Translations under genes and position numbers: made by a program | In this document: positions 1 to 64,000 of the stretch, piece by piece | How positions within the stretch are numbered: the stretch's first letter is position 1 | How the letters are laid out: every line of letters starts with the position of its first letter | The notes under the pieces: model-generated | Database searches by the model: none | What the model was told of the DNA's origin: nothing | Seen by the model: only the letters and a program-made list of their open reading frames with translations | Assembly: GCA_037200925.1 (NCBI GenBank) | Contig: JBBCGO010000001.1 | Coordinates: 824,235 to 888,234, forward strand | DNA from: Candidatus Doudnabacteria bacterium | GTDB lineage: Bacteria > Patescibacteriota > Doudnabacteria > UBA920 > O2-02-FULL-48-8 | DNA length: 64,000 nucleotides | Direction: 5' to 3'

Positions 1-2
1 GA

Positions 3-572
3 GGTTGGCAAGAATATTATCAGACGACAAAAAATAACCCGACGTCTGAATTGTTAGTAAGAGCAGCGTCTTTTGTAAATGAAAAAGACGCTGCTTTAGA
101 TTTGGGAGCAGGAGCACTTAAGGATAGCAAATATTTACTATCAATCGGTTTTAATAAAGTCGTCGCTGTTGACCAAGAGACTATTCCTGAAGAATTAGTG
201 AAGCCACTCTCTAAGGATCGTTTTGAGTTCGTGCAATCCAGTTTTGATAAATATAATTTTCCGAAAGATTTTTTCGATTTGATCAACGCACAATTTTCTT
301 TGCCGTTCAACCCACCAGAAACTTTCCATAAAGTCATGAAATCAATAAAAAATTCTCTCAATACAGGCGGTATTTTTACTGGCCAATTGTTTGGTATAAA
401 TGACGAATGGAAGAAAGATGAAGCAATGACCTTTCATACAAAAGAGCAAGCCTTGGATTATTTTTCAGATATGGAAATTTTGGAATTTACTGAAGTCGAT
501 AAACAGGGCCGCTTGAGCAATGGCCAGTCGAAACATTGGCATTTTTATGCAGTTATCGTCAGAAAGAAATAG
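3..572 (+). CDS. Class I SAM-dependent methyltransferase, TehB-like (5' end truncated by window edge)
   Basis: The frame is open from nt 3. Motif I DLGAGALKDS is present, and the overall layout resembles TehB-type small methyltransferases, for example QEYYQ...LDLGxG aligning with TehB DYYNQ...LDLGCG. Confidence 0.55.
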   Translation, partial: GWQEYYQTTKNNPTSELLVRAASFVNEKDAALDLGAGALKDSKYLLSIGFNKVVAVDQETIPEELVKPLSKDRFEFVQSSFDKYNFPKDFFDLINAQFSLPFNPPETFHKVMKSIKNSLNTGGIFTGQLFGINDEWKKDEAMTFHTKEQALDYFSDMEILEFTEVDKQGRLSNGQSKHWHFYAVIVRKK

Positions 573-616
573 AAATAAAAAATACCAGTTATCTGGGATT
601 TTTTAACTTTAAATAT

Positions 617-1021
617 TTATATCAACATGGCCACGATGGCGACAGTAAGACCGATCAAAGCGGCATACAAGGTGATGCGGCTGCCTTTTTGTTTATCCAT
701 CGCTTTCGAAGCATCGTCTGTGATTGCTTGTGTCTGGCCGGCTGGGCCGAAGTTGAAAAGTCCGCGACGCGCAAAACCGGAGCAGAAATGAAAATATGCC
801 TGCAGGAAACCGGACGCTGACATGGTCGCAGGCAAGAAGACAAACAACCGCCACCACGGATTGACCTTGAACCATATAAGCGCAGCCAGCAGTATTACAA
901 CAATTGCAAGACTAACCCAGCCGAGATTTCTCCTTCTGGCTATCTCTGCCGGACCGATATTACATACACCAGGAACATATTCTGATTGAGTCATATGATT
1001 ATAGATTACCAAAAAAACCAT
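617..1021 (-). CDS. Small integral membrane protein, hypothetical
   Basis: 134-aa ORF with two or three hydrophobic helices. No catalytic motif was recognised. Confidence 0.4.
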   Translation of the reverse strand: MVFLVIYNHMTQSEYVPGVCNIGPAEIARRRNLGWVSLAIVVILLAALIWFKVNPWWRLFVFLPATMSASGFLQAYFHFCSGFARRGLFNFGPAGQTQAITDDASKAMDKQKGSRITLYAALIGLTVAIVAMLI

Positions 1022-1113
1022 CTGACGCCAATCTGACCTCTTGAAATCCTGAGCAAAATCTGTTAAAATTGCTCTGCGTTCGGGCGTAGCTCAGCGGTAG
1101 AGCAGCTGACTGT

Positions 1114-1670
1114 GAACAAGTTCTTAAAGGCGGCATAAAGGTCTTATTTATGCCAAAATCTAATAGAACATATTCCGACCGTTCTCAATATATAATCCAA
1201 GCTGTGACCAAACGCCGTAAAAAGCTTCGGGAGATGGCAAGGACATATAAAGGCGGTAAGTGTATGATCTGTGGTTATGATCGTTACTTGGGTGCATTGG
1301 ACTTTCATCATCTTGATCCTTCCAAGAAAAAATTTGGTATTTCCATGAATGGACTCACTAAATCTTGGGAAAAGATTAGGATTGAGTTGGATAAATGTAT
1401 TCTGATTTGCGCCAATTGCCACAGGGAATTACATGCAGGAGTATTGCAGCTTCCTGGTGAAAGCCAGGTTGAAAAACGAGGTGAATTCGGGGAAGTCCAA
1501 TCTTCTGAAAAGTTGTTGGATAATCCCGAGCCAAGCGCAGACAATTTGTCTGTGAAGGTGTAGAGACTATCCCGACAGGGAGTAGTCCTTGCAGGAATGC
1601 AAGGCCGAAGCGCCTCGGACCTTAAACGGTTATGATATAGTCCATACTAAAGGTAACTTTAGATAAAATG
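1114..1670 (+). mobile_element. Group-I-like intron carrying an HNH homing-endonuclease ORF
   Basis: The 5' exon ends in U and the intervening sequence ends in G (omega-G). A P7-like pair GACTAT (1564-1569) and ATAGTC (1636-1641) sits in a context GATATAGTCC resembling the Tetrahymena P7 3' strand GAUAUAGUCGG. P8- and P9-like hairpins lie at 1587-1604 and 1644-1660. A candidate internal guide GCGG is at 1127-1130. The ORF occupies the 5' two thirds. Confidence 0.6.
1150..1563 (+). CDS. HNH homing endonuclease (intron-encoded)
   Basis: CMICGY...HHLDP...CANCHRELH is an HNH zinc-finger nuclease motif. The ORF lies wholly inside the tRNA intervening sequence. Confidence 0.8.
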   Translation: MPKSNRTYSDRSQYIIQAVTKRRKKLREMARTYKGGKCMICGYDRYLGALDFHHLDPSKKKFGISMNGLTKSWEKIRIELDKCILICANCHRELHAGVLQLPGESQVEKRGEFGEVQSSEKLLDNPEPSADNLSVKV

Positions 1671-1711
1671 TAATCAGCGGGTCGCTGGTTCGAATCCAGC
1701 CGCCCGAGCCA

Positions 1712-1750
1712 AAAGAAAATTGCCGACCTTGTGTCGGCGATTTTCTTTTT
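1712..1750 (+). terminator. Rho-independent terminator after the tRNA
   Basis: Hairpin GCCGAC-cttgtg-GTCGGC, extended by AAAGAAAAT/ATTTTCTTT, followed by a T-run. Confidence 0.6.
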
Positions 1751-1823
1751 GAGTGAGGCAAGTCTTCAAGACCCCATCTTTTAAAGACGGGGCCTTGTTT
1801 GCTTTTCAATCTCAGATCTGAAA

Positions 1824-3965
1824 TTATCTGACCTGATTGACAGTGAACTGGGCCTGGCCCGATGTCACGACCATGGAGCCGATCGCCTTATTGACGATCG
1901 ATTTGAGGTTTGCATTAATTTCGCAGATGCTCTCCTGGACTTCCCCCGGTCTGATAATCGCGTTTATCCCGTCGGTGTAGATGATGAGAGCGGTTACGTC
2001 TGTTGGCCCTGGTACGTAGCTTGCATGCGCGTTCGCATCATTGATCATCTGCTGCGCCGCAGTACTGATGCCGAACTGAGGACTCGGATCCCCAACTAGC
2101 GCCCAGATAGCTGTCTGCACATCCTTCACAAAATCGAGGTCGGATTTACCGGCTCCGCGGATCTTGTGGTTGAGCGTGTAGTTGACCTTGTTCCAGGCCA
2201 GAACAGCGACATCGGCAGGCAAACTACCGGCAGTAGTCGAGTACAGATGCGCTGACTGGTTGTGCAGGTCAGTGGGCACGCCATCCTGTATGCACCAGCA
2301 CTTATAGGTGCTGTCGGGCACATTGGCACCGGCACCCGTGATAGCAGTGTCTTGCGAGCTATTGGCGAATCCCAGCCAGGCCCCGGTGTTTATGTTCGCC
2401 GTGACCCCCTGTATCCAGTTCGTCACGCTACCCAGATCAGAGGCCTGCGTAACGTAGTTCTTCGTGCAGGTGAAGGTCGCGCCAGGAAGTATGATCGTCG
2501 CTATTGATCCGCAGGTAAATGTACCGAGTTTGTCATCGTTAATCGTGAATGGGCCGGTAAGCGGCATGTTGCCGTTGTCGGTCAACGCATAGGTATAGAC
2601 AATCGTCTGGCCGGCGGCAGAGTAAGTAATCGGGTTCGCCGACTTGTTCAGTGACAGGCTGAATGCAGGGGGGACTTGTACGACTAGGGAATTAGCGACC
2701 GTGCAGGTGGCCTGACTGCCAGCCACGACAGAAACCGAAGAGCAGGTGCTGGAGTTCTGTGTCCAGCCGGCCTGCGGGGTTTCCGTGATGGAATACGTTC
2801 CGGGCATGACCGCGGAGAACGTTTTTGTACCGCTGTTGGCAGTCGTGGTGATGACAAAGCTCGTGTTGCCCGGTATATTGCTGGTGAAGTTGAATGTGCC
2901 GTCAACGCCGCTGGTTGTCTTTGTGACTACCAGCGTCCCGGTTGTGGGAGGAGGAGTGCCTGGGCACGATGATGGGTTAAATGTGTCTGCGGCAGTCGTC
3001 ACGGTTCCGCCAAATGCCAAGGCCCGGCCATTCCATGTTACTTGGTTGCCTACGGTAATAGCCGTACCAATGACAGTTCCTGCAAACGTCGAGTTGGCGC
3101 CAAGGGTAGTGGCCCCAGTTGGGGTCCAAAACACATCGCAGACTGTTGCGCCGGGTGAAAATGTGACGGAAGAGGCGGCTGTAGTATTAAGCGCGCCAAC
3201 CATCCGAAAGAGGTATTGTCCGCTACCCCTAATGGTAATTCCCGGTGCTCCTACTGAAGCCGCGCCTGTAATACAATAGACTCCGGGTTCTAGCGGTTGC
3301 GGTAGTGCACTTAGGACAGTGGCAGCACCAAAATTGAAATCACAGGGTTGATCATTCAAGATCGCCAAAGCAGCGGCCTGATCTGCGCCTGCTTGGAGAT
3401 AAACTGGGTCAGGGGCCACGTAGGTTGTGCCATTCACTACGGGTGACATGGCGGGCGGGACAGTGTATCCTAGGTTTCCATTGATAATAGTTCCTGGTGC
3501 CGCGTTGGCCAAGGTACCGGTCAGAACCCTGAATGTGGCCGCAGCCCCAAGAGACGGAGGAAGCGTGGGGGGTATATCGTCATTGGTGACAGTGCAGGTT
3601 TTGGTCTCGAATGGGGACAAGGTGCCTGTGCAGTCAGCGGAAAAAGTGGCGGTATAGCTGGAAGGACCCGTTTCAATCACGCTGTAAAAAGAGTCATCCT
3701 GGATAGTGACTAAAACTCCCGGTGATTCTACGCCAGGGAAAGTAGTGGGCGTCCCAATAACTCCATTAACCGTCATTGTGAAATCAGAGGCAACCGCAGT
3801 GCCGCCGTTATCATTTATGACGTGTTTAATGACATTCAGAAAAGCTGGGGGTTGAAATGCAGCTTCCGCAGGGATAAGCCTTGCAAGACCGAATAAAATG
3901 GGCAGAACTAAGACGGCTAGTGCAACTGCCATTGCACTCTTTTTAAGAATTATGGTTTTACTCAT
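1824..3965 (-). CDS. Secreted surface protein with an ice-binding-like (DUF3494) beta-helix domain and Ig/prealbumin-like repeat domains
   Basis: N-terminal signal or TM segment. The central region (TFRVLTGTLANAAPGTIINGNLG...QAGADQAAALAILN...GVYCITGAASVGAPGITI...VFWTPTGATTLGANSTFAGTVIG...GRALAFGGTVTT) matches the DUF3494/IBP signature. A following TGTLVVTKTTSGVDGTFNF...ITETPQAGW segment resembles SpaA/DUF11-type domains. Confidence 0.6.
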   Translation of the reverse strand: MSKTIILKKSAMAVALAVLVLPILFGLARLIPAEAAFQPPAFLNVIKHVINDNGGTAVASDFTMTVNGVIGTPTTFPGVESPGVLVTIQDDSFYSVIETGPSSYTATFSADCTGTLSPFETKTCTVTNDDIPPTLPPSLGAAATFRVLTGTLANAAPGTIINGNLGYTVPPAMSPVVNGTTYVAPDPVYLQAGADQAAALAILNDQPCDFNFGAATVLSALPQPLEPGVYCITGAASVGAPGITIRGSGQYLFRMVGALNTTAASSVTFSPGATVCDVFWTPTGATTLGANSTFAGTVIGTAITVGNQVTWNGRALAFGGTVTTAADTFNPSSCPGTPPPTTGTLVVTKTTSGVDGTFNFTSNIPGNTSFVITTTANSGTKTFSAVMPGTYSITETPQAGWTQNSSTCSSVSVVAGSQATCTVANSLVVQVPPAFSLSLNKSANPITYSAAGQTIVYTYALTDNGNMPLTGPFTINDDKLGTFTCGSIATIILPGATFTCTKNYVTQASDLGSVTNWIQGVTANINTGAWLGFANSSQDTAITGAGANVPDSTYKCWCIQDGVPTDLHNQSAHLYSTTAGSLPADVAVLAWNKVNYTLNHKIRGAGKSDLDFVKDVQTAIWALVGDPSPQFGISTAAQQMINDANAHASYVPGPTDVTALIIYTDGINAIIRPGEVQESICEINANLKSIVNKAIGSMVVTSGQAQFTVNQVR

Positions 3966-4312
3966 TGTTATATGTGTTTATTAATGATTCAAAGGCAAAG
4001 TTTGTATTAATGATTGATTTGACGAATTGTTTATAAATTCAAGTACAGTCGACACTATACTTCGTCGAAAATTAAGCTCTCCTTATCTACTATACTTGTA
4101 TGCTATATGCGGCGGTAAGTAATAGATATGGATGATCCCACAAGATTAACCCCTATTTTGACCGAAAGGTGTCTAAAAGATCTTTCTAAATTGCTACTTC
4201 TTCTTTTTTACATAATAAGTTCTAATATCATCCACGATTCGGAGCCCACAAAATAGATTAGCGTGCGCTTACGTTTTTTGTTATTATAGATGTATTAAAT
4301 TAACAGATTTTT

Positions 4313-4723
4313 ATGGCAGAAATAAAGACTAAGGCCACGAAGGCCAGTGTTATGGAATTTCTTAAATCGGTCAAACCTGAAGATAAACAAAAGGATGGTT
4401 TGGCTTTGCTGAAAATGTTCAAAAAAATTACGGGCGAGAAACCCGTGATGTGGGGGACGAGTATTGTGGGCTTCGGGAAATATCATTATAAATCCGTGAG
4501 CAGTGAGGGTGAGTGGTTTGAAGTAGGGTTCTCGCCTCGAAAGCAAAATCTGACTCTGTATATCCTGGCGTGGAAGCAGGAAAATCCGGCGCTGGCTAAA
4601 TTAGGAAAGTATAAAAGAGGCGGTGGATGTCTGTACGTCAACCGCCTTTCTGATGTGGACGAGAAAGTCTTGGCCTCACTCATCAAAACTGTATATACGC
4701 ATAGGAAGAAAATTCATCAATAG
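4313..4723 (+). CDS. DUF1801 (YdhG-like) domain protein
   Basis: The block WGTSIVGFGKYHYKSVSSEGEWFEVGFSPRKQNLTLYI is characteristic of DUF1801. Confidence 0.7.
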   Translation: MAEIKTKATKASVMEFLKSVKPEDKQKDGLALLKMFKKITGEKPVMWGTSIVGFGKYHYKSVSSEGEWFEVGFSPRKQNLTLYILAWKQENPALAKLGKYKRGGGCLYVNRLSDVDEKVLASLIKTVYTHRKKIHQ

Positions 4724-4795
4724 TAAAGGCTAGAGTAATTTGCTATAATATTTATGTAAAAAGGTCGAAGGTTAAGAAATCAAAAACACAATTTT

Positions 4796-5176
4796 ATGGA
4801 CTCTACAATTGTTTTGGCCAGAATCGTCGGCATCATGTCCCTGCTGGTTGGCTTGTCATTCATGAATAAAAGTTATATCACAGCCATCGTCGATGACATA
4901 GTAAATAGCAAGGGATTACTTTGGTTTGTGGGTTTTGTCATGGCTATTCTGGGAGCTCTCATGCTGGCGGGTTACAGCACCTGGAGCTTTCATTGGCCGG
5001 TACTGATTACTATCTGGGGCTGGTTGGCTCTCATCAAAGGCACGGTCATCATGTTGTTTCCGACATCATGGCTTTCATGGTACAGGAAGGTTAAGTCCAG
5101 CGGCATCATGATGGTTACCGGTGTGGTCCCAATTATCTTCGGAATTATTTTGCTATATAAGGGTTTTATGGGGTAA
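4796..5176 (+). CDS. Hypothetical integral membrane protein
   Basis: 126 aa with four predicted hydrophobic helices. Confidence 0.4.
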   Translation: MDSTIVLARIVGIMSLLVGLSFMNKSYITAIVDDIVNSKGLLWFVGFVMAILGALMLAGYSTWSFHWPVLITIWGWLALIKGTVIMLFPTSWLSWYRKVKSSGIMMVTGVVPIIFGIILLYKGFMG

Positions 5177-5457
5177 CAGTTCTTATATTGTTCACAAAAG
5201 ACATTAGCGAAAGCTAGTGTTAAAGAAAAAACCCCAATCTTGTATTGGAGTTTTTTTATTTCTGTTGGCAGGATTCGCTTTTTTATTTGAATGCAAAAGA
5301 CATCAACACGATTGTTAAGGCATTAAGAACCACTAACGCTATTACTGTTTTTGAACGCGCGGGAAAGGGCTTGATTAAAATATAGATCGTATAGATTATT
5401 GCAACAATCGCCGCACCAATAAAATTTCCTTTTACCATATTTTTATAATGAGGTTAA

Positions 5458-6318
5458 TTAAGGCTGGCCCAGTAAGGCAATATCTTTGGGTCCTGCTAAA
5501 GTTGCCAGGAATTCAGTATCCGCATACGCCATATACAAATGCGGTTCGCCTAAGACCACTACAATATACTGTTTAGTTTGATATTTCAGAACCGTGGCAA
5601 GATTGTAGTGTGACTCCGGAAGATAGCCGGTCTTGCTGCCGACCAGATCAACCACAGAACTGGCCAGAAGAGTATCGCTGTTCGTTATCATTTGGTTGTA
5701 TTTGGAATTGTTTAGCGAGACCAGGTTATAGTCGGACTTCTGGGCAATCGTGCTCAAGTAGGGGTTGTTGAAGGCCTCAGCAACAATTTTCCCATAATCT
5801 GCCGCAGTGATCTTATTATCCGGATCCATTCCCGTCGGTTCATAAAAACGACTGTTGGCAGCCCCCAATGCTTTGGCTTTAGCGTTCATTTTTTTGGCAA
5901 ATTGTGATGTCGATAATCCGGTACTGCGGGCCAAAGCATTCGCTGCATTGTTTGCGGACTTTATGATGACTGCATTGAAAAGGCCATCTAAAGTGAATTT
6001 CACGCCGGAGGCAGACTTGATGCAAACTCCTCCGTTGCTGCACTGACCCGCAGTTTGATCGGCTTTGGCCATCGTTACGGATTTAGAAAGATTGGGTTTG
6101 GTATCGAGAACCACCAGGGCTGTAATAAGCTTGGTTAAGGATGCGGCAGTCCAAGCTAGATCAGGATTTTCCGCAGCTACCACCAGCTTGGTATCAGCAT
6201 CGATGATGACATATGCTTTTGCAGTGACGCCGCCGGAGGTCTGGGCCGAAGCAAAATGGGGAAGAATTGAGGCGATAACTATAGCTAAGACAATGATTTT
6301 TTGTTTAATGTGATTCAT
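5458..6318 (-). CDS. D-alanyl-D-alanine carboxypeptidase (serine-type, PBP5/S11-like)
   Basis: Signal peptide, then the SxxK motif (AASLTK), SxN (KSANN) and KTG (GSKTGY). Confidence 0.8.
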   Translation of the reverse strand: MNHIKQKIIVLAIVIASILPHFASAQTSGGVTAKAYVIIDADTKLVVAAENPDLAWTAASLTKLITALVVLDTKPNLSKSVTMAKADQTAGQCSNGGVCIKSASGVKFTLDGLFNAVIIKSANNAANALARSTGLSTSQFAKKMNAKAKALGAANSRFYEPTGMDPDNKITAADYGKIVAEAFNNPYLSTIAQKSDYNLVSLNNSKYNQMITNSDTLLASSVVDLVGSKTGYLPESHYNLATVLKYQTKQYIVVVLGEPHLYMAYADTEFLATLAGPKDIALLGQP

Positions 6319-6500
6319 GGCTGCAAGTATTATACTCTGAATTTAATTATTTACCCAAGCAATCCAGCATCCCGAGCTTTTATAAAATAATTTAATAAAA
6401 AAACAGGCTACGCGAGCGCGCAACCTGCCCTTGCTCAAAAATAGACCTCAATTAAGGCACCAAGCCCCGCGGTAAAGCCCATCAGTCCCCCTGGTAGTTT

Positions 6501-7130
6501 TTAGGGTGTGCAGCCATCGTCGATCCCTCTGGCGCCGTTTGCCAAGAGCAAACGCTTTGAGAGGCGACAGCCTGGGGTTAAGTCGAAATCCTTGTACTCG
6601 TAGTTGGGAGCCAGCAGTTTGACGATCCATACAAAAGTTTCGTCATGAGCGTTGTTGCCAAAACCCCACTGCTGATAGTGGAGAAGGTGAGCGACCTCAT
6701 GCGGAATGACCAATTTGAGGTGATCATCATGGTAGGTGAAAAACATCACCTCGTTGAGATGGATTTCAAACCGACCTGGCTCGCCGCGAGACATCGCAAC
6801 CTCGATGGGCTTCAGCGAATCCCAATAGACAGTCAACTTGACCCGAGGCAGGCGGTAAGCTTTTTGTCCTTTGAGAAAAAGTTGCGCGGACAGTTTTTCC
6901 GCTTCGGTTTTGAACTTCTGTCTAGTTTGAGCGCTCGCGCCGGGAGCCTCTGCCAAGGCGAGGGCTAACTCCTCACGAAAAACTTGTTTCCCGGCAGGTG
7001 TTGCGATTTCGAAATCCGGGTCGAGCAGCTTTTGCTCAGGGGTCGGAATCAAACTGATCTGGCCCAGAAGAATAATTGTTAAGAAGCACCGCACACATTC
7101 CTCCTTGGTTATTGCTGAAGCGCAGGTCAC
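6501..7130 (-). CDS. Putative HExxH zinc metallopeptidase (SprT/DUF45-like)
   Basis: IPHEVAHLLHYQQ HExxH motif. The N-terminus is hydrophobic. Confidence 0.4.
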   Translation of the reverse strand: MTCASAITKEECVRCFLTIILLGQISLIPTPEQKLLDPDFEIATPAGKQVFREELALALAEAPGASAQTRQKFKTEAEKLSAQLFLKGQKAYRLPRVKLTVYWDSLKPIEVAMSRGEPGRFEIHLNEVMFFTYHDDHLKLVIPHEVAHLLHYQQWGFGNNAHDETFVWIVKLLAPNYEYKDFDLTPGCRLSKRLLLANGARGIDDGCTP

Positions 7131-7273
7131 TGGCTCTTTAAAGTCTACAGGTTCAGACCAACTACTATATCAGTATTTAATAATTTTGTAAATAGCGGTT
7201 GTAATCTATTCTGCAGGCTTAGGGTCAGTTCATCCCTTGACAAGGATATTGCCGCAGTATATCATTCAACCAT

Positions 7274-7627
7274 ATGGTTGAATATACTATTTCATTAGAT
7301 AATATCTTTCATTCATTGGCCGATGAAACCAGGCGGGATATACTGCGGCGCGTAGCGAAGAAGACGCTGTCGGTCGGGCAGATTGCCAAGCATTATGGTA
7401 TGACTTTTGCCGGGATATCGAAGCATCTTAAAGTCCTTGAGAAGGCGAGGCTTATCAGTAAGCACAAGCAGGGCAAAGAGCATATTGTGTCGATCCATCC
7501 AATTGCTTTTAAGAACGCTTCGGAGTATATTAGCCAATACCAGAAGATTTGGGAGCGCCGCCTCGACAGGTTAGGGGCTTTGCTTGAAGTCGAAACCAGG
7601 AAGATTAAAGGAAGAAGAAAGCTATGA
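7274..7627 (+). CDS. ArsR/SmtB-family transcriptional regulator
   Basis: Winged-HTH region LSVGQIAKHYGMTFAGISKHLKVLEKARLI. Confidence 0.8.
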   Translation: MVEYTISLDNIFHSLADETRRDILRRVAKKTLSVGQIAKHYGMTFAGISKHLKVLEKARLISKHKQGKEHIVSIHPIAFKNASEYISQYQKIWERRLDRLGALLEVETRKIKGRRKL

Positions 7628-7932
7628 CTCAAAAAATTTCTGGAGGTGTAGTTCATAAAATGCCATCAGATTTGCGAAAAGTTCTTGTATCCGACAAAGC
7701 AGCGCTAGCGGCGTGGCAGGACCTGACTCCGCTGGCTCGCAATGAATGGATATGCTGGGTGATCTTCGTAAAGCTTGAACAGACGAGAAAGGATCATGTT
7801 AAAAGAGTGATCAGTGAGCTCAAGGAGGGGATGCGCCGGCCCTGCTGCTGGCTCGGTTGTCCTCATCGCAAAGATAAACAGGTAAGCCCTTCTGTGCAAG
7901 CTGTGCTCAATAGAAGATCTAAGAATAAATAA
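7624..7932 (+). CDS. YdeI/OmpD-associated family protein
   Basis: DLTPLARNEWICWV...KLEQTRKDHVKRVI matches the YdeI/OmpD-associated family. Its start overlaps the ArsR stop by 4 nt. Confidence 0.55.
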   Translation: MTQKISGGVVHKMPSDLRKVLVSDKAALAAWQDLTPLARNEWICWVIFVKLEQTRKDHVKRVISELKEGMRRPCCWLGCPHRKDKQVSPSVQAVLNRRSKNK

Positions 7933-7955
7933 TATAATTAATTCAAGGAGAATAT

Positions 7956-8441
7956 ATGGCACCGATTAAAGAGGTTGCTTTCGAAAGAACATATGACGCT
8001 CCAGTCGAGCAAGTGTGGCAGGCTTGGACGAAACCGGAAATGCTAAAACAATGGTGGGGTCCGGATAATGTGGTAATTCCTGAATGTGAAGTTGACTTGC
8101 GGGTTGGCGGAAGGTTTTTCATAGTCATGGAGGCCGGAGAAGGTATGGGGGAATACAAAGGTACCAAGTGGCCGATGGAAGCAGAATTCACGGTAGTGGA
8201 GCCAAAATCAAAGCTATCTTATAACGGCAAGGCTTGGGTGGGGGAAGTACAAAATGAAGAAACTGAGATTGACCAAACCACAGAGCTGACATTAACTGAA
8301 GAGAATGGCAAAACGAAGATCAAACTTAAGGCTACAATCAACAAAAGCGGACCAAATGCCCAAATGGCGGTCGAGGGAATGAAGTACGGATTCGATCAAC
8401 AGCTCAATAAGCTAAATAATTTTTTGGCAAAACACAAGTAA
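7956..8441 (+). CDS. SRPBCC/AHSA1-domain protein (activator of Hsp90 ATPase homolog)
   Basis: FERTYDAPVEQVWQAWTKPEMLKQWWGP is the typical AHSA1/START N-terminus. This family is commonly found with ArsR. Confidence 0.75.
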   Translation: MAPIKEVAFERTYDAPVEQVWQAWTKPEMLKQWWGPDNVVIPECEVDLRVGGRFFIVMEAGEGMGEYKGTKWPMEAEFTVVEPKSKLSYNGKAWVGEVQNEETEIDQTTELTLTEENGKTKIKLKATINKSGPNAQMAVEGMKYGFDQQLNKLNNFLAKHK

Positions 8442-8572
8442 ACTGTCATAAAGTTCGCCGGTCGTTGATGTAAGCGAGCTAAGAAAAAGCACCAAATTTG
8501 TGGTGCTTTTTTGTTTCCTGCTTGCCGCTATTGTATCAAATAGTCCTTAAATCAATGGGTTTTCTGCGTCCC

Positions 8573-8601
8573 CTTGACAAAAGCAAGAAAATGTGCTAAA
8601 A
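8573..8601 (+). promoter_or_regulatory. Sigma-70-type promoter (TTGACA-17-TAAAAT with upstream TGc) for the sortase gene
   Basis: TTGACAaaagcaagaaaatgtgcTAAAAT lies 38 nt upstream of the ATG at 8639. Confidence 0.4.
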
Positions 8602-8638
8602 TGTTAAGTTAATACAATTTATTCAGGGATCTCTATAT

Positions 8639-9376
8639 ATGTCTAGAAGTTATACTAAACACTCTAAAATAAGGGCTAAAACACGGAAAGCAAAATCCAG
8701 TTTGCCGTTTTTTCCATTTGCTGTTTCAACGCTCTTAGTTCTAACGCTCATTGTTTCAGCTGTCAGCTATGGTTTCTCCAAAGCATTAGCCATACCGGCT
8801 CCGGTCGTATTTGTCGCGGAGAAGGCCGCAAATCCTGTCCAAGCGAGCGTTCTGGCGGTTCCGGCACCGGCAATTCAGGTTGCTGTAGCCCAGAATTTAC
8901 CTCAAAAAAAGGTTGTTGTTATTCCAAAAACCGCAGAACTACCGGAAGCGCATTTGAAAATTCCATCGATCAATGTTGACGCTGTCATTAAAGATATGGG
9001 CGTGACCACTACCACCGGAGCCATGGCGCTTCCGGGCAATCGATTTGATGTCGGTTGGTATGACTTAGGCACGGTTCCGGGTCAGACGGGGAGCGCTGTT
9101 ATCGGCGGTCACAACTATTGGGATTCCGGAACAGGGGCGTTTGTTAATTTGAATAAGCTGAAAAAAGGCGATGTTCTGTCCGTCGTAGACGCGAGAGGTG
9201 TTTCAACTTCCTTCGTGGTTAGTGACATTCGCACATTTGATGCAAATGATACCAATAGCGGAATATTTCAATCCGTCAGCGGTGTTCATCTTAATCTGAT
9301 CACTTGCAGCGGCACTTGGGATCCGTCAACAAAAAGCTATACCACGCGTTTAGTTGTCTATACAGATGCTGTGTAA
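8639..9376 (+). CDS. Sortase-family transpeptidase
   Basis: N-terminal TM anchor, an His-containing GGHNYW block and the catalytic LITCSG (TLxTC) motif. Confidence 0.6.
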   Translation: MSRSYTKHSKIRAKTRKAKSSLPFFPFAVSTLLVLTLIVSAVSYGFSKALAIPAPVVFVAEKAANPVQASVLAVPAPAIQVAVAQNLPQKKVVVIPKTAELPEAHLKIPSINVDAVIKDMGVTTTTGAMALPGNRFDVGWYDLGTVPGQTGSAVIGGHNYWDSGTGAFVNLNKLKKGDVLSVVDARGVSTSFVVSDIRTFDANDTNSGIFQSVSGVHLNLITCSGTWDPSTKSYTTRLVVYTDAV

Positions 9377-9528
9377 ATTATGAAATATCAAAAAAACACC
9401 ACTGTCAAAAGTGGTGTTTTTTTTTGCACCAAAAATCGGACAAGTTGCGTATAATCAGAGAAATTGGATATAATTAAAACATCATTGCGTGATTAAAAAC
9501 GGCTAAAAATTAAACAAAACTGTCACAT

Positions 9529-12069
9529 ATGAAAAAAATATCTTTTTTTACGGCTTTAATCGGCATTTTTGCGGGTTTAGTGGTTTTTGCAGGGTCTGCC
9601 CATGCCATGACGCCAACTTTGTCCTTAACCGGCACCGGCGACGGCGATTCTGTCCAGATCAATGTCACCGGCGATCCCAGCGTTAATGTTTTGCTGTTTT
9701 ACACCAAAACCAATGTCGGGTCGCAGATAGCCACATTGGGGATGACCAATGCCAGCGGCAATTTTTCAAATACTATCAGCTCTTCCGGCTACGGCATTGC
9801 CGCCGGCACCTCGGTTTACGTTGAGACCACCGGTTTGAACGGTCCGCAATCGGCTGCCGTGGCCTGGCCGATCGCATCGACCAGCGGCACGTTTTCCTTG
9901 AGTCCGACCGGAGTTGTGCTTTCCGCCGGCCAAAATTCCACCATTACCGCGTCCAACAACGGCGGCAACACGCTTTATTTATCCAACAATTCCAACCCGC
10001 CTGTGGCCAACGCCAACATCAGCGGCAATCAAATTAATATTACGGCCTTAAGCAACGGCTCCACGGTCCTGACCGTCTGCACCAGCGGCAATACGTCAAC
10101 TTGCGCCAGCGCCTATGTTACCGTGCAGAACAGCGGCGGGCAAGCGCTGACATTCAGCCTAAGCAATGTGACCGTGGCTCCGGGCCAGAGCGTGCCCATC
10201 ACCATCAGCGGCGGCAACGGCAGTTATTCAACGTTAAACAATTCTAATTCCGCGGTCATCCAAACCAATATCAGCGGGTCCACAGTAACTCTCAGTACCA
10301 ACGGCACCAGCGGCTCCGCGGCCATAACCATTTGTTCGTCGGATATGGCGGCATGCGGCATTATCAATGCCACGGCCGGCAGCGCCAGCACCACGGCGCT
10401 GTCGCTCAGTCCGTACAATCCCACCCTGGCACCCGGCCAAAGCTTGAATGTGACCATTTCGGGCGGGGCTTCGTCAACATATTATGTTTCTTCCAACTCC
10501 AATCAGACCTCGTTAAGCACAAGCGTAAACGGGAGTAATCTGACGCTGACCGGCAATAGCTACGGTACGGCAAATCTGGTGGTATGTTCATCAAGCGGCA
10601 GCTGCGGCAACCTGACCGTGACAGTCAGCTATGTTTCCTACGGCGGCACCATAACTTTAAGCCAAAGCAGCATAGTGCTGCTGGTCGGGCAGGTCTTGAG
10701 CGTGACGGTCACAGGCGGCACTACGCCTTATTCCTTGTCTCCGGCTCAGAGCAATTTATTCCAGGCCAGCCTCAATGGCAATGTGGTCACCCTGTCCGGA
10801 ATTGCGGCCGGATCTTCCACGGTCTACGTCTGTTCTGCCGGCAGTGCCTGTGCCACGTTATCCGTCACAGTCAACGCCTCAGGCGCCGGTACGCCCATAA
10901 CCTTCAGCCAAAATAATATCAATTTGAGCATGGGAGGAATTACCGCGCTGACCATAACCGGCAGCGGCGGCTACTATGCCTCCACCAACTCCAATCCCAG
11001 CGTCGCTACTGTGCAGATCAGCGGCAGCACTGCTCTGGTCACGGCCGGCAGCGCCGGTTCAAACAATATTTCCATTTGCCAAAGCGGCGGACAATGCGCG
11101 ATCTTATTCGTGACCGTCAGTTCCGGCACCTCCACCGTTTCCATCCCGGCATTCAGCAACACTAATCCCGTGATCACGGCAGGACAGGTCTTGAACGAAA
11201 CTATTTCCGGAGGCGCTTCAAGCAATTATTATATTCTGGCCAACACCAACCCCGCTGTCGTGCAGTTGAGTCTGAACGGCAATCAGCTGGCCCTGTCAGG
11301 CTTAACCGGCGGTTCATCCACAGTTGCGATCTGTGCGACATCCAACAGTTGCGCCGTACTGACCGTTACGGTGAACGGGACTGCCGCATCGAACATTTAT
11401 TTTGCCACCACCAGCCTGCCTCTTGGCATAGTAGGGCAGGCTTACAACAACCAGATCATGGCCGCGGGCGGCAACGGCAGCTACACGTTCACCTTAACTT
11501 CGGGAAGCCTGCCTTCGGGGCTGACTTTATCCGCCACCGGTTTGCTTTCCGGTACCCCTATCGGAACTGCCAATAATAATATTTCCATTATGGCCGCGGA
11601 CAGCACCGGCAATTCCGCCACAGCGAATTTTACCCTGACCGTAAATAATGCCGCTCCCGTTGCTCCCGCTCCCGCCAGCACGGGCCCATACCAGAACGGC
11701 CAATTGATCCTTGAAAACGGCACAGTTTATATCGTTTATCAAAACACCAAAGTCGGGTTTGCCAGTGCGGATGCGTTCGTGGGTCTGGGTTATCAATTCA
11801 GCAATGTCACTCCCGTAACTGATTCGGGGTTGGCGGTTTCCAGCAAGGTCGTGGTCACGGCCGACGGGGGACATCCCAGGGGTTCGTGGCTTCTGAGCGG
11901 CCAGGCGGTATTTTTTCTGACACCCGACGGGTTGATCCCGGTCCCTGACTGGAATACCTTCCTAAGCAACGGCGGCCAGGCCATTTTCATAGTCAGTGCC
12001 AACAGTTTTGATCTGGCCCGGCCCAGACTGGCAAACATGAGCATGAACGATTCCAGGCTGAGCCCCTAA
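9529..12069 (+). CDS. Large secreted surface protein with about 7 tandem Big_2-like Ig domains and a C-terminal putative-Ig (He_PIG-like) domain
   Basis: Signal peptide MKKISFFTALIGIFAGLVVFAGSAHA. Repeated ~85-aa units each end ...VC.S.G.C..L.VTV. The C-terminal IYFATTSLPLGIVGQAYNNQIMAAGGNGSYTFTLTSGSLPSGLTLSATGLLSGTP is He_PIG-like. Confidence 0.6.
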   Translation: MKKISFFTALIGIFAGLVVFAGSAHAMTPTLSLTGTGDGDSVQINVTGDPSVNVLLFYTKTNVGSQIATLGMTNASGNFSNTISSSGYGIAAGTSVYVETTGLNGPQSAAVAWPIASTSGTFSLSPTGVVLSAGQNSTITASNNGGNTLYLSNNSNPPVANANISGNQINITALSNGSTVLTVCTSGNTSTCASAYVTVQNSGGQALTFSLSNVTVAPGQSVPITISGGNGSYSTLNNSNSAVIQTNISGSTVTLSTNGTSGSAAITICSSDMAACGIINATAGSASTTALSLSPYNPTLAPGQSLNVTISGGASSTYYVSSNSNQTSLSTSVNGSNLTLTGNSYGTANLVVCSSSGSCGNLTVTVSYVSYGGTITLSQSSIVLLVGQVLSVTVTGGTTPYSLSPAQSNLFQASLNGNVVTLSGIAAGSSTVYVCSAGSACATLSVTVNASGAGTPITFSQNNINLSMGGITALTITGSGGYYASTNSNPSVATVQISGSTALVTAGSAGSNNISICQSGGQCAILFVTVSSGTSTVSIPAFSNTNPVITAGQVLNETISGGASSNYYILANTNPAVVQLSLNGNQLALSGLTGGSSTVAICATSNSCAVLTVTVNGTAASNIYFATTSLPLGIVGQAYNNQIMAAGGNGSYTFTLTSGSLPSGLTLSATGLLSGTPIGTANNNISIMAADSTGNSATANFTLTVNNAAPVAPAPASTGPYQNGQLILENGTVYIVYQNTKVGFASADAFVGLGYQFSNVTPVTDSGLAVSSKVVVTADGGHPRGSWLLSGQAVFFLTPDGLIPVPDWNTFLSNGGQAIFIVSANSFDLARPRLANMSMNDSRLSP
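9886..11390 (+). repeat. Diverged in-frame tandem repeats (~255-270 nt units) encoding the Ig-like domains
   Basis: Recurrent protein-level periodicity (SLSP...G...L.V...GG....Y......N.......S......L...G.......VC.....C..L.VTV). Confidence 0.5.
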
Positions 12070-12081
12070 AAGCTGGGTAAA

Positions 12082-12114
12082 CAAAAAAACCGACTTGAAG
12101 TCGGTTTTTTTTTC
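12082..12114. terminator. Bidirectional rho-independent terminator between convergent genes
   Basis: AAAAAAACCGACttgaaGTCGGTTTTTTTTT has an A-run and a T-run on either side of the hairpin. Confidence 0.6.
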
Positions 12115-12124
12115 GTCATTCTGC

Positions 12125-15100
12125 TCATTCGGATCTGAGCATCGGATATTTTTCTTTTATCCATTTGGTAAAGGATGCCGCGTCTATCGCCGGGCTGAAC
12201 AATTTTCCCTGGCCGCCTTCGCATTTTTGCGATGCAAGAAATTCCAATTGTTCTTTCGTTTCAACTCCTTCGGCAATGACTTTTAATTTCAAATTGTGCG
12301 CCATAGAAATGATGGCTCTGACGATTTCCGCATCCTGTTCGCTGGTGAGGCAGTCTTTTATGAACGATCTGTCGATCTTCAGGTTATTCAAAGGAAAACG
12401 GTTGAGATAGCTTAACGATGAATAGCCTATGCCGAAGTCATCTATGGAAATCTCAAATCCTAATTTTTTCAGGCGCTCCAGCTGCTCAGTTGTGATTTTG
12501 AGATTATGCATGGCAATACTTTCGGTTATTTCCAATTCTATGAAAGCCGGCTTAAGCTTGAGTTCGTGCAGCGTTGAAGCGATTTTTTTGACCAGATTTG
12601 CCTGGGTAAATTGATGAGCGGAAAGGTTGACAGCCAGTTTCAGGTCCGGCAGATCTAATTTGTGCCATTTTTTTAATTGCATGCCGGCCGTTTTCAGGAC
12701 CCAGTCATCGATAGCAATAATTGCGCCGGTGTCCTCAGCCGCAGCAATGAATTCGCGAGGCAGGATCAAACCCAGCTTGGGATGCTGCCATCGGATCAGC
12801 GCTTCGACTGACATTAATGTGCCGTCTTTGACGTTTATCACCGGCTGATAAAATATTTTCAATTCTTTGCGGGACAGCGCCGTGCGCAAAGCAGTTTCGA
12901 TGGCCAATTTTTTGGAGGTCCGCTCGCTCATGCCCTGGTTATAGAGCAGGTGTTTGCTTCTGGCGGATTCTTTCGATCTGTACAAAGCCGTATCCGCGTT
13001 TTTCAGAAGCGTGTGAATATCTTTTCCGTCTTCAGGATAGAGCGCAATGCCCATGCTGGCCCCGACGTGGAGCGTATGGTTATTAATTTTAAATGCCGGC
13101 TTTAATGCCGCAGTGATCTTTTCCGCAACCTTTACCGTCTGGGTGTCATCCCTGATGTTGATAAGCAGAATGATAAATTCATCACCGCCCCACCTTGACA
13201 GCGTATCTTCCCGCCGGATGCACGATCCCAATCGTTCACCGACTTTTTTCAGCAGTTCATCTCCCACGCTGTGTCCCAGCGTGTCGTTGATCGTTTTAAA
13301 TTGGTCTAAATCCAAAAATATGATGCCTACCCGCTCTTTGTGCCGTTTGGCGCGATTAAGCGTCATGCCCAGGCGATCTTCCAGCAATTTTCTGTTGGGC
13401 AGGTTGGTGAGCGTATCATGAAAAGCTTGATGGTGAATTGTCCGTTCGGACTGCTTGCGTTCCCTCACGTCCCGGGCTACGACCGCAATTGCCGAGGATC
13501 TCTTTGTTTTGGGATCGCTTATGGCAAATATATGCATTTCCGTCACAATGGGCGTGCTTGTGGGCAAATGTTTGAGCTGCAGTTCGCCCGTCCAATTTTC
13601 ACCGAGAACTATCGCAGGCAGAATATCCTTTTCCAGTTTTTCCCTGTCAGCTTTCATAAAATAATCAAAAATAGTCATACGTTTTCCATTCCCGTTGCTG
13701 CCGCGCGGGTTTCCTACAAGGCGCCTCCCTCCGCCGTTGAGAAAGAGTATCTTGCCTTCCGGCAGCACCAAACTGATAAAATCGCTGCTGTTTTGAATAA
13801 GCGAGGATAATTCGCGCTGGCGCTGCGAAATGTCCTCGATCGCCAATAAGATCAGGCCAGGCGACCTTTCTCCGTCCTTTGGAATAGCCCGGGCATTCAG
13901 GAGCATGGTCCTGGATTCGTGATTAGGAAAATCATGTTCAATTTCTAAGTCGTGGAATTTTTTACCCTCCGGCAAAATTTCTTCCAAGAGCTTGCGCAAG
14001 CGGGGGATATTCCATTGTCCCTTTTCTATTGTGTACAAGGGCTGCCCCACGACATCTTTTTTCAAAAGTTTAAAAGTAGCATAAAAAGCGGAATTCGCTT
14101 CTTTGATGCGGAGGTCTCCGTCCAGAACCAAAAGAGGTTCGCGGACCGTGTCAAAAACCGCTTCAATATATTCCAGGCTGGTTTTCAGCTTGTCGATGTC
14201 GATCAGCGTAATGACCGTGCCGTTGATCTTGTTGTCGTGGGAGCGGGAAGGATGGATTTGCAGAGAATGCCAGGTGCCTTGCAGATCCTGAACGTCTTTT
14301 TTATATGGCGTGCCGGTAATTATCACTTCCCGCAGCAGCTCTTCCATGTTGGGGACTTTGAGGTTGGATTTGATGTCAGTGATGGGGCGGCCGATATCCG
14401 AGGGTAATATCCTCAAAATTCTTACTGCAGTGGGGGTAAAGCGCCTCACGGTCAGGTCATGTTCCAGCATCACCACCGGTATATCCACGGTGCTCAGAAG
14501 ATTGACCAGATCTTCGGACAACTGCCCTAATTCTGAATTTCTGTGCTGGACTTCTTCATTGACCGTGGTTAATTCCTCATTGGTGGACTGCAGTTCTTCC
14601 TTGGCTGTTTCCAGTTCTTCGTTGGTGCTTTGCAGCTCTTCGTTGCTGGACATGATCTCTTCGTTGGCTGCCATCAATTCTTCGTTGGCCGCCTCATGGT
14701 TTTCGATCAGTTCCTGCAGATATTTTCTGGTTGAGCTGACTTCTTGTTCCAGCTGCTTGTAAGTCTGATTTTTGGAACGTGGCCCTTGGCGCCGATCATT
14801 ATTTTTTTTGACCTTTGCGGCCTGAGCTGAGCTTTCTTCAAAAAGGATCAGGAAGTATGCTCCATTTTTTCCTATCGGAAGAACTTCAATATTGATGTTC
14901 CGATGGCTGCCGTTGATGGTCAGGCCGACATTTTCTTTCCGGAACGGCTTTTTGGTTTTTTTCGCTTCATCAACCGCCTGTGACAATTCTGAAAACAGGC
15001 CGACGGCCACCATTTTCAGTAAACTAAAACTTGCCTTCCCGGGCGCCATCTCCAGGTAAGGGCGGGTTTGGCCCCGGAATTGAATAACCTCCAGTTTGTT

Positions 15101-16750
15101 GTTGATCAAGATGCCGGCCGGAGCAAAATTGTTCACGATCAGGCGGTCAGCTTCTGCCTGAGCGTCCTTGACGCCCAGAATTTTGTTATCTGCAGCGGCT
15201 GTCTGCACCTGCTGCGTTACCGTATCGGCGGTTATCAGGTCGCGTTCATGACGCTGGTCAGAAAGCGGCTGATTGAAAGAAGTGATTGCAGCCGGGTTTG
15301 CCAGGGGATTTTTGGAATAGATCTTATGCTTTTTATCGATTGGAACGAACAGATCGGAAAAACTTCCGGTTGTCTCGGCGGTTCCGAGCTTTAAGAATCC
15401 TCCCGGTTTGAGCGCAAAATGAAACACCGGAAAGATTTTATGGTGCAGTGCCGGCCCCATGTAAATGAGAAGATTTTGGCAGCTGATAAAATCCAGAAAC
15501 GAAAAGGGAGGATCTTTTATCAAATTTTGCTTGGCAAAAACGCACATCTCTCTTATCTGTTTGCTTATCTGGAAACCGTTTTCTACTCTGTGGAAAAAAC
15601 GCTCCAGCCGCTCGGGCGAGACGTCCAGAGCAATATTTTCGATGTAGATCCCTTCGCGGGCGCGGGCCAATGACTTATCGCTGACGTCAGTGGCAAATAT
15701 TTGTACGGGAATGGCGATCTCGCGCTTTTTTAAATATTCAGACAAACTGATGGCAATGGAATAAGCTTCCTCGCCGGTGGAACATCCCGGCACCCAAATT
15801 CTTACGGGTTTGTCCGGAGGTTTGTTTTTTACGAGCGCCGGCCAGACCTTATGTTCCAGTATCTTAAACCCTTCGGGTTCGCGGAAGAAGCGGGTTACGG
15901 TGATCAGAATTTCGTCATACAGTTCACTGATCTCTTGAGGATGGCTCTTTATGAACTCCACATAATCTTTGTAGCTTTCCATCTTATTGAGTGTCATCCG
16001 TCGTTCTATGCGCCGTTTAATTGTGGCGTATTTGTAATTGGCAAAATCAACGCTGGTGTGGATCCGCAGCAAATTCAGAATTTTATGCATCGACTCATTG
16101 CCGGATGCTACGAATTCTTGAGCTGTTTCATATTCGGGCTTGGCCAAGTGCCCATTTTTCGCAAGCTGGCCTAATTCTTTACCGATGTTTTTGGCGGAAA
16201 GGATATGGTCCACGTTGCCGCTGGCAATGGCAGACTGCGGCATGCCGTTATATTTTGCGGATTCCAGATCCTGGGCAATGGTTATGCCGCCCACGGATTT
16301 AATTTCCGAAATACCAAGCGTGCCGTCACTGCCGGTGCCCGACAGAATGACGCCGATCGGCGGCGTACTACTACTACTATCGTCGGCAAGCGATCTGAAA
16401 AAAATATCTATTGGCATATGCTGGCCGTCAAACATTTTCCGCGGTGTCAGATACAGGATCCTGTCTTTTATGGTTATATTTTTATTCGGCGGAATAACAT
16501 ACACGGTATTTGGTGAAACCGGCATATTATTCTTGGCTTCCAGGATCGGAATAGAGGTTTTTTTACTGAGAATTTCCTGCAAATAACTTTCGTGATGGGG
16601 ATCTAAATGCTGAACCAGGACGTAAGCCATATTGGAACGAGGAGGCAAGTATGAAAGCAATTCAAGAAAAGTCTCCAAGCCCCCGGCTGATGCCCCTATA
16701 CCCACAATAGGAAAATTCCCCCTCGGTGCAAGAGGATATTTCTTTTGCAT
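12125..16750 (-). CDS. Giant multidomain signalling protein: CheB methylesterase - CheR methyltransferase - PAS - coiled coil - PAS - GGDEF - EAL
   Basis: CheB_methylest motif VGIGASAGGLETFLELL. The NEEL-repeat coiled coil EELMAANEEIMSSNEELQSTNEELETAKEELQSTNEEL is typical of CheB/CheR fusion proteins. RWGGDEFIILL (GGDEF), EALIRW, ELEITES and DDFGIGYSSLSYL (EAL) follow. Confidence 0.85.
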   Translation of the reverse strand: MQKKYPLAPRGNFPIVGIGASAGGLETFLELLSYLPPRSNMAYVLVQHLDPHHESYLQEILSKKTSIPILEAKNNMPVSPNTVYVIPPNKNITIKDRILYLTPRKMFDGQHMPIDIFFRSLADDSSSSTPPIGVILSGTGSDGTLGISEIKSVGGITIAQDLESAKYNGMPQSAIASGNVDHILSAKNIGKELGQLAKNGHLAKPEYETAQEFVASGNESMHKILNLLRIHTSVDFANYKYATIKRRIERRMTLNKMESYKDYVEFIKSHPQEISELYDEILITVTRFFREPEGFKILEHKVWPALVKNKPPDKPVRIWVPGCSTGEEAYSIAISLSEYLKKREIAIPVQIFATDVSDKSLARAREGIYIENIALDVSPERLERFFHRVENGFQISKQIREMCVFAKQNLIKDPPFSFLDFISCQNLLIYMGPALHHKIFPVFHFALKPGGFLKLGTAETTGSFSDLFVPIDKKHKIYSKNPLANPAAITSFNQPLSDQRHERDLITADTVTQQVQTAAADNKILGVKDAQAEADRLIVNNFAPAGILINNKLEVIQFRGQTRPYLEMAPGKASFSLLKMVAVGLFSELSQAVDEAKKTKKPFRKENVGLTINGSHRNINIEVLPIGKNGAYFLILFEESSAQAAKVKKNNDRRQGPRSKNQTYKQLEQEVSSTRKYLQELIENHEAANEELMAANEEIMSSNEELQSTNEELETAKEELQSTNEELTTVNEEVQHRNSELGQLSEDLVNLLSTVDIPVVMLEHDLTVRRFTPTAVRILRILPSDIGRPITDIKSNLKVPNMEELLREVIITGTPYKKDVQDLQGTWHSLQIHPSRSHDNKINGTVITLIDIDKLKTSLEYIEAVFDTVREPLLVLDGDLRIKEANSAFYATFKLLKKDVVGQPLYTIEKGQWNIPRLRKLLEEILPEGKKFHDLEIEHDFPNHESRTMLLNARAIPKDGERSPGLILLAIEDISQRQRELSSLIQNSSDFISLVLPEGKILFLNGGGRRLVGNPRGSNGNGKRMTIFDYFMKADREKLEKDILPAIVLGENWTGELQLKHLPTSTPIVTEMHIFAISDPKTKRSSAIAVVARDVRERKQSERTIHHQAFHDTLTNLPNRKLLEDRLGMTLNRAKRHKERVGIIFLDLDQFKTINDTLGHSVGDELLKKVGERLGSCIRREDTLSRWGGDEFIILLINIRDDTQTVKVAEKITAALKPAFKINNHTLHVGASMGIALYPEDGKDIHTLLKNADTALYRSKESARSKHLLYNQGMSERTSKKLAIETALRTALSRKELKIFYQPVINVKDGTLMSVEALIRWQHPKLGLILPREFIAAAEDTGAIIAIDDWVLKTAGMQLKKWHKLDLPDLKLAVNLSAHQFTQANLVKKIASTLHELKLKPAFIELEITESIAMHNLKITTEQLERLKKLGFEISIDDFGIGYSSLSYLNRFPLNNLKIDRSFIKDCLTSEQDAEIVRAIISMAHNLKLKVIAEGVETKEQLEFLASQKCEGGQGKLFSPAIDAASFTKWIKEKYPMLRSE

Positions 16751-16950
16751 TAGGGCCTTTTTTAGCGCGCTGGATGGCCGCTGTTTTTTATTCCGATCAG
16801 GTTTGATCTTCGTAAAATACCTTTCCTTTTCACTATCACAACAACGTATTGTATTACAGCAAATGGGGCATTGTCAATTGGAATAATTCCAAATTTTTTG
16901 TTGTTTTAGTCTGCGTTTTTTTGAAAAATTGTCCATATTTATTTTGGGCT

Positions 16951-16989
16951 AAACAAAAATTCCCGCCAAACGACAGGGAATCTTTGTTT
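16951..16989 (-). terminator. Rho-independent terminator for the yeaQ-like gene
   Basis: The minus strand reads ATTCCCtgtcgtttggcGGGAAT followed by TTTTTGTTT. Confidence 0.5.
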
Positions 16990-17000
16990 AAAACAGGTGT

Positions 17001-17249
17001 TTACTTGCGAACCATTTTTACGATCCAGATGAGTACGACAGCTCCTAACAGAGCGACCAGGAAGCTCGGAACATTGAAGCCGCTTATTCCCGTTTTGCCG
17101 ATCAGACTCATGATCCATCCGCCGATCACGGCGCCGATGATTCCGACAATGATGTTGGCCAGCAAACCCATTTGGGCATTGGTGCCCATGATCATAGAAG
17201 CGACCCAGCCCACTAATGCCCCGAAAATAATCCAAAGGATTATACCCAT
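17001..17249 (-). CDS. GlsB/YeaQ/YmgE-family stress-response membrane protein
   Basis: The 82-aa sequence MGIILWIIFGALVGWVASMIMG...GLLANIIVGIIGAVIGGWIMSLIG is the typical transglycosylase-associated-protein signature. Confidence 0.8.
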   Translation of the reverse strand: MGIILWIIFGALVGWVASMIMGTNAQMGLLANIIVGIIGAVIGGWIMSLIGKTGISGFNVPSFLVALLGAVVLIWIVKMVRK

Positions 17250-17275
17250 ATATGTTTTTTGTTAATTATTTAATG

Positions 17276-17635
17276 TTATTTAGGTTCTTCTTTGTCCAGT
17301 TTCGCCGCAGCCTCAGGCGTAGATACAGTCTTGCTCATGGAGAACAGCCTGATGATGCCCCAAGCCACAAGCCAGTAGACCAGCATGGCCAGAAGCGTGG
17401 TCCATTCAAATATATTGCCTTCGACTTTCGTCATCTTGAAAACGTTGAGAAATGGTGCAGCGAAAGGATAGCTGACATTATAAATAAAACTGCTGAATCC
17501 GGCATTCGGGTTGGCGGCAAGCAGCTTTAGCACGAACCGAAACACCAAAAGCGCTTCCAGCAGGCCCAGAATATACCAAACGATCTGAATACCCCGGAAT
17601 AAGGGCTTGGTTGTGGGTGAATTGTATGAATCCAT
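17276..17635 (-). CDS. YggT-family membrane protein (start taken at the internal Met MDSYNS)
   Basis: YggT-like repeats (FRFVLKLLAANPNAGF...YWLVAWGIIRLF). The first ~48 codons of the listed ORF are low-complexity and unlikely to be coding. Confidence 0.55.
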   Translation of the reverse strand: MDSYNSPTTKPLFRGIQIVWYILGLLEALLVFRFVLKLLAANPNAGFSSFIYNVSYPFAAPFLNVFKMTKVEGNIFEWTTLLAMLVYWLVAWGIIRLFSMSKTVSTPEAAAKLDKEEPK

Positions 17636-17799
17636 ATAATTAATGGTTAATATTGTTAAATATAGTATATACCTTTTATAGCTTTTTAGGAAAGGTTGCG
17701 TTGCACAAAAGAAAGTCGAAGATTGCCGGTGTTTTTTGTTAACCTTATACTTATAATAGTAGTTGAAGTTGCGCCACAATTTGAACAGGAGGACCTGTC

Positions 17800-18231
17800 A
17801 TGAGATGGAACGGAATTTACTCTGTTCTGGCAGTACTCGCTGTCATGCTCTGGCTCCAGTGGAAAACGTACAGTAAGGTTAGCGGCCGCCGCAGATTCCG
17901 AGAAGGCGATATTGTACTGTACGTAAACCCAGAGAGCGATGACATGAACAATATGATCACCAAGGTACTGCATGTTTTCCACTCGCACGGTACGGTACAG
18001 ATCCGCGGTAAGGGCACTACGGTGCTTGTATCTGCCAGCCGTTTGCAAATACTCAACATTGACACCAATGCGCCGATGCAAGTGCCGGAAGAACCGATCG
18101 CGGGCGATATCGGGCAGGGCGAAAAAACCCTTCGATGGAATCAGGCAAAGTTCCGTTTGATTCCGTTGAGCTGGTTCGATTACCTTGTCCCGGCCGGCGC
18201 TACACCGGTAGGTGAGTATGAAAGATTATAG
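17800..18231 (+). CDS. Hypothetical protein with an N-terminal TM helix
   Basis: ORF only. No recognised motif. Confidence 0.35.
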   Translation: MRWNGIYSVLAVLAVMLWLQWKTYSKVSGRRRFREGDIVLYVNPESDDMNNMITKVLHVFHSHGTVQIRGKGTTVLVSASRLQILNIDTNAPMQVPEEPIAGDIGQGEKTLRWNQAKFRLIPLSWFDYLVPAGATPVGEYERL

Positions 18232-18235
18232 GCAG

Positions 18236-18278
18236 TTCTGCACGAAAATCCCAGCGATGAGTAGTGCAGTTTTTTTAT
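18236..18278 (+). terminator. Possible terminator (CTGCAC...GTGCAG plus T7)
   Basis: 6-bp stem with a long loop followed by TTTTTTT. Weak. Confidence 0.35.
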
Positions 18279-18281
18279 TGG

Positions 18282-18305
18282 TTAATTAAGTCTTGACTTA
18301 ATTAA
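18282..18305. promoter_or_regulatory. 24-bp palindrome (11-bp arms) overlapping a TTGACT -35-like hexamer upstream of the PhnB-like gene
   Basis: TTAATTAAGTC-tt-GACTTAATTAA has perfect arms and lies ~50 nt upstream of the ATG at 18352. Confidence 0.35.
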
Positions 18306-18351
18306 AGACCTGGTTTATTGTCGAGAAGAAATAATAATTAACCTGAACCAT

Positions 18352-18864
18352 ATGCAAAAGATCTCTCCATTTTTGTGGTTTGACAATAATGCCGAAGAGG
18401 CAATGAAGTATTATGTTTCGGTTTTCGCGGGAAATCCTGCCAAGAAAGCCGAATCGAAAGTCGTAACCATCCAGCGCTATCCGGACGGACCGCTGGAAGG
18501 CCCGATGAAGGGCATGGAAGGAAAAGTTCTGACCGAAGTGTTTGATCTGGAAGGACAACAGCTCATGGCCCTGGACGGCGGGCCGCACTTTAAATTCACT
18601 GAAGCCATCTCCATGTTGGTGGACGTTGAAAATCAGGAAGAGCTTGATTATTTTTGGGACAAACTTTCGGCAGTTCCGCAAGCGGAACAATGCGGCTGGT
18701 GCAAGGACAAATTCGGCCTGTCCTGGCAGATCGCGCCCATGGCTTTAATGGGGCAAATGATGGGGGATAAGGACCGCGCAAAAGGCGGCAGGGTCATGCA
18801 GGCCATGCTGAAGATGAAAAAAATTGACATCGCTGAATTGCAGAGAGCTTACGAACAAGCATAA
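18352..18864 (+). CDS. VOC-family protein, PhnB-like (3-demethylubiquinone-9 3-methyltransferase domain)
   Basis: The N-terminus KISPFLWFDNNAEEAMKYYVSVF is typical of PhnB-like proteins. Confidence 0.7.
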   Translation: MQKISPFLWFDNNAEEAMKYYVSVFAGNPAKKAESKVVTIQRYPDGPLEGPMKGMEGKVLTEVFDLEGQQLMALDGGPHFKFTEAISMLVDVENQEELDYFWDKLSAVPQAEQCGWCKDKFGLSWQIAPMALMGQMMGDKDRAKGGRVMQAMLKMKKIDIAELQRAYEQA

Positions 18865-18884
18865 AATAGCCGCAAAATAGGCTC

Positions 18885-18918
18885 AAAAAACACTACTTTG
18901 GACTAGTGTTTTTTGTTA
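18885..18918 (+). terminator. Rho-independent terminator
   Basis: AAAAAACACTActttggacTAGTGTTTTTTG. Confidence 0.5.
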
Positions 18919-18954
18919 TACTTTAATATCTATTAAGATCCAAAAAGGATAGTA

Positions 18955-18983
18955 TTGACAAAATTGCTTTTCTATGCTATACT
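18955..18983 (+). promoter_or_regulatory. Sigma-70-like promoter TTGACA-17-TATACT
   Basis: Consensus -35, a 17-nt spacer and a near-consensus -10, ~30 nt upstream of the ATG at 19015. Confidence 0.4.
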
Positions 18984-19014
18984 TATATATTACAAATAAG
19001 GGCTAATAAACTCT

Positions 19015-19716
19015 ATGAAAATACGATATATATACATTGCATTGGTTCTAATAGCTGCAATAGTTGTGATCGTATTCAGTATGTCGAATTTTAAGCTTTC
19101 TACCCAGTCAGCCCAGGCAGTTTTCCAAAACATATCGCCTGCTTCTTCAGGTTCTGTTCGCGGTCTCAACCCTAGCGTTGCGTTAGGTCAGATTGCCGGC
19201 GCCTCAATTATTGCCCCTCAATTATCCATGCCGATATCAGCAGGCTTAAGCCGCGTTACCAAAAAACCATACGGGCTGTTTGTCACTCCGCAAACTTCTC
19301 CTGTACCCGATGATATTTTTACCGGATACCATACGGGAATTGATTTTGAAACTACTCCTGCTGAACAAAATACGGATGTAACCATTACAGCGGCCTGTGA
19401 CGGAACGGTATTGCTGAAAGAATGGGCAACCGGTTACGGCGGAGTTTTTGTGCAGAGCTGCAAGCTTGACGGCCAAGACGTGACGGTGATTTACGGCCAT
19501 TTAAATCTTGACAGCATTACTCCCATAGTCGGACAAACCATTACAGCCGGAGATAAGATCGGGAATTTGGGCCAGGGCTTTACGCACGAGACTGACGGCC
19601 GCCGCATGCATCTTCACTTTGACATTCACAAAGGTACTGAAATAAATATTCTCGGTTACGTTCCAAATCAAAGCGATCTTACTAACTGGCTTGACCCGAT
19701 GAAATATTTGCAGTAA
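19015..19716 (+). CDS. M23-family (LytM-like) metallopeptidase
   Basis: HTGIDF, YGHLNL and HLHFDIHKG motifs. N-terminal TM anchor. Confidence 0.8.
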   Translation: MKIRYIYIALVLIAAIVVIVFSMSNFKLSTQSAQAVFQNISPASSGSVRGLNPSVALGQIAGASIIAPQLSMPISAGLSRVTKKPYGLFVTPQTSPVPDDIFTGYHTGIDFETTPAEQNTDVTITAACDGTVLLKEWATGYGGVFVQSCKLDGQDVTVIYGHLNLDSITPIVGQTITAGDKIGNLGQGFTHETDGRRMHLHFDIHKGTEINILGYVPNQSDLTNWLDPMKYLQ

Positions 19717-19724
19717 CTTAAATC

Positions 19725-19751
19725 TTCCCGCTCATGAGCGGGAATTTTTTT
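19725..19751 (+). terminator. Rho-independent terminator
   Basis: TTCCCGCTCATGAGCGGGAA followed by TTTTTTT. Confidence 0.6.
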
Positions 19752-19821
19752 GACTTTCGTTAGCCAATATTTTATAATTAATAACATAATCTTCTAAAAC
19801 GGAAACCAAAAAGGATGTTCA

Positions 19822-22353
19822 ATGAACTTCGTTAAAAAAATATTTTTTGTTCTTGCGATCATTTCTTTTTTTGTAATGCCCAAGGCCATTTCACTGGCTC
19901 AGACGGCATCACCTCTGCTGCCGGCCGGCACGCTTGTCCAAGCAACGGGGGACATTACCGTCTACTATATAGAGAATAACGGGAAGCGGCCGATAGACTC
20001 GTTCGAGACTTTCCGGATGCAGGGATTTCATGCGCCGATCATTGCTGTTTCTCCCGCTGACTTAGCGCTTTATCCTACAGGAGATATCATCACCAAAGAT
20101 TCAACAATCGAAGTTCCCGGTCAATCACAGGTAGTGCCGGACCTGGTGCCATTTGCTCCGAGTGACCTTCAGCTGACACGCCGCAACGGCCGACTGCTGG
20201 TCCTTTTTACGACTTCGTTCTGGAACAGGGGGATGGGCCCTTTGGAACTTGACGCGACCTCATCCAAACCCGTGGCGGACAATACTTACGAAACCGCCCA
20301 GCATATTGTTTTGCCGGATGGATCGGTCCGCAACAAAGTAGTGGGTGATTTTTTCTGGGACGCGCCCCATAAGCATTTTCATTATAATGATTTTGCCTCT
20401 TACATCTTAGCGCCCATGGTCACGTCGCAGGGGCAGGCTCCGACCTTTGTGACGCCGCCCACGAGTACGGTTGTGCCGCCGCCGGCGATCTGGACGCCCG
20501 GGCTGACGCCGTCATTGCCCAAGGGAGCTGTGCTTGGGACGTCCACTGTAGCTCCGCAAGTTCTGAATAAATCCACTTTCTGCCTTTATGAAAATCAGCA
20601 TATCCTGCTGCCGACAGAAGGGGTCAGCAAACCCACGAAATCATACACGATCTGCGGAAGGTTCAAGCAGGGGGTTTCCGTAGGATGGGCGGATGTCTAT
20701 CCGTATTTGCTGGTTGACCAGAATTTTGATGTTACCGATCTGCCGGCAGGAACTTATTCCATATCTTTCGTGGTTGACCCTCACCAGCATTTAATGGAAG
20801 GGTCTCGCGACAACAATATCGGCATGACCATCTTTGATCTGGATCCGGCAAACGGAACCATGAGCATTCTGGCTAGCGGCGCGCCTTTTGCTACGCCGCT
20901 TAATCATTATACGAACGGGATGCTGGTGCGAAGCGAGAGCGACCCGGCCATATTTGTAATGCAGAACAATAAAAAGCAACTGTTGTCAGGTCCGTCAACA
21001 GGTCAGGTCTTTATTTTGCCGCAGGGGGTTTTTGATGCCATCCCTTCCCTGAATCTGATCCAGGCAACGGGTTCGCCGACCATCTATATTCTGAACAATC
21101 AAGGTTTCCGGCGAGGGATCACAAGCATGAATGTTTTCAATTCCTACGGATTGAACCTTTCGGATGTAACTCAGATCAGCCAGGCCGATCTTGTCAATTA
21201 TCCCGAGTCCGACCTTATTGAAAAGCAGGGTGATAACACGGTGTACTCCATAAGCACACATCAATCCGTGGGCACAATCACATCCTTGCCCCAAGGCCTT
21301 GATCCGGCATCGGTTCATATCGTCAACCAAACGGATTTTGAATCGTACATGGTGGCTACGGCCGCCAGCGGCCTGTTCGTTCCGTGGGACATCGCTTTCA
21401 TGCCTAATGGAGATATGCTCGTGCCCGAGCGCTCAGGGGATGTACGCGAGATCGGCAAAAATCCGGGTATCATCACAGTTCCCGGCGTTTTCAGTACAGG
21501 TGAAGGGGGACTCATGGGTCTTACTCTGAGCCCGAAGTTTGCGTCGGACAATTTGATCTATCTTTATTTTACGTCCAACGATAATGGCCAGAAGAACCGG
21601 GTGGCCAGTTTTCAGCTGAACGGAAATCAGCTCAGCAACGAGAAAATTATCATAGATAATATCCCTTCCAGGATCTATCATGACGGCGGCAGGCTTGCCT
21701 TTGGCCCTGACGGCATGCTCTATATCACTACCGGTGATGCCACTTCTCCGAATTTAGCCCAGGATCTCAACTCCCTGGCCGGCAAGACGCTGCGCCTTAT
21801 GCCGGACGGACAGATCCCCGCGGATAATCCTTTCGGAACCGCGGTCTGGTCTTACGGCCACCGCAACAGCGAGGGGATAGCCTGGGACAATCTGGGTCGG
21901 ATGTGGGAAACGGAACACGGGCCGACGCAGGGAGAGCCGGCGGAAAGAGGCCTGTGCTGCCGCGACGAAATAAATCTTATAGAGAAAGGCAAAAATTACG
22001 GCTGGCCGACGATCCAGGGAGATGAAACTAAAGCCGGCATGGTCGCGCCTATGCTCACTTCAGGAGCAAGCACGACATGGGCGCCGGCAGGAATCGCCTT
22101 TGCGGACAAAAGTTTGTACTTTGCCGGGTTAAAAGGCTCCAGCCTGTATCAGATAAGATTTAATGCCGACGGAAGTTACAAAGACCTGACCGCGCATTTT
22201 ACCGGACAATTCGGGCGCCTGCGCGCAGTGGTCCTGGGGCCTGACGGTTCATTGTACCTGAGCACATCAAACAGGGACGGCCGCGGAACTCCTCAATCAG
22301 GAGACGACAAGATCATACGGGTGTATCCGGGATTTCTTCAGAGCACACAGTAA
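19822..22353 (+). CDS. Secreted fusion protein: lysyl-oxidase-like copper amine oxidase domain (N-terminal) plus PQQ-dependent sugar (glucose/sorbosone) dehydrogenase beta-propeller (C-terminal)
   Basis: The signal peptide is followed by VVPDLVPFAPSDLQL, FFWDAPHKHFHYNDFASY (compare LOX WEWHSCHQHYHSMEVFSHY), NKSTFCLYEN and GWADVYPYLLVDQNFDVTDLPAGTYSISFVVDP (compare LOX ...[25 protein letters not shown]). The C-terminal half carries GSDH motifs PWDIAF, GEGGLMGL, GPDGMLYITTGD, YGHRNSEGIAWD and KNYGWP. Confidence 0.7.
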   Translation: MNFVKKIFFVLAIISFFVMPKAISLAQTASPLLPAGTLVQATGDITVYYIENNGKRPIDSFETFRMQGFHAPIIAVSPADLALYPTGDIITKDSTIEVPGQSQVVPDLVPFAPSDLQLTRRNGRLLVLFTTSFWNRGMGPLELDATSSKPVADNTYETAQHIVLPDGSVRNKVVGDFFWDAPHKHFHYNDFASYILAPMVTSQGQAPTFVTPPTSTVVPPPAIWTPGLTPSLPKGAVLGTSTVAPQVLNKSTFCLYENQHILLPTEGVSKPTKSYTICGRFKQGVSVGWADVYPYLLVDQNFDVTDLPAGTYSISFVVDPHQHLMEGSRDNNIGMTIFDLDPANGTMSILASGAPFATPLNHYTNGMLVRSESDPAIFVMQNNKKQLLSGPSTGQVFILPQGVFDAIPSLNLIQATGSPTIYILNNQGFRRGITSMNVFNSYGLNLSDVTQISQADLVNYPESDLIEKQGDNTVYSISTHQSVGTITSLPQGLDPASVHIVNQTDFESYMVATAASGLFVPWDIAFMPNGDMLVPERSGDVREIGKNPGIITVPGVFSTGEGGLMGLTLSPKFASDNLIYLYFTSNDNGQKNRVASFQLNGNQLSNEKIIIDNIPSRIYHDGGRLAFGPDGMLYITTGDATSPNLAQDLNSLAGKTLRLMPDGQIPADNPFGTAVWSYGHRNSEGIAWDNLGRMWETEHGPTQGEPAERGLCCRDEINLIEKGKNYGWPTIQGDETKAGMVAPMLTSGASTTWAPAGIAFADKSLYFAGLKGSSLYQIRFNADGSYKDLTAHFTGQFGRLRAVVLGPDGSLYLSTSNRDGRGTPQSGDDKIIRVYPGFLQSTQ

Positions 22354-22427
22354 GTTTTTGCAATATGCGAAAAAATTGCTAATATACGTAATAAGCAATT
22401 AATAGGGATAATCGAAAGGACGAAATT

Positions 22428-23273
22428 ATGAATACAACAAAATGGCTGGGAGTAGCCGCAGCCGTTGTGGTTGTGTGTTTATTGGCATTCTGGTTGACGC
22501 GGCCGAAAAATTCAACTCCGACCGATCAGACTCAAACATCACAACAGCCGGCCCAAACGCCAACCCCAACACCAACACCAACGCCGCCCAACGGGACCGT
22601 AAAATTAAGTTCCAAGACCGCTTTGGGTAATTTTCTTGTCGACTCAAACGGCATGACCTTATATTATTTTGCTAACGACAAAATTAATACAAGCAATTGC
22701 GCGGCCGGGCCGTGTTTGGATTTTTGGCCGATATATTCCCAGAGCAATATTGCGGCGCAGCCTCCGCTTTTGCAAACAGATTTCGCCCAAATTACCCGCA
22801 GTGACGGGGTTAAACAAACAACGTATAAGGGCTGGCCTGTATACTATTTCATAAAAGACAAACAGCCGGGCGACACGCTCGGCATAGGCGTGATGAATAC
22901 CTGGTATTTGTTTCCTGATCCTTTTTACACTGTCATGGTGGAAAATCAGGACAGCGTCGGCGGCAATTATTTGATCGATCCCAAGGGCATGACTCTTTAT
23001 TCCTTTGCCAATGACAAGCAAGGCTCAGCAACCACATCTCCCGTAAGCAACTGCACGGGGAAATGCGTAACCACCTGGCCGGTTTTTTCCACCAGCAGCG
23101 TCATCGCTCCGTCATTGCTGAAGAACTCAGACTTTTCAACTTTCAAACGTTCGGACGGCGCAAATCAGCTGGCGTATAAAGGATGGCCGCTCTATTATTA
23201 CTCTTCCGACACCAAATCCGGGGACGTAATGGGCCAGAACTTCAACAAACTCTGGTTCGTGGTCAAGCCTTAG
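22428..23273 (+). CDS. Secreted or lipoprotein with two PF03640-type 'secreted repeat of unknown function' units and a Pro/Thr-rich linker
   Basis: YKGWPVYYFIKDKQPGDTLGIGVMNTWYLF and YKGWPLYYYSSDTKSGDVMGQNFNKLWFVV are duplicated. The signal-anchor is followed by TPTPTPTPTPP. Confidence 0.65.
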   Translation: MNTTKWLGVAAAVVVVCLLAFWLTRPKNSTPTDQTQTSQQPAQTPTPTPTPTPPNGTVKLSSKTALGNFLVDSNGMTLYYFANDKINTSNCAAGPCLDFWPIYSQSNIAAQPPLLQTDFAQITRSDGVKQTTYKGWPVYYFIKDKQPGDTLGIGVMNTWYLFPDPFYTVMVENQDSVGGNYLIDPKGMTLYSFANDKQGSATTSPVSNCTGKCVTTWPVFSTSSVIAPSLLKNSDFSTFKRSDGANQLAYKGWPLYYYSSDTKSGDVMGQNFNKLWFVVKP

Positions 23274-23281
23274 AGACCGGT

Positions 23282-23315
23282 AACAAAAAACCTGACATCA
23301 GTCAGGTTTTTTGTT
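23282..23315 (+). terminator. Rho-independent terminator
   Basis: AAAAAACCTGACatcaGTCAGGTTTTTTGTT. Confidence 0.6.
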
Positions 23316-23326
23316 ATTCTAAGCCC

Positions 23327-24628
23327 ATGGCAGATGCAGAAATTATAATTGTTGGAGCGGGAGCCGCGGGGCTCATGGCAGCGCGAGAATTATCAAAGTC
23401 CGGAAGACGGGTTCTGATTCTTGAAGCAAGGGACAGAATAGGCGGCAGGATCTGGCCGCTTTCTGAAAAAGAATTCGGATATCCGGCCCAAGGCGGAGCG
23501 GAGTTTGTGCATGGACCCGCGAAGGTGACCAAATCCTTGCTTGCTGAGGCTGGACTTACTTATGTATCCATGTCGGAAGATGGTGAAATGTGGAATGTGC
23601 GGGACGGCAAATTTGCAAAGAACAGTTCTGATCCCACAGAAAATGCCGTGTTCACGGCGCACCATAATTTGATGATAGAAAAGCTAAAGGCATTAACGGA
23701 AGATATTTCAATTTCTGATTTCCTTCGGAAAAATTTTGCAGAAGAAAAATATACCGCTTTACGCGCGTACATATCCAGAATGGTGGAAGGATTTGACGCG
23801 GCCGACCCTGATCACATCAGCACGTTTTCGGTTCGGGATGAATGGCTAGGCGCGGAGGAATGGGAGCAGGGGAGAGTTAAGGAGAGTTACAAGGCTGTTA
23901 TAGATTTTTTGGAATTGGAATGTAAAAAGCACGGTGTCGCAATACTTTTCAATCAGGAAGTTGTTTCGGTTGAAATGGACACACCCGGCATCAGTGTTAA
24001 AGTTAAGGATAATCAAGATTATCATGCACAAAAAGTAGTAATTACCGTCCCGTTGCCTATAATAAGCAAGCTCCGGTTTCAACCGGAATTGCCTGAAAAA
24101 CTTGAGGCCGCATCAAATATCGGTTTTGGCCAAGTGATAAAGTTACTGCTTCGGTTCAAAGACCAATGGTGGGTCCGTCAAACAGACCAGGATCTGAGCA
24201 AAATGTCATTTTTATTTTCTGACCAGGAAATGGGCACTTGGTGGACGCAATATCCTGATCCGCAACCTGTGCTGACAGGCTGGATCGCAGGGCCAAGAGC
24301 GCTGAAGTTTAAAGATAAATCATCTGAAGAGATATTTGAACTGGCGCTGAATTCGCTTGCAAATATTTTTAAAACAGATAAACAAAAGCTTAGACAACAA
24401 GTGGTCGCATCAAAAGTGATAAACTGGCCCAAAGATCCTTTCGCTTTAGGCGCTTACAGTTATTCCACCATTGAATCCGCCAAAGCGTACGCCGAGTTGC
24501 GGGAGCCTGTGAAAAATACAATTTACTTTGCCGGCGAGGCTGTGTATGCTGAAGAAGATACTGCAACAGTGGAAGGAGCTTTGGCCAGCGGCCTGGAAGC
24601 TGCGCAAAAGATCTTGGCATTAAATTAA
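23327..24628 (+). CDS. Flavin-containing amine oxidase-family oxidoreductase (start moved to the Met after the terminator)
   Basis: Rossmann fold IIIVGAGAAGLMAARELSKSGRRVLILEARDRIGGR. Amino_oxidase-like C-terminus YFAGEAV. Confidence 0.7.
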   Translation: MADAEIIIVGAGAAGLMAARELSKSGRRVLILEARDRIGGRIWPLSEKEFGYPAQGGAEFVHGPAKVTKSLLAEAGLTYVSMSEDGEMWNVRDGKFAKNSSDPTENAVFTAHHNLMIEKLKALTEDISISDFLRKNFAEEKYTALRAYISRMVEGFDAADPDHISTFSVRDEWLGAEEWEQGRVKESYKAVIDFLELECKKHGVAILFNQEVVSVEMDTPGISVKVKDNQDYHAQKVVITVPLPIISKLRFQPELPEKLEAASNIGFGQVIKLLLRFKDQWWVRQTDQDLSKMSFLFSDQEMGTWWTQYPDPQPVLTGWIAGPRALKFKDKSSEEIFELALNSLANIFKTDKQKLRQQVVASKVINWPKDPFALGAYSYSTIESAKAYAELREPVKNTIYFAGEAVYAEEDTATVEGALASGLEAAQKILALN

Positions 24629-24637
24629 GGAGAACCA

Positions 24638-25192
24638 ATGAGGAAGATAATTGTATTTAACATGGTCTCTGTTGACGGATACTTTGCCGGAGTTGACGGC
24701 AATATTGACTGGCATAATACGGATGCCGAATTCGGTAAATTTGCGGATGAGCAAACCGGTGAGTTTGGCGCTCTGATATTTGGGCGTGTCACTTATGATC
24801 TGATGGCCGGCTACTGGCCGAAGCAGGAGAGCGTCAAGGATGATCCGATAGTTGCGAATATTATGAATAGCTTGCCGAAGATCGTTTTTTCCAAATCTTT
24901 GGGTAAAGTTGAATGGAATAACTCCAAGCTTTATCATGATATTGATGCGGAAGAGGTGAAGAAGTGGAAACAAGAACCGGGCAAGGATATGGCCATATTC
25001 GGCAGCGGGACGATCGTTCAGGCTTTTGCCAAGCTCGGTTTGATAGACGAATATCGGCTCATGATAAATCCGATCATTTTGGGCAAAGGCAAACTGCTGT
25101 TCAAAGATGTTGACACTCTAAAATTGAAACTGATAAATACAAGAACGTTTGGTAACGGAAACATCCTGCTTGCTTACGAACCTGTAAAATAA
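24638..25192 (+). CDS. Dihydrofolate reductase-family protein (RibD C-terminal domain-like)
   Basis: IIVFNMVSVDGYFAG...IFGRVTYDLM...AIFGSGTIVQ...YRLMINPIILGKGKLLF. AAGGAG Shine-Dalgarno 8 nt upstream. Confidence 0.75.
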   Translation: MRKIIVFNMVSVDGYFAGVDGNIDWHNTDAEFGKFADEQTGEFGALIFGRVTYDLMAGYWPKQESVKDDPIVANIMNSLPKIVFSKSLGKVEWNNSKLYHDIDAEEVKKWKQEPGKDMAIFGSGTIVQAFAKLGLIDEYRLMINPIILGKGKLLFKDVDTLKLKLINTRTFGNGNILLAYEPVK

Positions 25193-25198
25193 TGGCAG

Positions 25199-25648
25199 TT
25201 AGCTGTTGTGTCTGAACCAGCCTAAAATGCCTGAAACTATCCGTTCAATTGCGCTTAAGGCCAGAAGCATTGAAATGACGAATGTGGGTGTTGGCCAAAA
25301 AATGTAAGCATAGACTATTGCCGCGGCGAGCCAAACTCCGGTGCACGAAGGGCAATAGATCAATAATCCGAAAGCCCTCAATGCTCCGGATCTTTTCGGT
25401 ATTTCCACCACTTTGCCGTTCTTTTCTGTTTCATCCACGAAAGGGGACCGCAGGGGTTTTGTGATCACTTCATTTGAAAGGATGTTCGCTGCTCTGTAAA
25501 CAGCCAGCCCCAATACCAAAAGTTTGAAAAAACCGATATTGCTTAAGGTTGAAAGTCTATTTCCGAAGTTGGCAATGAGAAAGATGTTCACCGCCACAAA
25601 TATCACCATATCCAGCGTCAGCCAGCCAAAAATTCGCTTGTTGTTCAT
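25199..25648 (-). CDS. DUF1360-family membrane protein
   Basis: The CPSCTGVWLAAAIV motif (compare DUF1360 CPxCxxxWVA). Start taken at the internal Met so it does not overlap the next gene. Confidence 0.5.
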   Translation of the reverse strand: MNNKRIFGWLTLDMVIFVAVNIFLIANFGNRLSTLSNIGFFKLLVLGLAVYRAANILSNEVITKPLRSPFVDETEKNGKVVEIPKRSGALRAFGLLIYCPSCTGVWLAAAIVYAYIFWPTPTFVISMLLALSAIERIVSGILGWFRHNS

Positions 25649-25667
25649 GAGGATATTATAACATTTT

Positions 25668-26000
25668 TTAATGATCGGGTTGAGCTTTAGCGTATTTTTC
25701 GTAAAGCAATTCCATAGCAAAGTATAAGATTCTGCTTATGGTATAGATTAAGTAACTCGATAATCCTAAAATAAACCAAGAGAATAAAATTGGAAATCCA
25801 AACCTGATCTGCCCGCTTTGAAACAAAAGAAAGATCAAAGTGAACCAATAAATAAAACAAAAACTGCAATGCAAAACTTTCATTAGAACCCAAGGGAGGG
25901 AATGGATAGTTTTGCCGAGTGTTGGAAAATCCTTTTGCAGGTTTTTCCAAATCATCCCAACGCTGGCAATGAATAAGCTATTTAGCAAAAGTTGGTGCAT
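25668..26000 (-). CDS. Small membrane protein, possible DUF1360 paralog
   Basis: LHCSFCFIYWF motif in a polytopic 110-aa ORF. Confidence 0.35.
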   Translation of the reverse strand: MHQLLLNSLFIASVGMIWKNLQKDFPTLGKTIHSLPWVLMKVLHCSFCFIYWFTLIFLLFQSGQIRFGFPILFSWFILGLSSYLIYTISRILYFAMELLYEKYAKAQPDH

Positions 26001-26050
26001 AATATTTAAAAAAGTGGCCCAAGATCACTTGATCTTAGGCCGAATGCAAA

Positions 26051-26458
26051 TCAGCAATCAGCCGATGCCAGTACGCCGTTCTGCAGATTGATCTGCTCTG
26101 TCGTGGTCATCTGCAGAGCTTCGCGCGACGGGCCGAGCACCGTGCTGCAGCAGTTGTACAACCCCATGGCAACGCCGAGCTTTTCTTCGCACACGCTGCG
26201 CGAGACATCACAGCCCACGAGACGGATCAACTGGCGGCCGAGAGGGGAGTCTGGCGGCGTTGTGGTCAGTTTGCGCTTGCTCGTCGCCAAGACTTCCGAG
26301 GCTTCCCGCTCCAGAAATGCAACACCCAGCGGCAGGTCGTGGCGGAAGGCGCTCCACAGCGCGGAGCGCAGAACGTCTTCGTGCGCGGTTTCCGGGTCGG
26401 TAAAGCCTTGTTCCAAAAGAACCGAACGGATTGAGGGATACGACACAGCTTCCTCCAT
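26051..26458 (-). CDS. Hypothetical protein in a GC-rich (~60%) island. Start taken at MEEAVSY
   Basis: ORF with a protein-like frame and a local GC well above the ~45% background. No motif recognised. Confidence 0.35.
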   Translation of the reverse strand: MEEAVSYPSIRSVLLEQGFTDPETAHEDVLRSALWSAFRHDLPLGVAFLEREASEVLATSKRKLTTTPPDSPLGRQLIRLVGCDVSRSVCEEKLGVAMGLYNCCSTVLGPSREALQMTTTEQINLQNGVLASADC

Positions 26459-26483
26459 TTCTAAATGCGACCAATTCGCATTT
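26459..26483. promoter_or_regulatory. Perfect 10-bp-arm palindrome (candidate operator) in the divergent intergenic region next to the Fur-family gene
   Basis: CTAAATGCGA-ccaat-TCGCATTTAG abuts the start codon of the minus-strand ORF and lies ~90 nt upstream of the Fur-family gene. Confidence 0.4.
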
Positions 26484-26572
26484 AGATAGAGTATACGAAG
26501 GCCTTTGATTACTGTCAAGTAAATGCAAATCATTCGCAATTGTAAAAGGCTATAATTTAAGTTATAATCTGA

Positions 26573-26992
26573 TTGATGATAAACAAGGATTATAAGCAGG
26601 TTTTACGGGCAGTCAAGCTGAAAGCCACTCCGGGACGCATCGAATTGCTGGCTTTTTTGACCAATACCTTGCAGCCATATTCCATCAAGGAAATTGGCAA
26701 GGCTGTGGGATCAAAGACCCTGGATCAAGCCACGATTTACCGCAACCTCGAGCATTTTAGGGAAGCGGGACTTGTGCGGCATATTGATTTTGGTGATGGA
26801 GTCGGCCGGTTTGAATTGAAAACCCATAACCACCATCATCATATTATTTGCACCAGCTGTCGGAAGGTGGAGGATATTCACGTCGAACGCGATGTCGGGC
26901 CGATCGAGCAAAAAATCCGCCGAAAAAAACATTTCACCGTGCATAGCCATTCTTTGGAATTTTTCGGCTTGTGCAAAGCCTGTGCGAAATAA
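26573..26992 (+). CDS. Fur-family transcriptional regulator (likely Zur, given the ZIP transporter downstream)
   Basis: ATPGRIELLAFL DNA-binding helix, HxH and two CxxC pairs (CTSC...CKAC). Confidence 0.8.
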   Translation: MMINKDYKQVLRAVKLKATPGRIELLAFLTNTLQPYSIKEIGKAVGSKTLDQATIYRNLEHFREAGLVRHIDFGDGVGRFELKTHNHHHHIICTSCRKVEDIHVERDVGPIEQKIRRKKHFTVHSHSLEFFGLCKACAK

Positions 26993-27006
26993 TTAACATA
27001 AATCAA

Positions 27007-27732
27007 ATGGAAGCGATCCTACTTTCAATAGCAACTTTTTTCTCCACATTGTTCGGCGGCCTGTTTGCGGTCAGGTTCCGCGACAAATTGCATCTGATCA
27101 TGGGCTTTACGGCCGGCGTCCTGCTCGGCGTGGTCAGCTTTGATATTTTTCCGGAGATCATAGAGCTGATAAAAGATAACAACCTTAAGACCATTGATGT
27201 CATGGTGGCCTTGGTCATCGGTTTTCTGCTGTTCCATATTTTGGAAAAATTCATAGCCCTGCATCATTCGCATGAAGGATTTTATGCTGACCACAAACAC
27301 CCGCACGTCGGAGTTTTTTCCGCGTTAGCTTTGGCCGGACACAGTTTTATGGACGGGGTGGGGATTGGCCTTGGATTCCAGGTCAATCCGGCAGTGGGCC
27401 TGCTTGTGGCTATCGCGGTCATTTCGCATGATTTTACCGACGGCATGAATACGGTGACGCTGATGCTGAACAGCAATAATACAACGCGGAAATCCAAAAT
27501 GTTCCTGCTGCTTGATTCCGTAACCCCGGTGCTGGGGGCTTTGTCCACGCTCTTGTTCAGGTTTTCGCCGCATTTTCTGGCCTTATACCTCGGTTTCTTT
27601 GCGGGCTTCCTCCTCTACATCGGCGCTTCCGATATTTTGCCTGAGGCGCACAGCAAGAACAGCTCTGCCAAGCTGATATTTCTTACCGTACTGGGAGTCG
27701 TGTTCATCTTCATAGTCACGCGTTTTGTCTAG
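27007..27732 (+). CDS. ZIP-family metal (zinc) transporter, ZupT-like
   Basis: HHSHEGFYADHKHPH His-rich loop, HSFMDGVGIG and ISHDFTDG ZIP signature helices. Confidence 0.8.
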   Translation: MEAILLSIATFFSTLFGGLFAVRFRDKLHLIMGFTAGVLLGVVSFDIFPEIIELIKDNNLKTIDVMVALVIGFLLFHILEKFIALHHSHEGFYADHKHPHVGVFSALALAGHSFMDGVGIGLGFQVNPAVGLLVAIAVISHDFTDGMNTVTLMLNSNNTTRKSKMFLLLDSVTPVLGALSTLLFRFSPHFLALYLGFFAGFLLYIGASDILPEAHSKNSSAKLIFLTVLGVVFIFIVTRFV

Positions 27733-27749
27733 TTTATTTATCTGATATA

Positions 27750-28892
27750 ATGGATAACATGCAGCATAAGAAGCTTGTTATCCTGTTAGCATTTCTGATC
27801 CTGGTACCGCGTCTGGCATTGGCCCAGGATAATAATTCAGAACCGATTGACGGCGTTCAAAACATTCCCGCAGATGCGTATTACAAAGCCCAGGTAACAC
27901 AGATCGTGAACCAGGAATATCTCGGATCCGGAGCGGACAAGCAGATCTTCCAGGACCTGAAAGTAAAAATTCTTTCAGGGGATGAAAAAAACAAGGAAGT
28001 TGAGATAGACAGGGTGGGAGGGGTCAATATCAACGGCGGCAAGGGATTCAAAGCGGGGGACAAGGTTGTAATTGATAAGACCACGGACAACGGCCAGACG
28101 GTTTATTATGTGGAAGACATCTACCGCATCCCTGCGCTGGTGTTTGCCACGATCATTTTTTTGTTGGTCGCAATATTCTTCAGCCGCTGGCGGGGAGTCG
28201 GTTCCATTCTGGGCCTCGTGATCACGATTGCGGTGATCATTAAATTCGTCACGCCGCAGATCATTGCCGGAAAGAATCCTATAGAGATAAGTCTCATCGG
28301 CGCATTCATTATCGCTTTCGTATCTTTGTATCTGGCTCACGGATTCAATAAGCGCACATCCATCGCCATTTTAAGCACATTCATAACCTTAAGCCTGTCC
28401 ATTGCTATGGCTTACGGATTTGTTCATTTTACCCGGCTTTTCGGCAACGGCAGCGAAGAGTCGGTATATCTGCAATTCGGACCGACAGGACACATAAATC
28501 TGCAAGGACTGCTCTTGGGCGGGATCATTCTGGGTGCCTTGGGCGTTTTGGACGATATCACCACAGCACAGTCGGCCACCGTGCATGAGCTGAAGAAAGC
28601 CAATCCTTCATCAACCTTCAAGCAGTTGTATACGGGCGCAGCTTCAGTCGGCCAGGAGCATATTTCTTCTTTAATTAACACTTTATTTTTGGCATATGCC
28701 GGTGTTGCCCTGCCGCTATTTTTGCTGTTCACGGTCAACGGCGGCACGCCGATCTGGATCACGCTGAACTCCGAATTCATCGCGGAGGAAATAGTCAGAA
28801 CTCTGGTCGGAAGCATCACTTTGATCGTGGCAGTGCCCATCACAACTTTATTGGCGGCTTACTTTTTCAGCCGCAGAAAGGAAGAAGCATGA
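27750..28892 (+). CDS. YibE/F-family membrane protein
   Basis: GVLDDITTAQSATVHEL and a multi-TM layout typical of YibE/F. Confidence 0.7.
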   Translation: MDNMQHKKLVILLAFLILVPRLALAQDNNSEPIDGVQNIPADAYYKAQVTQIVNQEYLGSGADKQIFQDLKVKILSGDEKNKEVEIDRVGGVNINGGKGFKAGDKVVIDKTTDNGQTVYYVEDIYRIPALVFATIIFLLVAIFFSRWRGVGSILGLVITIAVIIKFVTPQIIAGKNPIEISLIGAFIIAFVSLYLAHGFNKRTSIAILSTFITLSLSIAMAYGFVHFTRLFGNGSEESVYLQFGPTGHINLQGLLLGGIILGALGVLDDITTAQSATVHELKKANPSSTFKQLYTGAASVGQEHISSLINTLFLAYAGVALPLFLLFTVNGGTPIWITLNSEFIAEEIVRTLVGSITLIVAVPITTLLAAYFFSRRKEEA

Positions 28893-29779
28893 AAAAGACT
28901 TCTATAATTATTTTAATTGCCGCGGTTTTGGCCGTGGGATTTTATTTAGCATACAAGCACGATCGGAGTTCAAAAAATCATCCGGGTCCGGCAAACATGT
29001 CAGGGATGAATATGGCCGGCATGAACATGGGCGGGGATGTGAGCAAAAGATACACGGTCAGCTTTACGACAAACCCGGTAAACGTTCTGCCGAATCAAAA
29101 TGTTGAGCTGAAATTCAAAGTTTATGATGCTTCAAGCGGCAACGAGGTGACGGACTACAGCACGGTAATGACCAAATTGATACACCTCGTCATTGTGAAC
29201 AGCAACCTGGATTATTTTGACCATATCCATCCGGTCCAGAACGGGTCGCAGTTTAGTATCAGCACAAAATTCCCGAAGGCCGATACTTATCACCTTTATA
29301 TTAATTTTCAGCCGACAGGCGCAACTGAACAGCAGATCGGTTTTTCACTGCCGGTCGGCGGCGGGACTACCAGCCCGCGTTCAAATGTGCCGGTTGATAC
29401 AAGCTTGACCAAAACATTCGGCGATTATAAGGTGACTTTGAGCACAGCTGACGGCAGTGATTTCAATGCCAATGCCATGAACAACCTGGCCCAGATCATA
29501 AATTTTCATCTGGCTGATGCGGCGACCGGCCAGCCGATCACTGATCTTTCGCCGTACTTGGGCGCCTTCGGGCACCTGGTCATGGTCAATGAAGAGACTT
29601 ACAAATACGTGCATATTCATCCGATAGCCTCGGATAATACTGCGGCCGGGGGGCCTGACGTGAAATTTTTGCCTGCGATATTGTTTGATAAGATAGAACC
29701 AGGGATCTACCGGGTCTTCGGGCAGTTCAACCGCAATAACCAGGTCTTTGTCGCGGATTTTACCATTAAGCTCAATTAA
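28889..29779 (+). CDS. Membrane-anchored Met-rich putative metal-binding protein with two duplicated HIHP motifs
   Basis: MSGMNMAGMNMGG Met-rich segment. FDHIHPV and VHIHPI repeats ~120 aa apart. Confidence 0.4.
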   Translation: MKKTSIIILIAAVLAVGFYLAYKHDRSSKNHPGPANMSGMNMAGMNMGGDVSKRYTVSFTTNPVNVLPNQNVELKFKVYDASSGNEVTDYSTVMTKLIHLVIVNSNLDYFDHIHPVQNGSQFSISTKFPKADTYHLYINFQPTGATEQQIGFSLPVGGGTTSPRSNVPVDTSLTKTFGDYKVTLSTADGSDFNANAMNNLAQIINFHLADAATGQPITDLSPYLGAFGHLVMVNEETYKYVHIHPIASDNTAAGGPDVKFLPAILFDKIEPGIYRVFGQFNRNNQVFVADFTIKLN

Positions 29780-30591
29780 TGAAGCGGATCATTTTCTATG
29801 TTTTTCTGGCTGTGCTGTTTTTTGGTTTTGCTCAGCCGGTTTCAGCGCATGTTTTTAAAACTGACGGATCGATCACAGTGCTTATGCATGCCAATCCGGA
29901 TGATGACCCTATCGCCGGACAGCCAGCTTCCTTGCTGTTCGGCATCACAGACACGGCCAATAAGTTTGATCCGGCAAACTGCGATTGCAAAGTTTCCATT
30001 TCGGATAAAAGCAAGCAGCTGTTAGACGAATCCTTGCTGCGGATTGCGGGGGCAGCCCCGAGCCTGTATGCCTTGACGATACCGTTTACTTTTCCAGAAA
30101 GAGCTGTATACAGCATTGTGGTGACCGGAGCGCCAAAAACTGCCGGCGCATTTCAAAACTTTCAGGTCGAGTATGACCTGCGCGTTGATAGAACGGCGGG
30201 CAATACTGAAGCAGGAAGCTTCACGAACCATTGGTTACTTTATCTATTTTTAGGCGTTTTGTTTATCGGGTTTTTTGCTTACTATTTAATACGGCTGAAA
30301 AATCGCAAAAAGGGGAATCATGGCAAATCAACTCTGACAAGCATTTTTTTGCTGGTGATTCTGGCTGGGTTAACTTTACATCACGCGGCTTTAGCCGCAG
30401 TATTTTGCCCGGATCATTTTACGGACAGCCAAGCTCACTCATGCTGTTTTCCGCTGCAAACCCAAGTTGCTAAGGCCGCTCTTGAATCCCGGGAATCGTA
30501 TTTATTTTGGGAACCGGTAAAGTTGGTTGAAAACAATTATTTTTTCCGCCGGATAATTAATAATAAGTCGCCGCCATCCGCTATTGTCTAA
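29779..30591 (+). CDS. Secreted or membrane protein with a mature N-terminal His (CopC/YcnI-like N-terminus), hypothetical
   Basis: The signal peptide ends ...VSA-HVFKTDGSITVLMH. An internal TM helix follows. Confidence 0.35.
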   Translation: MKRIIFYVFLAVLFFGFAQPVSAHVFKTDGSITVLMHANPDDDPIAGQPASLLFGITDTANKFDPANCDCKVSISDKSKQLLDESLLRIAGAAPSLYALTIPFTFPERAVYSIVVTGAPKTAGAFQNFQVEYDLRVDRTAGNTEAGSFTNHWLLYLFLGVLFIGFFAYYLIRLKNRKKGNHGKSTLTSIFLLVILAGLTLHHAALAAVFCPDHFTDSQAHSCCFPLQTQVAKAALESRESYLFWEPVKLVENNYFFRRIINNKSPPSAIV

Positions 30592-30621
30592 AGTTCGACT
30601 TACTATTAATTTGTTTGAAAC

Positions 30622-31251
30622 ATGAAAAAGTTAATATCTCTATCAATTACAGCAATTGGTTTGCTGGTTGCTGCAAGTGTTTCTGCACATGTGGTCGTCA
30701 AACCCAATACCGCGGGGATCGGAGCGTTTCAGGTTTTTACAATGGGAGTACCGTCCGAAAAGCCGATTGCCACGGTCAGCCTCAAGTTAATGCTGCCTGA
30801 TGGGCTGAGTTTTGTTACCCCAAACGTTAAACCTGGCTGGCAGGTGCAAGTAAAAACTCAGGCCACCGGTAAAAAGATCACTGACGACGACGGCATGCAA
30901 GTTGATGAAATGAAGCCTATAGAAATTGACTGGACCGGCGGATCAGTTCCGGCAGGGCAGCGCGATGAGTTTACGTTCCAGGCCCAGGTCCCCGCAACTC
31001 CGACGACGCTGGCATGGAAAGCTTACCAGACTTATTCGGACGGCAGTGTTGTTGCTTGGGATCAGACTCCCGGGGCAAATGTAGAAAATCCTTATTCCCA
31101 AACCGCTGTGACGGATGATCTGTCACAGTCCGCGACGTCAATGCCAAAGGAATCCTGGTGGGATTCCCACGGCACCGCCGCTACGGCGGTTTTAAGCATT
31201 CTGGCCATTATCCTCGCGGCTTACGCTTTGACGAATAGAAGAACCGGTTAA
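30622..31251 (+). CDS. YcnI-like (DUF1775) copper-binding protein with a C-terminal TM anchor
   Basis: SA-HVVVKPNT, KPGWQV, IDWTGGSVPAGQRDEFTF and VAWDQTP follow the DUF1775 pattern. Confidence 0.6.
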   Translation: MKKLISLSITAIGLLVAASVSAHVVVKPNTAGIGAFQVFTMGVPSEKPIATVSLKLMLPDGLSFVTPNVKPGWQVQVKTQATGKKITDDDGMQVDEMKPIEIDWTGGSVPAGQRDEFTFQAQVPATPTTLAWKAYQTYSDGSVVAWDQTPGANVENPYSQTAVTDDLSQSATSMPKESWWDSHGTAATAVLSILAIILAAYALTNRRTG

Positions 31252-31308
31252 AGTGTAAAAAACAAAAATACCCCGGCCTTTCGGCCGGGGTATTTTTAAA
31301 TTCGCGGG

Positions 31309-31950
31309 TTATTGTTTCAGCGCCGCGTCAATGTCTTTTTTCAGATTATCATAGTCAGTTGCGCTTTCTTGTTTGCCGTTCAAATAAAGCGTAGGCGTGG
31401 CATTCACGCCCAGAGCATTCCCGTCATCCAGATCTTCAGTGATTTTGTCTTGAGCCTGGTTGTTTTGAACTGCATCTTTGAATTTATTGATATCCAGGCC
31501 TAAAATCTGGGCGAAGCTTGTGAATATATCCAGCGGCTGGCTGTTGCCGGTCCAGGAATTTTGGTTGTCAAAAATTTTGTTATGCATGTCCCAGAATTTG
31601 CCTTGAGCTCCGGCTGCTTCGGCCGCCTCGGCGGCAAGTTTGGCATATTGATGCTGGGCGAGCGGGAAGTTTCGGAAGACATAATTAAAATCCTTGTTAT
31701 CTTTGTAATCAGCAAGCAGTTTTTCTATTACCGGATTCAATGCTCCGCAAAACGGGCATTCATAATCGCCAAATTCCACTAAGGTGACTTTGGCATCTTT
31801 ACTGCCGGTCATATCGCTGTCATCCCGGACCAGGCGTCCGGCATCCGCAAGCGGAACGTGAGCGGGAGGATTACCTTTTAAAAATAAGAGCACTGCGCCG
31901 GCAATCACCACGATGGCGATGCCGAACATGATTTTTAGTTCTTTTGTCAT
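31309..31950 (-). CDS. DsbA-family thiol:disulfide oxidoreductase (BdbD-like)
   Basis: N-terminal TM anchor. The active site CPFC sits in a thioredoxin fold. Confidence 0.8.
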   Translation of the reverse strand: MTKELKIMFGIAIVVIAGAVLLFLKGNPPAHVPLADAGRLVRDDSDMTGSKDAKVTLVEFGDYECPFCGALNPVIEKLLADYKDNKDFNYVFRNFPLAQHQYAKLAAEAAEAAGAQGKFWDMHNKIFDNQNSWTGNSQPLDIFTSFAQILGLDINKFKDAVQNNQAQDKITEDLDDGNALGVNATPTLYLNGKQESATDYDNLKKDIDAALKQ

Positions 31951-32003
31951 GGGTATATATTACTATATTCAATTCAATTTGTGCAATATGGTATAATGAA
32001 GCT

Positions 32004-32435
32004 ATGAAATTTTTTAAAAACAACTCATTATATCTGGCTTGGGGCACGGCATTGATTGCCATGTTAGGAAGCCTGTATTTCAGCAATGTCCGGAATTTTC
32101 CTCCCTGTGTACTGTGCTGGTATCAGAGGATCTGCATGTATCCGTTGGTCATTATTTTAGGAGTGGGTATTCTGAAAAAGGATAAAAATTTGCCGTTTTA
32201 TGTTCTACCGTTCAGCCTCATAGGTTTGGGCATTTCCATTTATCACAACCTTTTATACTACAAGATTTTGCCGGAGAGCCTTTCGCCCTGTGTTGCGGGG
32301 GTTTCGTGCACCACTAAATTTATAGAATATTTCCACTTTGTGACCATTCCGTTTTTGTCTTTTGTGGCTTTTCTGGTAATAAATCTTATGATGTACGTTT
32401 ATCTGAAATCAAAAAATGATCCCATAGAAAATTAG
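32004..32435 (+). CDS. Disulfide-bond formation protein B (DsbB/BdbC-like)
   Basis: CVLCWYQR and a second Cys pair CVAGVSC in a 4-TM protein. Start taken at MKFFKNN. Confidence 0.65.
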   Translation: MKFFKNNSLYLAWGTALIAMLGSLYFSNVRNFPPCVLCWYQRICMYPLVIILGVGILKKDKNLPFYVLPFSLIGLGISIYHNLLYYKILPESLSPCVAGVSCTTKFIEYFHFVTIPFLSFVAFLVINLMMYVYLKSKNDPIEN

Positions 32436-32438
32436 GAT

Positions 32439-34079
32439 ATGGATTTTGCTGCCCAAATCAAACAACTGATAAAAGGCGATGTTGCCGGGGATGAAAAGAC
32501 CCGGGCCGACTTCAGCCGCGATGCCAGTTTGTTCATAGTCAAACCCTCACTGGTGGTTTTTCCGAAAGATTCGGATGATATAGAAGCTCTGGTGAAATTT
32601 GTCGCGGAAGAAAACAAAAAAGGAAGCCATTTGTCTTTGACCGCCAGGTCTGCCGGAACTGACATGACAGGCGGGCCGCTCTCCGAATCGATTATAGTGT
32701 CCATGACCCGCTACTTTAACCGCATAATAAAGATCGGCAAAGATTCAGCCATAGTTGAACCGGGAGTGTTTTACCGCGATTTTGAAAAACAAACTCTCAT
32801 GCATAATTTGCTTTTGCCGAGTTACACGGCTTCCAGGGAGATCAACACAGTTGGCGGCATGGTCGCAAATAATTCCGGGGGAGAGCTGAATTTGATCTAC
32901 GGCAAAACCGAAAGATATGTGCAGGAGCTTAAAATGGTTTTATACGACGGTAAAGAATATACGTTTAAAGCCTTAACGATGCCGGAGTTGGAGAAAAAGA
33001 AACAGGAGAACGGACTGGATGCGGAGATCTACCGCAAGCTTTTTGACCTGATCGACGGCAATTTTGATCTGCTGCAAAAAGCCAAACCCGATGTTTCCAA
33101 AAATTCCGCGGGATATTATCTGTGGAATGTTTATGACAAGCAAAAAGGGATCTTTGACATCAACAAATTGATCACCGGGTCGCAGGGGACTTTTGGGATC
33201 ATCACAGAGATCAAGTTCAGCCTGGTCAAGCCAAAAATGCGCGAACATCTGCTGGTGGTATTTTTGAACGACCTGCAAATGCTTCCAGAGATCACCAATC
33301 ATCTGCTTAAATTCAATCCTGTGAGCATTGAGTCTTATGATGACCAGACTTTTAAGGTTGCCATGAAACTATTGCCGGATATCATGGCCCGCCTAAAAGG
33401 GAACGCTGTCAGATTGTTCTTTAGTTTTATTCCTGAACTTTGGATGGTCTTAACCGGCGGCGTGCCGAAACTCGTGCTTCTGGCCGAGTTCAGCTCAGAC
33501 AGCGAAAAAGATGCCCTTTTGAGAACGCAGGAGGCTCAGGAGAGCCTTAAGGAATTCCCTGTTAAGACCAAATTGGTTTTAAGCGAACAGGCGGCTGAGA
33601 AATATTGGGTCATCCGCCGCGAAAGCTTTAATCTTCTCCGCCATCATGTCCAGGGCATGCGGACCGCACCTTTCATTGATGACTTTGTGGTCAGGCCCGA
33701 ACTGCTGGGAGAATTTTTGCCCAAACTTTATGTGATAATGAATAAATATAATTTGCTTTATACTATTGCCGGACATGTCGGAGACGGCAATTTTCATATT
33801 ATTCCGTTGATGAAGATCGGCGACCCGAATGCGGCCGAGACCATAAAAAATTTAGGACAAGAAGTGTATGATCTGGTCCTGGAATACAAAGGTTCAATTA
33901 CCGGCGAGCATAATGACGGATTGGTCAGAAGCCCGTATCTTCCCCAAATGTACGGTCCGAAGGTATATGAGTTATTTACAGAAACTAAAAAGATCTTTGA
34001 CCCCCAGAATATTTTCAATCCCGGAAAAAAAGTCGATGCTTCGATGGGATACGCCCTTGATCACATTGATTTTAAATAG
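32439..34079 (+). CDS. FAD-linked oxidase (GlcD/D-lactate dehydrogenase-like)
   Basis: FAD_binding_4 N-terminal domain (ARSAGTDMTGGPL, GGMVANNSGG) plus a C-terminal FAD-oxidase_C region. Confidence 0.8.
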   Translation: MDFAAQIKQLIKGDVAGDEKTRADFSRDASLFIVKPSLVVFPKDSDDIEALVKFVAEENKKGSHLSLTARSAGTDMTGGPLSESIIVSMTRYFNRIIKIGKDSAIVEPGVFYRDFEKQTLMHNLLLPSYTASREINTVGGMVANNSGGELNLIYGKTERYVQELKMVLYDGKEYTFKALTMPELEKKKQENGLDAEIYRKLFDLIDGNFDLLQKAKPDVSKNSAGYYLWNVYDKQKGIFDINKLITGSQGTFGIITEIKFSLVKPKMREHLLVVFLNDLQMLPEITNHLLKFNPVSIESYDDQTFKVAMKLLPDIMARLKGNAVRLFFSFIPELWMVLTGGVPKLVLLAEFSSDSEKDALLRTQEAQESLKEFPVKTKLVLSEQAAEKYWVIRRESFNLLRHHVQGMRTAPFIDDFVVRPELLGEFLPKLYVIMNKYNLLYTIAGHVGDGNFHIIPLMKIGDPNAAETIKNLGQEVYDLVLEYKGSITGEHNDGLVRSPYLPQMYGPKVYELFTETKKIFDPQNIFNPGKKVDASMGYALDHIDFK

Positions 34080-34095
34080 TTAGAAGACCTAAGTT

Positions 34096-34674
34096 ATGTG
34101 GTATACGCTTTCTGATGTTATCCGCTGGCTGATCCATTTTAAATACTGGGTGATTTTTCCGTTTGCGGTTTTTGAAGGGCCCATTGTCACTATTATTACA
34201 GGTTTTTTGGCTTCGACCGGCCAGCTGAATTTTTGGGTCGCATTCATGGTTGTGGCCCTGGGTGATCTGGTCGGCGATACTTTTTACTATTGCGTCGGCC
34301 GGTTCGGCCGCGAAAGGTTTATCGCCAGGTTTGGGAAATTTTTCGGATTAAATAAAGCCAGGATCGAGCGCCTGGAGCTGCATTTTCAAACCCACCCCTG
34401 GAAAACATTCACATTCGGAAAATTTTTCCATGGAACGGGTTCTCTGATACTGGCAGCCGCGGGCCTGAGCCGGGTTCCGTATTTTGAGTTTCTTGGCTAT
34501 AATGTACCTACAACTTTTGCCAACTCTTTTATTCTGATCACAATTGGCTATTATTTCGGCCATGCCTATGCGCAGATCGATACTTTCTTTAAATATTTCA
34601 GCGTTATTGTTATTGCACTCGTCGTGGCAGCCTATATTTATTTCATTAAACGCTACAGCAACATCCCTGACTGA
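34096..34674 (+). CDS. DedA-family (SNARE-associated) membrane protein
   Basis: FPFAVFEGPIVTIITGFLAS...VVALGDLVGDTFYYCVGRFG. Confidence 0.8.
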   Translation: MWYTLSDVIRWLIHFKYWVIFPFAVFEGPIVTIITGFLASTGQLNFWVAFMVVALGDLVGDTFYYCVGRFGRERFIARFGKFFGLNKARIERLELHFQTHPWKTFTFGKFFHGTGSLILAAAGLSRVPYFEFLGYNVPTTFANSFILITIGYYFGHAYAQIDTFFKYFSVIVIALVVAAYIYFIKRYSNIPD

Positions 34675-35891
34675 TGAAAATACTCATTGTTGCCGATAAT
34701 TATTATCCGAACGTCAACGGCTCGTCATACTTTACGCAAAGACTGGCCTACTATTTGCAGCAGCGCGGCCATGAGATTTTGGTTATGGCTTCCTCTCCAA
34801 GCATAAAAAATGAACCTTTTGTCTACAATGGAGTGAACGTGTTTGGTATCAGATCTTTTTCTCCTCCCTTATATCCCGGGTTCCGCTTTCCGGCCCCGAT
34901 CGGAATAAGAAAAGCTATCGAAATCGAGATCAAAAAATTTCAGCCCGACGTCATACATATACAAGATCATTTTGTCATCAGCCCGGTAGTCCAAAAAGTC
35001 GCCAAAGAATTGTCCATCCCCATGATCGGGACCAACCATTTCATGCCGGAAAACCTCCTGCACTATTTACATCTGCCGAAAAGACTGGAACAAATTGCCA
35101 AGAATTGGGCTTGGAGGCAGTTCCGGGCCATCTTTGAGCAACTGCATACCGTTACCACGCCGACCAGGACTGCCGCGAAGCTTTTGGAGGAGGTTAAATT
35201 GACCAAACCGGTGCTTGCGGTCTCAAACGGGATCGATCTGCAAAAATTTAAGCCCGGTAACGACGGTGAATATCTGAGAAAACGGCTGAATCTTCCGGAC
35301 CAGCCCATACTATTGTATGTCGGCCGGCTTGATAAAGAAAAAAATATTGACGCTGTCATGAAAGTCCTGCCCGGCGTTTTAGCCCGAACCGATCTGCATT
35401 TCGTTATAGCCGGTAAAGGAGCTGAGCAGGAAAAACTTAAGCGGTTGGCCCGGCAATTGAATTTGGAAAAATCCGTGACCTTTGCGGGATTTGTGCCGGA
35501 TGAGGATCTGCCTAATCTGTATACGATCGGCGATTGTTTTGTCATTGCCGGGATCGCTGAACTGCAAAGTCTAGTGACCATGGAAGCTATGGCCACGGGA
35601 TTGCCAGTCGTTGCGGTCAACGCCATGGCCCTGCCTGAACTCGTCAGGCATGGCGAGAACGGCTATCTGTTCGATCTTGGCCGTACCGACATACTATCCG
35701 AACATTTGCTGGAAATTTTTTCCAATCCGGATCTGAGAAAAAAAATGGGCGACAGAAGCCTGGAGATCATCCAAGCCCACGACATTAATAAGACCATGGA
35801 AATTTTTGAATCTCTCTATGAAAATTTAATCGGTAGAGACAATATCACAATGCCGGCGCCGCGCATCAGAGAATATGAGATCATTAATTGA
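34674..35891 (+). CDS. Family-4 (GT4) glycosyltransferase
   Basis: ILIVADNYYPNVNGSSYF, E-x7-E region TMEAMATGLPVVAV...ELV. Confidence 0.8.
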   Translation: MKILIVADNYYPNVNGSSYFTQRLAYYLQQRGHEILVMASSPSIKNEPFVYNGVNVFGIRSFSPPLYPGFRFPAPIGIRKAIEIEIKKFQPDVIHIQDHFVISPVVQKVAKELSIPMIGTNHFMPENLLHYLHLPKRLEQIAKNWAWRQFRAIFEQLHTVTTPTRTAAKLLEEVKLTKPVLAVSNGIDLQKFKPGNDGEYLRKRLNLPDQPILLYVGRLDKEKNIDAVMKVLPGVLARTDLHFVIAGKGAEQEKLKRLARQLNLEKSVTFAGFVPDEDLPNLYTIGDCFVIAGIAELQSLVTMEAMATGLPVVAVNAMALPELVRHGENGYLFDLGRTDILSEHLLEIFSNPDLRKKMGDRSLEIIQAHDINKTMEIFESLYENLIGRDNITMPAPRIREYEIIN

Positions 35892-36513
35892 TGCCCATAG
35901 AAAAACTTGGAACAGGGAGTTTTCCCGTTCTGTGACTTGGGGCGTAATATTTTTTTTGGCCAGCCTGGTTCCGAATTATCTGGCCACAACATATGCCACG
36001 GAACGCGCGAGCATGCCAGTGACAGATCTCATTCTGAGCAACATCAGGGTCTATGACGTGGACGGGATCATAATCTATGGGGCAGTACTGCTGATAATAT
36101 TCAGCATCCTTGTACTGTTTTACGATCCGAAAAGGATCCCGTTTACGCTGAAAGCATTGGCTTTGTTCATTGTCATCAGGTCAATTTTCGTGAGCTTAAC
36201 GCACCTGGGGCCGTTTTCGCCTCAGGATGTGATCGATTCGACTCATATTTTTAATTTTCTGGGCTTTGGGACTACGGCTGATCTGTTTTTTTCCGGACAC
36301 ACAGGCATACCATTTTTGCTGGCCCTGATTTATTGGAATAATATTAAGCTGCGTTGGACCTACTTGGCAATTTCCGCGGTTTTTGCAGTCAGCGTTCTGC
36401 TTGGCCACTTGCACTATTCGATAGATGTTCTTGCCGCGTTTTTTATCACATACACGATTTTTCACATCGCCCAAAAATTGTTTGCGGATGACTGGCAACT
36501 GTCGATAACATGA
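35875..36513 (+). CDS. PAP2_C / sphingomyelin-synthase-like membrane phosphotransferase
   Basis: FFSGHTG (D3-like) and HYSIDVLAAFF (D4-like) in a multi-TM protein. Confidence 0.6.
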   Translation: MRSLIDAHRKTWNREFSRSVTWGVIFFLASLVPNYLATTYATERASMPVTDLILSNIRVYDVDGIIIYGAVLLIIFSILVLFYDPKRIPFTLKALALFIVIRSIFVSLTHLGPFSPQDVIDSTHIFNFLGFGTTADLFFSGHTGIPFLLALIYWNNIKLRWTYLAISAVFAVSVLLGHLHYSIDVLAAFFITYTIFHIAQKLFADDWQLSIT

Positions 36514-36959
36514 ATATCCATCCGATTTTCGTCCATTTTCCCATCGCACTACTGACCACTTATGCGGTTTTGGAATTATTAAGATTTGATTTTATCAACC
36601 GCCAGCCGTATTGGTTTTATGTCAAAGCTGTTCTGGTGATCTTGGGCGCATTGAGCGGATACGTGACGATAGTGACCGGATTAATGGCGGAAAGTTTGAT
36701 CAAAGACCAAAGTTCTCATACGCTGATCTCCACGCACGAACTTTGGGCCATCACTTCAATTGGAATTTTCAGCATCATCGCTTTGGTCTATCTATGGTCG
36801 TGGTGGAATAGCCGGTTCGGAATGAAAAGTAAATTGGTCCTTGTTTTGGCCCTGGCCGGAATTTTATGTTTGCTGATCACAGGCGCCTTGGGCGGGTCGA
36901 TCATATTCGGACATACCACGGACCCGTTCACGAATTGGATCTACAATTTATTTTTTTAG
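36510..36959 (+). CDS. DUF2231-family membrane protein
   Basis: The N-terminus HPIFVHFPIALL is characteristic of DUF2231. Confidence 0.6.
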   Translation: MNIHPIFVHFPIALLTTYAVLELLRFDFINRQPYWFYVKAVLVILGALSGYVTIVTGLMAESLIKDQSSHTLISTHELWAITSIGIFSIIALVYLWSWWNSRFGMKSKLVLVLALAGILCLLITGALGGSIIFGHTTDPFTNWIYNLFF

Positions 36960-36997
36960 CTTGAAAATTTTGGAAAGCTGTATTATCATATACCTCT

Positions 36998-37378
36998 ATG
37001 ACAGACGAAGAATTGAAGAAAAAATTGACGCCCGAGCAGTACCATATCATGCGCGAAAAGGGGACAGAGGCGCCTTTTACGGGCAAGTATTACGATTCGC
37101 ATGAAAAAGGAATGTACGTTTGCGCTGTCTGCGGCAACGAATTGTTCTCATCCGATACCAAGTTTGATTCAGGCACGGGCTGGCCGTCTTTTACGGACCC
37201 GGCAAATTTAAAGAACATAGTGCTTCAGGATGATGACAGCCTTGGCGAGCACCGCACTGAGGTAGTGTGCAAGAATTGCGGTTCGCACTTGGGACACTTG
37301 TTTGACGACGGTCCGAAAGACCGAGGGGGTAAACGCTATTGCATCAATTCGGCTTGTCTGTTGCTGAAAAAAGAATAG
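36998..37378 (+). CDS. msrB: Peptide-methionine (R)-S-oxide reductase MsrB
   Basis: CAVCGNELF...GWPSF...CKNCGSHLGHLFDDGP...RYCINSACL. Confidence 0.9.
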   Translation: MTDEELKKKLTPEQYHIMREKGTEAPFTGKYYDSHEKGMYVCAVCGNELFSSDTKFDSGTGWPSFTDPANLKNIVLQDDDSLGEHRTEVVCKNCGSHLGHLFDDGPKDRGGKRYCINSACLLLKKE

Positions 37379-37423
37379 CTTGACGACAGGTTAAGATTTA
37401 ACTAGAATTAAAATCTAAACTTA

Positions 37424-37452
37424 TTAAGGCGGCAAAAAAGCCGCCTTTTTAT
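37424..37452 (+). terminator. Rho-independent terminator after msrB
   Basis: AAGGCGGCaaaaaaGCCGCCTTTTT. Confidence 0.6.
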
Positions 37453-37453
37453 T

Positions 37454-37699
37454 ATGCTTGAACAGATCAATGAGACAATTGAAGTCATCGCCAGATTTTC
37501 CGGGAATAAAGCGACTCCTGTCAAGTTTTTATGGCAGGGCCGGGAAATCCCGGTGAAAAAAATTAATCTAACCTATTCGCGTTTTGAAGGCCGGGTAAAA
37601 TTTTATTTTTTTGCGGTTTCCGATGATACGAATTACTTCAAATTGCAGTTCAACAGCGACAGTTTGATCTGGACATTATTAGAAAGCTATGTGGAATAA
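37454..37699 (+). CDS. Small hypothetical protein (81 aa) translationally coupled to dinB
   Basis: Its stop codon overlaps the dinB start (tATGtggaaTAA). No motif recognised. Confidence 0.35.
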   Translation: MLEQINETIEVIARFSGNKATPVKFLWQGREIPVKKINLTYSRFEGRVKFYFFAVSDDTNYFKLQFNSDSLIWTLLESYVE

Positions 37700-38906
37700 A
37701 CTGCCCCGAATCATGCTCGTAGACATGAACTCTTTTTTTGCTTCTGTGGAACAGCAGGCCAATCCTTTTTTACGTGGGAAGCCTATCGGGGTGGCAGTGT
37801 CGCCTCATCCCGGCAGCTGCCTGATCGGGACTTCGAAAGAGGCCAAAGCCATGGGAATTAAAAACGGCATTCCAGTTTATAAAGCGCGGAAGATCTGCCC
37901 GAAGATCATAACCGTGGAATCCGAGCCGGAAAAGTACCGCGAAGTGAACCGGCAGATCAATCGGATCTTTTCGGATTATACCGAAACTTTGGAAGCTTAC
38001 AGCGTCGACGAGTCGTTTTTGGATCTGCAAAACTCCAAATTCAACCCTTTGATCATTGGCGCAGAAATCAAACAAAGGATCAGATCCGAGGTGGGGGAAT
38101 GGCTGACCTGTTCTGTGGGGATCGCGCCAAACAAATTTATGGCGAAATTGGCCGCAGACCTGCAGAAGCCGGATGGCTTAAGCGTGGTCTGGCGCGAGCA
38201 GCTTAGGAATATTTACGAATCGAAAAAACTTTCGGACCTCTGGGGGATCAACCGCGGCTGGACGAACCGGCTGGCCAAATTAAATATCACAAGTCCGCTT
38301 CAGCTACTGGATTATCCGGTTGAGAACCTGATCAGTGTTTTCGGCAAGCCCGGATATTTTATCTGGGAACGGGTCAACGGACTGGAACACGACGAAATTT
38401 TTTCTAACCAGGAGATTTCCGGATCTGCCACAGGCAGATCTCGGCCTAAATCTTTCGGCCACTCGTGGGTCCTGAATTTCCGCACAACAGACAAAGAACG
38501 CCTGAAGGTCGTAATCCTTCGGCTGGCGGAAAAAGCCGCGCGGCGCATGCGGGCGGAAAGATTTATTGCCTCCGGCATGTATTTGTCGGTCACGCTGGCG
38601 GACGGCGGTTATTTTCACCGGTCAAAAAAATTGCGGTTCAATATCGAGACCGGGCTGGAGTTGTATACCGAAGCTTTGGATATCTGGAAATCCTGGCAGT
38701 TCAAACATGAGGTTTTGCACATTGCGGTCGGGTTTAATTATCTGTTATTCAAGACCAAACAGCTGGTTTTGTTTCCGGACAAATTATCGAACCTGATCCC
38801 GACCCTGGATTTTTTAAATGACAAATACGGCGAATTTACAATAAGATCCGGATTGCTGGTGCGAACTTCTGAGTTTGCGCCGGACGCGATCGCTTTTGGA
38901 AAGTGA
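37689..38906 (+). CDS. dinB: DNA polymerase IV (Y-family, DinB)
   Basis: IMLVDMNSFFASVE, SVDESFLDL and other Y-family palm motifs. Confidence 0.9.
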   Translation: MWNKLPRIMLVDMNSFFASVEQQANPFLRGKPIGVAVSPHPGSCLIGTSKEAKAMGIKNGIPVYKARKICPKIITVESEPEKYREVNRQINRIFSDYTETLEAYSVDESFLDLQNSKFNPLIIGAEIKQRIRSEVGEWLTCSVGIAPNKFMAKLAADLQKPDGLSVVWREQLRNIYESKKLSDLWGINRGWTNRLAKLNITSPLQLLDYPVENLISVFGKPGYFIWERVNGLEHDEIFSNQEISGSATGRSRPKSFGHSWVLNFRTTDKERLKVVILRLAEKAARRMRAERFIASGMYLSVTLADGGYFHRSKKLRFNIETGLELYTEALDIWKSWQFKHEVLHIAVGFNYLLFKTKQLVLFPDKLSNLIPTLDFLNDKYGEFTIRSGLLVRTSEFAPDAIAFGK

Positions 38907-38933
38907 TTATTAAACAATGTTAATATCTTGTCA

Positions 38934-39033
38934 AGCCCGTTAGAAGTTTTTCTAATGATTTTTATATCTGTGTATAAGTTATAAAATGTGACTTTTTACG
39001 AACAATCAAATAGGTTTTTACTTCTAACGGGCT
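38934..39033. repeat. Pair of perfect 14-bp inverted repeats flanking a 72-bp AT-rich segment
   Basis: AGCCCGTTAGAAGT (38934-38947) and ACTTCTAACGGGCT (39020-39033). Confidence 0.45.
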
Positions 39034-39243
39034 CAAATTTTTGTATGAACAAACCATGAATTTTTGGTTGGTTTGAACATTGTTAAGTTCAGCAGGTTAA
39101 GACAGAATCTAAGTACCTTTATTAATTTGCGTTTGGGGAAACGCAGAATTGGATGAAAGGAGTGAAGGGACAACAATTCTTCAAAAACTTTAGTTTTCTT
39201 CGTAAGCAATATAGTGGGCTTATCAAGAAAACTAAGCATCATT

Positions 39244-39279
39244 AAAGCCCCGTTATTAAAATAACGGGGCTTTGTTTTG
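39244..39279. terminator. Bidirectional rho-independent terminator
   Basis: AAAGCCCCGTTATtaaaATAACGGGGCTTT followed by GTTTT. Confidence 0.6.
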
Positions 39280-39471
39280 GCAACCCCCAGGCAATCCACA
39301 GATATTCTCTAAAGCTCCATAAAAGTCCGTCTAAAAGCCGGTTTTTTGATTTGGATTGTTGATTTTGTTTTGATTTGCATAAGTTTAAGTTTAAGTCAGA
39401 TGGTTTAGGCCTAAGTCTGGTTCGTTCCACAAAACTTACTGGATTAGGCCTGGGCCGCTTAAATAATTATT

Positions 39472-40833
39472 TTAATAAGGAGCAGCGCCCGGGGATCCGT
39501 AAAACCATTGCAGATTATCTCCCGCATGTAATGTAAAATCAGCCGCACCTAAATTGGGAACAGTTCCATTGACTGCAAATTGCCAGCCGCTGGAACCGAC
39601 CGGATCGTAGCCGTCAATACTTTGCACAAACTGGCCTAATCCAGTTTGTTTTATTACATACAAGAGGTTGATCTGACTGCAGGCGCTGATCAGCGCCTGC
39701 AGTGCAGTCGGGCTGTTTGCAGTTGTGCCGTCAAAAATCTTGTTGCCGGGATAAGCAATAGTGACATGTGTTCCTCCCGCAGCCGGAGTCTGATAAATAT
39801 TAGGTGTAGGATATGGCGTAGGGTAAGGGGTTGCATAAGGAGTAGCATAGGGCGTTGAATAGATGCCGGGAGTTTGATACGGAGTCGCGTAAGGCGTTGA
39901 ATAAACAGTTGGAGTCTCATATGGCGTAAGGTAAGGGGTTGCATAAGGAGTAGCATAGGGAGTGGCATAAGGAGTAGCATAGGGAGTCGGATACGGGCTT
40001 GGATAAGGCGTTTGATAATTTGATACGGTATTTATCGGCAGAGTATGTCCGGAAAGAGCGATCACAGCATATGCCGTGACCAATCCGGAGCCGCTGGAGT
40101 CTGAAGGATGCCATTTAAAAGTTCCGTCGGAAAGCTGAAGGCTGCTTAAAAAAGCCGTGGCAGAGGCCGGAATGGGCTGGCCTGCGGCTAAAAGGCCCCA
40201 CATAACCCAGGCTGTGGATGCTCCGTCAGCTGACTGTCCCGAAGAAAATCCGTAGCCTCCGGAAGAATCTTGGGATTGGCTGAGGTAATTCACAGCATTA
40301 TTCGGCGACCCGCCGGTGGCAGCCAGGGCTGCAATAGCCGCGGCAGTGGTATTGGAATCAGAGCCCACCCCTGTCGCATACCCCCAGCCGCCGTCGGAAT
40401 TCTGGTGAGACAGAATAAATTGGCGGGAGGAAGAAACAGTGGCATCGCTGATGCCTGCCGAAGCCAAAGCAAGCACGCCGAAAATATCGTCATTGATCAG
40501 GCTTGCGTCGCCGATCTGACCTCCGGAAGACATGCTTTCAAGCTTGGAGACAAAATTCTCAGAGCCGATAGTTGACGGATTGCCGCCGGTGGCAGTGATG
40601 GCCAAGATCCGTTTTTCGTAGTCTGTGGCTATGTTTGAATTCAGGGGAGCGGCCAGAAAACTTTGGCCCAAGTTTTGGCCGACTGAGGCATAAGCCATGA
40701 TAGCCCATTCGTCATTGGCGGGAAGTGTGGCAACGGCCTGCTGTAAATTAGCCGCGTCGGCAAGATTATTGGTAGCTAAAACAGCAACTGCAAATGCCGA
40801 AATAACCGTGAGAATTATTTTTTTGTACTTCAT
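39472..40833 (-). CDS. Secreted protein: prenyltransferase/terpene-cyclase-like alpha/alpha-toroid repeats plus TPY-rich linker plus C-terminal DUF4430 (transcobalamin-like architecture)
   Basis: Signal peptide. Repeats QNSDGGWGY...TAAAIAAL, QDSSGGYGF...TAWVMWGLLAAG, QLSDGTFKW. The (T/S)PY(A/P) linker repeats over ten times. The C-terminus ALISACSQINLLYVIKQTGLGQFVQSIDGYDPVGSSGWQFAVNG...HAGDNLQWFY is DUF4430-like. Confidence 0.55.
   Translation of the reverse strand: MKYKKIILTVISAFAVAVLATNNLADAANLQQAVATLPANDEWAIMAYASVGQNLGQSFLAAPLNSNIATDYEKRILAITATGGNPSTIGSENFVSKLESMSSGGQIGDASLINDDIFGVLALASAGISDATVSSSRQFILSHQNSDGGWGYATGVGSDSNTTAAAIAALAATGGSPNNAVNYLSQSQDSSGGYGFSSGQSADGASTAWVMWGLLAAGQPIPASATAFLSSLQLSDGTFKWHPSDSSGSGLVTAYAVIALSGHTLPINTVSNYQTPYPSPYPTPYATPYATPYATPYATPYLTPYETPTVYSTPYATPYQTPGIYSTPYATPYATPYPTPYPTPNIYQTPAAGGTHVTIAYPGNKIFDGTTANSPTALQALISACSQINLLYVIKQTGLGQFVQSIDGYDPVGSSGWQFAVNGTVPNLGAADFTLHAGDNLQWFYGSPGAAPY
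39780..40015. repeat. Imperfect 12-nt tandem DNA repeat encoding the ATPY/TPY linker
   Basis: GCATAAGGAGTAGCATAGGGAGT... periodicity on the plus strand. Confidence 0.55.
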
Positions 40834-40911
40834 AAATTTATTAATTGTGAAAGTTTTTAAAGAGAATAGAAAAGAGAGTGTAGCCCGCTGATTATCGGCG
40901 GGCTACGGGGA

Positions 40912-41238
40912 TTAAACCGGTTCCAGTATGTACCCGAGGTTCTCCGGCACCTGATATTTCCCGACATTGAGCGTGGGGGGTCCGCTTTTGACAGGATCAA
41001 GTCCCAACCCTTGGTCAATGCCGATCAGCGAAGCGCCGACGCGAATGCGCGGGATTTTCCCGTTGATGACAAGGTATACTCCGCCGTCCAGATTTTTTCG
41101 CTCTACGACAGTGTAACCGTCACGCTGCAGCATTGTAAGCAGGGGAGTGGTCGAGGTTGGTGCGGTTGTGCTCTTAAGAGAACTGCAAGCTGAAGTAAGC
41201 AGAGCCGCCAGTGAAGCGAAAAATCCACGTCGGTTCAT
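40912..41238 (-). CDS. Small putative Tat-signal lipoprotein, hypothetical
   Basis: MNRRGFFASLAALLTSAC has a twin-arginine-like motif and a lipobox Cys. Confidence 0.4.
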   Translation of the reverse strand: MNRRGFFASLAALLTSACSSLKSTTAPTSTTPLLTMLQRDGYTVVERKNLDGGVYLVINGKIPRIRVGASLIGIDQGLGLDPVKSGPPTLNVGKYQVPENLGYILEPV

Positions 41239-41268
41239 CACATCCTCCTTCTGAATGTGGTCAAACAA

Positions 41269-41300
41269 AAAACCTTCTTCCGAACAGAAGAAGGAGTTTT
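41269..41300. terminator. Bidirectional hairpin terminator
   Basis: AAAAACCTTCTTCcgaacaGAAGAAGGagTTTTT. Confidence 0.45.
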
Positions 41301-41895
41301 TAAAAATAAAAACCGCTTTCTCCTGCTCGGGAGTAGCTAAGATAAATTGAATTCATATTTGGTTTTCCGGCTATACGGTTGCGGCACAGCGGAGGACTTG
41401 CACCTCACTTACCCGAAATGAATTACTTACAGAGTTAAAGAACGTAAACAAATACTAAATCTAAAAAAAAAGCCTGTCAAATCGACAACATAAAAACCAG
41501 GTGAGAGAACCTGGTCTTTATGTGTGTCGAAAGCCGTGCTTGGAAAATTACGATTTTGGTAACTCCAGGTCGTGAGCTTTCAATTTTGGTATCCCCGGTC
41601 CAGAACAAATCTTCGGTGGTTAAGCCTAATGATTGGGTTCCAGGCTGGAAATAAGCGAATTCAAAAAAGCGGTCTTTGTGTTTCAGCAGGGAAGAGAGGC
41701 GATAGGATTAGGTACAAACTTAAACCATCCTTCATATGTTAGGATCGTTTGCTTGTTTATTGCCTGTGCCCTGTAGCCATGTTTTTGTTTTGTCTTTGTT
41801 TCCGCTCGAGTACTTTACTCTATGTACATTATAGCAGAAAAAGTCGGACTTGTCCAGACCCTACGTAAAAAATCTCAAAAACCGGGAAATTTTAC

Positions 41896-42603
41896 CTAAA
41901 TTTTAACGATCATTGATTTAAAATCTTTTGGTATTCCAGAAAAGAGGGTGGATTTTTTGGAAACGAGGACCATGTCTTCGATCCTGACCCCGAATCTGTT
42001 AGGCAGGTAGATTCCGGGTTCGATTGTGACCACGTCATTTTTTATGATAATGTCTCCTGATGTTGCTTTAAAATTTGGCGCTTCGTGGATTTTTTTGCCA
42101 ACGCCGTGGCCGGTGCCATGAATATAGTTTTTGCCAAAGCCTGCCTGATTGATTATATGACGGGCAGCAAAGTCGATCTCATCGCCAAACTTTCCCTGAG
42201 CGACTTTTTTGATCGCGGCCAGCTGCGCCCTTAAGACGATCTCGTAAATTTTTTCATGTAGTTTATTGGGACGGCCGATAAATAAAGTCCGCGTGAAATC
42301 AGAACAGTAGCCATGAACTTTGACGCCGTAATCCAGCATCAGAAAGTTGTTCTTGCCGATTTTTTTCTTGGAAGGTTTATGATGGATCTCAGCGGAACTT
42401 GAACCAAAAGAAACGATCGGAGGGAAAGCCATGCCATCACTCCCAAGTTTTTTTGCCAGAGAACGAATTTTGTTTGCCAGAGAGATTTCAGTTGCGGATT
42501 TATGCGATCTAAGGATTACTAAAAGCTCCCGGAAGATCTCATCAATGATCCGGGAGCCTGTTTGAATAAATTTGATTTCCTTGGAGGTTTTCTGTTTGTG
42601 CAT
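41896..42603 (-). CDS. M24-family metallopeptidase (aminopeptidase/prolidase-like, catalytic domain only)
   Basis: DYGVKVHGYCSDFTRT, HGTGHGVGKKIHEAP and TIEPGIY metal-ligand motifs. Confidence 0.7.
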   Translation of the reverse strand: MHKQKTSKEIKFIQTGSRIIDEIFRELLVILRSHKSATEISLANKIRSLAKKLGSDGMAFPPIVSFGSSSAEIHHKPSKKKIGKNNFLMLDYGVKVHGYCSDFTRTLFIGRPNKLHEKIYEIVLRAQLAAIKKVAQGKFGDEIDFAARHIINQAGFGKNYIHGTGHGVGKKIHEAPNFKATSGDIIIKNDVVTIEPGIYLPNRFGVRIEDMVLVSKKSTLFSGIPKDFKSMIVKI

Positions 42604-42947
42604 TATTTCATTGAAGCAACAATCTTTTCAAACGCTTTAGGATTTCGCACTGCCAGTTCGGCCAGCATCTTGCGGTTTAGGCCAACCTTGTTTTGATGAA
42701 GCAGTGCCTGGAGCTTGCTGTAGGTCAGACCTTGTTCGCGCGATGCGGCGTTGATGCGGATGGTCCAGAGCTTTTTCATGTCGCGCTTGCGCAGCCTGCG
42801 GTGACCGTATGCATATGAATCCGCATGAAGCAAAGCTTCCTTGGCCGCGATCGCATTGGTGCGCCGGCGATTGGTGAAGCCTTTTGTTCTGGCTAAAACG
42901 TATTTTCTTCGTTTGTGGGCGGCAACGCCTCTCTTTATTCTTGTCAT
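42603..42947 (-). CDS. rplT: 50S ribosomal protein L20
   Basis: MTRIKRGVAAHKRRKYVLARTKGF... Confidence 0.95.
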   Translation of the reverse strand: MTRIKRGVAAHKRRKYVLARTKGFTNRRRTNAIAAKEALLHADSYAYGHRRLRKRDMKKLWTIRINAASREQGLTYSKLQALLHQNKVGLNRKMLAELAVRNPKAFEKIVASMK

Positions 42948-42948
42948 C

Positions 42949-43140
42949 CTAACCTCTCATTAATAATGCTATTTTTTGGTTCGTCTTATGCACTGTCAGG
43001 TCCCGTCGCTTGTTTTTCGTAGTGCTGCCTGATTCACGGGAATTAAAATGCGCCTGGCCGGATTTGCGGCTCATGAGCTTGCCGGAGCCGGTCTTCCAGA
43101 AAGTTTTGGCAACACGCTTGTTCGTTTTCTGTTTAGGCAT
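42949..43140 (-). CDS. rpmI: 50S ribosomal protein L35
   Basis: MPKQKTNKRVAKTF..., 63 aa, between infC and rplT. Confidence 0.9.
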   Translation of the reverse strand: MPKQKTNKRVAKTFWKTGSGKLMSRKSGQAHFNSRESGSTTKNKRRDLTVHKTNQKIALLMRG

Positions 43141-43154
43141 CTTTGTAATTAAAT

Positions 43155-43685
43155 TTAATTCTTGGCTTGGGGTCCGATGATGATAGAAACCATGTTGCCC
43201 ATTCTTGTCGGGCCTGCTTCTTTGGTAAAGGGGATAGTAACTAAAGTTTGGAATTTTTTTATAAGGTCAAAAGCCAGTTCCGGGTGTGCCTGCTCGCGGC
43301 CGCGCATGACCACATCAACCTTGACTTTATTTCCTTCCGTGAGAAATTCGCCGGTCTGCTTGGATTTGAAATTAAGGTCATGTTCGCCGATGCGGACCGA
43401 AAGACGAATGCCTTTCATGGTCACTTTCTTAACTTTTTTCTTGGCTTCCTGAGCGGCTTTTTCCTGCTGGTAGCGGTATTTGTCGTAGTTAAGAAGTTTG
43501 ACGACCGGCGGGCGGGCTTGCGGCGAGATCTCGACCAGGTCGACTTCGCGCTCGCGGGCCAAGGACAAGGCTTCTTCGATCTTCATGATCCCGACCATTT
43601 TGCCCTGGTCGTCGATGACCCGGACCTCCGGCGCGCGTATTTGGTTGTTGATGCGGGTTCTAAGTGCTATCGTTTTATTTTTAAT
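43155..43685 (-). CDS. infC: Translation initiation factor IF-3, extended upstream to a probable AUU start codon
   Basis: The listed ORF starts at an internal Met. The in-frame upstream extension reads (AUU)KNKTIALRTRINNQIRAPEVRVIDDQGKMVGIMKIEEALSLA, the canonical IF3 N-terminus. AUU starts are the rule for infC. Confidence 0.85.
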   Translation of the reverse strand: MKNKTIALRTRINNQIRAPEVRVIDDQGKMVGIMKIEEALSLAREREVDLVEISPQARPPVVKLLNYDKYRYQQEKAAQEAKKKVKKVTMKGIRLSVRIGEHDLNFKSKQTGEFLTEGNKVKVDVVMRGREQAHPELAFDLIKKFQTLVTIPFTKEAGPTRMGNMVSIIIGPQAKN

Positions 43686-43732
43686 GTCTAAATCAAAGGA
43701 ATAATAGAGGAAATAGGGGTCTTGGTCAAGTG

Positions 43733-43761
43733 CTTGTCTTAAGTGTTGTTTGGGCGTATAA
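43733..43761 (+). promoter_or_regulatory. Candidate promoter TTGTCT-17-TATAAT upstream of ssrA
   Basis: cTTGTCTtaagtgttgtttgggcgTATAAT lies ~125 nt upstream of the mature tmRNA 5' end. It could alternatively serve infC on the opposite strand. Confidence 0.3.
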
Positions 43762-43884
43762 TAAAATACAATTCAAAATGCGGACAGGGGTCAAGCATCG
43801 GATTTTGAATTGAGAGGAGCAGTAGCAGACCGTAGCACTTTTTGCTTAAGCAAAAATGCGAAGTGTCTACAAACTGCGACGAGT

Positions 43885-44268
43885 GGGGCTGCTCAGATTC
43901 GACAGAAGTTCTTTGATAAATATTGCAAGTCCGATTAGCCTAATTTCTCGGTTAAAAAAACAAGGCAAATCATAAATGCCAATTCTTTGGTAAGCAAGGT
44001 TAAGAATGCTTTTGCATTCTCTCCTGCTTTGGCTCTCGCTTAATACGTGAAAGCCCATCCGCCCCGCAAAGTCTGTGCGCGGGATACGGGTGTTATATTA
44101 TCCGGACTCACTTTAGCTGGCGCCTGACGGCTTTAGGACACTAAGGGCTTAACTTAAACCGCTTTCGTCCGTTTTTATGGTTTGAGCCAACAATTCAAGC
44201 GGTCCAAACTTGTAGATATATTTGTTAAAATCTTTTGGACGGGAGTGCAATTCTCCCCAGCTCCACCA
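43885..44268 (+). ncRNA. ssrA: tmRNA (SsrA)
   Basis: 5' GGGGCUGCUCAGAUUCGACAGAAG, 3' ...GGACGGGAGUGCAAUUCUCCCCAGCUCCACCA. Acceptor stem with the G3-U70 wobble, T-arm and CCA. Internal reading frame ...GCU UUU GCA UUC UCU CCU GCU UUG GCU CUC GCU UAA (tag ...AFAFSPALALA). Convergent with smpB. Confidence 0.85.
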
Positions 44269-44282
44269 AATAATTTTATTTT

Positions 44283-44310
44283 AAAAACAGCAGGTATCTG
44301 CTGTTTTTGT
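44283..44310. terminator. Bidirectional terminator shared by ssrA and smpB
   Basis: AAAAACAGCAGgtatCTGCTGTTTTTG. Confidence 0.6.
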
Positions 44311-44759
44311 TATACTCGAGTTCTTACAGTCCGGTCCAGGTTTCGTTTCAGTTCTTTTTTCTTGATGGATTCGCGTTTATCGAATTGTTTTTTGCCTTTT
44401 GCTAAGCCAATTTTGAGTTTGATCAATCCTTTTTTTGTGTAGAGTTCCAGAGGTATTAAAGTCAGGCCTTTTTCTTTGCTCTTAGTCTGCAATCGTTCAA
44501 TTTCTTTTTTATGCAGCAGCAGTTTGCGCTCCCTTGATTCATCATGGCCTTCCAGGTTGGAGGCTTGTTTGTATTTGCCGATGTAAGCATTGCGTAAGAA
44601 ACCTTCCCCGGCCCGAATGGTGACGTAAGCACCGGCTAGGGAAGCCTGGCCGGTCTTGGCGCTTTTCACTTCATGACCGGCCAATACTAAGCCGGCCTCT
44701 ACTGTCTCTTCTATAGAGTAATCATGGAATGCTTTTCTATTTTGGGCCAAAGTCGACAT
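44310..44759 (-). CDS. smpB: SsrA-binding protein SmpB
   Basis: NRKAFHDYSIEETVEAGLVLAGHEVKS...GHDESRERKLLLHKKEI. Confidence 0.9.
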   Translation of the reverse strand: MSTLAQNRKAFHDYSIEETVEAGLVLAGHEVKSAKTGQASLAGAYVTIRAGEGFLRNAYIGKYKQASNLEGHDESRERKLLLHKKEIERLQTKSKEKGLTLIPLELYTKKGLIKLKIGLAKGKKQFDKRESIKKKELKRNLDRTVRTRV

Positions 44760-44782
44760 AAGGTAAGTTTATCAGATATAAT

Positions 44783-46420
44783 GTGCTTATGTTAATGAGA
44801 GAAAATATAGAAAAACTCGTATTGAAAGCCATTGCTGATTTGGGAATAACAGCTTCAGAGCAATCGATAGTAAAAATTGCCGTTACATACCCAGACCCTA
44901 AACTTGGAGACTATGCTTCCAACGCCGCTTTGATCTTGGCCAAGGAAGCAAAAATAAAGCCTTTGGATTTGGCAAACAAGATAGTAGAAAAATTAGACAA
45001 AAGCCAGTTTGAAAAAGTGGAGGCAGCGGCTCCCGGGTTTATCAATTTTAAACTTAATACCGAGCAGTTGCTACCACCGGCAACCTATGATCTAAAACCT
45101 AAGACCACGGGTAAAATATTGCTTGAGTATTTTCAGCCGAATATTGCCAAACCTTTGCATATGGGGTTATTAAGAAATGTTATTATTGGCGATGCAATCA
45201 AAAGAATGCTTAAATTTTTGGGTTATAAGGTTGAATCCGACACCCATATGGGAGATTGGGGGACGCAGTTTGGATTTTTGATCTTAGCTAAAAAAAAGTT
45301 TGGCGAAGTCAATGAGAAGCTGTATGCAGAACTCAATGCGGATGAAACTCAAAAAGAAGCTGCGAAACAAGAATTTGTAAATCTGGAAAAAGGAGACAAA
45401 GAAAACCGTAAGATCTGGCAAGAGATTGTGGATTCAAGCTTGAAAGAATTTTTGAAAATCAATGATCAGATGGATATTTTACCGTTTGACCACCATTGGC
45501 CTGAAAGTTTTTATCAAGATAAAATGTCTGATATTCTTGAAAAATTAAAAACAAAAAAGCTTCTTAAAGAATCTCAAGGTGCACAGATTGTGAACCTTGA
45601 AACTCAAGGTTTGGGTATAGCGGTGATTGTTAAATCGGATACGGGTACGACCTATCTTTTGCGCGACCTGGCAACATTTATTTATAGAAAAGAAAAATTT
45701 TCGAAACAACTTTATGTCGTTGACAATAGACAATCACACGTGTTCAAGCAATTGTTTGCAATTCTTAAACTATTGGACGAAATTAAAGAAGCTGAAGCTG
45801 TACATATTGATTATGGATTCATTAGTTTCAAAGGGGAAGTGCTCTCAACTCGCAAAGGCAATATGATTCTGGCGGAAGATGTGATTACGCAAGCCGAAGA
45901 GAAGGTTGCAAAAATTATCGCTGAAAAAAATCCCGATCTGAAAAATAAGGAACATGTCATCAAAGCCGTAACCAAAAGCGCGCTGAAATATTTTGACCTC
46001 AAGCACAACCGGCACAGCGATATTGAATTTGATTGGGATGAAGTTCTGGATTTTGAAGGGGACTCCGGGCCCTATTTACAATACGCTTATGCCCGCTTGA
46101 ATAGTATCCTTAAGAAAGCCGGATCTGAAGGCGAATTTTCTGATATCAAATTTTCAGATACAGAACGCGAAATACTTTTCAAATCTTCGATCTTGGCCGA
46201 AGTTGTTGAGGATGCGGCTAAAGATTATCTGCCGAACATTTTGGCCAATTATTTATTTAATTTTGCCACACTTTTGAACAAGTTTTACCATGAAAGCCCG
46301 GTTACCCAAGAAAAAGATGAGGACATTCGCAATTTCCGCTTGGCTTTGATCGCCAAAGCCAAGGGAACTTTGGGCCGGGGATTGGATCTGCTCGGGATCG
46401 AGGCGCTGGACGAGATGTAA
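44783..46420 (+). CDS. argS: Arginine--tRNA ligase
   Basis: Class-I HIGH-type PLHMGLLRNVIIGD, KMSK-like region, C-terminal DALR anticodon-binding region. Confidence 0.9.
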   Translation: MLMLMRENIEKLVLKAIADLGITASEQSIVKIAVTYPDPKLGDYASNAALILAKEAKIKPLDLANKIVEKLDKSQFEKVEAAAPGFINFKLNTEQLLPPATYDLKPKTTGKILLEYFQPNIAKPLHMGLLRNVIIGDAIKRMLKFLGYKVESDTHMGDWGTQFGFLILAKKKFGEVNEKLYAELNADETQKEAAKQEFVNLEKGDKENRKIWQEIVDSSLKEFLKINDQMDILPFDHHWPESFYQDKMSDILEKLKTKKLLKESQGAQIVNLETQGLGIAVIVKSDTGTTYLLRDLATFIYRKEKFSKQLYVVDNRQSHVFKQLFAILKLLDEIKEAEAVHIDYGFISFKGEVLSTRKGNMILAEDVITQAEEKVAKIIAEKNPDLKNKEHVIKAVTKSALKYFDLKHNRHSDIEFDWDEVLDFEGDSGPYLQYAYARLNSILKKAGSEGEFSDIKFSDTEREILFKSSILAEVVEDAAKDYLPNILANYLFNFATLLNKFYHESPVTQEKDEDIRNFRLALIAKAKGTLGRGLDLLGIEALDEM

Positions 46421-46486
46421 CTCTACGTTTTTGCTTACGATTAAAAGAGAGTATACTATTAATTACAGATAATTAACCACAAAAAG

Positions 46487-46795
46487 ATGAAAAAAATCCT
46501 TTTAGCCGCTGCTGCCGTCGTGTTGCTGGCTGCCGCCTGCAACAGCCAGCAGGCGAGCAACCCCCCTCCACCGCCTCCAGTCGCGGCCAATCCGCCTGCT
46601 CCGCAGCCCCCTCCACCGCCCACTCCGCCGGCCAAGCAAAATTCGGCGCAAGACCAGGTCGACGCCACTGTTAATGATCTGAACGCGAGCATTAACAGCG
46701 AGAGTGCAATTAATTCGCAATCAGATGCCGACATCGCGAATTCTGACCAGTCGGTCGTCAATGATTCCAATGGAGTCTTAAATGCAAACTATTAA
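46487..46795 (+). CDS. Pro-rich lipoprotein, hypothetical
   Basis: Lipobox LLAAAC, then PPPPPPVAANPPAPQPPPPPTPP. Confidence 0.45.
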   Translation: MKKILLAAAAVVLLAAACNSQQASNPPPPPPVAANPPAPQPPPPPTPPAKQNSAQDQVDATVNDLNASINSESAINSQSDADIANSDQSVVNDSNGVLNANY

Positions 46796-47543
46796 AAAAA
46801 TTGCAGTCCTCGCTGCGGCTGCAGGCTTGCTCGCAAGCCCCCTGTTTGCTTTAGCTGTCGATACTTCGGTCAACGTTTCAGGGAACGCCAACGTAAATGT
46901 CGGCGCAAATTTTTGCTCCAGAATTAACAGCACTTCCAGCACTCTCAATAATTTGGTAGCCAAACTGCAAAATAATCGCGGCAAGTTCAGATCGCAGATG
47001 CTGCAGTCCTTGAGCAACCGCATCACCAGCCGCGCGTCTTCAGTTGCAAAGATCCGAGCTTCAGCTAAAGGCAACTTTGCCGCTGATATCGCCAAACTTA
47101 ACGCCAAGGCGACAACCGATGCGCAGAAAGCGGCGGTAGCCTCTTTCCAGGTTTCCGTCCAGGCAGCGCAAACTACCCGCCAGCAGGCTATCCAAGCCGC
47201 GATCAGCGCGTACATGACAGCCGTGCAGCAAGAGATCACGAACCGCGAAAACACGGTTCAGACAGCAGCAACCACTTTCCAATCAGCGGTCACCGCAGCT
47301 CTTGCCAAGGCCAAGTCGGACTGCGCCAGCAAGGTGGATTCGCCGACTGCGCGCGCAACTTTTGCCGCCAGTATTTCCAGCGCTAACACTACTTTCAAGG
47401 CTTCCGTGACAGGCCTGGCCACTGGCCAATTGATTGCTTTGGCGCAGACCCGCGACAATGCGATCCAGGCCGCCAACCAAGCTTTCAGAGCCAGTCTGCA
47501 ACAGGCGGTTGTAACGCTTAAAGCCGCATTCGCAACACCGTAA
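46782..47543 (+). CDS. Secreted Ala/Gln/Thr-rich alpha-helical protein, hypothetical
   Basis: Signal peptide followed by low-complexity helical repeats. Overlaps the previous ORF by 14 nt. Confidence 0.4.
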   Translation: MQTIKKIAVLAAAAGLLASPLFALAVDTSVNVSGNANVNVGANFCSRINSTSSTLNNLVAKLQNNRGKFRSQMLQSLSNRITSRASSVAKIRASAKGNFAADIAKLNAKATTDAQKAAVASFQVSVQAAQTTRQQAIQAAISAYMTAVQQEITNRENTVQTAATTFQSAVTAALAKAKSDCASKVDSPTARATFAASISSANTTFKASVTGLATGQLIALAQTRDNAIQAANQAFRASLQQAVVTLKAAFATP

Positions 47544-47558
47544 ATTGATGATTTCAGC

Positions 47559-47590
47559 AAAACGTCCCGGTAATCGGGGCGTTTTTGTTT
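47559..47590 (+). terminator. Rho-independent terminator
   Basis: AAAACGTCCCGgtaatCGGGGCGTTTTTGTTTTTG. Confidence 0.5.
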
Positions 47591-47795
47591 TTGACCGGGA
47601 TTTGTTATAATTGATACAATAATTTAAAGGCGCCAGAGTCGGCGATCAACCGACGAGCCGGTAGAAGAAAACCCATAGAACTACCCGCAAGTCCTGCGTA
47701 ACAGGGCAGAATTAAGAGCCAAATTGGGTTGGTACCTTTCCCGACAAGCCGGGAGAACCCAAAGAAAGTGGCTTTTTATTTTTTCCGCACCATAA
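47591..47795 (+). promoter_or_regulatory. ileS promoter (TTGACC-18-TACAAT) and T-box riboswitch leader (Ile specifier)
   Basis: T-box sequence AAATTGGGTTGGTACC (47721-47736) sits in the 5' arm of a long terminator hairpin (AGCCAAATTGGG...CCCGacaagcCGGG...CCCAAAGAAAGTGGCT) followed by TTTTTATTTTTT. A candidate specifier AUC-A lies in GGCGAUCAACCGAC. A stem-I-like GGTAG...CTACC hairpin is present. Confidence 0.6.
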
Positions 47796-47802
47796 CGAGT
47801 TT

Positions 47803-50800
47803 ATGAAGCAAACTTTTAAACCAATCGATCCGAAGCCTGACTTTCCCAAACTTGAGGAAGAGGTCTTAAAGTTTTGGGAAGACAATCAGATCTTCCAAAA
47901 ATCTTTGGAGCAGACGAAAAACGGCAAGCCGTACGTTTTTTATGACGGCCCGCCGTTTGCTACAGGTACACCGCATTACGGACATATTTTAGGTTCAACT
48001 GTAAAGGACCTGTTTCCGCGCTATCAGACTATGAACGGAAGATTTGTCCGCCGCCGCTGGGGCTGGGACTGCCATGGCCTGCCGATAGAAGAGATAGTTG
48101 AGCGGAAATTGGGGATCTCAGGCAAAAAGGACATTGAGAAGCTGGGCATAAAAAAATTCAACGAAACCTGCCGCTCAATGGTTTTGGAATATGTGGGCGA
48201 GTGGCGGAAGACCATCCGCCGAATTGCGCGCTGGGTTGATTTTGATAATTCTTACAAAACCATGGATCGCGACTACATGGAGTCCGTCTGGTGGGCATTC
48301 AAACAGATCTATGACAAAGGGTTGGTTTACGAAGGCCGCCGGGTGCTTCTTTATTGTCCTCGTTGCGAAACGCCGGTTTCAAATTTTGAAGTGGCTATGG
48401 ATAACAGTTATCAGGAAGTCACAGAAGAAGCGGTAACCGTAAAATTCAAAATCCAAAAGCAGAAGAACACTTATTTATTGGCCTGGACGACCACCCCCTG
48501 GACTTTGCCGGGCAATGTGGCCTTGGCTGTGGGTGCGGATATTGATTACGTAAAAGTTAAAGCAGGCGATGAGTTCTATATTTTGGCAAAAAAAACTGAA
48601 TAAAGACGGGACAATTATTGAAGAATTCAAAGGCTCCAAACTTGTCGGCTTGGAATACGAACCGTTATTTGATGTGCCTGATGTGAGATCAGACAAGTCA
48701 TTTAAAATTTATGCGGCTGACTTTGTGAATACCGAAGACGGCACCGGGGTCGTGCACACGGCCGTGGTTTACGGTGAAGATGACTATGATCTGGGGCTGA
48801 AAGTCGGTTTGCCCGTGGTTCCTTTGCTTGATGAAAAAGGAAAGTTTAATGATAAGGCGCCGAAGTTATTGCAAGGCGTATATTTTAAAGATTCGGAAAA
48901 AATCATTAAGAAAGACCTTGAGGGCAGGGGATTGTTGTTTGCAAAAAATCAGCACAAACATTCTTATCCGCATTGCTGGCGCTGTGGTACGACGCTTTAT
49001 TACAATGCCATCCCGGCCTGGTTCATGAATATCCAAAAGATCAAGAAAGGCCTTTTGGAAACAAATGACAAAGAGATCAACTGGTTCCCCGAGCATCTGA
49101 AACACGGCCGGTACGAAAAAAGCGTGGAAGCAGCCCCTGACTGGAATATTTCCCGCAACCGATACTGGGGCAACCCGATCCCGGTCTGGAAGTGCGAAGA
49201 CGGGCACAATACCGTGGTTGGCAGTATCAAGGATCTGGGTTTGGAAAGAAATACTTTTTATTTTTCAAGACACGGCCAAGCTGACCTGAACCTTACGATG
49301 GTGGCCAGTAATTATCCGGAAATTGTTATCAGCAGCCTGACTGATGAAGGAAAAAAACAAGCCGAAGCATTAGCGAATGACCTCCGGAAGAGCGGTGGTG
49401 TTGATCTGATATTTTCATCTGATTTGAAACGGACAAAGGAGACCGCAGAAATTGTCGGAAAATTACTCGGAGTTAAAGTGGTCGAGGATGAACGACTGAG
49501 GGAATACAATGTCGGCACATATAACGGCAAACCGGACGCTGACTATGACCGCGATTTTCCTGTTGAAGTGCGGTGGGATAAAGCCGCTCCCCAAGGGGAA
49601 ACCTGGAAGCAATTGCAAGAGCGGATGGTTGATTTTACTGAAGAAATCAATAAAAAATATCAAGATAAAAAAATACTCGTTGTTTCGCACGGCGACGCGC
49701 TATGGATGCTACAGAAATATTTTGGGTCAGAGCGAGAATACCCGAAGTTTGGCCAAGTTTTTGAAGTGTCCGTCAGCGTAACGGATCTGCACCGGCCGTA
49801 TATTGATGACATCGTTTTGAAGTGCAAACAATGCGGCAAGGACTCTCATAGAACGCCGGAAATCTTTGATTCCTGGGTGGAGGCCGGTTCCATGCCATTT
49901 GCGGAATATCATTATCCAATTGATCAGAAAGAAACATTTGAGTCACGCTTTCCGGCCCAGTTCATCTCCGAGTATATTGCCCAGACCAGAGCCTGGTTTT
50001 ACGTCATGCATGTCATCTCTTACAATTTATTCGGTAAAGCGCCGTTTGAAAACGTGGCGACCACAGGCACTATTCTGGCTGAAGACGGCGACAAGATGAG
50101 CAAGTCAAAAAATAACTATCCCGACCCTTGGATCGTGATCGATAAATATGGCGTGGATGCCCTGAGATTTTATCTAATGAATTCTTCTGTCATGAACGCT
50201 GACAATTTGAACTTCAGTGAGAAGGAATTGGGGGTTGTTTACCGCAAAAATATTCTGATCCTTTGGAATATTTATAATTATTTTGTGACTTATGCCAATG
50301 AAGCTGATTGGGAGCCGAAGGGACCCGGTTACAAACCGGATTTGACAAATGTTCTGGATCTTTGGATCGTAGCCAAGACACAAGATCTGGTAAACGAAGT
50401 TACGGAGCAGCTGGATAATTACAACACTGTGCGCGCAACGAGAGCGATAGAAAATTATATCAATGAACTTTCGACTTGGTATGTGAGAAGGAGCAGAGGA
50501 CGAAAAGACAGCCATTTCTTCGGTAGCCTCCGCCATGCGCTGATGGTTCTGGCAAAAGTTTCAGCTCCCGTAACGCCTTATCTGTCTGAACTGATCTACA
50601 GCAATTTGAATAAAAATCCGGATGTGATCTCGGTGCATCTGGCCAAGTGGCCGGAAAAGAAAGAGTTGACCGCTGAACAAAAAGAAATCTTGAGCCAGAT
50701 GCAGTTTGTCAGAGAAACGGTGGAACAAGGGCACGCGCTGCGGAAAAGATCAAACATAAAACTGCGCCAGCCTCTGGCCTCGGTTACCTATACGCTTAAA

Positions 50801-51145
50801 GATCAGTTATCAAAAGAATATGAGGATATTTTGGCTGACGAACTGAATGTCAAAGCCGTAAATTTCGGCAGCAAGCTTGAGTTTGATCTGAACATATCCC
50901 CGGAACTCAAAAAAGAAGGCTTAGCGCGCGAACTGGAACGGGCTGTTCAGGATATGCGCAAAAAGTCAGGCTTGCAGGTTGGCGAACAGGCCGATTTATC
51001 GTATGATACAGATGATGATGAATTAAAAGCCGCTTTTGAACTGTTCGACACCAAAAAGACTTATATCGGGAAGATTTCTCGGGAAAAGGGCGGAGAAATC
51101 GTTGAAATAGACGGGAAAAAAGCGGCGATTGCGTTAAAAAAGTGA
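47803..51145 (+). CDS. ileS: Isoleucine--tRNA ligase (eukaryote/archaeal-like type), interrupted by a +1 frameshift in an A8 tract and carrying an inserted histidine-phosphatase (PGM-like) domain
   Basis: HYGH, CP1/editing, KMSKS and C-terminal regions are all present. ORF1 (frame 1) ends ILAKKTE*. ORF2 (frame 2) continues FWQKKLNKDGTIIEEF. The two halves are colinear with a single IleS. Confidence 0.85.
48588..48595 (+). other. A8 homopolymer that is the site of the ileS frameshift
   Basis: GGCAAAAAAAACTG. Removing one A joins ...DEFYILAKK to LNKDGTIIEEFKGSKLVGLEYEPLF in one frame. Confidence 0.7.
49262..49780 (+). other. In-frame histidine-phosphatase (phosphoglycerate-mutase superfamily) domain inserted inside IleS
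   Basis: FSRHGQADLN (RHG motif) ... VVSHGDALWML (second catalytic His). It is flanked by IleS segments ...IPVWKCEDGHNTVVGSIKDLG and VTDLHRPYIDDIVLKCKQCG...FDSWVEAGSMPFAEYHYP, which are contiguous in other IleS proteins. Confidence 0.75.
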
Positions 51146-51684
51146 AATACAAGAAACTTACAGGAATCATCTTAAAGAAACAAAATTACAGGGAAGCCGA
51201 TCAGATTGTCAGCGTTTGGAGCAGGGAAGCCGGGAAAATAAGGGTTTTGGCCAGATCTCTGCGCAAACCTGCCAGTAAGCTTAACTATGCCATGCAGGAC
51301 CTGTCCGAAGTTGAGATTTTTGTTGCAGGCAATCATTTGCCGACCTTGATCGGGGCCAAACCCATCCGGCAATTCAAGAGCCTGGTCCAAGATCTGAAAA
51401 AGACGGCAATTGCGTTCTACGCTTCAGAGTTAATGCTGAAAATGACCGCTGACGAACATCCAAATCCGCCAGCCTATGATCTGCTCTCTGATTTTTTGGG
51501 CAAACTGGAAGAGCAATCAGCGGTAAATGATTATTTTTTGATCGACGGCTTTGCTTTGGGTTTGGCTTCCGTATTAGGATTTGGTTCTCCCAAGAAATCC
51601 AATTCTCACATTGACGTTAACAGGTTTATCGAATATATCATCGAGCGCAACGTTAAATCCGAACCATTCTTAATTTCAGTTTAA
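51142..51684 (+). CDS. recO: DNA repair protein RecO (short form)
   Basis: N-terminal OB-fold pattern TGIILKKQNYREADQIVSVWSREAGKIRVLARSLRK. YASELMLKMT helical region. Start overlaps the ileS stop (ATGA). Confidence 0.6.
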   Translation: MKYKKLTGIILKKQNYREADQIVSVWSREAGKIRVLARSLRKPASKLNYAMQDLSEVEIFVAGNHLPTLIGAKPIRQFKSLVQDLKKTAIAFYASELMLKMTADEHPNPPAYDLLSDFLGKLEEQSAVNDYFLIDGFALGLASVLGFGSPKKSNSHIDVNRFIEYIIERNVKSEPFLISV

Positions 51685-51688
51685 GTTT

Positions 51689-53464
51689 ATGCCCGACGAT
51701 CAGATTTTTGACGAGAAAACCCGCGAAGAGATACCAGTGGATTTCAACCGGCCGGAAAGCGGCTGGAAGAGATTTTTTAAAAATAAAAAAATAATCATCC
51801 CGTCGGCCGTGGCAATCGTTCTGCTCGGCGGAATTTTCTGGTATTTTTTGTCCCGGGGGACCACTCCAGTCAGCCCTACATCCACGAACGTTTTGCTGAC
51901 CGTGAAAGGTCCGGACCAGCTGACCTCAGGCAACGAAGCGGAATACGATATTAAATATCTCAATGGCGAAAATGCCGACTTGGTCGGAATTTCGATGGAA
52001 GTTTTTTATCCGTCCGGTTTTACATTCAAATCATCTACTCCGGTCGCCACGAATTCCACAGGCCAGGCTTTTAACCTGCCGATCTTAAAGCAGGGGGCGA
52101 GTTTCGAAATCGTGATCAGAGGAAAACTTTCCGGTTCCACGGGCGAGGATAAGGAAATTAAGGCCCGGTTGCATTACCGCTTGTCCAACTTCAACTCCGA
52201 ATTTATAGTGGAGCAGAGCAAACATACCGGTATTTTGCCGCCCAATCTGACCATGGATATCAACGGTCCGGTGGATGTCGTGAACGGCCAGAACACGACA
52301 TATACCATAAATTTTACCAATGTTTCTTCGCAGGATTTCGATAACCTGGCAGTACAGCTGACCTATCCCGAGGGCTTTATTTTTACTTCCAGCGTCCCGG
52401 CGCCTGCCAAGAACAACAGCTATTGGATCATCCCGAAACTTGCGAGCGGCAGTTCGTCGAATATCAATATCACAGGGAGTTTTACGGGGGATTCGTCGCA
52501 GGATTTGCTGGTCCGGGCCGATCTTGGGCAAATTATCAATAACACTTTTGCACCGCAGCTGGTTTCCACCGCTACTTTCAAGATCATTCCTTCTTCCTTA
52601 GCGTTGACAATCTCATCGACATCCAAGGACTACATCAAACTGGGAGACAGTATCCAGTACGCGCTGAAATATTCCAATCAGGGGAGTATCGGCTTGAGCA
52701 ATATTATTATCACCCTCAATCTGGACAGCCCAGCGGTGGATTTTACAAGGCTCACGGCGCAAAATGCGATCATCACCGGCAATACCCTGACCTGGAAAGC
52801 TGCGACCACGCCCGCCCTTGCGGCTTTATCTCCCAACGACAGCGGCGAGATCGATTTCTCGGTTCCGGTTAAGGACAATCTGCCGACCAATCTGAAAAAC
52901 CAGTCAGTCACAGCGTCTGCAACAATTTCATCGGATGAAATAACCCAGCCGACTCAGGCCACGGCTTTGGTGCTCAAATTGATCTCCGGCCTTGATCTTA
53001 CAGTTGACGGCAACTATGTTTCCGGCGTAGTTCCCATGCAGGTCGGCCAAACCACCATTTTTGCCATGACCTTCACGCTTTCTAATTTAAGCAATGATGT
53101 GTCGGGAACCACAGTCACGGCATCTTTGCCCTTGCCGCCAACCGCATGGAATAGTGTAATAGTCCCGGATTCGGAAAAACAGCGCTTAAGCTATGATCCC
53201 AATTCGGGAAAGATCAGTTGGAAGATCGGAACCCTGCCGGCATTCACCGGCAAGTTCACTCCGGCTTTGGTGGTAACATTCCAGCTGCAGGTCACGCCCA
53301 CGGAATCAGACCGCGGCAAACCGTTAAACCTGCTTTCGAATGTGCAGGCGGTGGGTACCGACACTTTTGTCAATCAGCCGATTCAAACCCAGAATATAAG
53401 TTCTGTATCCTCATCAAGCATTAATGATGATGTCTTGAATGTAAAGGGATCAATAGTACAGTAA
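51689..53464 (+). CDS. Membrane-anchored protein with repeated DUF11/CARDB-like beta-sandwich domains
   Basis: N-terminal TM helix. Repeated ...TYTINFTNVSSQDFDNLAVQLTYPEGFIFTSS...-type units occur four to five times. Confidence 0.5.
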   Translation: MPDDQIFDEKTREEIPVDFNRPESGWKRFFKNKKIIIPSAVAIVLLGGIFWYFLSRGTTPVSPTSTNVLLTVKGPDQLTSGNEAEYDIKYLNGENADLVGISMEVFYPSGFTFKSSTPVATNSTGQAFNLPILKQGASFEIVIRGKLSGSTGEDKEIKARLHYRLSNFNSEFIVEQSKHTGILPPNLTMDINGPVDVVNGQNTTYTINFTNVSSQDFDNLAVQLTYPEGFIFTSSVPAPAKNNSYWIIPKLASGSSSNINITGSFTGDSSQDLLVRADLGQIINNTFAPQLVSTATFKIIPSSLALTISSTSKDYIKLGDSIQYALKYSNQGSIGLSNIIITLNLDSPAVDFTRLTAQNAIITGNTLTWKAATTPALAALSPNDSGEIDFSVPVKDNLPTNLKNQSVTASATISSDEITQPTQATALVLKLISGLDLTVDGNYVSGVVPMQVGQTTIFAMTFTLSNLSNDVSGTTVTASLPLPPTAWNSVIVPDSEKQRLSYDPNSGKISWKIGTLPAFTGKFTPALVVTFQLQVTPTESDRGKPLNLLSNVQAVGTDTFVNQPIQTQNISSVSSSSINDDVLNVKGSIVQ

Positions 53465-53536
53465 ACGTGTAACTTGTAACTCAAAAAAAAACCGGAAATC
53501 AATTCCGGTTTTTATTACATGTTTTGCGTTACATTT

Positions 53537-54664
53537 TTAGGGCCTTACGTATGCCAGCGGATTAACTCGCGTGCCGTTCTTTATGATCTCAAAGTGCAAG
53601 TGGATACCTGTGACTCCGCGAACACGTCCGGTGTGGCCTTGTTTGGCGATCAGCTGGCCCTGCTTCACAGTATCACCGGCTTGCACGTAAAGCTCTGAAG
53701 CATGCCCATAGCGCGTTTTAAAACCATTGCCGTGGTTGATGACGATCGTGTTGCCGTAGCCGTTGGCCTGATAACCTGAGATTTCAACGAACCCGTCAGC
53801 CGCAGCATAGATCGGCTCCATTTTGCTGTCGGAAATATCCAGCCCGGTATGACGGGAGGAGAAGCCCTGCGTGATGTTGCGGACCGGGGTCGGCCATATG
53901 AAATTAACGGGTCCCGACAACAGATTATCCGGAGCAGCGGCTTGTTTTAAGGCGACCTGATTGCTGTCATCGCGGACGAACTGGGAAGGAGGTTTTGGCT
54001 TTGTCGGGACAGTGACATTATCCAAAGGGATGACTACAGTGGCGCCTACATCCAGATCGTCAAAAGATTCGATATTGTTGGCGTCAAGAAAATCATCCTC
54101 AGAAACCTTATATTTATTTAAGATCGATTCCAAAGTATCACCTTCCTTGAGCGTGTAGGTAATGCCGGTGATCGGCAAGATCGTCAGTTCTTGCCCCGGT
54201 TTTATGACGCTGGTCGTGTCCAGCTTATTTTCCATCATGATAGTTTGCGGGGAAATTCCGAAGCTGGTCGCGACACTGACAACAGAGTCGCCGGGCTGGA
54301 CGCTGTATTGGGTCAGGCCCTGGCGGTAGTTGTTCTGGGTATCAGCAGGATTGGTTTTTACTATCACGTCAGCCTGGATGGTGGTCGGGTCCGCGGTTGG
54401 AGTTTTTGCGCCCACTGACGCGCTCGCCAGGACTATGCCAAGGGAAGACTGGGCCTGCGCCGTATTTACGAACTGATCGCTGCCGGCCATGATCGTAGTG
54501 GTATCGCTGGAAGCCATGAGCCTGGTGTTCAGTTTCGGGTTGGCTTTAAGGAAAGAAAAAATCACGCTTTGATCATCGGAGGAAGAGATGAGGTTGGCGT
54601 GAGTGCTTAAGGAAAAATTAACCAAAACCGTAAAAGCGGCGATAGTTAAAACCACCAATTCCAA
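53537..54664 (-). CDS. LysM-domain M23-family peptidase
   Basis: Two LysM units (YSVQPGDSVVSVATSFGISPQTIM, YTLKEGDTLESILNKYKVSEDDFLDANNI) and M23 motifs HTGLDIS, YGHASE, GHTGRVRGVTGIHLHFEI. Confidence 0.8.
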   Translation of the reverse strand: MELVVLTIAAFTVLVNFSLSTHANLISSSDDQSVIFSFLKANPKLNTRLMASSDTTTIMAGSDQFVNTAQAQSSLGIVLASASVGAKTPTADPTTIQADVIVKTNPADTQNNYRQGLTQYSVQPGDSVVSVATSFGISPQTIMMENKLDTTSVIKPGQELTILPITGITYTLKEGDTLESILNKYKVSEDDFLDANNIESFDDLDVGATVVIPLDNVTVPTKPKPPSQFVRDDSNQVALKQAAAPDNLLSGPVNFIWPTPVRNITQGFSSRHTGLDISDSKMEPIYAAADGFVEISGYQANGYGNTIVINHGNGFKTRYGHASELYVQAGDTVKQGQLIAKQGHTGRVRGVTGIHLHFEIIKNGTRVNPLAYVRP

Positions 54665-55094
54665 ACTAAAACGGGCGACATAGTCCGGAACTGAGAGGGG
54701 AAGGAGATGGCGGGAGTGAAGAGACTTGAAAGGATGGATAGTGAACTTGCTATTCGATTTCCAGGATTCTGCGAACTTTTTGAGCGAAGGGATGAGGAAG
54801 GAAATAAGAACTCCTTGTATACACCAGTCAAAGGCTCACTTTTTCAACCGCAATAGGGATAAATAATCCGTAAAGTAAGCCAAATTATGGGCTAAATGTT
54901 CTTACACAAAACAACAATATTCGTAGCCCCAATCTTATCAAAATTAGCTAATTTGGTCAACACTTTACACACCGCTATATGTGCAAAAGTTGAAAAAAGG
55001 GCCAATTCAGGGGCTAATTTTCGTTATAATATCCACAAAAGAGCAGGTGACAGGTTAAAGATGATAGTAGGCAGCAAAAAAATGCGGTTTTTTT

Positions 55095-55129
55095 ATAACC
55101 TACAACCTAAAACCTATAACCTGTATAAT
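55095..55129 (+). promoter_or_regulatory. Four tandem heptamers (A-N-AACCT) running into a TATAAT -10 box only 9 nt upstream of the uvrD ATG
   Basis: ATAACCT ACAACCT AAAACCT ATAACCT G TATAAT. ATG at 55139 with no Shine-Dalgarno. Confidence 0.4.
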
Positions 55130-55138
55130 GCATGAGCC

Positions 55139-57142
55139 ATGAAAGAAAATTTAGGGCTTAATCAAGCTCAATTAGAAGCTGTCACGGCCCCGATGGGACC
55201 GGTTTTGATTTTGGCCGGCGCAGGCAGCGGCAAAACGCGCGCTTTGACCATGCGGATCGTTTATCTGATAAAAAAGATCGGTTTAAGCCCGCGCAATATT
55301 TTGGCAGTGACGTTTACCAACAAAGCCGCGGGAGAAATGAAGGAGCGGATCACGAAACTGCTCGGAAAGAACCTTGATGGTTTGCCGACCATGGGAACTT
55401 TTCATTCCATTGGGGTTAAGATCCTGCGCATCGACGGAAAATTAGTCGGGCTTGATCCTAATTTTTTGATCTACGACAGCCAGGACCAGGAAAGCCTGAT
55501 CAAAGATATTTTATTAAGACAGCGCGTGGACCCGACCAAATACAAGCCGTCAATGTTCGGCGCCATCATTGACCGGGCGAAAAACAATCTGGAGGAACCC
55601 GAGGATATGGAGGAAGACGATAAGGCTTTTTCACGGACGGTAAAAAAAGTTTATGAGACTTATCAGGAGGAGCTGCGGAAGAACAATGCCGTGGATTTCG
55701 GCGACCTTTTGGTTTTACCGGTCAGGATCTTTCAAAAGCATCCCGAGGTTTTGGCAAAATACCAGAAACTCTGGCAATACATCCTGGTAGACGAATACCA
55801 GGACACGAACTATGCCCAGTATATTTTTACCAAACTCCTGGCCGCGGCCCATGAGAATATTTTTGTGGTCGGGGATGACGCACAGGCGATCTACGGTTTT
55901 CGCGGGGCTGACCTGCAGAATATCCTGGACTTTGAAAAAGATTATCCCAAGGCCCGCGTCATCCGCCTCGAGCAGAACTACCGCTCTACGGCTCCGATCC
56001 TTTCTATCGCGGAAAAGATCATTGAATTAAGCCCCCGCCAGCATAAAAAAAAGCTCTGGACGGAAAATGAGCAGGGGAAAACCCCGGTCTTGTTCGTGGC
56101 CCCGGATGAACTGGCAGAAGCTTACTTTGTCGCCGGCAAGATCATTGAACAGCAGGACGGGAAGTCAGAAGAGATGCAATACGTGGAAGAGGATGACGAG
56201 ACAATCCTGGGACGAATTATGCGCAATGCCAAATCCAAGATCTTGCCCAAGCTTAGGAACCGGAACGGACTGAACAACATTGCCGTGCTTTACCGTACGC
56301 ACGCCCAGTCGCGCGTTTTGGAAGAAGTTATGATCGAGGCCTCGATCCCTTACCAGATCGTCGGCGGTTTGAAATTCTACGAACGCAAAGAAATTAAAGA
56401 TATCTTGAGTTATTTGAGGCTTTTGGTTAATTCCAATGATCTGATAAGCATGAAGCGTGTCATCAACACCCCTCCACGCGGCATTGGTCCGAAGACCTTT
56501 GACTTGCTCAAAGAATCTTTGCTCGAAAAGAACGAGAAATTGCTTGGTGAATTGATGGCAGCCAAGCCTGCGGTCAAGAATTTTTTTGAAATGCAGGATC
56601 TGCTGACCAATCTGGATGAAAGCGGCAATCTGCTTGATCTGCTTCGCCAGGTCCTGAAACTGACCGGCTATGAAAGTTTTTTGCGCGATGGGTCGGAAGA
56701 AGGCGAAGGCCGATGGGAAAACGTCCAGGAACTGTTCAATGTGGCCGGCAGTTTTCGGGGGTTGCCCTGGAAAGAAGGATTGAATCAGTTTTTGGAAGAA
56801 GTGGCGCTCATGACCTCTGCTGATGAAGTTGATATGAATTCTCCGAAAGTAACTCTTATGACCTTGCATCAGGCGAAAGGCTTGGAATACGAAACCGTGT
56901 TTCTGGTGGGGCTGGAGGAAGGCTTGCTGCCCCATGCCCGCTCTTTGCTTGAACCAAAAGACATTGCCGAGGAAGTGCGCTTGGCTTATGTGGGCGTGAC
57001 CCGCGCGCGAAAAAATCTGTATCTGGTCTATGCGCAAACGCGCAAACAGTACGGCATGAGGAATGTTTCGATACCGTCAAGGATCCTCAAAGCCATCCCT
57101 GAAGAATTATTGGACATCCATGAATCAAATCAATACTGGTGA
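55139..57142 (+). CDS. uvrD: ATP-dependent DNA helicase UvrD/PcrA
   Basis: Walker A AGAGSGKT, motifs II (DEYQDT), VGDDAQAIYGFRGA, helicase C-terminal motifs. Confidence 0.9.
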   Translation: MKENLGLNQAQLEAVTAPMGPVLILAGAGSGKTRALTMRIVYLIKKIGLSPRNILAVTFTNKAAGEMKERITKLLGKNLDGLPTMGTFHSIGVKILRIDGKLVGLDPNFLIYDSQDQESLIKDILLRQRVDPTKYKPSMFGAIIDRAKNNLEEPEDMEEDDKAFSRTVKKVYETYQEELRKNNAVDFGDLLVLPVRIFQKHPEVLAKYQKLWQYILVDEYQDTNYAQYIFTKLLAAAHENIFVVGDDAQAIYGFRGADLQNILDFEKDYPKARVIRLEQNYRSTAPILSIAEKIIELSPRQHKKKLWTENEQGKTPVLFVAPDELAEAYFVAGKIIEQQDGKSEEMQYVEEDDETILGRIMRNAKSKILPKLRNRNGLNNIAVLYRTHAQSRVLEEVMIEASIPYQIVGGLKFYERKEIKDILSYLRLLVNSNDLISMKRVINTPPRGIGPKTFDLLKESLLEKNEKLLGELMAAKPAVKNFFEMQDLLTNLDESGNLLDLLRQVLKLTGYESFLRDGSEEGEGRWENVQELFNVAGSFRGLPWKEGLNQFLEEVALMTSADEVDMNSPKVTLMTLHQAKGLEYETVFLVGLEEGLLPHARSLLEPKDIAEEVRLAYVGVTRARKNLYLVYAQTRKQYGMRNVSIPSRILKAIPEELLDIHESNQYW

Positions 57143-57929
57143 ACTGAAAGATTATTTCCGCGCGCGGGGACTTAAGCCCAAGGATTACATGGGTCAGAAT
57201 TTTTTGATCGATGCGGATGTGCTGGGGGAGATCCTGAAAGTTGCGGAGCTCAAACCAACCGATATCGTATTAGAGGTTGGCCCTGGTCTTGGAGTTTTGA
57301 CAAGGCAGTTGGCAGATAAGTCAAAAGAGATCTGGGCTGTGGAAAAAGATCATAAATTAATCCCTCTGCTTAACATAGAATTGAAAGACAAAAAAAACGT
57401 TCATATCGTGCATGATGATATTTTAAGATTTCATGTCGCGGAAAATATCAAAGGAGATTATAAAGTTGTCGCCAATATCCCTTATTATTTGACATCAAAG
57501 TTAATTCAGAATTTTTTGGAATTACGAAACCCGCCGAAACTTCTGGTGCTCATGGTCCAGAAAGAAGTGGGGGAACGGGTGGTGGCAAAACCGGGAGAAC
57601 TTTCCGTACTCGGAATATCCGTGCAGATCTATTCAGACCCTGAAGTTGCATTAAATGTCTCCAAACAAAGTTTCTGGCCTGTGCCTGAAGTGGATTCAGT
57701 GATACTCAAAATTGTCCCAAGCAACAAATACCCGCAGATCAAAGACAAAAAATTATTTTTCCGCATTATCAAAACAGCTTTTTCCGGCAAACGAAAACAA
57801 ATTCACAACACGATAAAAGATCCTGCAGCTTTGCAAAAAGCGGGGATCGATCCCAAAGCCAGACCGCAGGACCTCTCAATTGAGCAGTGGATCGAGCTTT
57901 ATAAAGCCTTGGAAGCATCTGATATCTGA
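57120..57929 (+). CDS. rsmA: 16S rRNA (adenine1518-N6/adenine1519-N6)-dimethyltransferase RsmA/KsgA (start at the Met after the UvrD-overlapping leader)
   Basis: GQNFLID, VLEVGPGLGVLT, NIPYYLTS motifs. Confidence 0.85.
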   Translation: MNQINTGELKDYFRARGLKPKDYMGQNFLIDADVLGEILKVAELKPTDIVLEVGPGLGVLTRQLADKSKEIWAVEKDHKLIPLLNIELKDKKNVHIVHDDILRFHVAENIKGDYKVVANIPYYLTSKLIQNFLELRNPPKLLVLMVQKEVGERVVAKPGELSVLGISVQIYSDPEVALNVSKQSFWPVPEVDSVILKIVPSNKYPQIKDKKLFFRIIKTAFSGKRKQIHNTIKDPAALQKAGIDPKARPQDLSIEQWIELYKALEASDI

Positions 57930-58095
57930 AAAAGTGTTTTGGGGCTTGCAAAGAATCAGAATCTGTGCTATAATATATATATAGTTTGAAACGGTTTTCG
58001 AAACAAAAACCAACAAAAATCAATAAAATAAAGCCGAAATGAGAGATTTGGCAAGCCTAGTTTTGAGCTTGTCATTCCTTATTTTGAGAGACGGC

Positions 58096-58476
58096 ATGTT
58101 CATGTCAAGAAATAAACAAGAAGCAACCAGATTATTTGCACTAACAGTAATACTTATTAGTGTGCTGTTTTTGCCTCATACTCATAAGGCTCAGGCGCAA
58201 GCGGCAGGCCTGCCTTTCGGCGGCCGGCTTTTGTTTACTACGCCCCCAATTATCACAGTATTTGTCAATTGTCCTGCTATAGCTACCGTTTCAAATTTTG
58301 GACCAGGACCAAAAGTTTTGCATTTACTACTGCCTCCGATACAACCTAGATCTTTTTATAATTTTTATCTTCCCGGGGTCGCAGTTTTAGGAACATATTT
58401 TCCTACCCCGCTTCCTTTTAATTGTCCAATAGCGCCAATTTTTCCAGCATTCTATTTTGGGACAAGCGGCAGATAA
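58096..58476 (+). CDS. Small secreted Pro/Phe-rich protein, hypothetical (start at the Met preceding the signal peptide)
   Basis: Signal peptide MFMSRNKQEATRLFALTVILISVLFLPHTHKAQA, then a Pro-rich ~100-aa mature region with two Cys. Confidence 0.4.
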   Translation: MFMSRNKQEATRLFALTVILISVLFLPHTHKAQAQAAGLPFGGRLLFTTPPIITVFVNCPAIATVSNFGPGPKVLHLLLPPIQPRSFYNFYLPGVAVLGTYFPTPLPFNCPIAPIFPAFYFGTSGR

Positions 58477-58480
58477 AAAA

Positions 58481-59437
58481 ATGTTCAGAAATAAAAAACC
58501 AAAAAATCAATACGGAACGTTTGCTACCGACAGGCCACAGAACAAAAAAACTGCGAAAATTTTAATTACGGTTTTGCTGGGCGTGATTTTTGTTTTGGGC
58601 GTTGGTATTGCTTTGTTTAGGAAAGCCAATAAGCCTGTCCAGATAGCCGAAGTGCAGCAAATTTCAGCTACGATCCCGGGATGGTGGTATCAGCAATATT
58701 TCGGTTCCAGCGTTTGTACTCCTCAAAGCAGCAATTGGAATGTTTGTAAACCCGACGCTGATCCAGACCACGATGTATTGACCAATGCGCAGGAATTTTA
58801 TTATCACACCGATCCTAATAATAACCACACCGTTGGAGATAAAATGTCTGACGGACAATTGGTCGCTGGTGGATTTGATCCGAGCAAATCAGGAAAAATT
58901 ACTTTTGATCAGGCAGCCAACGACGGGAATATTTTTGGAGAAAGTTTGGTTTTTGACAAAGACATAAAAAGCATGATTTCGGATATGACCGATGTCAATA
59001 ATGCACCTTTACCCGACGTTAGTGATGCGAGCATCAAAACTTCGAATGACAATTCGAAGCAAAGCATTAGTGATTATTTAAACCAGCTTAACAATATTTT
59101 TAAGAAATATTTTCCAGATGACGTCGACATTGCAACCCTGATCAAGGTTCAGGACCCCAACGGCCTGGATGATTTGAGAACAAATACTGCCAAGGCATTG
59201 TCGGAAACAGAGCAAATTACGGTTCCATCTGACGCTGTGCAGCTTCAGAAATATCAAATTGGCCTGTTGCAAACTATTCCTTTAATCATGGTTTTGCCTT
59301 CCCAGAGTGAGCTGTCTGACACAACGAACGTAATTAGCAACTCTTGGTATGATAGTGTCCGTACTTACACTTCATTGGTTCAAAAGACCGGCATTGAAGC
59401 CACGAAATTAGTGAAAAAATACAATGTCGGTAAATAG
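58481..59437 (+). CDS. N-terminally membrane-anchored extracytoplasmic protein, hypothetical
   Basis: KILITVLLGVIFVLGVGIALF anchor. No recognisable motif. Overlaps neighbours on both sides. Confidence 0.4.
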   Translation: MFRNKKPKNQYGTFATDRPQNKKTAKILITVLLGVIFVLGVGIALFRKANKPVQIAEVQQISATIPGWWYQQYFGSSVCTPQSSNWNVCKPDADPDHDVLTNAQEFYYHTDPNNNHTVGDKMSDGQLVAGGFDPSKSGKITFDQAANDGNIFGESLVFDKDIKSMISDMTDVNNAPLPDVSDASIKTSNDNSKQSISDYLNQLNNIFKKYFPDDVDIATLIKVQDPNGLDDLRTNTAKALSETEQITVPSDAVQLQKYQIGLLQTIPLIMVLPSQSELSDTTNVISNSWYDSVRTYTSLVQKTGIEATKLVKKYNVGK

Positions 59438-61145
59438 AATAAAAAAAACAATCTCGATTGGCTTAACTGGAAGCATTGTTTTATTGCAAGTTTTGTTTTT
59501 TTCATTGGCTTCAGCTCCTTCTGTAGCTCACGCGGATGATTTTCCTTTGCCGTCAACCTTTATTCCGCCGTCAACAATAGCAATTACCGTGCCCACAACA
59601 ACGGCGTTGAACATACCCGATCAGCTCGATAATAAATACATTGCCATTATGAGGGGCATTGCTTTTGCCGCAGTCCAAAAATTCACCTCAGTTTTTATCA
59701 ATAAATTAACGGAGAAATATAAGATCAGGAACTACCTCTATTATGACCAAGTTTTAACTAATTATTATTTAAGCAATTATATTAGTGATAAGATCCAAGA
59801 CCCGAATTTGCGGCAAATATACGGCTTGATGAACGCAGGTTATGTAACAGGCCAATCAACAGGAACTACCGGAGGACCCGATCCGAACAAAGCTCTAATC
59901 CCAAGGCTTAAAACTGCGATCAATAATTATTATCAGAATAATTTTGGCGTGTCAGATAATGTGATAACCAACAATCCGAATAATTTATCGGGCTATGATT
60001 ATTATTCCACTGCTTTCAGTTATTATCTCAACCCGCCGGGTTATGTGTATCAAAACCTCCAGGGACAATTTGGGGCATTCCAGTCAGCCGCCACGACAGC
60101 GGCGCAGCTGGAAGTAATAGTCGGCAACAGTCTGAAAGCCGGGCGAGTTGTCGGAGGTTTTTGCAGTAATACGACCGATAACGTTTCCTGGGGCGATGGC
60201 TGGGCGCCTGCTTCATGTGTAGCCTCCGGCGGCAAATGGAATGCTTCGGCTCTGGATAATGCCCGATCTTTTATCGATAACCCCACCACTTTTATAAATA
60301 ATTGGTTACAGGGAGTTATATCAAGCCAGACCAACACCAATTTTGACCCAAATAACTTTTGGTACGCGATTGGCGGCGCCTTAGGAAACTTTTTACTTAA
60401 TTCATTAACCGCCAGTTCCAGTAGCAGTGCAGTAATAAATGAAGATCCAAATCACCCTTATGTTCCATCAAACAATGGGGGAATTACTTCGGGGGCAAAT
60501 ATAGATATTGATGGCGACGGGATAGCAGACGGATTTTCTGTCAATAATAACGGTATAATTGATAATTGTTTCTTTGGCGGCACAGCTCCAAATAATTGCG
60601 TCGGATCGAAAACTGCGCTGGCTCCGCCACCAGCGGGGGGAACTTGTACTGTGACCAGTACGGGCACGGCTGGCACACAACCGGATTCAATTGATCTGAA
60701 TTCCGTTGTATATGAAGCAGGTTCACCTAATGTCGCCGGCTGGGCCCAGACCGCGACCATCACAAATCCCGATCTCTCTGCAAATGGTTCAATTGATTTT
60801 ACTAAGAAAGATGGTCCTGACCGTTGGCCAGATCAGCCGTATACTGCGGGAAGCGCCGACACAATTCAATACACTATCTGGTATTTCCTGTATATTGACG
60901 GCCAATGGTATGGAGCTGCGGTGGTTGATCAGTGGTTTGGAAGGCCAGGCAATGGAGGCGGCATTTATAATTCCAATCCGCCGCTCTGCAATTGGGCAAC
61001 CGGCAGCCAGTACGGTCCGATGTTCGGGCATATGATCGTGCCAGGCGAGAAAGTCGGAATTATGGTTACTGCAGGAGGGGTGCGGCAGAACCATGATTCA
61101 AATATCAAAGAGAGATCAGACGTTGTAGTTGTGCCGGCACCTTGA
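59424..61145 (+). CDS. Secreted 573-aa protein with a calcium-binding-like DIDGDGIADG loop, hypothetical
   Basis: Signal peptide ...ASAPSVAHA. Asn/Tyr/Gly-rich. DxDxDG motif. Confidence 0.45.
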   Translation: MSVNRIKKTISIGLTGSIVLLQVLFFSLASAPSVAHADDFPLPSTFIPPSTIAITVPTTTALNIPDQLDNKYIAIMRGIAFAAVQKFTSVFINKLTEKYKIRNYLYYDQVLTNYYLSNYISDKIQDPNLRQIYGLMNAGYVTGQSTGTTGGPDPNKALIPRLKTAINNYYQNNFGVSDNVITNNPNNLSGYDYYSTAFSYYLNPPGYVYQNLQGQFGAFQSAATTAAQLEVIVGNSLKAGRVVGGFCSNTTDNVSWGDGWAPASCVASGGKWNASALDNARSFIDNPTTFINNWLQGVISSQTNTNFDPNNFWYAIGGALGNFLLNSLTASSSSSAVINEDPNHPYVPSNNGGITSGANIDIDGDGIADGFSVNNNGIIDNCFFGGTAPNNCVGSKTALAPPPAGGTCTVTSTGTAGTQPDSIDLNSVVYEAGSPNVAGWAQTATITNPDLSANGSIDFTKKDGPDRWPDQPYTAGSADTIQYTIWYFLYIDGQWYGAAVVDQWFGRPGNGGGIYNSNPPLCNWATGSQYGPMFGHMIVPGEKVGIMVTAGGVRQNHDSNIKERSDVVVVPAP

Positions 61146-61165
61146 TGTGCTGTTAAATTTGAAAA

Positions 61166-64000
61166 GATGAAACAAAAAGCAAAAATTAGTATATTTATGA
61201 GTTCAATCTTGGCAAGCTTAGTGTTTGCTAATTTTGCTTTGGCGCAGGCAAATCCTCCGATTATTGTCACAAATCCTTTTCCTTCCACGACTACTACACC
61301 TTCTACACCCGATACTATTACTTCGGCTGAGCTCATCCAGATGGATAAGACTGGGCAACAAATGCGCGATGCCTACACGAATGGTGCCGGGACCTTCACG
61401 GGCTTTACCCATAGCGTGGAAAGCTGGTCTTATGCGCCATTTGATACATATAAACAACAATGCAAGGCCATTGGTGATAAACTCGCCCAAGCGTTCCCAA
61501 ATACTGTGAATACCAGCAGCGGTGTGAGTACCACCGTAGGTCTGAATACTATATTTGATCCGTACAATTTTTATTGCACCTGGGGCAGGTATACGGGAGT
61601 TTCCACAACACCCGACAGCTTAGGAAGGAATATTACTGTTGTAAAAGATGACCAAATTGATAATTTGAGGATCATGAAAATGAGCGGCGGTTCCATCAGT
61701 TCCTTGCCTGAAATTCAAAAGAACAGGGAAGCCGCGCAGGCGGCATCGGATAATCAAAGAGCTTCGGTCAATCCTTTAAGCCAGGCGGTAGGCTGGGTTA
61801 TATCGTTTATTTTGAATGTGATTACATATGTACTTTTGGCATTGAGTTCTTTGGCCGGCATAATATTGAACTGGTCAATTGGGAATTTCGGATCGGCAAT
61901 TCAGAGCGAAATAGTATTGAGCGGATGGACAATTGTGCGGGATCTAATGAACATGTTTTTCATTCTTGCGTTTATCGCTATGGCTTTGGCCACAATTTTA
62001 CAGATCGGAGAAGAGTACAACTACAAGCGCTTACTGCCAAAATTGATTATTATGGCTTTACTTATAAATTTCAGCAAAGTCATTGCCGATACGCTGATCA
62101 ATTTTTCCAATTTTTTAACGCAAGTATTTGTTCCGGCGGGCGGGTTTGGTGATTTTGGTCAATTTATTTCAGGGCTTGTAACTCAGGGCCAGGGACCGTT
62201 GGGCCTTTTTATTACCAGTTCCGGCGGAGCGGCAGCGGCATTGGGTCAAGGCATCCTCAAAGTCATAACAGCACTAATTATTACGTTCAGTTTTTTGGCA
62301 ATTGCCGGATTGCTGCTGGTGAGGATAGTCGGGTTATGGGTTCTGACCGTGATCTCTCCTGTAGCATATGCTTTAAATATTTTACCCATCACTGAACACT
62401 ATGCTCGGGAGTGGTGGCAGTGGTTCATCAAATATTTGATCTGGGCTCCTGTATCAATTTTCATGTTGAGAATAGGGGAACAACTGATCGCTATTAAAGG
62501 CTCGCTTACCACCAATGATATGTTTAGTTTTATATTGGTTTCGTTCTTCATGTTTTCGGCGGTGCTAGTGGCGCAAAAAGCCGGCATGGTGGGAGGCGAT
62601 ATGATAATCAACGGAGTAAAAGGCGGAATGGCATTTGCCGGCGGACTCGTGGGAGGAACCGTAGGGAGAGCGTATACAAAGCGAATGAATGCCAATGCTG
62701 ATGCCGCAACTGTGTCCGGAAATACATTCAGAGCGGGGCTGTATAAAGCCGCTGCTTTCTTGAATCCTGTAGCGGCGAGGAAGGCTTTTGAACAGCGCAG
62801 CCACCATCTCGAAGAAGAAGCTTATGGTCCGGCTGTAGGCGCGATGCACGATACTTTGAACCGCGTTATGCCGACTGAATGGCACAATTTAGGCAATGTA
62901 CTTAAGGGCCAGGCTCCAAGTTTAGGCAGAACGACCCAGTTTGGCCAAATAGAAAGCAACCGCGTCATAAACAAGAAAGTTAAAGAAATTAACGAAGCCG
63001 GTTTGACGGAAAAGCAAAGAAGCGAGGGATATATGTCATCCTCCCATTTGGTGGATAAATTGGCTTATGGCCGGGCCATAGCCATGAATAACGGTCAGGA
63101 TGGCTTGGCTGGTGAAAGAGGTCAGAAATATGATCCTACAGCCTATAAAGAAATGATATTTAAGGATTTGATCGCGGCGGGAGCTAATCCTTTGCAAGCC
63201 GGGCGGGAAGCGAATTATATTTCTGAACTGTCCGATGGAAACAAGAAAATCCGGGATTTGGGAGCGGGGGTTGAGGCTGATGTTGACGGTAAACCGCGCG
63301 CGACAGTTGATCTATCTGCAGTTATAGACTTAGGAAAGAAAAATTTTGACGGACCGGATGGATTACAGTCATATTTAAAGAAATTAGGAGTTATTAATCC
63401 CACTACAAACCAATTTGAAGATCGAACGGGAAATGAGCTGGGAGTTGTCAATAATATGGATGATTTTAATGCCTTGTTGAATAAAACCGGCATAACAGAA
63501 GATGAGAAATTATATGATGGCAAGGACTTCAGGCATGAAATAATGAGCGCCCGCGGAGCGCTCGAAGCCGATAGGCGCGGGAAAAGATGGGACGCTGAAG
63601 ATCTGGCTAAGGCATTGGAGCCTGCAGGCACCCATGTCCAGGAATTAAACGGAACATGGGAACATCTTAGCGGCCAAGGCTCAAGATTTTATCAAAGAAT
63701 GAATCCTTCCGTCGGAGCTGCAATTCCGGGAATGCGCAGAACCGCGCCGCGTATGCAAGCCACGATAGGAGGCAGTATAGATGTTAATGGTAAAATTGAT
63801 TATAGTTCAATACCAACCGATCCCAAAAAGCTAAAAATTTTAGTGGAGAATGTCCATTCCGGGCCTGAAGTTGCTTCTGGATTACTGACAAAGGGTAACA
63901 TTGATTTTACAACCGCAGAAAGGATAAGAGATCTTGTGAATGCAGAATTAAAGGAATATAGAAATTCGAAAAAAGCCACAAAAGAATTAGTTGTTGCACA
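61166..64000 (+). CDS. Large (>944 aa, 3'-incomplete) polytopic membrane protein: signal peptide, ~170-aa extracytoplasmic domain, ~6-7 TM helices, long hydrophilic C-terminal domain (VirB6/TrbL-like topology)
   Basis: Read manually in frame 2 with no stop codon from ATG 61166 to the window end. Signal peptide MKQKAKISIFMSSILASLVFANFALAQA. TM cluster VGWVISFILNVITYVLLAL..., MNMFFILAFIAMALATIL..., ILKVITALIITFSFLAIAGLLLVRIVGLWVLTVI..., WWQWFIKYLIWAPVSIFML.... Not in the supplied ORF track. Confidence 0.6.

Follow-up and report, generated by a model that had tools for sequence, protein, structure and literature searches.

At one locus of a Doudnabacteria genome, the NCBI annotation places a stand-alone 'HNH endonuclease signature motif containing protein' (MEJ0021850.1) and no tRNA-Asn. 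On either side of this open reading frame lie two segments that resemble the halves of a tRNA-Asn gene, which raises the question of whether the locus is a working tRNA gene split by a mobile intron, a dead remnant, or a tRNA of another kind. We addressed this question in a 64-kb stretch of DNA (the window). The locus very probably represents a functional Doudnabacteria tRNA-Asn(GUU) gene in which a mobile, self-splicing subgroup-IA group I intron separates U35 from U36. The interpretation given in a preliminary description of the sequence is supported in its essentials.

Joining window positions 1080-1113 and 1671-1711 yields a 75-nt tRNA-Asn(GUU) that ARAGORN folds into a canonical cloverleaf with the loop CUGUUAA, U1-A72, G73 and an encoded CCA. 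The 5' exon (1080..1113, + strand, as are all features below unless stated) covers tRNA positions 1-35 and ends in C32 U33 G34 U35, while the 3' exon (1671..1711) runs from U36 A37 A38 onward, with G73 at 1708 and CCA at 1709-1711. In intron mode, ARAGORN called tRNA-Asn(gtt) and placed an intron of 557 nt after position 35; in default mode, it reported only a tmRNA and zero tRNA genes for the whole 64-kb window. The base before the intron is U and the last intron base is G, and the insertion site lies between anticodon U35 and U36. The preliminary description had read the split in the anticodon loop, the distance of 557 nt between the halves, the loop and body features, and both boundary bases in the same way, and each of these readings holds. 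The host gene is tRNA-Asn(GUU), with the intron between positions 35 and 36. Its combination of U1-A72 and G73 also occurs in 64 related tRNA-Asn genes.

The gene is flanked by a candidate sigma-70-like promoter (1041..1069; TTGAAA, 17 nt, TAAAAT, with TG before the -10), which has 10/12 consensus matches and ends 10 nt upstream of the tRNA 5' end; it is a consensus match alone, and such sites are as numerous in the region as expected from shuffling. Downstream, a bidirectional intrinsic terminator (1722..1750, no strand assigned), recognized in the sequence as GCCGAC-CUUGU-GUCGGC between A- and U-runs, is common to the tRNA-Asn gene and a convergent gene of 713 aa. No second tRNA gene was found in the 64-kb window, where the split tRNA-Asn is the sole one seen. 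If it is also the only tRNA-Asn(GUU) of the genome, Asn decoding would hinge on ribozyme activity. As standard annotation misses this gene, tRNA-based completeness estimates for the Doudnabacteria MAG are too low. A separate proposal, that a histidine-phosphatase domain replaces the editing domain of IleRS, was unsupported: full-length homologues are ~270 aa longer at the N-terminus.

Guide sequence and catalytic core

The intron spans 1114..1670 (557 nt), from G1114 to the omega-G at 1670, as delimited by Rfam RF00028, ARAGORN, covariation and collinearity with relatives. The preliminary description had called it group-I-like, and the RF00028 covariance model (group I intron) matched 1432-1663 over its full length (model positions 1-253) with 57.9 bits (E = 4.2e-12) against a gathering score of 50. 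G1670, position 265 of the aligned stretch, is invariant in 65 related introns.

P1 is built from distant strands. Its 5' strand (1110..1115) consists of exon CUGU and intron GA, and its 3' strand is the internal guide sequence UUGCAG (1444..1449), of which GCAG (1446-1449) pairs with the exon CUGU and provides the G.U wobble at the 5' splice site (U1113.G1446). Covariation supports the first intron pair: intron position +1 and the base directly 5' of GCAG form G-C in 40, A-U in 19 and G.U in 1 of 63 relatives, with 3 mismatches. At the guide sequence, GCAGCUUCC is nearly invariant in the 65 introns, and the same GCAGC element stands directly before P2 in a HEG-less intron validated in vitro. 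Some 330 nt separate the 5' splice site from the guide sequence downstream, and the HNH gene lies in the P1 loop. The P1 of the window copy has only four exon pairs and two intron pairs, and P10 is weak. A local P1 through GCGG at 1130-1133, near the 5' splice site, was considered and rejected, because the distal GCAG hardly varies and is the guide sequence in HEG-less copies as well; the bases equivalent to the local element are unconserved, the partner of U-1 being G, A, U or C in relatives.

The helices of the core follow from P2 onward. P2 (1453..1468) is a 6-bp hairpin with a GAAA loop of the GNRA type, in which 98.9% of alignment cells are paired and 5/6 pairs show compensatory changes. 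It had been placed at the start of the HNH reading frame in the preliminary description, but the hairpin found there (1132-1154) was rejected as P2: it buries the AUG within the P1 loop, whereas the true P2 directly follows the guide sequence and covaries strongly. P3 is formed by 1477..1483 and 1611..1617 (98.0% paired, 5/7 pairs compensatory) and followed by an A-rich J3/4 (1484-1486). The segment 1487..1529, outlined by RF00028 and covariation, contains P4 (1487-1492/1524-1529), P5 (1496-1500/1516-1520), J4/5 and J5/4; in the 65 introns P4 is 98-100% paired with 5/6 pairs compensatory, and P5 is 71.6% paired, the alignment being poor in its variable loop. In the next segment (1530..1559), P6 (1530-1532/1557-1559) is 99.5% paired, and P6a (1536-1542/1548-1554) was read from the sequence alone. 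J6/7 (1560..1564), located by sequence and RF00028, reads GUAGA and contains the stop codon UAG (1561-1563) of the HNH frame.

The guanosine-binding helix P7 pairs GACUA (1565..1569) with UAGUC (1638-1642) in the context GAUAUAGUCC. All 5/5 pairs are invariant in the 65 sequences and agree with RF00028, which bears out the P7-like pair noticed earlier. Together with J8/7, the 3' strand reads AUGAUAUAGUC (1632..1642; RF00028, covariation). P8 (1618..1631) is a minimal helix of GACC/GGUU with the loop UUAAAC (96.4% paired, 2/3 pairs compensatory) and is longer in most relatives than in the window copy, and P9 (1647..1662) is a 6-bp hairpin with a GUAA loop, again GNRA, and compensatory changes in 5/6 pairs. 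Over P2-P9, standard pairs occupy 91.6% of cells in the 65 related introns, compared to 31-48% in controls with the 3' partners slid by 1-3 columns. Compensatory changes occur in 31/45 pairs, and 0/500 shuffles reached the observed covariation score. A foldable group I core, as the preliminary description had envisaged, is supported by this pairing and covariation.

Relative to RF00028, the intron has a 39-nt insertion at exactly the interval of the model from the P7 5' strand to the P3 3' strand. It folds as two hairpins (1570..1604), P7.1 (1570-1581, loop GACA; 77.6% paired, 4/4 pairs compensatory) and P7.2 (1587-1604, loop GGAA), the latter again taken from the sequence only. These are the hairpins after the P7 5' strand that had been mistaken for P8 and P9. 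In the classification of Michel & Westhof, extra hairpins P7.1/P7.2 in this interval mark subgroup IA. By this mark, the window intron is assigned to subgroup IA. The tRNA-Asn intron family has likewise been placed in IA (PMC13011429). The ribozyme part (1446-1670) is collinear with the tRNA-Asn intron of GCA_016700035.1 (68% identical), for which precise, guanosine-dependent self-splicing at 35/36 was demonstrated in vitro (PMC13011429), and its identity to a HEG-less Paceibacteria copy is 72%. This collinearity suggests that the window copy would splice in the same way.

An HNH gene within the P1 loop

The predicted homing-endonuclease gene (1150..1563) encodes 137 aa and was delimited by its ORF, profile matches and conservation. 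In 32 homologues, C38, C41, H53, H54, C87, N89, C90 and H91 (CxxC...HH...CxNCH) are invariant, and the window protein contains the HNH (beta-beta-alpha-metal) motif with paired CxxC zinc ligands. PHROG HNH families were matched at 1.2e-29, and profile matches in the PDB include the HNH region of a group II intron maturase and McrA. Pfam HNH (PF01844) scored 20.2 bits (E = 6.8e-4) against a cut-off of 21.4 bits, and several homologues have a precomputed PF01844 match. The HNH identity proposed for this frame in the preliminary description is confirmed.

The catalytic part corresponds to about codons 1-96, and the C-terminal tail is encoded by the ribozyme. From the P1 loop, the frame crosses the guide sequence, P2 and P3-P6 and ends at the UAG in J6/7, reading 41 codons into the ribozyme; the comparison of relatives indicates that the overlap with the guide sequence is obligatory. 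The earlier expectation that a non-conserved tail overlaps P3-P6 stands, but it missed the overlap with the guide sequence and P2 and the location in the P1 loop. Compared with three close relatives (L002-L004), codons 1-96 have dN = 0.08-0.19 with saturated dS; judged by these rates, this part is under purifying selection. In the tail, dN ~ dS and both are low, indicating constraint on the RNA rather than the protein. Stop codons of related ORFs are scattered, with 27 in P2, 26 in P3-P6, 5 past the P7 5' strand and 1, that of the window copy, in J6/7. On these two grounds, a conserved protein function of the tail was rejected. The nearest relatives of the protein share 84-87% amino-acid identity.

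Expression of the gene may be restrained. An 8-bp hairpin, GGCAUAAA/UUUAUGCC (1132..1154), predicted by folding within the P1 loop, would bury the start codon AUG at 1150-1152 (-9.7 kcal/mol, z = -2.83). Relatives have an equivalent hairpin that appears compensated by eye (GGUAUA/UAUGCC vs UGAUAUAA/UUAUGUCA). Translation of the HNH protein on the precursor is probably kept low by this hairpin, as ribosomes would unfold the ribozyme when they cross its guide sequence, P2 and P3-P6. In addition, an extended -10-like box occurs in 30/65 relatives, and many relatives combine such a box with a hairpin burying the start codon. Relatives such as L016 and L041 carry TGGTATAAT, and the box of the window copy is degenerate (GGCAUAAAG), suggesting that its endonuclease expression may be low.

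Proposed mechanism and competing explanations

We propose that the tRNA-Asn gene is transcribed as a single pre-tRNA, in which exon CUGU and intron GA (1110-1115) would pair with UUGCAG (1444-1449) to form P1 and close the ~330-nt loop containing the HNH gene, while P2-P9 would assemble the catalytic core. P7 would bind a free guanosine, which would attack after U1113; the omega-G1670 would then take its place, and exon ligation would restore the anticodon G34-U35-U36. Translated from the intron RNA, the HNH protein may cleave tRNA-Asn genes that have no intron, close to the anticodon region, with repair copying the intron into the break (homing). Indirect signs of such activity are the purifying selection on the gene, its single clade across phyla and the free-standing phage relatives beside tRNA-Asn.

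The homing step is where the most serious competitor departs: the intron may splice while its HNH protein is no longer a homing endonuclease and persists as a decaying passenger or in another role, for example in RNA folding. The degenerate box, set against 30/65 relatives with a proper one, the buried start codon, the 41 codons read into the ribozyme and a Pfam score slightly under the cut-off would all fit such a passenger, as would the fact that most published tRNA introns are without endonuclease genes (PMC13011429). We nevertheless regard it as unlikely, since the metal-binding and catalytic residues are all intact, codons 1-96 combine low dN with saturated dS, the closest relatives are still 84-87% identical, and a single clade of intron-encoded HNH proteins over many lineages fits continued mobility.

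Two further alternatives question the tRNA itself. A dead tRNA-Asn pseudogene with an inactive intron remnant would require an intact copy elsewhere, and the tRNA scan spans 64 kb of a 964-kb contig. Such decay is very improbable, given that both tRNA halves are perfect, the guide sequence is intact, as are all ribozyme helices, and they fit the covariation model, and the split gene has its own promoter-like site and terminator; moreover, the split gene is usually the sole tRNA-Asn copy in complete Patescibacteria genomes (PMC13011429). Alternatively, the gene could be read as tRNA-Thr(UGU) with the intron at 33/34, a label common in ARAGORN and tFind output for this family; among 80 related loci, the intron mode of ARAGORN gave the labels Thr (25), His (3), Tyr (1) and Ser (1). 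The mode is noisy, joining neighbouring tRNAs into spurious 'split tRNAs' in 52/80 phage loci, and the labels could not be taken at face value. Under a strict U-1/omega-G rule, the tRNA-Asn gene is interrupted by the same element in 64/80 best-matching species genomes, and most of the Thr-, His-, Tyr- and Ser-labelled loci, with all of those that fall among these 64, are Asn(GUU) 35/36, which makes such labels artefacts. In the window, a 33/34 boundary would leave an intron ending in A instead of G, ARAGORN itself calls Asn, and the body has U1-A72 and G73 as in other Asn genes; in a relative, sequenced spliced products confirmed 35/36 (PMC13011429). A threonine gene can be practically dismissed, and we retain the reading as a tRNA-Asn(GUU) gene with a self-splicing, mobile intron.

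Distribution, phage homologues and known systems

HNH-bearing copies of the intron occur in at least 590 species-level genomes and extend beyond Patescibacteria to Acidobacteriota and Nitrospirota, i.e., at least three phyla. RF00028 was passed by 16/20 tested related loci, and the intron-encoded HNH proteins form one clade across many lineages and phyla. Viral homologues number at least 576. Homologues in phages (46-63% identical) are free-standing genes within tRNA arrays and usually abut an intact tRNA-Asn(GUU) gene; the HNH gene of Bacillus phage Bastille (YP_006907301.1), for example, stands between two tRNA-Asn genes. In 20 phage loci, RF00028 found no group I intron, compared to 147 ordinary tRNA matches. 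Neither this preference for tRNA-Asn(GUU) nor the kinship with the intron-encoded endonuclease was found in the literature searched.

Tentatively, and with somewhat less than even confidence, we suggest that this HNH lineage targets tRNA-Asn genes in two states: free-standing beside intact tRNA-Asn(GUU) in phage arrays, and intron-encoded after what was apparently a single entry into the P1 loop of a 35/36 IA intron, followed by spread through Patescibacteria, Acidobacteriota and Nitrospirota in those 590 or more genomes. Linked to this is the idea that an internal extended -10 promoter and the start-codon hairpin may control expression, as in phage T4. If true, the lineage would supply a natural example, seen before and after the event, of how 'collaborative homing' gives rise to mobile introns (Bonocora & Shub 2009, as presented in PMC3984707). 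It would also run counter to the published conclusion that tRNA introns with endonuclease genes are uncommon, restricted to Patescibacteria and rarely transferred.

Nakagawa et al. (mSystems 2026; PMC13011429) described tRNA-Asn introns at 35/36, a part of them carrying HNH genes, and validated splicing in vitro; according to these authors, such introns had first been mapped as 'Asn.4Ug' by tFind (Williams 2020, bioRxiv 10.1101/2020.01.27.920355). The window intron shares with them the host gene, the 35/36 site, the U-1/omega-G boundaries, the IA architecture, the GCAGC guide next to P2, a collinear ribozyme of 68-72% identity and, in some published copies, an HNH gene of the PF01844 type. The arrangement of an HNH-bearing intron in tRNA-Asn was first published in 2025-2026, and the window locus is another example, absent as a Doudnabacteria MAG from the tRNA-Asn intron genomes in Table 1 of PMC13011429. 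As the class is already published, this instance by itself adds little to the field. The comparative leads, namely the hundreds of species in at least three phyla, the overlap of ORF and guide sequence, the combined box and hairpin, and the phage relatives, bear on the origin and spread of mobile group I introns. PMC13011429 lists only four HNH-bearing copies, all from Patescibacteria, and is silent on the placement of the ORF within L1, on how the ORF overlaps the core and guide sequence, on the phage relatives, and on the start-codon hairpin and -10-like box.

The classic bacterial and plastid tRNA introns interrupt tRNA-Leu(UAA) at 34/35, tRNA-fMet at 33/34, and tRNA-Arg(CCU) and tRNA-Ile(CAU) at 36/37 (PMC13011429, 10.1101/2020.01.27.920355). 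Unlike the window intron, they belong to IC3, do not have P7.1/P7.2, occupy other positions and tRNAs, and are mostly ORF-less (same sources). The preliminary description had set the window intron apart from these classic introns; the novelty that it implied is out of date, given the 35/36 introns already published (PMC13011429). The Synechocystis tRNA-fMet intron with its endonuclease (Bonocora & Shub 2001, as outlined in PMC3984707) is the functional model for our proposal, yet it differs in subgroup, tRNA and endonuclease type, which is PD-(D/E)XK (PMC13011429).

The phage T4 and SPO1 introns (td/I-TevI, nrdB/I-TevIII, SPO1 I-HmuI) are likewise IA introns with homing endonucleases, of which I-TevIII and I-HmuI are HNH enzymes, but their hosts are protein-coding phage genes. 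The ORFs of these introns are known from the loops of P6a or P9.1 and not from L1. A hairpin across the translation start and an internal late promoter govern I-TevI, and they resemble the hairpin and -10-like box of the tRNA-Asn intron family. Tight control of expression is known for ORFs that run into the intron core (PMC3984707). Free-standing homing endonucleases also have precedents in tRNA arrays: T4 SegB resides in a phage tRNA cluster (PMC2330249), and HNH genes occur in mycobacteriophage and mycobacterial tRNA arrays (PMC5966550, PMC6582537). The phage homologues of the window HNH protein resemble SegB-type genes in standing free inside such arrays.

Structure and surroundings of the split tRNA gene

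In its default mode, ARAGORN found no tRNA and a single tmRNA in the whole 64-kb window. Its intron-aware mode returned a tRNA-Asn(gtt) interrupted after position 35 by a 557-nt intron (1114-1670). Splicing 1080-1113 to 1671-1711 gave a canonical 75-nt tRNA with the anticodon loop CUGUUAA, the pair U1-A72, discriminator G73 and an encoded CCA. The region thus reads as the preliminary description had stated, with a tRNA-Asn(GUU) gene split at 35/36. We rejected a Thr-UGU reading with the boundary at 33/34, as the intron would then end in A; the rule that a group I intron follows a U and ends in G therefore allows Asn 35/36 alone here. For the proposed group I intron, Rfam RF00028 matched 1432-1663 over its full model length with 57.9 bits, above the gathering score of 50 (E = 4.2e-12).

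A promoter-like site (TTGAAA, 17 nt, TAAAAT, with TG before the latter) ends 10 nt 5' of the tRNA. A bidirectional stem-loop terminator (1722-1750) on its 3' side is common to a convergent gene (1824-3965, minus strand) for a 713-aa secreted protein of the ice-binding family with SpaA-like and CLIPPER domains. The HNH ORF within the intron (1150-1563) stands as an ordinary protein in the public annotation: MEJ0021850.1, "HNH endonuclease signature motif containing protein", is identical and comes from a 964,444-bp contig of a Candidatus Doudnabacteria MAG. The identical sequence occurs a second time on a 40.9-kb Logan contig (run SRR28211699).

The split tRNA-Asn aside, no tRNA gene was detected across window positions 1-64000. 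The tmRNA gene (43885-44268, plus strand; RF00023, 111 bits) encodes the tag peptide ANSLVSKVKNAFAFSPALALA. An AdoCbl-II cobalamin riboswitch (41352-41429, minus strand; 43.7 bits) lies upstream of an ORF (39472-40833, minus strand) with DUF4430 and prenyltransferase-like domains, which suggests B12-regulated uptake or binding in this CPR bacterium. In the isoleucyl-tRNA synthetase gene (47803-51145, plus strand), a domain of the histidine-phosphatase superfamily (PF00300) is inserted at aa 231-403 of an 858-aa ORF, an architecture common to more than 100 Patescibacteria homologues of ~1120-1150 aa. Since the gene appears in the window as ORFs 47803-48603 and 48569-51145, which overlap but differ in frame, it contains either a frameshift or an assembly error.

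Ribozyme core and placement of the endonuclease gene

Across 65 introns, the 3'-terminal 265 nt aligned well and served for covariation analysis. Standard pairs filled 91.6% of the alignment cells, compared to 31-48% when the 3' partners were slid by 1-3 columns. Both-sided changes occurred in 31 of 45 pairs, with P7 invariant, and none of 500 shuffles matched the observed covariation score. The modelled core comprises P2 (1453-1468, GAAA loop), P3 (1477-1483/1611-1617), P4 (1487-1492/1524-1529), P5 (1496-1500/1516-1520), P6 (1530-1532/1557-1559), P7 (1565-1569/1638-1642), P8 (1618-1631, minimal in the window copy) and P9 (1647-1662, GUAA loop), followed by omega-G at 1670. The Rfam alignment has a 39-nt insertion that follows the 5' strand of P7 and precedes the 3' strand of P3; it folds as P7.1 (1570-1581) and P7.2 (1587-1604). 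These are the hairpins that define subgroup IA, to which the intron belongs on this modelled fold.

Directly 5' of P2 stands GCAGCUUCC, nearly invariant across the 65 introns. Within the window copy, GCAG (1446-1449) pairs with exon bases C32-U33-G34-U35, forming a G.U wobble at U-1. Intron position +1 covaries with the base 5' of GCAG (n = 63: G-C in 40, A-U in 19, G.U in the window alone and three mismatches). P10 is weak: most copies have 2-4 bp, and the window copy has 2 bp. In tRNA-Asn introns that lack an endonuclease gene, including a proven self-splicer, the same GCAGC element lies 5-30 nt past the splice site; the HNH gene is thus an insertion of ~330 nt in the P1 loop. The hairpin at the ORF start (1132-1154; 8 bp, -9.7 kcal/mol, z = -2.83), previously taken for P2, lies inside this loop and buries the AUG. 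Overall, the earlier interpretation of the intron was supported, while its helix labels needed correction.

Among 32 homologues, the zinc-ligand and HNH residues C38, C41, H53, H54, C87, N89, C90 and H91 do not vary, and PHROG HNH families match at 1e-29. The Pfam HNH score (20.2 bits) falls slightly below the cut-off of 21.4, and a PDB profile search matched McrA and a group II intron maturase in its HNH region. The reading frame continues through the guide sequence GCAG in all 59 introns where it could be followed, which explains why Q100 is invariant and L101 nearly so. Among these 59, the ORF stops in P2 (27), in P3-P6 (26) or past the 5' strand of P7 (5); the window alone uses a UAG in J6/7. 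Comparison of the window with three close relatives (L002-L004) indicated selection on the protein over codons 1-96 (dN 0.08-0.19, dS saturated) and RNA constraint in the tail overlapping the ribozyme (dN 0.19-0.26, dS 0.17-0.41).

ORFs that invade the core are under tight control that spares RNA folding (Hausner et al. review, PMC3984707), and the start-codon hairpin would fit such control. Its 5' strand is formed by an extended -10-like box (TGnTATAAT or TGGTATACT) in 30 of 65 introns (within L005-L079; e.g., L016, L041, L068), at intron positions 10-25 (shuffle expectation: mean 0.7); none was found past the first 80 nt of the intron sequences. This box may serve the endonuclease as an internal promoter. 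In the window copy (compared at 1130-1141), GGCAUAAAG stands in its place, so that the hairpin is retained and the box lost.

Related introns and phage endonucleases

HNH homologues at E <= 1e-3 made up 874 of the 879 candidates scored, mainly from Patescibacteria, and scanning a single genome for each GTDB species revealed at least 590 loci encoding HNH relatives. A strict rule (5-bp anticodon stem, exon 1 ending in YTGT, intron ending in G, exon 2 starting with TAA and a spliced product called tRNA-Asn by ARAGORN) yielded, from the best 80 loci, 64 clean tRNA-Asn(GUU) genes with a 35/36 intron of 499-640 nt. ARAGORN labelled 30 loci "Thr", "His", "Tyr" or "Ser"; most of these labels come from placing the boundary two bases off, an error of which Nakagawa et al. 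warn. The intron mode is noisy, joining halves of neighbouring tRNAs into spurious split tRNAs in 52 of 80 phage loci (L082-L161), and its split calls need an independent check of intron, boundary rule and spliced product. RF00028 was passed by 16 of 20 loci tested, and the intron was absent from three loci. One of these, from a bacterial MAG (L080:1501-1889), has a phage-like layout, with a free-standing HNH gene and an intact intron-less tRNA-Asn 18 nt downstream.

HNH-bearing tRNA-Asn 35/36 introns also occur in Acidobacteriota and Nitrospirota (L050, L025, L052, L062-L064, L078). Their hosts include a closed 5.54-Mb Pyrinomonadaceae chromosome (OY970389.1, L050), Blastocatellia contigs and Nitrospira contigs of 157-189 kb (L062-L064). 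Several MAG labels, such as "Gammaproteobacteria" and "Methylomirabilota" (3-kb contig), are probably unreliable, and we did not rely on them.

HNH relatives are encoded by at least 576 IMG/VR loci and 391 GenBank phage records, the phage homologues being 46-63% identical to the intron HNH. In the best 80 viral loci (L082-L161), the gene is free-standing inside tRNA arrays; 20 viral loci gave 147 tRNA matches and no group I intron match. At least three tRNAs were present in 70 of 83 loci scanned (80 viral plus the three intron-less genome loci). tRNA-Asn(GUU) was the immediate neighbour (<=400 nt) in 50 of 80 (33 downstream, 22 upstream, 5 on both sides), counts that represent related sequences rather than independent observations. 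Its share of the 518 tRNAs there was 13.5%, itself raised by the adjacency. In ~20 viral loci the ORF stops 10 nt into the tRNA-Asn gene. Bacillus phage Bastille (NC_018856.1, 5857-6685) has HNH between two tRNA-Asn genes and Klebsiella phage Muenster (MT708547.1, 303224-303917) has tRNA-Asn followed by HNH; the adjacency is absent in Bacteroides phage DAC15 and Acinetobacter phage Aci05. A crude neighbour-joining tree grouped 60 of 61 intron-encoded proteins into a single clade, in which one viral sequence is nested.

HNH genes within tRNA arrays are generally known (PMC5966550, PMC6582537), as is T4 SegB (PMC2330249); our literature search found no report of a tRNA-Asn preference or of kinship with the intron-encoded gene. 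In the collaborative-homing model, a free-standing endonuclease is pre-adapted to the intron's site (PMC3984707), and the tRNA-Asn adjacency in phages would match this prediction.

Relation to known tRNA introns

The tRNA-Asn 35/36 intron class is already published, and the window locus is one more member. Williams (10.1101/2020.01.27.920355) added to the 4 split-tRNA types then known and brought their number to 21, including "Asn.4Ug" as cited in PMC13011429. Nakagawa et al. (PMC13011429; preprint 10.1101/2025.07.03.662931) found 15 tRNA-Asn and 3 tRNA-Asp introns at 35/36 among 95 complete genomes of Patescibacteria. They also describe four tRNA-Asn introns with genes for HNH (PF01844) endonucleases. 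Self-splicing in vitro was precise, and changing omega-G to C abolished it at exon ligation (PMC13011429). The ribozyme part of the window shares 68% identity and a collinear layout with their validated self-splicing intron; the preliminary reading was thus correct for a class now published.

The same study found endonuclease-bearing IA introns at 35/36 in Patescibacteria only and considered horizontal transfer probably infrequent, allowing that draft genomes could alter this picture (PMC13011429). The loci in Acidobacteriota and Nitrospirota do alter it. The locus by itself is of modest interest, and the comparative leads are of somewhat more. Published assignments place 25 of 28 introns at 35/36 in subgroup IA and no Patescibacteria intron in IC (PMC13011429). 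The modelled IA fold of the window intron agrees with this and sets it apart from the classic tRNA introns, which are IC3.

Follow-up and report, generated by a model that had tools for sequence, protein, structure and literature searches.

In the Wsp system of Pseudomonas, methylation and demethylation by a CheR-type and a CheB-type enzyme set the gain of a pathway with c-di-GMP output. It consists of WspA (MCP), WspC (CheR), WspF (CheB), WspE (CheA) and WspR (receiver-GGDEF), and depends on a membrane MCP, CheW and the CheA kinase, with phosphotransfer to a distinct cyclase protein. The methylation helices of MCPs (Tsr/Tar) are acidic, with Glu-Glu pairs at seven-residue intervals and small residues after them, and form an antiparallel hairpin within a four-helix bundle. 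Charge neutralisation by methylation stabilises the packing of these helices. E. coli CheR and CheB act while tethered to the receptors by a flexible tail. CheB/CheR fusion proteins (K13924, the JGI/KEGG 'two-component system, chemotaxis family, CheB/CheR fusion protein') are known from automatic annotation only, and no experimental or functional study of the family was found in the literature searched.

The window, a 64-kb stretch of DNA analysed as a whole, encodes a fusion of this type with GGDEF and EAL domains. The regulatory logic would be common with Wsp, but the 1541-aa protein has no MCP, CheA, CheW or receiver domain; it is predicted to be one soluble polypeptide, with an EAL domain added. 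It shares its collinear core with the K13924 proteins, whose usual output is either none or a histidine kinase.

Gene, domains and catalytic residues

The ORF 12125..16750 (-) starts with ATG and encodes 1541 amino acids plus a stop without frame breaks. The features are, in the direction of transcription:

16962-16977: terminator-like hairpin, ending the upstream Transgly_assoc ORF
16848..16877 (-): promoter-like site TTGACA-18-TACAAT, 11/12 consensus matches, ~100 nt before the ATG
16172..16705 (-): CheB methylesterase catalytic domain, aa 16-193 (Pfam 3.5e-53; PDB 6YMZ/1CHD/1A2O 1e-18 to 1e-21)
15938..16087 (-): CheR_N all-alpha domain, aa 222-271 (Pfam 1.4e-14)
15329..15898 (-): CheR SAM-dependent methyltransferase domain, aa 285-474 (Pfam 4.1e-47; PDB 5FTW 1.4e-29)
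15173..15310 (-): poorly conserved linker, aa 481-526 (conservation 0.07-0.24; pLDDT below 50, predicted disordered)
14831..15172 (-): domain X, PAS-like fold, aa ~527-640 (AF2 topology: N-cap helix and five strands)
14771..14830 (-): basic, poorly conserved linker, aa 641-660 (7 K/R, 1 D/E; predicted disordered)
14489..14773 (-): single long helix, aa ~660-754 (~95 residues), continuous into PAS_10 (AF2, pLDDT 91-98)
14543..14689 (-): NEEL heptad array, aa 688-736 (seven x-N/K-E-E-L/I/V-x-x heptads)
14192..14506 (-): PAS_10, aa 749-853 (Pfam 5.5e-28; AF2)
13814..14155 (-): PAS_4, aa 866-979 (Pfam 8.4e-19), end of the conserved family core
13436..13810 (-): third C-terminal PAS domain, weak, aa ~987-1100 (PAS_4 4e-5 in an isolated scan)
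12956..13426 (-): GGDEF diguanylate cyclase domain, aa 1109-1265 (Pfam 3e-52; aligned to 5M3C and MorA 4RNH)
12191..12892 (-): EAL phosphodiesterase domain, aa 1287-1520 (Pfam 1.6e-73; aligned to 5M3C and 4RNH)

The succession of hairpin and promoter-like site suggests a monocistronic unit; the number of promoter-like sites in the region was not above that in shuffles, and the site is identified by its consensus matches only. No transmembrane segment was found (maximum Kyte-Doolittle 19-residue mean 1.33), and the protein is predicted to be soluble and cytoplasmic.

The ORF listing and Pfam confirmed the earlier note's description of one polypeptide with CheB, CheR, PAS, GGDEF and EAL domains. 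An assembly chimera or a decaying, functionless fusion had to be considered: such a large multidomain signalling gene is odd in a reduced genome of about 1 Mb, no relative with more than 51% identity was found, and the 90% cluster has a single member. This explanation is nevertheless very improbable. The product is identical to NCBI MEJ0021861.1 of Candidatus Doudnabacteria, a lineage of the candidate phyla radiation (964,444-bp contig), and is recorded from both NCBI and a Logan assembly. The reading frame is unbroken, and GC (0.474) and GC3 (0.549) are even over all domains and inside the gene distribution of the window. Every catalytic motif is intact, and collinear full-length relatives exist elsewhere (35-37% identity over 98-99% of the length).

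The CheB domain begins at the protein N-terminus and, according to Pfam, lacks a receiver domain. Its triad S21/H48/D142 is present and invariant in 199 of 200 relatives. The CheR domain has the motifs GCSTGEEAYS, ATD and CQNLLIY. Five of eight checked positions (R290, C323, D355, N426 and Y430) show no variation at all, and the remaining three only conservative changes. The near-invariance of these positions argues that both enzymes are under selection.

The 450 C-terminal residues align over their entire length with the PAS-GGDEF-EAL enzymes MorA (4RNH) and 5M3C of Pseudomonas (~1e-116 to 1e-117), which have all cyclase and phosphodiesterase motifs in common with the protein but lack the CheB/CheR module and the NEEL helix. 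The GGDEF domain has the RWGGDEF active-site motif and, five residues upstream, the RxxD I-site RRED. All EAL motifs are present (EALIR, NLS, ELEITES, DDFGIGYSS, KID, EGVE and QG), with an isoleucine in DDFGIGYSS where threonine or alanine is usual in DDFG(T/A)GYSS. The two domains form a complete predicted synthase/hydrolase pair with intact catalytic motifs, and in this alignment the c-di-GMP module of the earlier note withstood inspection of the GGDEF active site, I-site and EAL residues.

Two PAS sensors had been named; four PAS-fold domains are present instead. The additional ones are the weak PAS domain at aa ~987-1100, which belongs specifically to the GGDEF-EAL output part, and domain X, which has no Pfam match and is visible only by structure prediction. 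Domain X matched PAS_10 weakly by hhalign (E 0.007). In Foldseek, the predicted fold of aa 527-860 aligned with WalK, DosP, PpsR and FixL over 330-360 columns (E 5e-9 to 1e-6). This includes the PAS-helix-PAS levers PpsR N-Q-PAS1 (4L9G), DosP (9CMF) and WalK (9A5D), at a sequence identity of just 8-12%. The linkers of these proteins are not acidic heptad arrays, and the proteins carry no modifying enzymes.

The CheB/CheR-fusion family and its acidic helix

The protein has the features of a large family: a receiver-less CheB, CheR_N and CheR, the NEEL helix, PAS_10 and PAS_4 in a collinear core. With a cut-off of E<=1e-10, at least 12,755 clusters (50% identity) contain the CheB-CheR-PAS-helix-PAS-PAS core; they come from many phyla of bacteria and also include some archaea. 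Residues 1-980 share 41-51% identity with family members (E = 0), and 47-51% with 26 core-only members; conservation across the family is lost from about aa 980 on. Typically, the output is a histidine kinase, either fused or encoded by the next gene. Fused outputs are HisKA, HisKA_3 or HWE kinases, SpoIIE, or GGDEF-EAL. In other cases the core is followed by a separate PAS-kinase gene, some with overlapping stop and start codons, and 36 of 79 family loci have no fused output. The core module is thus output-agnostic and combined with interchangeable outputs.

The 1541-aa protein belongs to this family, with GGDEF-EAL, a rare output, replacing the usual histidine kinase. GGDEF-EAL was absent from all 79 genome loci and present in 8 of the best 120 protein matches. 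The fusion is not a one-off: at least seven other GGDEF-EAL versions exist, and the family is very large. The 80 best genome loci include no member from the candidate phyla radiation.

Conservation in the family peaks in the NEEL stretch, which exceeds both active sites. Over residues 701-720, identity to the query is 94%; the CheR SAM motif reaches 78% and the CheB His motif 72%. From 701 to 731, nearly all residues reach 93% invariance or more, among them positions predicted to face the solvent. The stretch is also the top-scoring segment for conservation (0.868) in 44 loci found only via the CheB pattern, and it is conserved from cyanobacteria to Bathyarchaeota. The array is specific to the family: it was present in 120/120 and 79/79 relatives, compared with 1/253 neighbouring ORFs.

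The NEEL-rich heptad coiled coil noticed earlier is real: seven heptads, also seen as a 21-bp DNA period at 14591-14645. The array contains 15 acidic residues versus one basic residue (net charge -14). A full-core model places the helix at 664-754, another AF2 model at model residues 161-255. The helix resembles the Tsr/Tar methylation helices in its Glu-Glu pairs every seven residues followed by small residues, and charge neutralisation is a plausible signal in both. It differs in being a single helix feeding a PAS domain in the AF2 model, in lacking sequence homology, and in its heptad phase, with L=a and EE=f,g as against L=d and EE=e,f in Tsr. The array fits the relaxed motif [ASTG]xxEExx[ASTG][ASTG] five consecutive times (0.3 expected); the full 10-residue MCP consensus [ASTG][ASTG]xx[EQ][EQ]xx[ASTG][ASTG] has no match in the helix. 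Glu-to-Gln substitutions, which are common at MCP methylation sites, are almost absent from the EE pairs across the family.

An MCP signalling domain was considered for the helix and rejected. MCPsignal homology was found neither in Pfam or PDB nor by tblastn with an E. coli Tsr sequence, and the full methylation consensus is missing.

Candidate targets of the methylation enzymes

Pfam analysis of 60 other ORFs of the window revealed no chemotaxis, two-component or other c-di-GMP gene. E. coli CheY, CheW and Tsr, together with a CheA-like sequence, detected none in a tblastn search of the window either. The earlier statement that the window has no MCP or CheA/CheY and the region no chemotaxis genes holds. 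The arrangement of Che and Wsp systems, with MCP, CheA and CheW encoded alongside CheR and CheB, is absent from the window. Around 80 family loci, no MCP, CheA or CheW was detected in 908 kb (~6 kb flanks; tblastn). Bacteria of the candidate phyla radiation generally lack chemotaxis, and the host probably has no chemotaxis machinery.

The NEEL helix is the probable target of the CheR/CheB pair of the same protein. The protein is an intact, soluble, probably dimeric sensor enzyme. In the proposed mechanism, disordered linkers would tether the receiver-less CheB and CheR to the long and strongly acidic helix, which would serve a PAS_10-PAS_4-PAS stack as its N-terminal coiled coil. The linkers flanking domain X are unconserved and predicted to be disordered, which fits tethered enzymes; aa 481-526 may be the flexible tether to the rest of the protein. 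CheR would methylate and CheB demethylate the repeated Glu-Glu pairs, in cis or across the dimer. Neutralisation of up to ~14 negative charges would alter helix packing and, through the PAS stack, shift the balance between c-di-GMP synthesis by GGDEF and breakdown by EAL, with the PAS-fold domains providing sensory input. The outcome would be a chemoreceptor-style adaptation or memory in one MCP-independent protein controlling c-di-GMP. For this complete reading, in which c-di-GMP turnover is tuned by tethered enzymes that methylate the sensor's own helix, the chances appear evenly balanced. It extends the methylation-gated c-di-GMP switch of the earlier note, a plausible and partly supported idea, which gains from the NEEL conservation, the invariant CheB and CheR positions, the interchangeable outputs and the lack of adjacent chemotaxis genes, and loses from the unmatched MCP consensus and the histidine kinase as normal family output. 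The heptad phase unlike Tsr, the lack of detectable homology between the helix and MCP signalling domains, and the near absence of EE-to-Gln changes also count against self-methylation. So does AlphaFold docking of the helix on CheR or CheB, which gave no confident pose (pTM 0.30-0.39). One complete gene (P0180, locus L081) combines a NEEL helix with PAS_10 and a kinase but lacks CheB/CheR upstream, so fused enzymes are not a prerequisite for the helix.

That gene also fits enzymes acting in trans, encoded elsewhere. The PAS-regulated pair might modify MCPs elsewhere, a partner kinase or another regulator, with NEEL serving only as a dimerisation or signalling helix or as a pseudosubstrate and GGDEF-EAL as a parallel output. 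Classically, CheR and CheB serve MCP methylation, and PMC8546571 describes methylation of a non-MCP protein, PhoP in Salmonella, by CheR at consecutive acidic residues. With about half of the family lacking a fused output, the enzymes could act on another protein; since the gene next to these core-only loci is often a separate PAS-kinase, intermolecular action must occur in some members. The incomplete MCP consensus of the helix agrees with this. We nevertheless regard action in trans as rather unlikely for the 1541-aa protein, given the missing chemotaxis partners in the window and near the family loci, and the general lack of chemotaxis in the candidate phyla radiation. It also leaves unexplained why the helix, exposed faces included, is more conserved than the active sites.

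A further explanation is that the enzymes are active on another part of their own polypeptide or of the dimer, such as acidic pairs within the PAS or GGDEF-EAL domains. NEEL might also be conserved for cation or partner binding, or as a metastable coiled-coil lever like the PpsR Q-linker. The position of the helix between PAS folds, as in PpsR, DosP and WalK, its phase and its missing Glu-to-Gln replacements would be in line with this. Ordinary signalling helices, however, do not keep their predicted b, c and f positions near-invariant from phylum to phylum. The identical motif at a spacing of seven residues suggests one reader site visiting each repeat, and the helix always accompanies CheB/CheR, whereas outputs vary across the family. 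This explanation is unlikely.

Self-methylation remains the preferred reading. Its generalisation is more tentative, at somewhat less than even chances: the NEEL helix would be a built-in methyl-accepting register and the family a widespread form of receptor-methylation adaptation without MCPs, CheA or motility, with the 1541-aa protein as its c-di-GMP version. If true, a reduced cell of the candidate phyla radiation would gain an adaptive, memory-bearing control of c-di-GMP, and MCP-free methylation adaptation would span the clusters of the family in bacteria and archaea.

Architecture and authenticity of the fusion protein

The frame at 12125..16750 on the minus strand is a single uninterrupted ORF with an ATG start and encodes 1541 amino acids. 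Pfam domains along this unbroken frame bear out the earlier note, which had read one protein joining CheB/CheR, PAS and GGDEF-EAL. From the N-terminus, the order is CheB, CheR, a disordered linker, a PAS-like domain X, a basic linker, a long helix, PAS_10, PAS_4, a further PAS, GGDEF and EAL.

Pfam domains of the 1541-aa protein (domain, residues, E-value)
CheB_methylest, aa 16-193, 3.5e-53
CheR_N, aa 222-271, 1.4e-14
CheR, aa 285-474, 4.1e-47
PAS_10, aa 749-853, 5.5e-28
PAS_4, aa 866-979, 8.4e-19
GGDEF, aa 1109-1265, 3e-52
EAL, aa 1287-1520, 1.6e-73

NCBIfam matches to named c-di-GMP phosphodiesterases, CheB and CheR were all sub-threshold, so that no named enzyme qualifies as an orthologue. 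The CheB domain starts at the N-terminus, has Ser21, His48 and Asp142, and the CheB part contains no receiver domain. The SAM motifs of CheR align with solved CheR structures. Alignments to 5M3C and MorA 4RNH (~1e-116 to 1e-117) span the C-terminal 450 residues from end to end, and this part belongs to the MorA-like GGDEF-EAL class. RWGGDEF is preceded, at a distance of five residues, by an RxxD site (RRED), and the motifs EALIR, NLS, ELEITES, DDFGIGYSS, KID, EGVE and QG were likewise found. The catalytic motifs are intact, in agreement with the first reading of the EAL part. The two PAS sensors of that reading were recovered as PAS_10 and PAS_4; to these come the PAS-like domain X and a weak C-terminal PAS (4e-5, residues 981-1105 scanned separately with Pfam). 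A hydrophobic segment is absent from the whole protein (maximal 19-residue Kyte-Doolittle mean 1.33), which is therefore considered cytoplasmic.

Residues 475-660 are conserved among relatives despite having no Pfam match. An AlphaFold2 model of aa 500-860, built on a 37-sequence alignment (mean pLDDT 80.7), predicts an alpha/beta domain made of a helix and five strands at aa ~527-640 (domain X), a disordered basic linker with seven Lys/Arg at aa 641-660 and one unbroken helix of ~95 residues at aa 660-754 (pLDDT 91-98), continuous with PAS_10. Foldseek searches with this model retrieved WalK 9A5D, DosP 9CMF, PpsR N-Q-PAS1 4L9G and FixL 8JS5 (E 5e-9 to 1e-6). The alignments to these PAS-helix-PAS proteins cover the whole model (330-360 columns), so that domain X is, by predicted structure, a PAS fold. 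The hhalign match of domain X to PAS_10 was weak (E 0.007). A model of the core, aa 1-980 from CheB to PAS_4, resembles beads on a string (pTM 0.30), with a poorly modelled CheR C-terminus and low-confidence linkers at 200-217, 410-524 and 642-666.

The protein is identical to NCBI MEJ0021861.1 ('MAG: EAL domain-containing protein [Candidatus Doudnabacteria bacterium]') on a 964,444-bp contig, and the neighbouring proteins of the window bear flanking accessions of the same contig. A protein database lists the product with both NCBI and Logan as sources. Gene GC is 0.474 and GC3 0.549 (window genes: 0.463 ± 0.041 and 0.517 ± 0.071), both even over all eight domain segments, and relatives are collinear along 98-99% of the length at 35-37% identity. 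Composition, dual listing and collinear relatives speak against the assembly chimera considered in the earlier note; no sign of a chimera and no compositional break indicating a recent foreign insert was seen. Every sequence-level defining feature of the CheB/CheR-fusion family was tested and found, and the protein is therefore counted as a member. That it is genuine and intact is close to certain, and an artefact is highly improbable. The 3′ end of the gene converges with the next gene. Upstream lie a small Transgly_assoc ORF and then a terminator-like hairpin, and a TTGACA-18-TACAAT site is located ~100 nt before the ATG. Judged from these consensus matches, the gene looks monocistronic.

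Genomic context and outputs of the family

Sixty other ORFs of the window were scanned with Pfam, and tblastn was run with a CheA-like sequence and with CheY, CheW and Tsr of E. coli. Neither search of the 64 kb found genes for MCP, CheA, CheW, CheY, receiver, histidine kinase, PilZ or further GGDEF/EAL proteins, consistent with the absence of MCP, CheA and CheY asserted before. The neighbours encode a sortase, large secreted proteins, peptidases, Dsb proteins, aminoacyl-tRNA synthetases, tmRNA/SmpB and similar functions.

Further features of the window (coordinates, strand, feature)
1824-3965 (-), 9529-12069 (+), 19822-22353 (+), three large genes with GC 0.52-0.55 (window mean 0.46)
8639-9376, sortase gene
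26051-26539 (-), ORF with the Pfam 'NucS shadow ORF' model as sole match (2.5e-5)
43885-44268 (+), tmRNA gene (tag ANSLVSKVKNAFAFSPALALA)
44310-44759 (-), smpB, adjoining the tmRNA gene on the opposite strand
47803-48603 (+), 48569-51145 (+), split tRNA-synt_1 class-I synthetase (Ile/Val/Leu type), 35-nt overlap
61167-64000 (+), ORF of >944 aa running past the window end, weak TrbL/VirB6 match (6.4e-4)

The three high-GC genes, two of which flank the fusion gene, carry domains of secreted or surface type (ice-binding-like and SpaA; He_PIG Ig and pilus-N; GSDH and lysyl-oxidase). Genes for IF-3 and L20 lie just upstream of the tmRNA/smpB pair. In ORF 48569-51145, a His_Phos_1 histidine-phosphatase domain (aa 231-403, 6.7e-37) is inserted between the synthetase segments. 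The true gene at 26051-26539 may be NucS-like and on the opposite strand, and the ORF at the window end may, by its weak match, encode a conjugation or type-IV-secretion-like membrane protein.

A search of 5.8 billion proteins was analysed for its 120 best matches. All 120 share the CheB-CheR-X-helix-PAS_10-PAS_4 core at ~43-51% identity; the JGI label of the best matches is 'two-component system, chemotaxis family, CheB/CheR fusion protein'. Helix and PAS_10 alone (aa 655-860), searched profile-free against 1.84 billion cluster representatives, matched 17,027 clusters at E<=1e-3, 12,755 at 1e-10 and 4,829 at 1e-30. Among GTDB species representatives, at least 582 family loci were confirmed. 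The best 80 of these originate from Cyanobacteria, Acidobacteriota, Verrucomicrobiota, Planctomycetota, Bacteroidota, Gemmatimonadota, Myxococcota, several Proteobacteria, Bdellovibrionota, Nitrospirota, Actinomycetes, Armatimonadota, Omnitrophota, Fibrobacteria and the archaea Methanoperedens and Bathyarchaeota, and include no candidate-phyla-radiation genome. The Doudnabacteria protein is the sole candidate-phyla-radiation member among the matches listed and forms a 90% cluster of one.

Outputs of the family core at 79 of the best 80 loci
Core only, 36 loci
Fused histidine kinase (HisKA, HisKA_3 or HWE type), 41 loci
GAF-SpoIIE, 1 locus
Unclassified, 1 locus
GGDEF-EAL, 0 loci

A single neighbour family recurs in the 79-locus set; its 61 ORFs are spread over 41 loci, including 21 core-only loci. 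In 31 loci it follows immediately downstream in the same orientation, and in several core-only loci it overlaps the stop codon. Nine members were sampled and all have PAS domains; eight of them are histidine kinases, including four hybrids with a receiver, and the ninth shows PAS domains only. Three archaeal loci (L049, L069 and L080, from Candidatus Methanoperedens and two Bathyarchaeota MAGs) have the acidic helix repeat intact; one is core-only with a hybrid kinase gene downstream, and the other two carry short extensions that were classified as histidine kinase. Over 908 kb around the 80 loci, queries for MCP, CheW and CheA, run without a positive control, detected no chemotaxis partners; the CheY query did recover receiver domains at 23 loci.

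GGDEF-EAL versions besides the Doudnabacteria protein comprise seven clusters among the 120 best matches, from a Pyrinomonadaceae acidobacterium, a gammaproteobacterium and metagenomes, in about four groups by sequence identity. The closest among the matches listed is the Pyrinomonadaceae protein, with identities of 48% (core) and 46% (output part). Given the family spread and the output counts, the Doudnabacteria protein represents a rare output type within a very large family and is no unique invention. It combines a rare c-di-GMP output with a widespread, uncharacterised CheB/CheR-fusion core, in a candidate-phyla-radiation genome. Searches of 7.7 million PMC papers and bioRxiv found no experimental work on CheB-CheR-PAS fusions, only mentions of KEGG 'cheBR', and nothing on c-di-GMP in Patescibacteria.

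The acidic helix and its enzymes

Within the long helix, residues 688-736 form an acidic heptad array rich in NEEL (15 acidic residues, one basic). Leu occupies position a and Thr/Ala/Thr position d, a weak core, with Glu pairs at f and g. In a MAFFT alignment of the 120 matches, residues 701-720 (SSNEELQSTNEELETAKEEL) were the top 20-residue window with 94% mean identity to the query; the CheR SAM motif reached 78% and the CheB His motif 72%. S701, N703, E704, E705, L706, Q707, S708, N710, E711, E712, E714, T715, A716, K717, E718, E719, L720, N724, E725, E726, L727, T729 and N731 are 93-100% invariant, on every helix face, core and non-core alike. Since the match list could carry a shared-word bias, the comparison was repeated on 44 genome loci ascertained through the CheB pattern alone. 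Window 703-722 was again highest (0.868), ahead of the CheB ascertainment site (0.845) and the CheR motifs (0.80-0.83). The array is kept from cyanobacteria to Bathyarchaeota, each protein having 4-8 xEE[LIVMF] heptads, and was found in 79/79 family proteins versus 1/253 neighbouring ORFs. The Glu pairs are near-invariant, and Glu-to-Gln replacement is almost absent. Two Bryobacteraceae loci and one Bryobacterales locus (L029, L038, L042) lack exactly one heptad (ANEEA-------QAGNEELETAQEEL). The register is kept in this deletion, a sign that the array may gain or lose repeats in units of one heptad.

A relaxed chemoreceptor methylation motif, [ASTG]xxEExx[ASTG][ASTG], occurs in five consecutive heptads (aa 687-723; 0.3 expected from shuffles); the full 10-residue consensus has no match in the helix. 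Homology to MCP signalling domains was not detectable by PDB, Pfam or tblastn searches. Descent of the helix from an MCP was rejected at the sequence level, PDB and Pfam searches with the helix alone returning generic coiled coils only.

Both enzymes are maintained, as seen from the CheB triad, invariant in 199/200 relatives, and from eight CheR positions, of which R290, C323, D355, N426 and Y430 are fully invariant and three vary conservatively. Relatives with a dead CheB or CheR, sought for decay of the array, were not among the 200 sequences. Short family matches without CheB/CheR are mostly gene fragments, frameshifts or 5′-cut contigs. Of those looked up, L082 is a 5′-cut gene and L084 a frameshifted one; at L083, the contig holds too little upstream sequence to show CheB/CheR presence. 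On the L084 metagenome contig, amidase and Sod_Fe_C genes are also frameshift-split and the CheB/CheR protein lies in three ORFs, probably by sequencing error; by this example, many short matches are artefacts. One clear exception is P0180 (L081:2584-5250), a complete gene directly after an unrelated FG-GAP gene. It encodes the NEEL helix, PAS_10, PAS_4, HisKA, HATPase and a receiver, and no CheB/CheR or domain X.

Self-methylation as a candidate mechanism

In chemoreceptor methylation helices, charge neutralisation changes packing. We propose that CheR would methylate and CheB demethylate the Glu pairs of the NEEL helix, in cis or across a dimer. Neutralised charge would alter coiled-coil packing, and this change would be relayed via PAS_10, PAS_4 and PAS to the GGDEF-EAL pair. 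The observed basis comprises the disordered linkers around domain X, a very acidic helix of repeated Glu-Glu pairs that extends the PAS stack at its N-terminal side, and the lack of detected chemotaxis partners in the window and around the 80 loci. E. coli CheR and CheB use a pentapeptide tether on receptors, for which the covalent tether would stand in. PhoP is a precedent for a non-receptor that CheR methylates at consecutive acidic residues (PMC8546571). The methylation-gated c-di-GMP switch of the earlier note stands in part: intact enzymes, a near-invariant acidic helix and interchangeable outputs agree with it, and methylation of the helix itself is our proposal. As a whole, we give this mechanism an even chance.

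Two other explanations stay alive. The fused enzymes could act in trans on other proteins, which we consider rather unlikely, or the helix could be conserved for another reason with the substrate elsewhere, which we consider unlikely. Against self-methylation speak Glu pairs almost without replacement by Gln, a heptad phase unlike that of Tsr and P0180, which carries the helix without the enzymes. The same holds for the half of the family that has no fused output and for the AlphaFold models, neither of which (aa 500-860; aa 1-980, pTM 0.30) docks the helix on CheR or CheB.

The nearest characterised analogue in function is the Wsp pathway of Pseudomonas, in which CheR- and CheB-type enzymes tune c-di-GMP output. 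Wsp needs an MCP, CheW, CheA and a receiver-GGDEF protein; none of these was found in the window, and the fusion protein is therefore placed outside chemosensory pathways. Reversible glutamate methylation by CheR/CheB is regarded as a hallmark of chemoreceptor arrays. The single instance is moderately interesting and raises the question of the role of c-di-GMP in a ~1-Mb candidate-phyla-radiation genome. MCP-independent self-methylation at the family level would matter if true, and the hypothesis is sharply testable, as it predicts methyl esters on four to seven Glu-Glu pairs. Kinases, phosphatases and c-di-GMP enzymes would then share methylation-based adaptation as a general and portable input module, in thousands of lineages, archaea and non-motile organisms included.

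Follow-up and report, generated by a model that had tools for sequence, protein, structure and literature searches.

Lysyl-oxidase-family domains paired with PQQ sugar dehydrogenase propellers in Patescibacteria

Introduction

Why would a host-dependent bacterium join a lysyl oxidase (LOX)-family domain to a PQQ-dependent sugar dehydrogenase propeller in one exported polypeptide? The question is raised by a locus in a 64,000-nucleotide stretch of DNA from Candidatus Doudnabacteria (contig JBBCGO010000001.1), which we refer to as the window. Candidatus Doudnabacteria belongs to the Patescibacteria (CPR), a very large, mostly uncultivated radiation of ultrasmall, host-dependent bacteria, and to our knowledge almost nothing is known of the extracellular enzymology of this group. 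The locus encodes a protein deposited at NCBI as MEJ0021867.1, ‘PQQ-dependent sugar dehydrogenase [Candidatus Doudnabacteria bacterium]’. This label conceals a copper amine-oxidase domain, and does so across the whole family. What lysyl oxidases do natively in prokaryotes has been called enigmatic or cryptic (PMC4448552, PMC6452851). We did not find a description of a fusion between LOX and a PQQ propeller in the published literature.

Results

Domain layout of the fusion protein

The open reading frame (Table 1) is preceded by an AAGGA Shine-Dalgarno-like motif 8 nt 5′ of its ATG. Pfam profiles PF01186 and PF07995 both match the 843-residue product above their cut-offs, which bears out the proposal of an earlier note on this DNA that a LOX-type copper domain is fused to a PQQ-type GSDH propeller. 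All motifs quoted in that note were found in the reading frame: VVPDLVPFAPSD at residues 104–115, WDAPHKHFHYNDFASY at 179–194, KSTFCLYE at 250–257, DVTDLPAGTYSISFVVDP at 303–320, GPDGMLYITTGD at 628–639 and YGHRNSEGIAWD at 678–689. The domain limits had to be redrawn, with the propeller starting at residue ~513 rather than ~470, and four repeat modules had been overlooked. The order of parts is thus signal peptide, one repeat, LOX domain, three repeats and a six-bladed GSDH propeller.

This multidomain protein is predicted to be extracytoplasmic. That it is secreted was also part of the earlier note, and this agrees with inspection by eye, as basic residues, a hydrophobic stretch and SLA followed by Q are present at the N-terminus of the protein and of its homologues. 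The repeat modules, about 50–55 residues long, flank and link the two catalytic domains. The N-terminal copy had no Pfam or PDB match, and the three linking copies gave only a weak Pfam match to LysM_OapA (E=0.03).

Table 1. Coordinates of the features at the locus, as positions in the window
Feature	Position	Strand	Basis or remark
Membrane-anchored M23 peptidoglycan endopeptidase	19015..19716	+	PF01551, E=6e-14
Terminator-like hairpin with T-run	19725-19744	+	Consensus scan only
Promoter-like TTGACT-17-TATAAT	19750-19778	+	Consensus scan only
Complete LOX-GSDH reading frame	19822..22353	+	ATG start, 843 aa, TAA stop
Predicted Sec signal peptide, MNFVKKIFFVLAIISFFVMPKAISLA followed by Q	19822..19899	+	Read from sequence; homologue N-termini equivalent
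N-terminal ~55-aa beta-rich repeat copy, residues 33-92	19918..20097	+	Homologue alignment; pLDDT ~90
LOX-type catalytic domain, residues 100-348	20119..20865	+	PF01186, profile against LOXL2, Foldseek
PDL motif, P106 D107 L108	20137..20145	+	P106 and D107 invariant
Putative copper-binding HxHxH, H183/H185/H187	20368..20382	+	Aligned to LOXL2 H626/H628/H630; invariant
Pro/Thr-rich 49-aa insertion, residues 197-245	20410..20556	+	Between Cu motif and K250
K250, predicted LTQ precursor lysine	20569..20571	+	Aligned to LOXL2 K653; invariant
C254 and C278	20581..20655	+	Invariant; aligned to LOXL2 C657-C673 disulfide
Y293, predicted LTQ precursor tyrosine and fourth metal ligand	20698..20700	+	Aligned to LOXL2 Y689; invariant
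E326, N331, N332	20797..20817	+	Invariant; aligned to LOXL2 structural Ca-site E722, N727, N728
Three tandem repeat copies, residues 362-410, 411-463, 464-512	20905..21357	+	Join LOX to propeller
Six-bladed PQQ/Ca aldose-sugar-dehydrogenase (GSDH) propeller, residues 513-843	21358..22350	+	PF07995, 3A9G, TM
Private 6-aa insertion, then vicinal Cys pair C712-C713	21931..21960	+	Loop after EHG motif

The lysyl oxidase domain

The PF01186 match (35.1 bits against a cut-off of 20.4, E=1.4e-8) covers only residues 250–334. A family profile built from 19 sequences over residues 96–348 extended the similarity: it matched human LOXL2 (5ZE3) with E=1.9e-13, in an alignment running from the HxHxH copper motif to the C-terminal block. 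A Foldseek search of the PDB with a LOX-only structure model yielded 5ZE3 as the single match with E≤0.001 (E=1.8e-5, probability 1.0, TMq 0.47–0.49), the runner-up having E=0.19. In the models, the loop K250–Y293 is of low confidence, with a pLDDT of 45–75 over residues 245–300. In the LOXL2 crystal, which represents the precursor state, the distance K653–Y689 is 16.6 Å (PMC5899467).

H183/H185/H187, K250 and Y293 are kept in all 21 homologues compared and in 10 further proteins of variant architecture, so that the conservation check on the HxHxH and Lys residues supports the earlier assignment and extends to the Tyr. Judged by motif resemblance, the PDL motif is a putative counterpart of the LOXL2 Ca-site ligands D549/L550 (Ca-site residues taken from PMC5899467). 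The Pro/Thr-rich insertion is private to the window protein in the homologue alignment, with a shorter form in one homologue (P0001), and is predicted to be disordered (pLDDT 30–45). These results show that the N-terminal domain is a genuine member of the lysyl oxidase family, whose copper and LTQ roles are assigned by residue alignment. Such domains are not scarce: at 50% identity clustering, the LOX profile matched 6,715 clusters at E≤1e-3 and 687 at E≤1e-30, so that the rarity of bacterial LOX homologues stated in the earlier note is an outdated view.

The PQQ propeller domain

PF07995 matches residues 520–821 with E=3.6e-78 and covers profile positions 3–329 of 332. The comparison with the PQQ aldose dehydrogenase 3A9G gave E=7e-76, and the propeller model superposes on 3A9G, 3DAS and 2ISM with a target-normalised TM of 0.87–0.90 and an rmsd of 2.1–2.3 Å. 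H620 (YHDGG), R681–N682 (GHRN), E698–H699–G700, D715–E716 and R799/R801 are identical in 3A9G, 2ISM, 3DAS and 2G8S, and invariant in 18/18 propeller-bearing family members; they comprise the catalytic His, the PQQ-binding Arg/Asn and Arg-x-Arg, and the Ca-binding loop. We take these motifs to be the equivalents of sGDH His144, Arg228/Asn229 and Arg406/408, in part after PMC6881789.

Membership in the long sGDH-B-type subfamily was rejected, since the score against NCBIfam TIGR03606 (non_repeat_PQQ) was 125.3 bits and its cut-off is 434.55; the propeller therefore lies outside this subfamily and is of the shorter Asd/3A9G type. The 6-aa insertion and C712–C713, modelled with a pLDDT <50, are common to 3/18 fused homologues and to a split Doudnabacteria GSDH. 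Together, the motifs and matches show that the C-terminal domain is a genuine Asd-type PQQ/Ca sugar dehydrogenase propeller, with all active-site motifs intact at the level of sequence.

The window protein has neither a cytochrome domain nor a CxxCH motif, and we see no obvious natural electron acceptor for PQQH2. We noticed no pqq genes among the ~34 window open reading frames scanned, and CPR genomes have been reported to lack pqq biosynthesis genes (preprint 10.64898/2026.07.10.737718).

LOX and propeller as a near-obligate pair

In the GTDB species loci of CPR bacteria, a propeller accompanies LOX in 19 of the 20 that could be assessed. Twelve of these 19 are in-frame fusions; the propeller is otherwise encoded by a downstream gene (4 loci), an upstream AA12-like gene (2) or a divergent gene (1). 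The pair occurs in at least six gene arrangements. The propeller follows or precedes LOX in fusions, or has a gene of its own that lies downstream, upstream or in divergent orientation. In P0109 the order of the fusion is reversed (GSDH-LOX), and a LOX-repeat gene (P0035) is overlapped by its upstream AA12-like propeller gene. The split version in Doudnabacteria is genuine, as the LOX gene ends in a TAA stop and the GSDH gene after it carries a separate lipoprotein signal.

A sister subfamily, found in 31 of the nearest 150 cluster representatives, combines a membrane anchor, a YceG-like module and LOX. A GSDH gene comes directly after each of the three YceG-LOX genes examined, either overlapping it or separated from it by 1 bp. 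The YceG/MltG-like part covers profile positions 1–163 of 275, which suggests that it may bind rather than cut.

Among the ~59 LOX loci outside Patescibacteria, none is associated with a propeller, M23 or YceG except for one planctomycete locus (L066), in which a dihaem cytochrome c with two CxxCH motifs is joined to LOX-GSDH. At a Halobacteriales locus (L082), LOX stands alone. LOX and the PQQ propeller therefore form a near-obligate pair in Patescibacteria, and we hold both the domain identities and the pairing with high confidence.

The upstream M23 gene

The gene upstream of the fusion encodes an M23 endopeptidase with an N-terminal helix as membrane anchor and with both family motifs, HxxxD (HTGID) and HxH (HLHFDIH). 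The hairpin and the promoter-like motif between the two genes make them look like separate transcription units. An orthologue of this M23 protein adjoins LOX in 11 distinct other loci, in differing orientations, with 40–58% identity over the whole protein and 43–69% over the catalytic part; it is present beside about half of the CPR LOX/propeller loci. Of the eight other window neighbours, one (PF06983) recurs in three loci and the remaining seven in 0–1. LOX neighbourhoods also contain MurJ, a sortase and a D-Ala-D-Ala carboxypeptidase.

Discussion

Comparison with known systems

The window protein shares with animal LOX/LOXL2 (5ZE3) the catalytic family, HxHxH, the LTQ Lys/Tyr, the C657–C673 disulfide and counterparts of E722/N727/N728, and both are extracellular, by prediction for the window protein. 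Identity to LOXL2 is, however, ~17% in the structural alignment, and the window domain lacks four of the five catalytic-domain disulfides. Unlike animal LOX, the protein has no propeptide or SRCR domains and adds a PQQ propeller and repeats. The animal substrates, collagen and elastin, cannot be those of the window domain. Closer in kind is the prokaryotic LOX of Haloterrigena turkmenica (HTU-LOX), a Cu-dependent, BAPN-sensitive amine oxidase acting on Lys-containing peptides and polymers (PMC6452851), whose activity supports amine-oxidase chemistry for bacterial LOX homologues. It differs in being a single-domain protein of ‘cryptic’ native function, and no link to a propeller, M23 or YceG has been described in its case.

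The propeller is 40–44% identical to 3A9G, 3DAS and 2ISM and ~31% to 2G8S. These enzymes (P. aerophilum 3A9G/3A9H, T. thermophilus 2ISM, S. coelicolor 3DAS and E. coli Asd/YliI 2G8S) are stand-alone periplasmic or secreted proteins, whereas the window propeller is the C-terminal domain of an 843-residue protein in an organism reportedly unable to make PQQ, and its insertion with the vicinal Cys pair sets it apart from known aldose sugar dehydrogenases.

Fungal AA12 PQQ dehydrogenases pass electrons to copper LPMOs via a fused cytochrome. CcPDH, a fungal quinohaemoprotein pyranose dehydrogenase in which the PQQ propeller is fused to an electron-acceptor domain (PMC6881789), is the closest functional analogy for a putative PQQ-plus-copper partnership, since it likewise combines an extracellular propeller (AA12) with a second redox domain (AA8 cytochrome b) and a polymer-binding module (CBM1). 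Its partner is nevertheless a haem domain and not a Cu/LTQ amine oxidase, its AA12 propeller is <20% identical, and its substrate is plant polysaccharide. The planctomycete fusion is an architectural intermediate between CcPDH and the window protein.

A possible role at the cell envelope

M23 (LytM/lysostaphin-type) and YceG/MltG enzymes are not homologues of the window protein; they are recurrent neighbours or fusion partners of the Patescibacterial LOX clade, and both families act on peptidoglycan. We tentatively favour, at somewhat less than an even chance, a reading in which LOX and propeller cooperate on the cell envelope, either the bacterium’s own wall or that of its host. The LOX domain would use O2 to deaminate a primary amine oxidatively, releasing a reactive aldehyde, NH3 and H2O2. 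Its substrate could be a Lys, Orn or DAP residue of a peptidoglycan stem peptide, whose free side-chain amine the M23 enzyme would expose. The propeller would oxidise a hemiacetal-type carbon on the same polymer, for which GlcNAc or MurNAc at a reducing end is one candidate and the LOX aldehyde, in hydrated or cyclised form, another. The repeat modules would anchor the protein to the wall. PQQ would have to be scavenged by the bacterium, because of the reported lack of pqq biosynthesis genes in CPR genomes. Peptidoglycan is the most plausible LOX target, the argument being one of guilt by association. The idea of coupled chemistry on cell-wall or host polymers, put forward in the earlier note, is considerably strengthened by the gene association but not proven.

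Several observations count against the envelope reading. The repeat modules show no recognisable wall-binding homology, and M23 and LOX-GSDH appear to be transcribed separately in the window. About half of the CPR loci lack M23, as does every YceG-LOX locus examined. The incomplete YceG-like part may be a binding module, the LTQ loop is modelled with low confidence, and PQQH2 has no obvious natural acceptor. HTU-LOX is also promiscuous, so the true substrates could be small free amines. A more specific proposal is that LOX makes aldehyde-based covalent cross-links or tethers in peptidoglycan, within the bacterium’s own wall or between symbiont and host, independently of ATP and transpeptidases. 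In this scheme M23 would have the task of uncovering amines on the stem peptides, and the propeller that of processing either the glycan end or the aldehyde. We regard cross-linking as unlikely at present.

Alternative explanations

The two domains might instead be redox partners that exchange electrons between the Cu/LTQ and PQQ centres, and need not share a substrate. Either LOX would be a built-in O2-reducing outlet for PQQH2 in organisms that have no respiratory chain, making the protein a self-contained sugar oxidase, or electrons would flow from the PQQ domain to the copper centre, much as they do from fungal AA12 to LPMOs. A near-obligate pairing that is independent of gene order is what redox partners would be expected to show, and CPR bacteria are not known to have cytochromes or quinones. 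That the LOX partner can be either Asd-type or AA12-like suggests that the PQQ redox function outweighs a specific sugar substrate. Extracellular PQQ propellers fused to electron-acceptor domains are also known, in CcPDH and in reported haem-domain fusions (preprint 10.64898/2026.07.10.737718). Yet LOX chemistry needs just O2 and an amine, with no reductant, and ~150 residues of repeat modules separate LOX from the propeller in the fused proteins. Moreover, the planctomycete protein carries a dihaem cytochrome in addition, which suggests that the propeller depends on a distinct acceptor even where LOX is present. Overall, electron exchange seems to us rather improbable.

If the amines are soluble or sit on host surfaces, the locus could serve antagonism or nutrient scavenging: an H2O2- and NH3-releasing system with M23 as lytic partner would harm hosts or competitors or harvest nitrogen, resembling the H2O2-generating lysine oxidases of marine bacteria. 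H2O2 and NH3 are products of LOX turnover, CPR bacteria are episymbionts that rely heavily on host metabolism, and bacteriolytic toxins occur among M23 enzymes. The substrates of HTU-LOX include many free amines and antibiotics, and the group that characterised it suggests nitrogen acquisition or competition as its role (PMC6452851). This explanation leaves the requirement for a PQQ propeller and the membrane-anchored YceG-like fusion unaccounted for, however, and the M23 partner is held in the membrane by its N-terminal helix and is not obviously a released toxin. We give it a low probability. It is very unlikely, finally, that the functions are unrelated and the fusion an evolutionary accident, or that one domain is a non-catalytic binding module like the HHIP propeller. 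HHIP-type propellers do bind ligands without catalysis, the TIGR03606 cut-off was missed, and the deposited annotation names only a sugar dehydrogenase; but at least six independent arrangements retain the pair, and in both domains every residue assigned to catalysis or cofactor binding is invariant.

Implications for Patescibacteria and prokaryotic LOX

What is new is that Patescibacterial LOX has a near-constant PQQ-propeller partner, a frequent M23 neighbour and a sister fusion to a YceG/MltG-like module. Pairing in at least six layouts, often beside cell-wall enzymes, offers a first testable clue to the function of bacterial LOX. The genes are amenable to expression, and one relative of the locus is from Saccharibacteria (L023), for which genetic tools have been reported (PMC10633639). 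The pairing also prompts one to ask what re-oxidises a PQQ enzyme on the outside of a cell without a respiratory chain. Cross-linking, if true, would be a bacterial counterpart of collagen and elastin cross-linking, and would for the first time give a prokaryotic LOX a physiological role. The partnership of LOX and PQQ propeller, in many loci joined by M23, thus provides a concrete hypothesis for these bacteria, namely that they may oxidatively modify or cross-link the wall at the interface between symbiont and host.

The open reading frame and its layout

The ORF under study is uninterrupted, runs from an ATG start to a TAA stop and encodes 843 amino acids, with an AAGGA motif resembling a ribosome-binding site 8 nt 5′ of its start. 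The identical protein, encoded on a 964-kb contig of a Patescibacterial (CPR) organism, is already deposited (NCBI MEJ0021867.1) under a name that covers the C-terminal domain only. An earlier note, made from the sequence alone, had described a secreted fusion of a lysyl-oxidase (LOX) domain with a PQQ-dependent sugar-dehydrogenase (GSDH) propeller, and all motifs that it cited were found in the ORF at the positions given. Residues 1–26 look like a Sec-like signal peptide, a putative assignment from our reading of the N-terminus, and the homologues look alike in this respect. A beta-rich module of ~55 amino acids is present in four copies, one ahead of the LOX domain (residues 33–92) and three in the stretch that links LOX to the propeller (residues 362–512). 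The AlphaFold model of the full-length protein was confident overall (mean pLDDT 81), and the module was modelled well (pLDDT ~90). The GC content of the gene is 52.3%, vs 46.3% for the window and 45.4% for the adjoining M23 peptidoglycan endopeptidase gene; amino-acid composition and horizontal transfer are possible reasons.

Searches for the identity of the module returned only a sub-threshold LysM_OapA match in Pfam at E≤10, and no match when a profile of 34 module sequences was run against the 5.8-billion-protein database. BurrH, which the same profile retrieved from the PDB, was rejected as an artefact of 16 summed insignificant repeat matches.

The LOX domain

The Pfam Lysyl_oxidase family (PF01186) matched above its cut-off (35.1 vs 20.4 bits, E=1.4e-8), over residues 250–334 only. 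Since this partial match leaves out the copper motif, we built a family profile. A search of 5.8 billion proteins with the N-terminal half yielded ~20 relatives of 764–823 amino acids, which carry both Pfam families, are 35–60% identical across that half and, wherever named, are labelled Patescibacteria (CPR). Invariant in their alignment are H183, H185, H187, K250, C254, C278, W289, D291, Y293, E326, N331 and N332, so that conservation extends to the HxHxH motif and the lysine singled out earlier as the copper site and the context of the lysine tyrosylquinone (LTQ) cofactor.

The profile of residues 96–348 matched human LOXL2 (5ZE3) with E=1.9e-13, in an alignment that has the copper motif at one end and the C-terminal block at the other. 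Residue equivalences follow from numbering this alignment by the crystal construct, residues 318–774 (PMC5899467). H183, H185 and H187 align with the metal ligands H626, H628 and H630, and K250 and Y293 with the LTQ precursors K653 and Y689, the latter being also the fourth metal ligand of LOXL2 (PMC5899467). C254 and C278 correspond to the disulfide C657–C673, and E326, N331 and N332 to E722, N727 and N728 of the structural Ca site. When the model of the LOX region was compared with the PDB, human LOXL2 was the sole significant match (E=1.8e-5, probability 1.0; next E=0.19). The LTQ loop reached a pLDDT of 40–60 when the domain was modelled alone, worse than in the full-length run. Between the copper motif and K250, the window protein has a private insertion of 49 residues (197–245) that is predicted to be disordered and is rich in Pro and Thr.

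The GSDH propeller

The second half of the proposed fusion was borne out by a match of nearly the entire GSDH profile (PF07995) to residues 520–821, with E=3.6e-78. The propeller superimposes on the PQQ aldose sugar dehydrogenases 3A9G, 3DAS and 2ISM with TM scores of 0.87–0.90 at 40–44% identity. The active-site motifs, i.e. the catalytic H620, the PQQ-binding R681-N682, the Ca loop (E698-H699-G700 and D715-E716) and the Arg-x-Arg pair R799/R801, agree exactly in the pairwise alignments and are invariant in 18 of 18 propeller-bearing family members. As the score for the NCBIfam sGDH-B-type model lay far under its cut-off, we assign the propeller to the short Asd/3A9G type of soluble aldose dehydrogenase. 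Propellers of the Asd type use PQQ and Ca and oxidise the anomeric carbon of aldoses. The LOX and GSDH domains carry all that sequence can show for a predicted catalytic competence.

The loop that follows EHG carries a private six-residue insertion and then the vicinal cysteines C712-C713, adjoining the Ca/PQQ loop. Such a pair is common to three of 18 relatives (P0012 and P0021 among them) and to a GSDH encoded separately from LOX in another Doudnabacteria genome (NCCQDE). Eight-bladed methanol dehydrogenases have a vicinal disulfide beside PQQ, which C712-C713 recalls.

Pairing of LOX and propeller across genomes

The main finding beyond the single ORF is the pairing of LOX with a PQQ propeller. 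GTDB was scanned at one genome per species with a single peptide pattern, QG[VI]SVGWAD; 80 loci were kept of 135 matches, and the counts therefore describe a sample. Propeller, repeat and M23 sequences were sought in each locus, whose ORFs were then resolved, with many flanks shortened by contig ends. Seven loci titled "uncultured Gammaproteobacteria" (L012, L013, L015, L016, L018–L020) were counted as Patescibacterial by sequence and architecture: they carry LOX-repeat-GSDH genes and M23 neighbours closely homologous to Patescibacterial ones, and the titles may be wrong.

Among the 21 Patescibacterial loci of the sample, a PQQ propeller accompanies LOX in 19 of the 20 that could be assessed. 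Twelve of these 19 encode an in-frame LOX-repeat-GSDH fusion. The remainder have a separate GSDH gene immediately downstream of LOX (four loci: L010, L021, L023, L027), a propeller gene of the other, AA12-like type immediately upstream (two loci: L022, L026) or a divergent GSDH gene beside LOX (L038). L010 is the same place as L008, the Doudnabacteria split, where the GSDH gene has its own lipoprotein-type signal and starts 31 bp after the LOX stop; the clean TAA, the 31-bp spacer and the new start rule out a frameshift as the cause.

Bacterial LOX homologues had been called rare, but the LOX profile retrieved 6,715 LOX-like clusters from 1.84 billion cluster representatives, 687 of them at E≤1e-30. 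The nearest 150 clusters include a fusion in reverse order, GSDH-LOX (P0109), and 14 LOX-repeat proteins; one LOX-repeat gene (P0035) is overlapped by an AA12-like propeller gene upstream. The catalytic LOX residues are invariant in all variant architectures compared.

Elsewhere, in ~59 loci from Planctomycetota, Verrucomicrobiota, Chloroflexota, Actinomycetota, Halobacteriales and others, no propeller was found near LOX, with one exception. A re-scan with three propeller queries, directed at AA12-like propellers outside CPR that the initial Asd-type query might have missed, left this outcome unchanged. The exception is a 1,087-aa ORF of an uncultured planctomycete (L066, CAZYLP010000006.1), in which the C-terminal domain that follows LOX and GSDH bears two CxxCH haem motifs (CFRCH and CSHCH). 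Its sequence marks it as a LOX-quinoprotein-dihaem cytochrome c fusion, and on its contig a stretch of N directly precedes the LOX part. These results show that LOX and the PQQ propeller are evolutionarily locked together in the Patescibacterial lineage.

Links to the cell wall

The M23 gene upstream of the LOX-GSDH gene has orthologues in 11 further distinct loci, each adjoining the LOX/propeller genes, with 40–58% identity over the whole protein and 43–69% over the catalytic part. Their placement varies: some are same-strand upstream genes, some are divergent, and some lie downstream in opposite orientation. As a synteny control, nine window neighbours including M23 were searched in the same LOX loci. 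Seven of the other eight occur in at most one other locus and one (PF06983) in three; therefore, the M23 linkage is specific and not general synteny. About half of the CPR loci have no M23 gene, and neither do those encoding the YceG-LOX proteins described below. In the window, a T-run hairpin and then a near-consensus promoter lie between the M23 and LOX-GSDH genes, so the two are probably transcribed separately.

In 31 proteins within the nearest 150 clusters (P0041–P0129), a membrane anchor and a module like the peptidoglycan enzyme YceG/MltG precede LOX. Because they match only positions 1–163 of the 275 in the YceG profile, the lytic part may be missing. In each of the three loci examined, YceG-LOX is directly followed by a separate GSDH gene; the two genes lie 1 bp apart or overlap by ≤17 bp. 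One member is named 'cell division protein YceG' in one source. Genes for MurJ, sortase and D-Ala-D-Ala carboxypeptidase also occur in LOX-locus neighbourhoods. Together with M23 and the YceG-like fusions, these predicted functions point to action at the cell envelope.

In the window, genes for a sortase and a SpaA/ice-binding-like surface protein precede LOX-GSDH by ~10–18 kb; the same pair is immediately upstream of M23-LOX-GSDH in L007. The PF06983 gene near M23/LOX-GSDH, labelled '3-demethylubiquinone-9 3-methyltransferase', actually belongs to a glyoxalase-fold family and has no signal peptide.

Further features of the window

A metal-homeostasis and oxidative-folding cluster lies 4–10 kb downstream of LOX-GSDH and could be a plausible source of copper and disulfides for the LOX domain. 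The cluster is not repeated in the flanks of the other loci and was set aside as a part of the system, leaving weak context only. The secreted PF03640 protein directly downstream of LOX-GSDH, found near no other LOX locus, was likewise rejected, as were RibD_C and a flavin-containing amine oxidase, which do not recur in other LOX loci. The latter, an unrelated second amine oxidase 1 kb downstream, lacks a signal peptide and is therefore probably cytoplasmic.

The window also holds a 1,541-aa signalling protein, elaborate to an unusual degree given the reduced genome, and several RNA elements; ARAGORN found no tRNA in it.

Coordinates of features in the window and in other LOX loci
Feature	Position	Strand	Remark
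Group I intron	1432-1663		complete; Rfam, 57.9 bits, E=4e-12
Sortase and SpaA/ice-binding-like surface protein	1824-3965; 8639-9376; 9529-12069	-; +; +	
Signalling protein	12125-16750	-	CheB methylesterase, CheR methyltransferase, PAS domains, GGDEF, EAL
PF06983 protein	18352-18864		
M23 peptidase	19015-19716		105 bp upstream of LOX-GSDH ORF; membrane anchor, HxxxD and HxH intact
LOX-GSDH ORF	19822-22353	+	
Insertion and C712-C713	21931-21960		residues 704-713
PF03640 (Lipoprotein_15) protein	22428-23273		four repeats, E=5e-52
Flavin-containing Amino_oxidase	23324-24628		PF01593, E=1e-59
Metal cluster, whole	26573-32435		
Fur-family regulator	26573-26992		metal cluster
ZIP transporter	26971-27732		metal cluster
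YibE/F	27750-28892		metal cluster
Secreted protein	28889-29779		metal cluster; Met-rich MSGMNMAGMNMGG stretch
Secreted protein	29779-30591		metal cluster; predicted mature N-terminus begins with His
DUF1775/YcnI-family protein	30622-31251		metal cluster; a Cu(II)-binding family
DsbA-like	31309-31950	-	metal cluster
DsbB	31944-32435		metal cluster
AdoCbl-II riboswitch aptamer	41352-41429	-	
tmRNA	43885-44268	+	tag peptide ANSLVSKVKNAFAFSPALALA
Sortase and SpaA/ice-binding pair	L007 3265-5067		
PF06983 gene, other loci	L007 8404-8913; L009 3-299; L017 3435-3884; P0019 locus		
LOX-GSDH-cytochrome ORF	L066 4695-7958		
YceG-LOX subfamily	loci L025, L090, L091, L092		31 proteins, P0041-P0129

A proposed wall-directed mechanism and its alternatives

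One prokaryotic LOX, HTU-LOX, is established as an amine oxidase that depends on Cu and is sensitive to BAPN; its substrates include Lys-containing peptides and polymers as well as many small amines (PMC6452851). For CPR genomes, PQQ biosynthesis is reported missing (preprint 10.64898/2026.07.10.737718). For the window protein we infer a wall-directed mechanism of two enzymes, which we put forward tentatively, as a serious possibility somewhat short of probable when taken as a whole. The repeat modules would hold the protein on the wall, and M23 cleavage would expose side-chain amines of the stem peptides. LOX would turn these into aldehydes, giving off NH3 and H2O2, and the propeller would oxidise a hemiacetal-type carbon of that polymer, belonging either to a reducing-end sugar or to the aldehyde in its hydrated or cyclised form.

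Alternatively, the two domains could be direct redox partners, PQQ with Cu/LTQ. The lack of a respiratory acceptor for PQQH2 in CPR cells would speak for such a partnership; the planctomycete version, however, brings its own cytochrome, and we consider this explanation unlikely. A weapon generating H2O2 and NH3, or a system scavenging nitrogen, appears a slightly poorer prospect again. That the fusion is accidental or non-catalytic is very improbable: the arrangements are many and independent and the active sites are invariant, both of which contradict it.

Prokaryotic LOX proteins have been described as nearly all single-domain (PMC4448552), Parcubacterial LOX was touched on only in passing (PMC6452851), and the six-bladed PQQ propellers of CPR were treated without mention of LOX (preprint 10.64898/2026.07.10.737718). 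We found no published description of a LOX-GSDH fusion or of a bacterial link between LOX and peptidoglycan, in a literature coverage that is incomplete, so that absence is not proof. Both domain families are known, and what is new is their conserved architecture, the gene module and the functional hypothesis resting on them.
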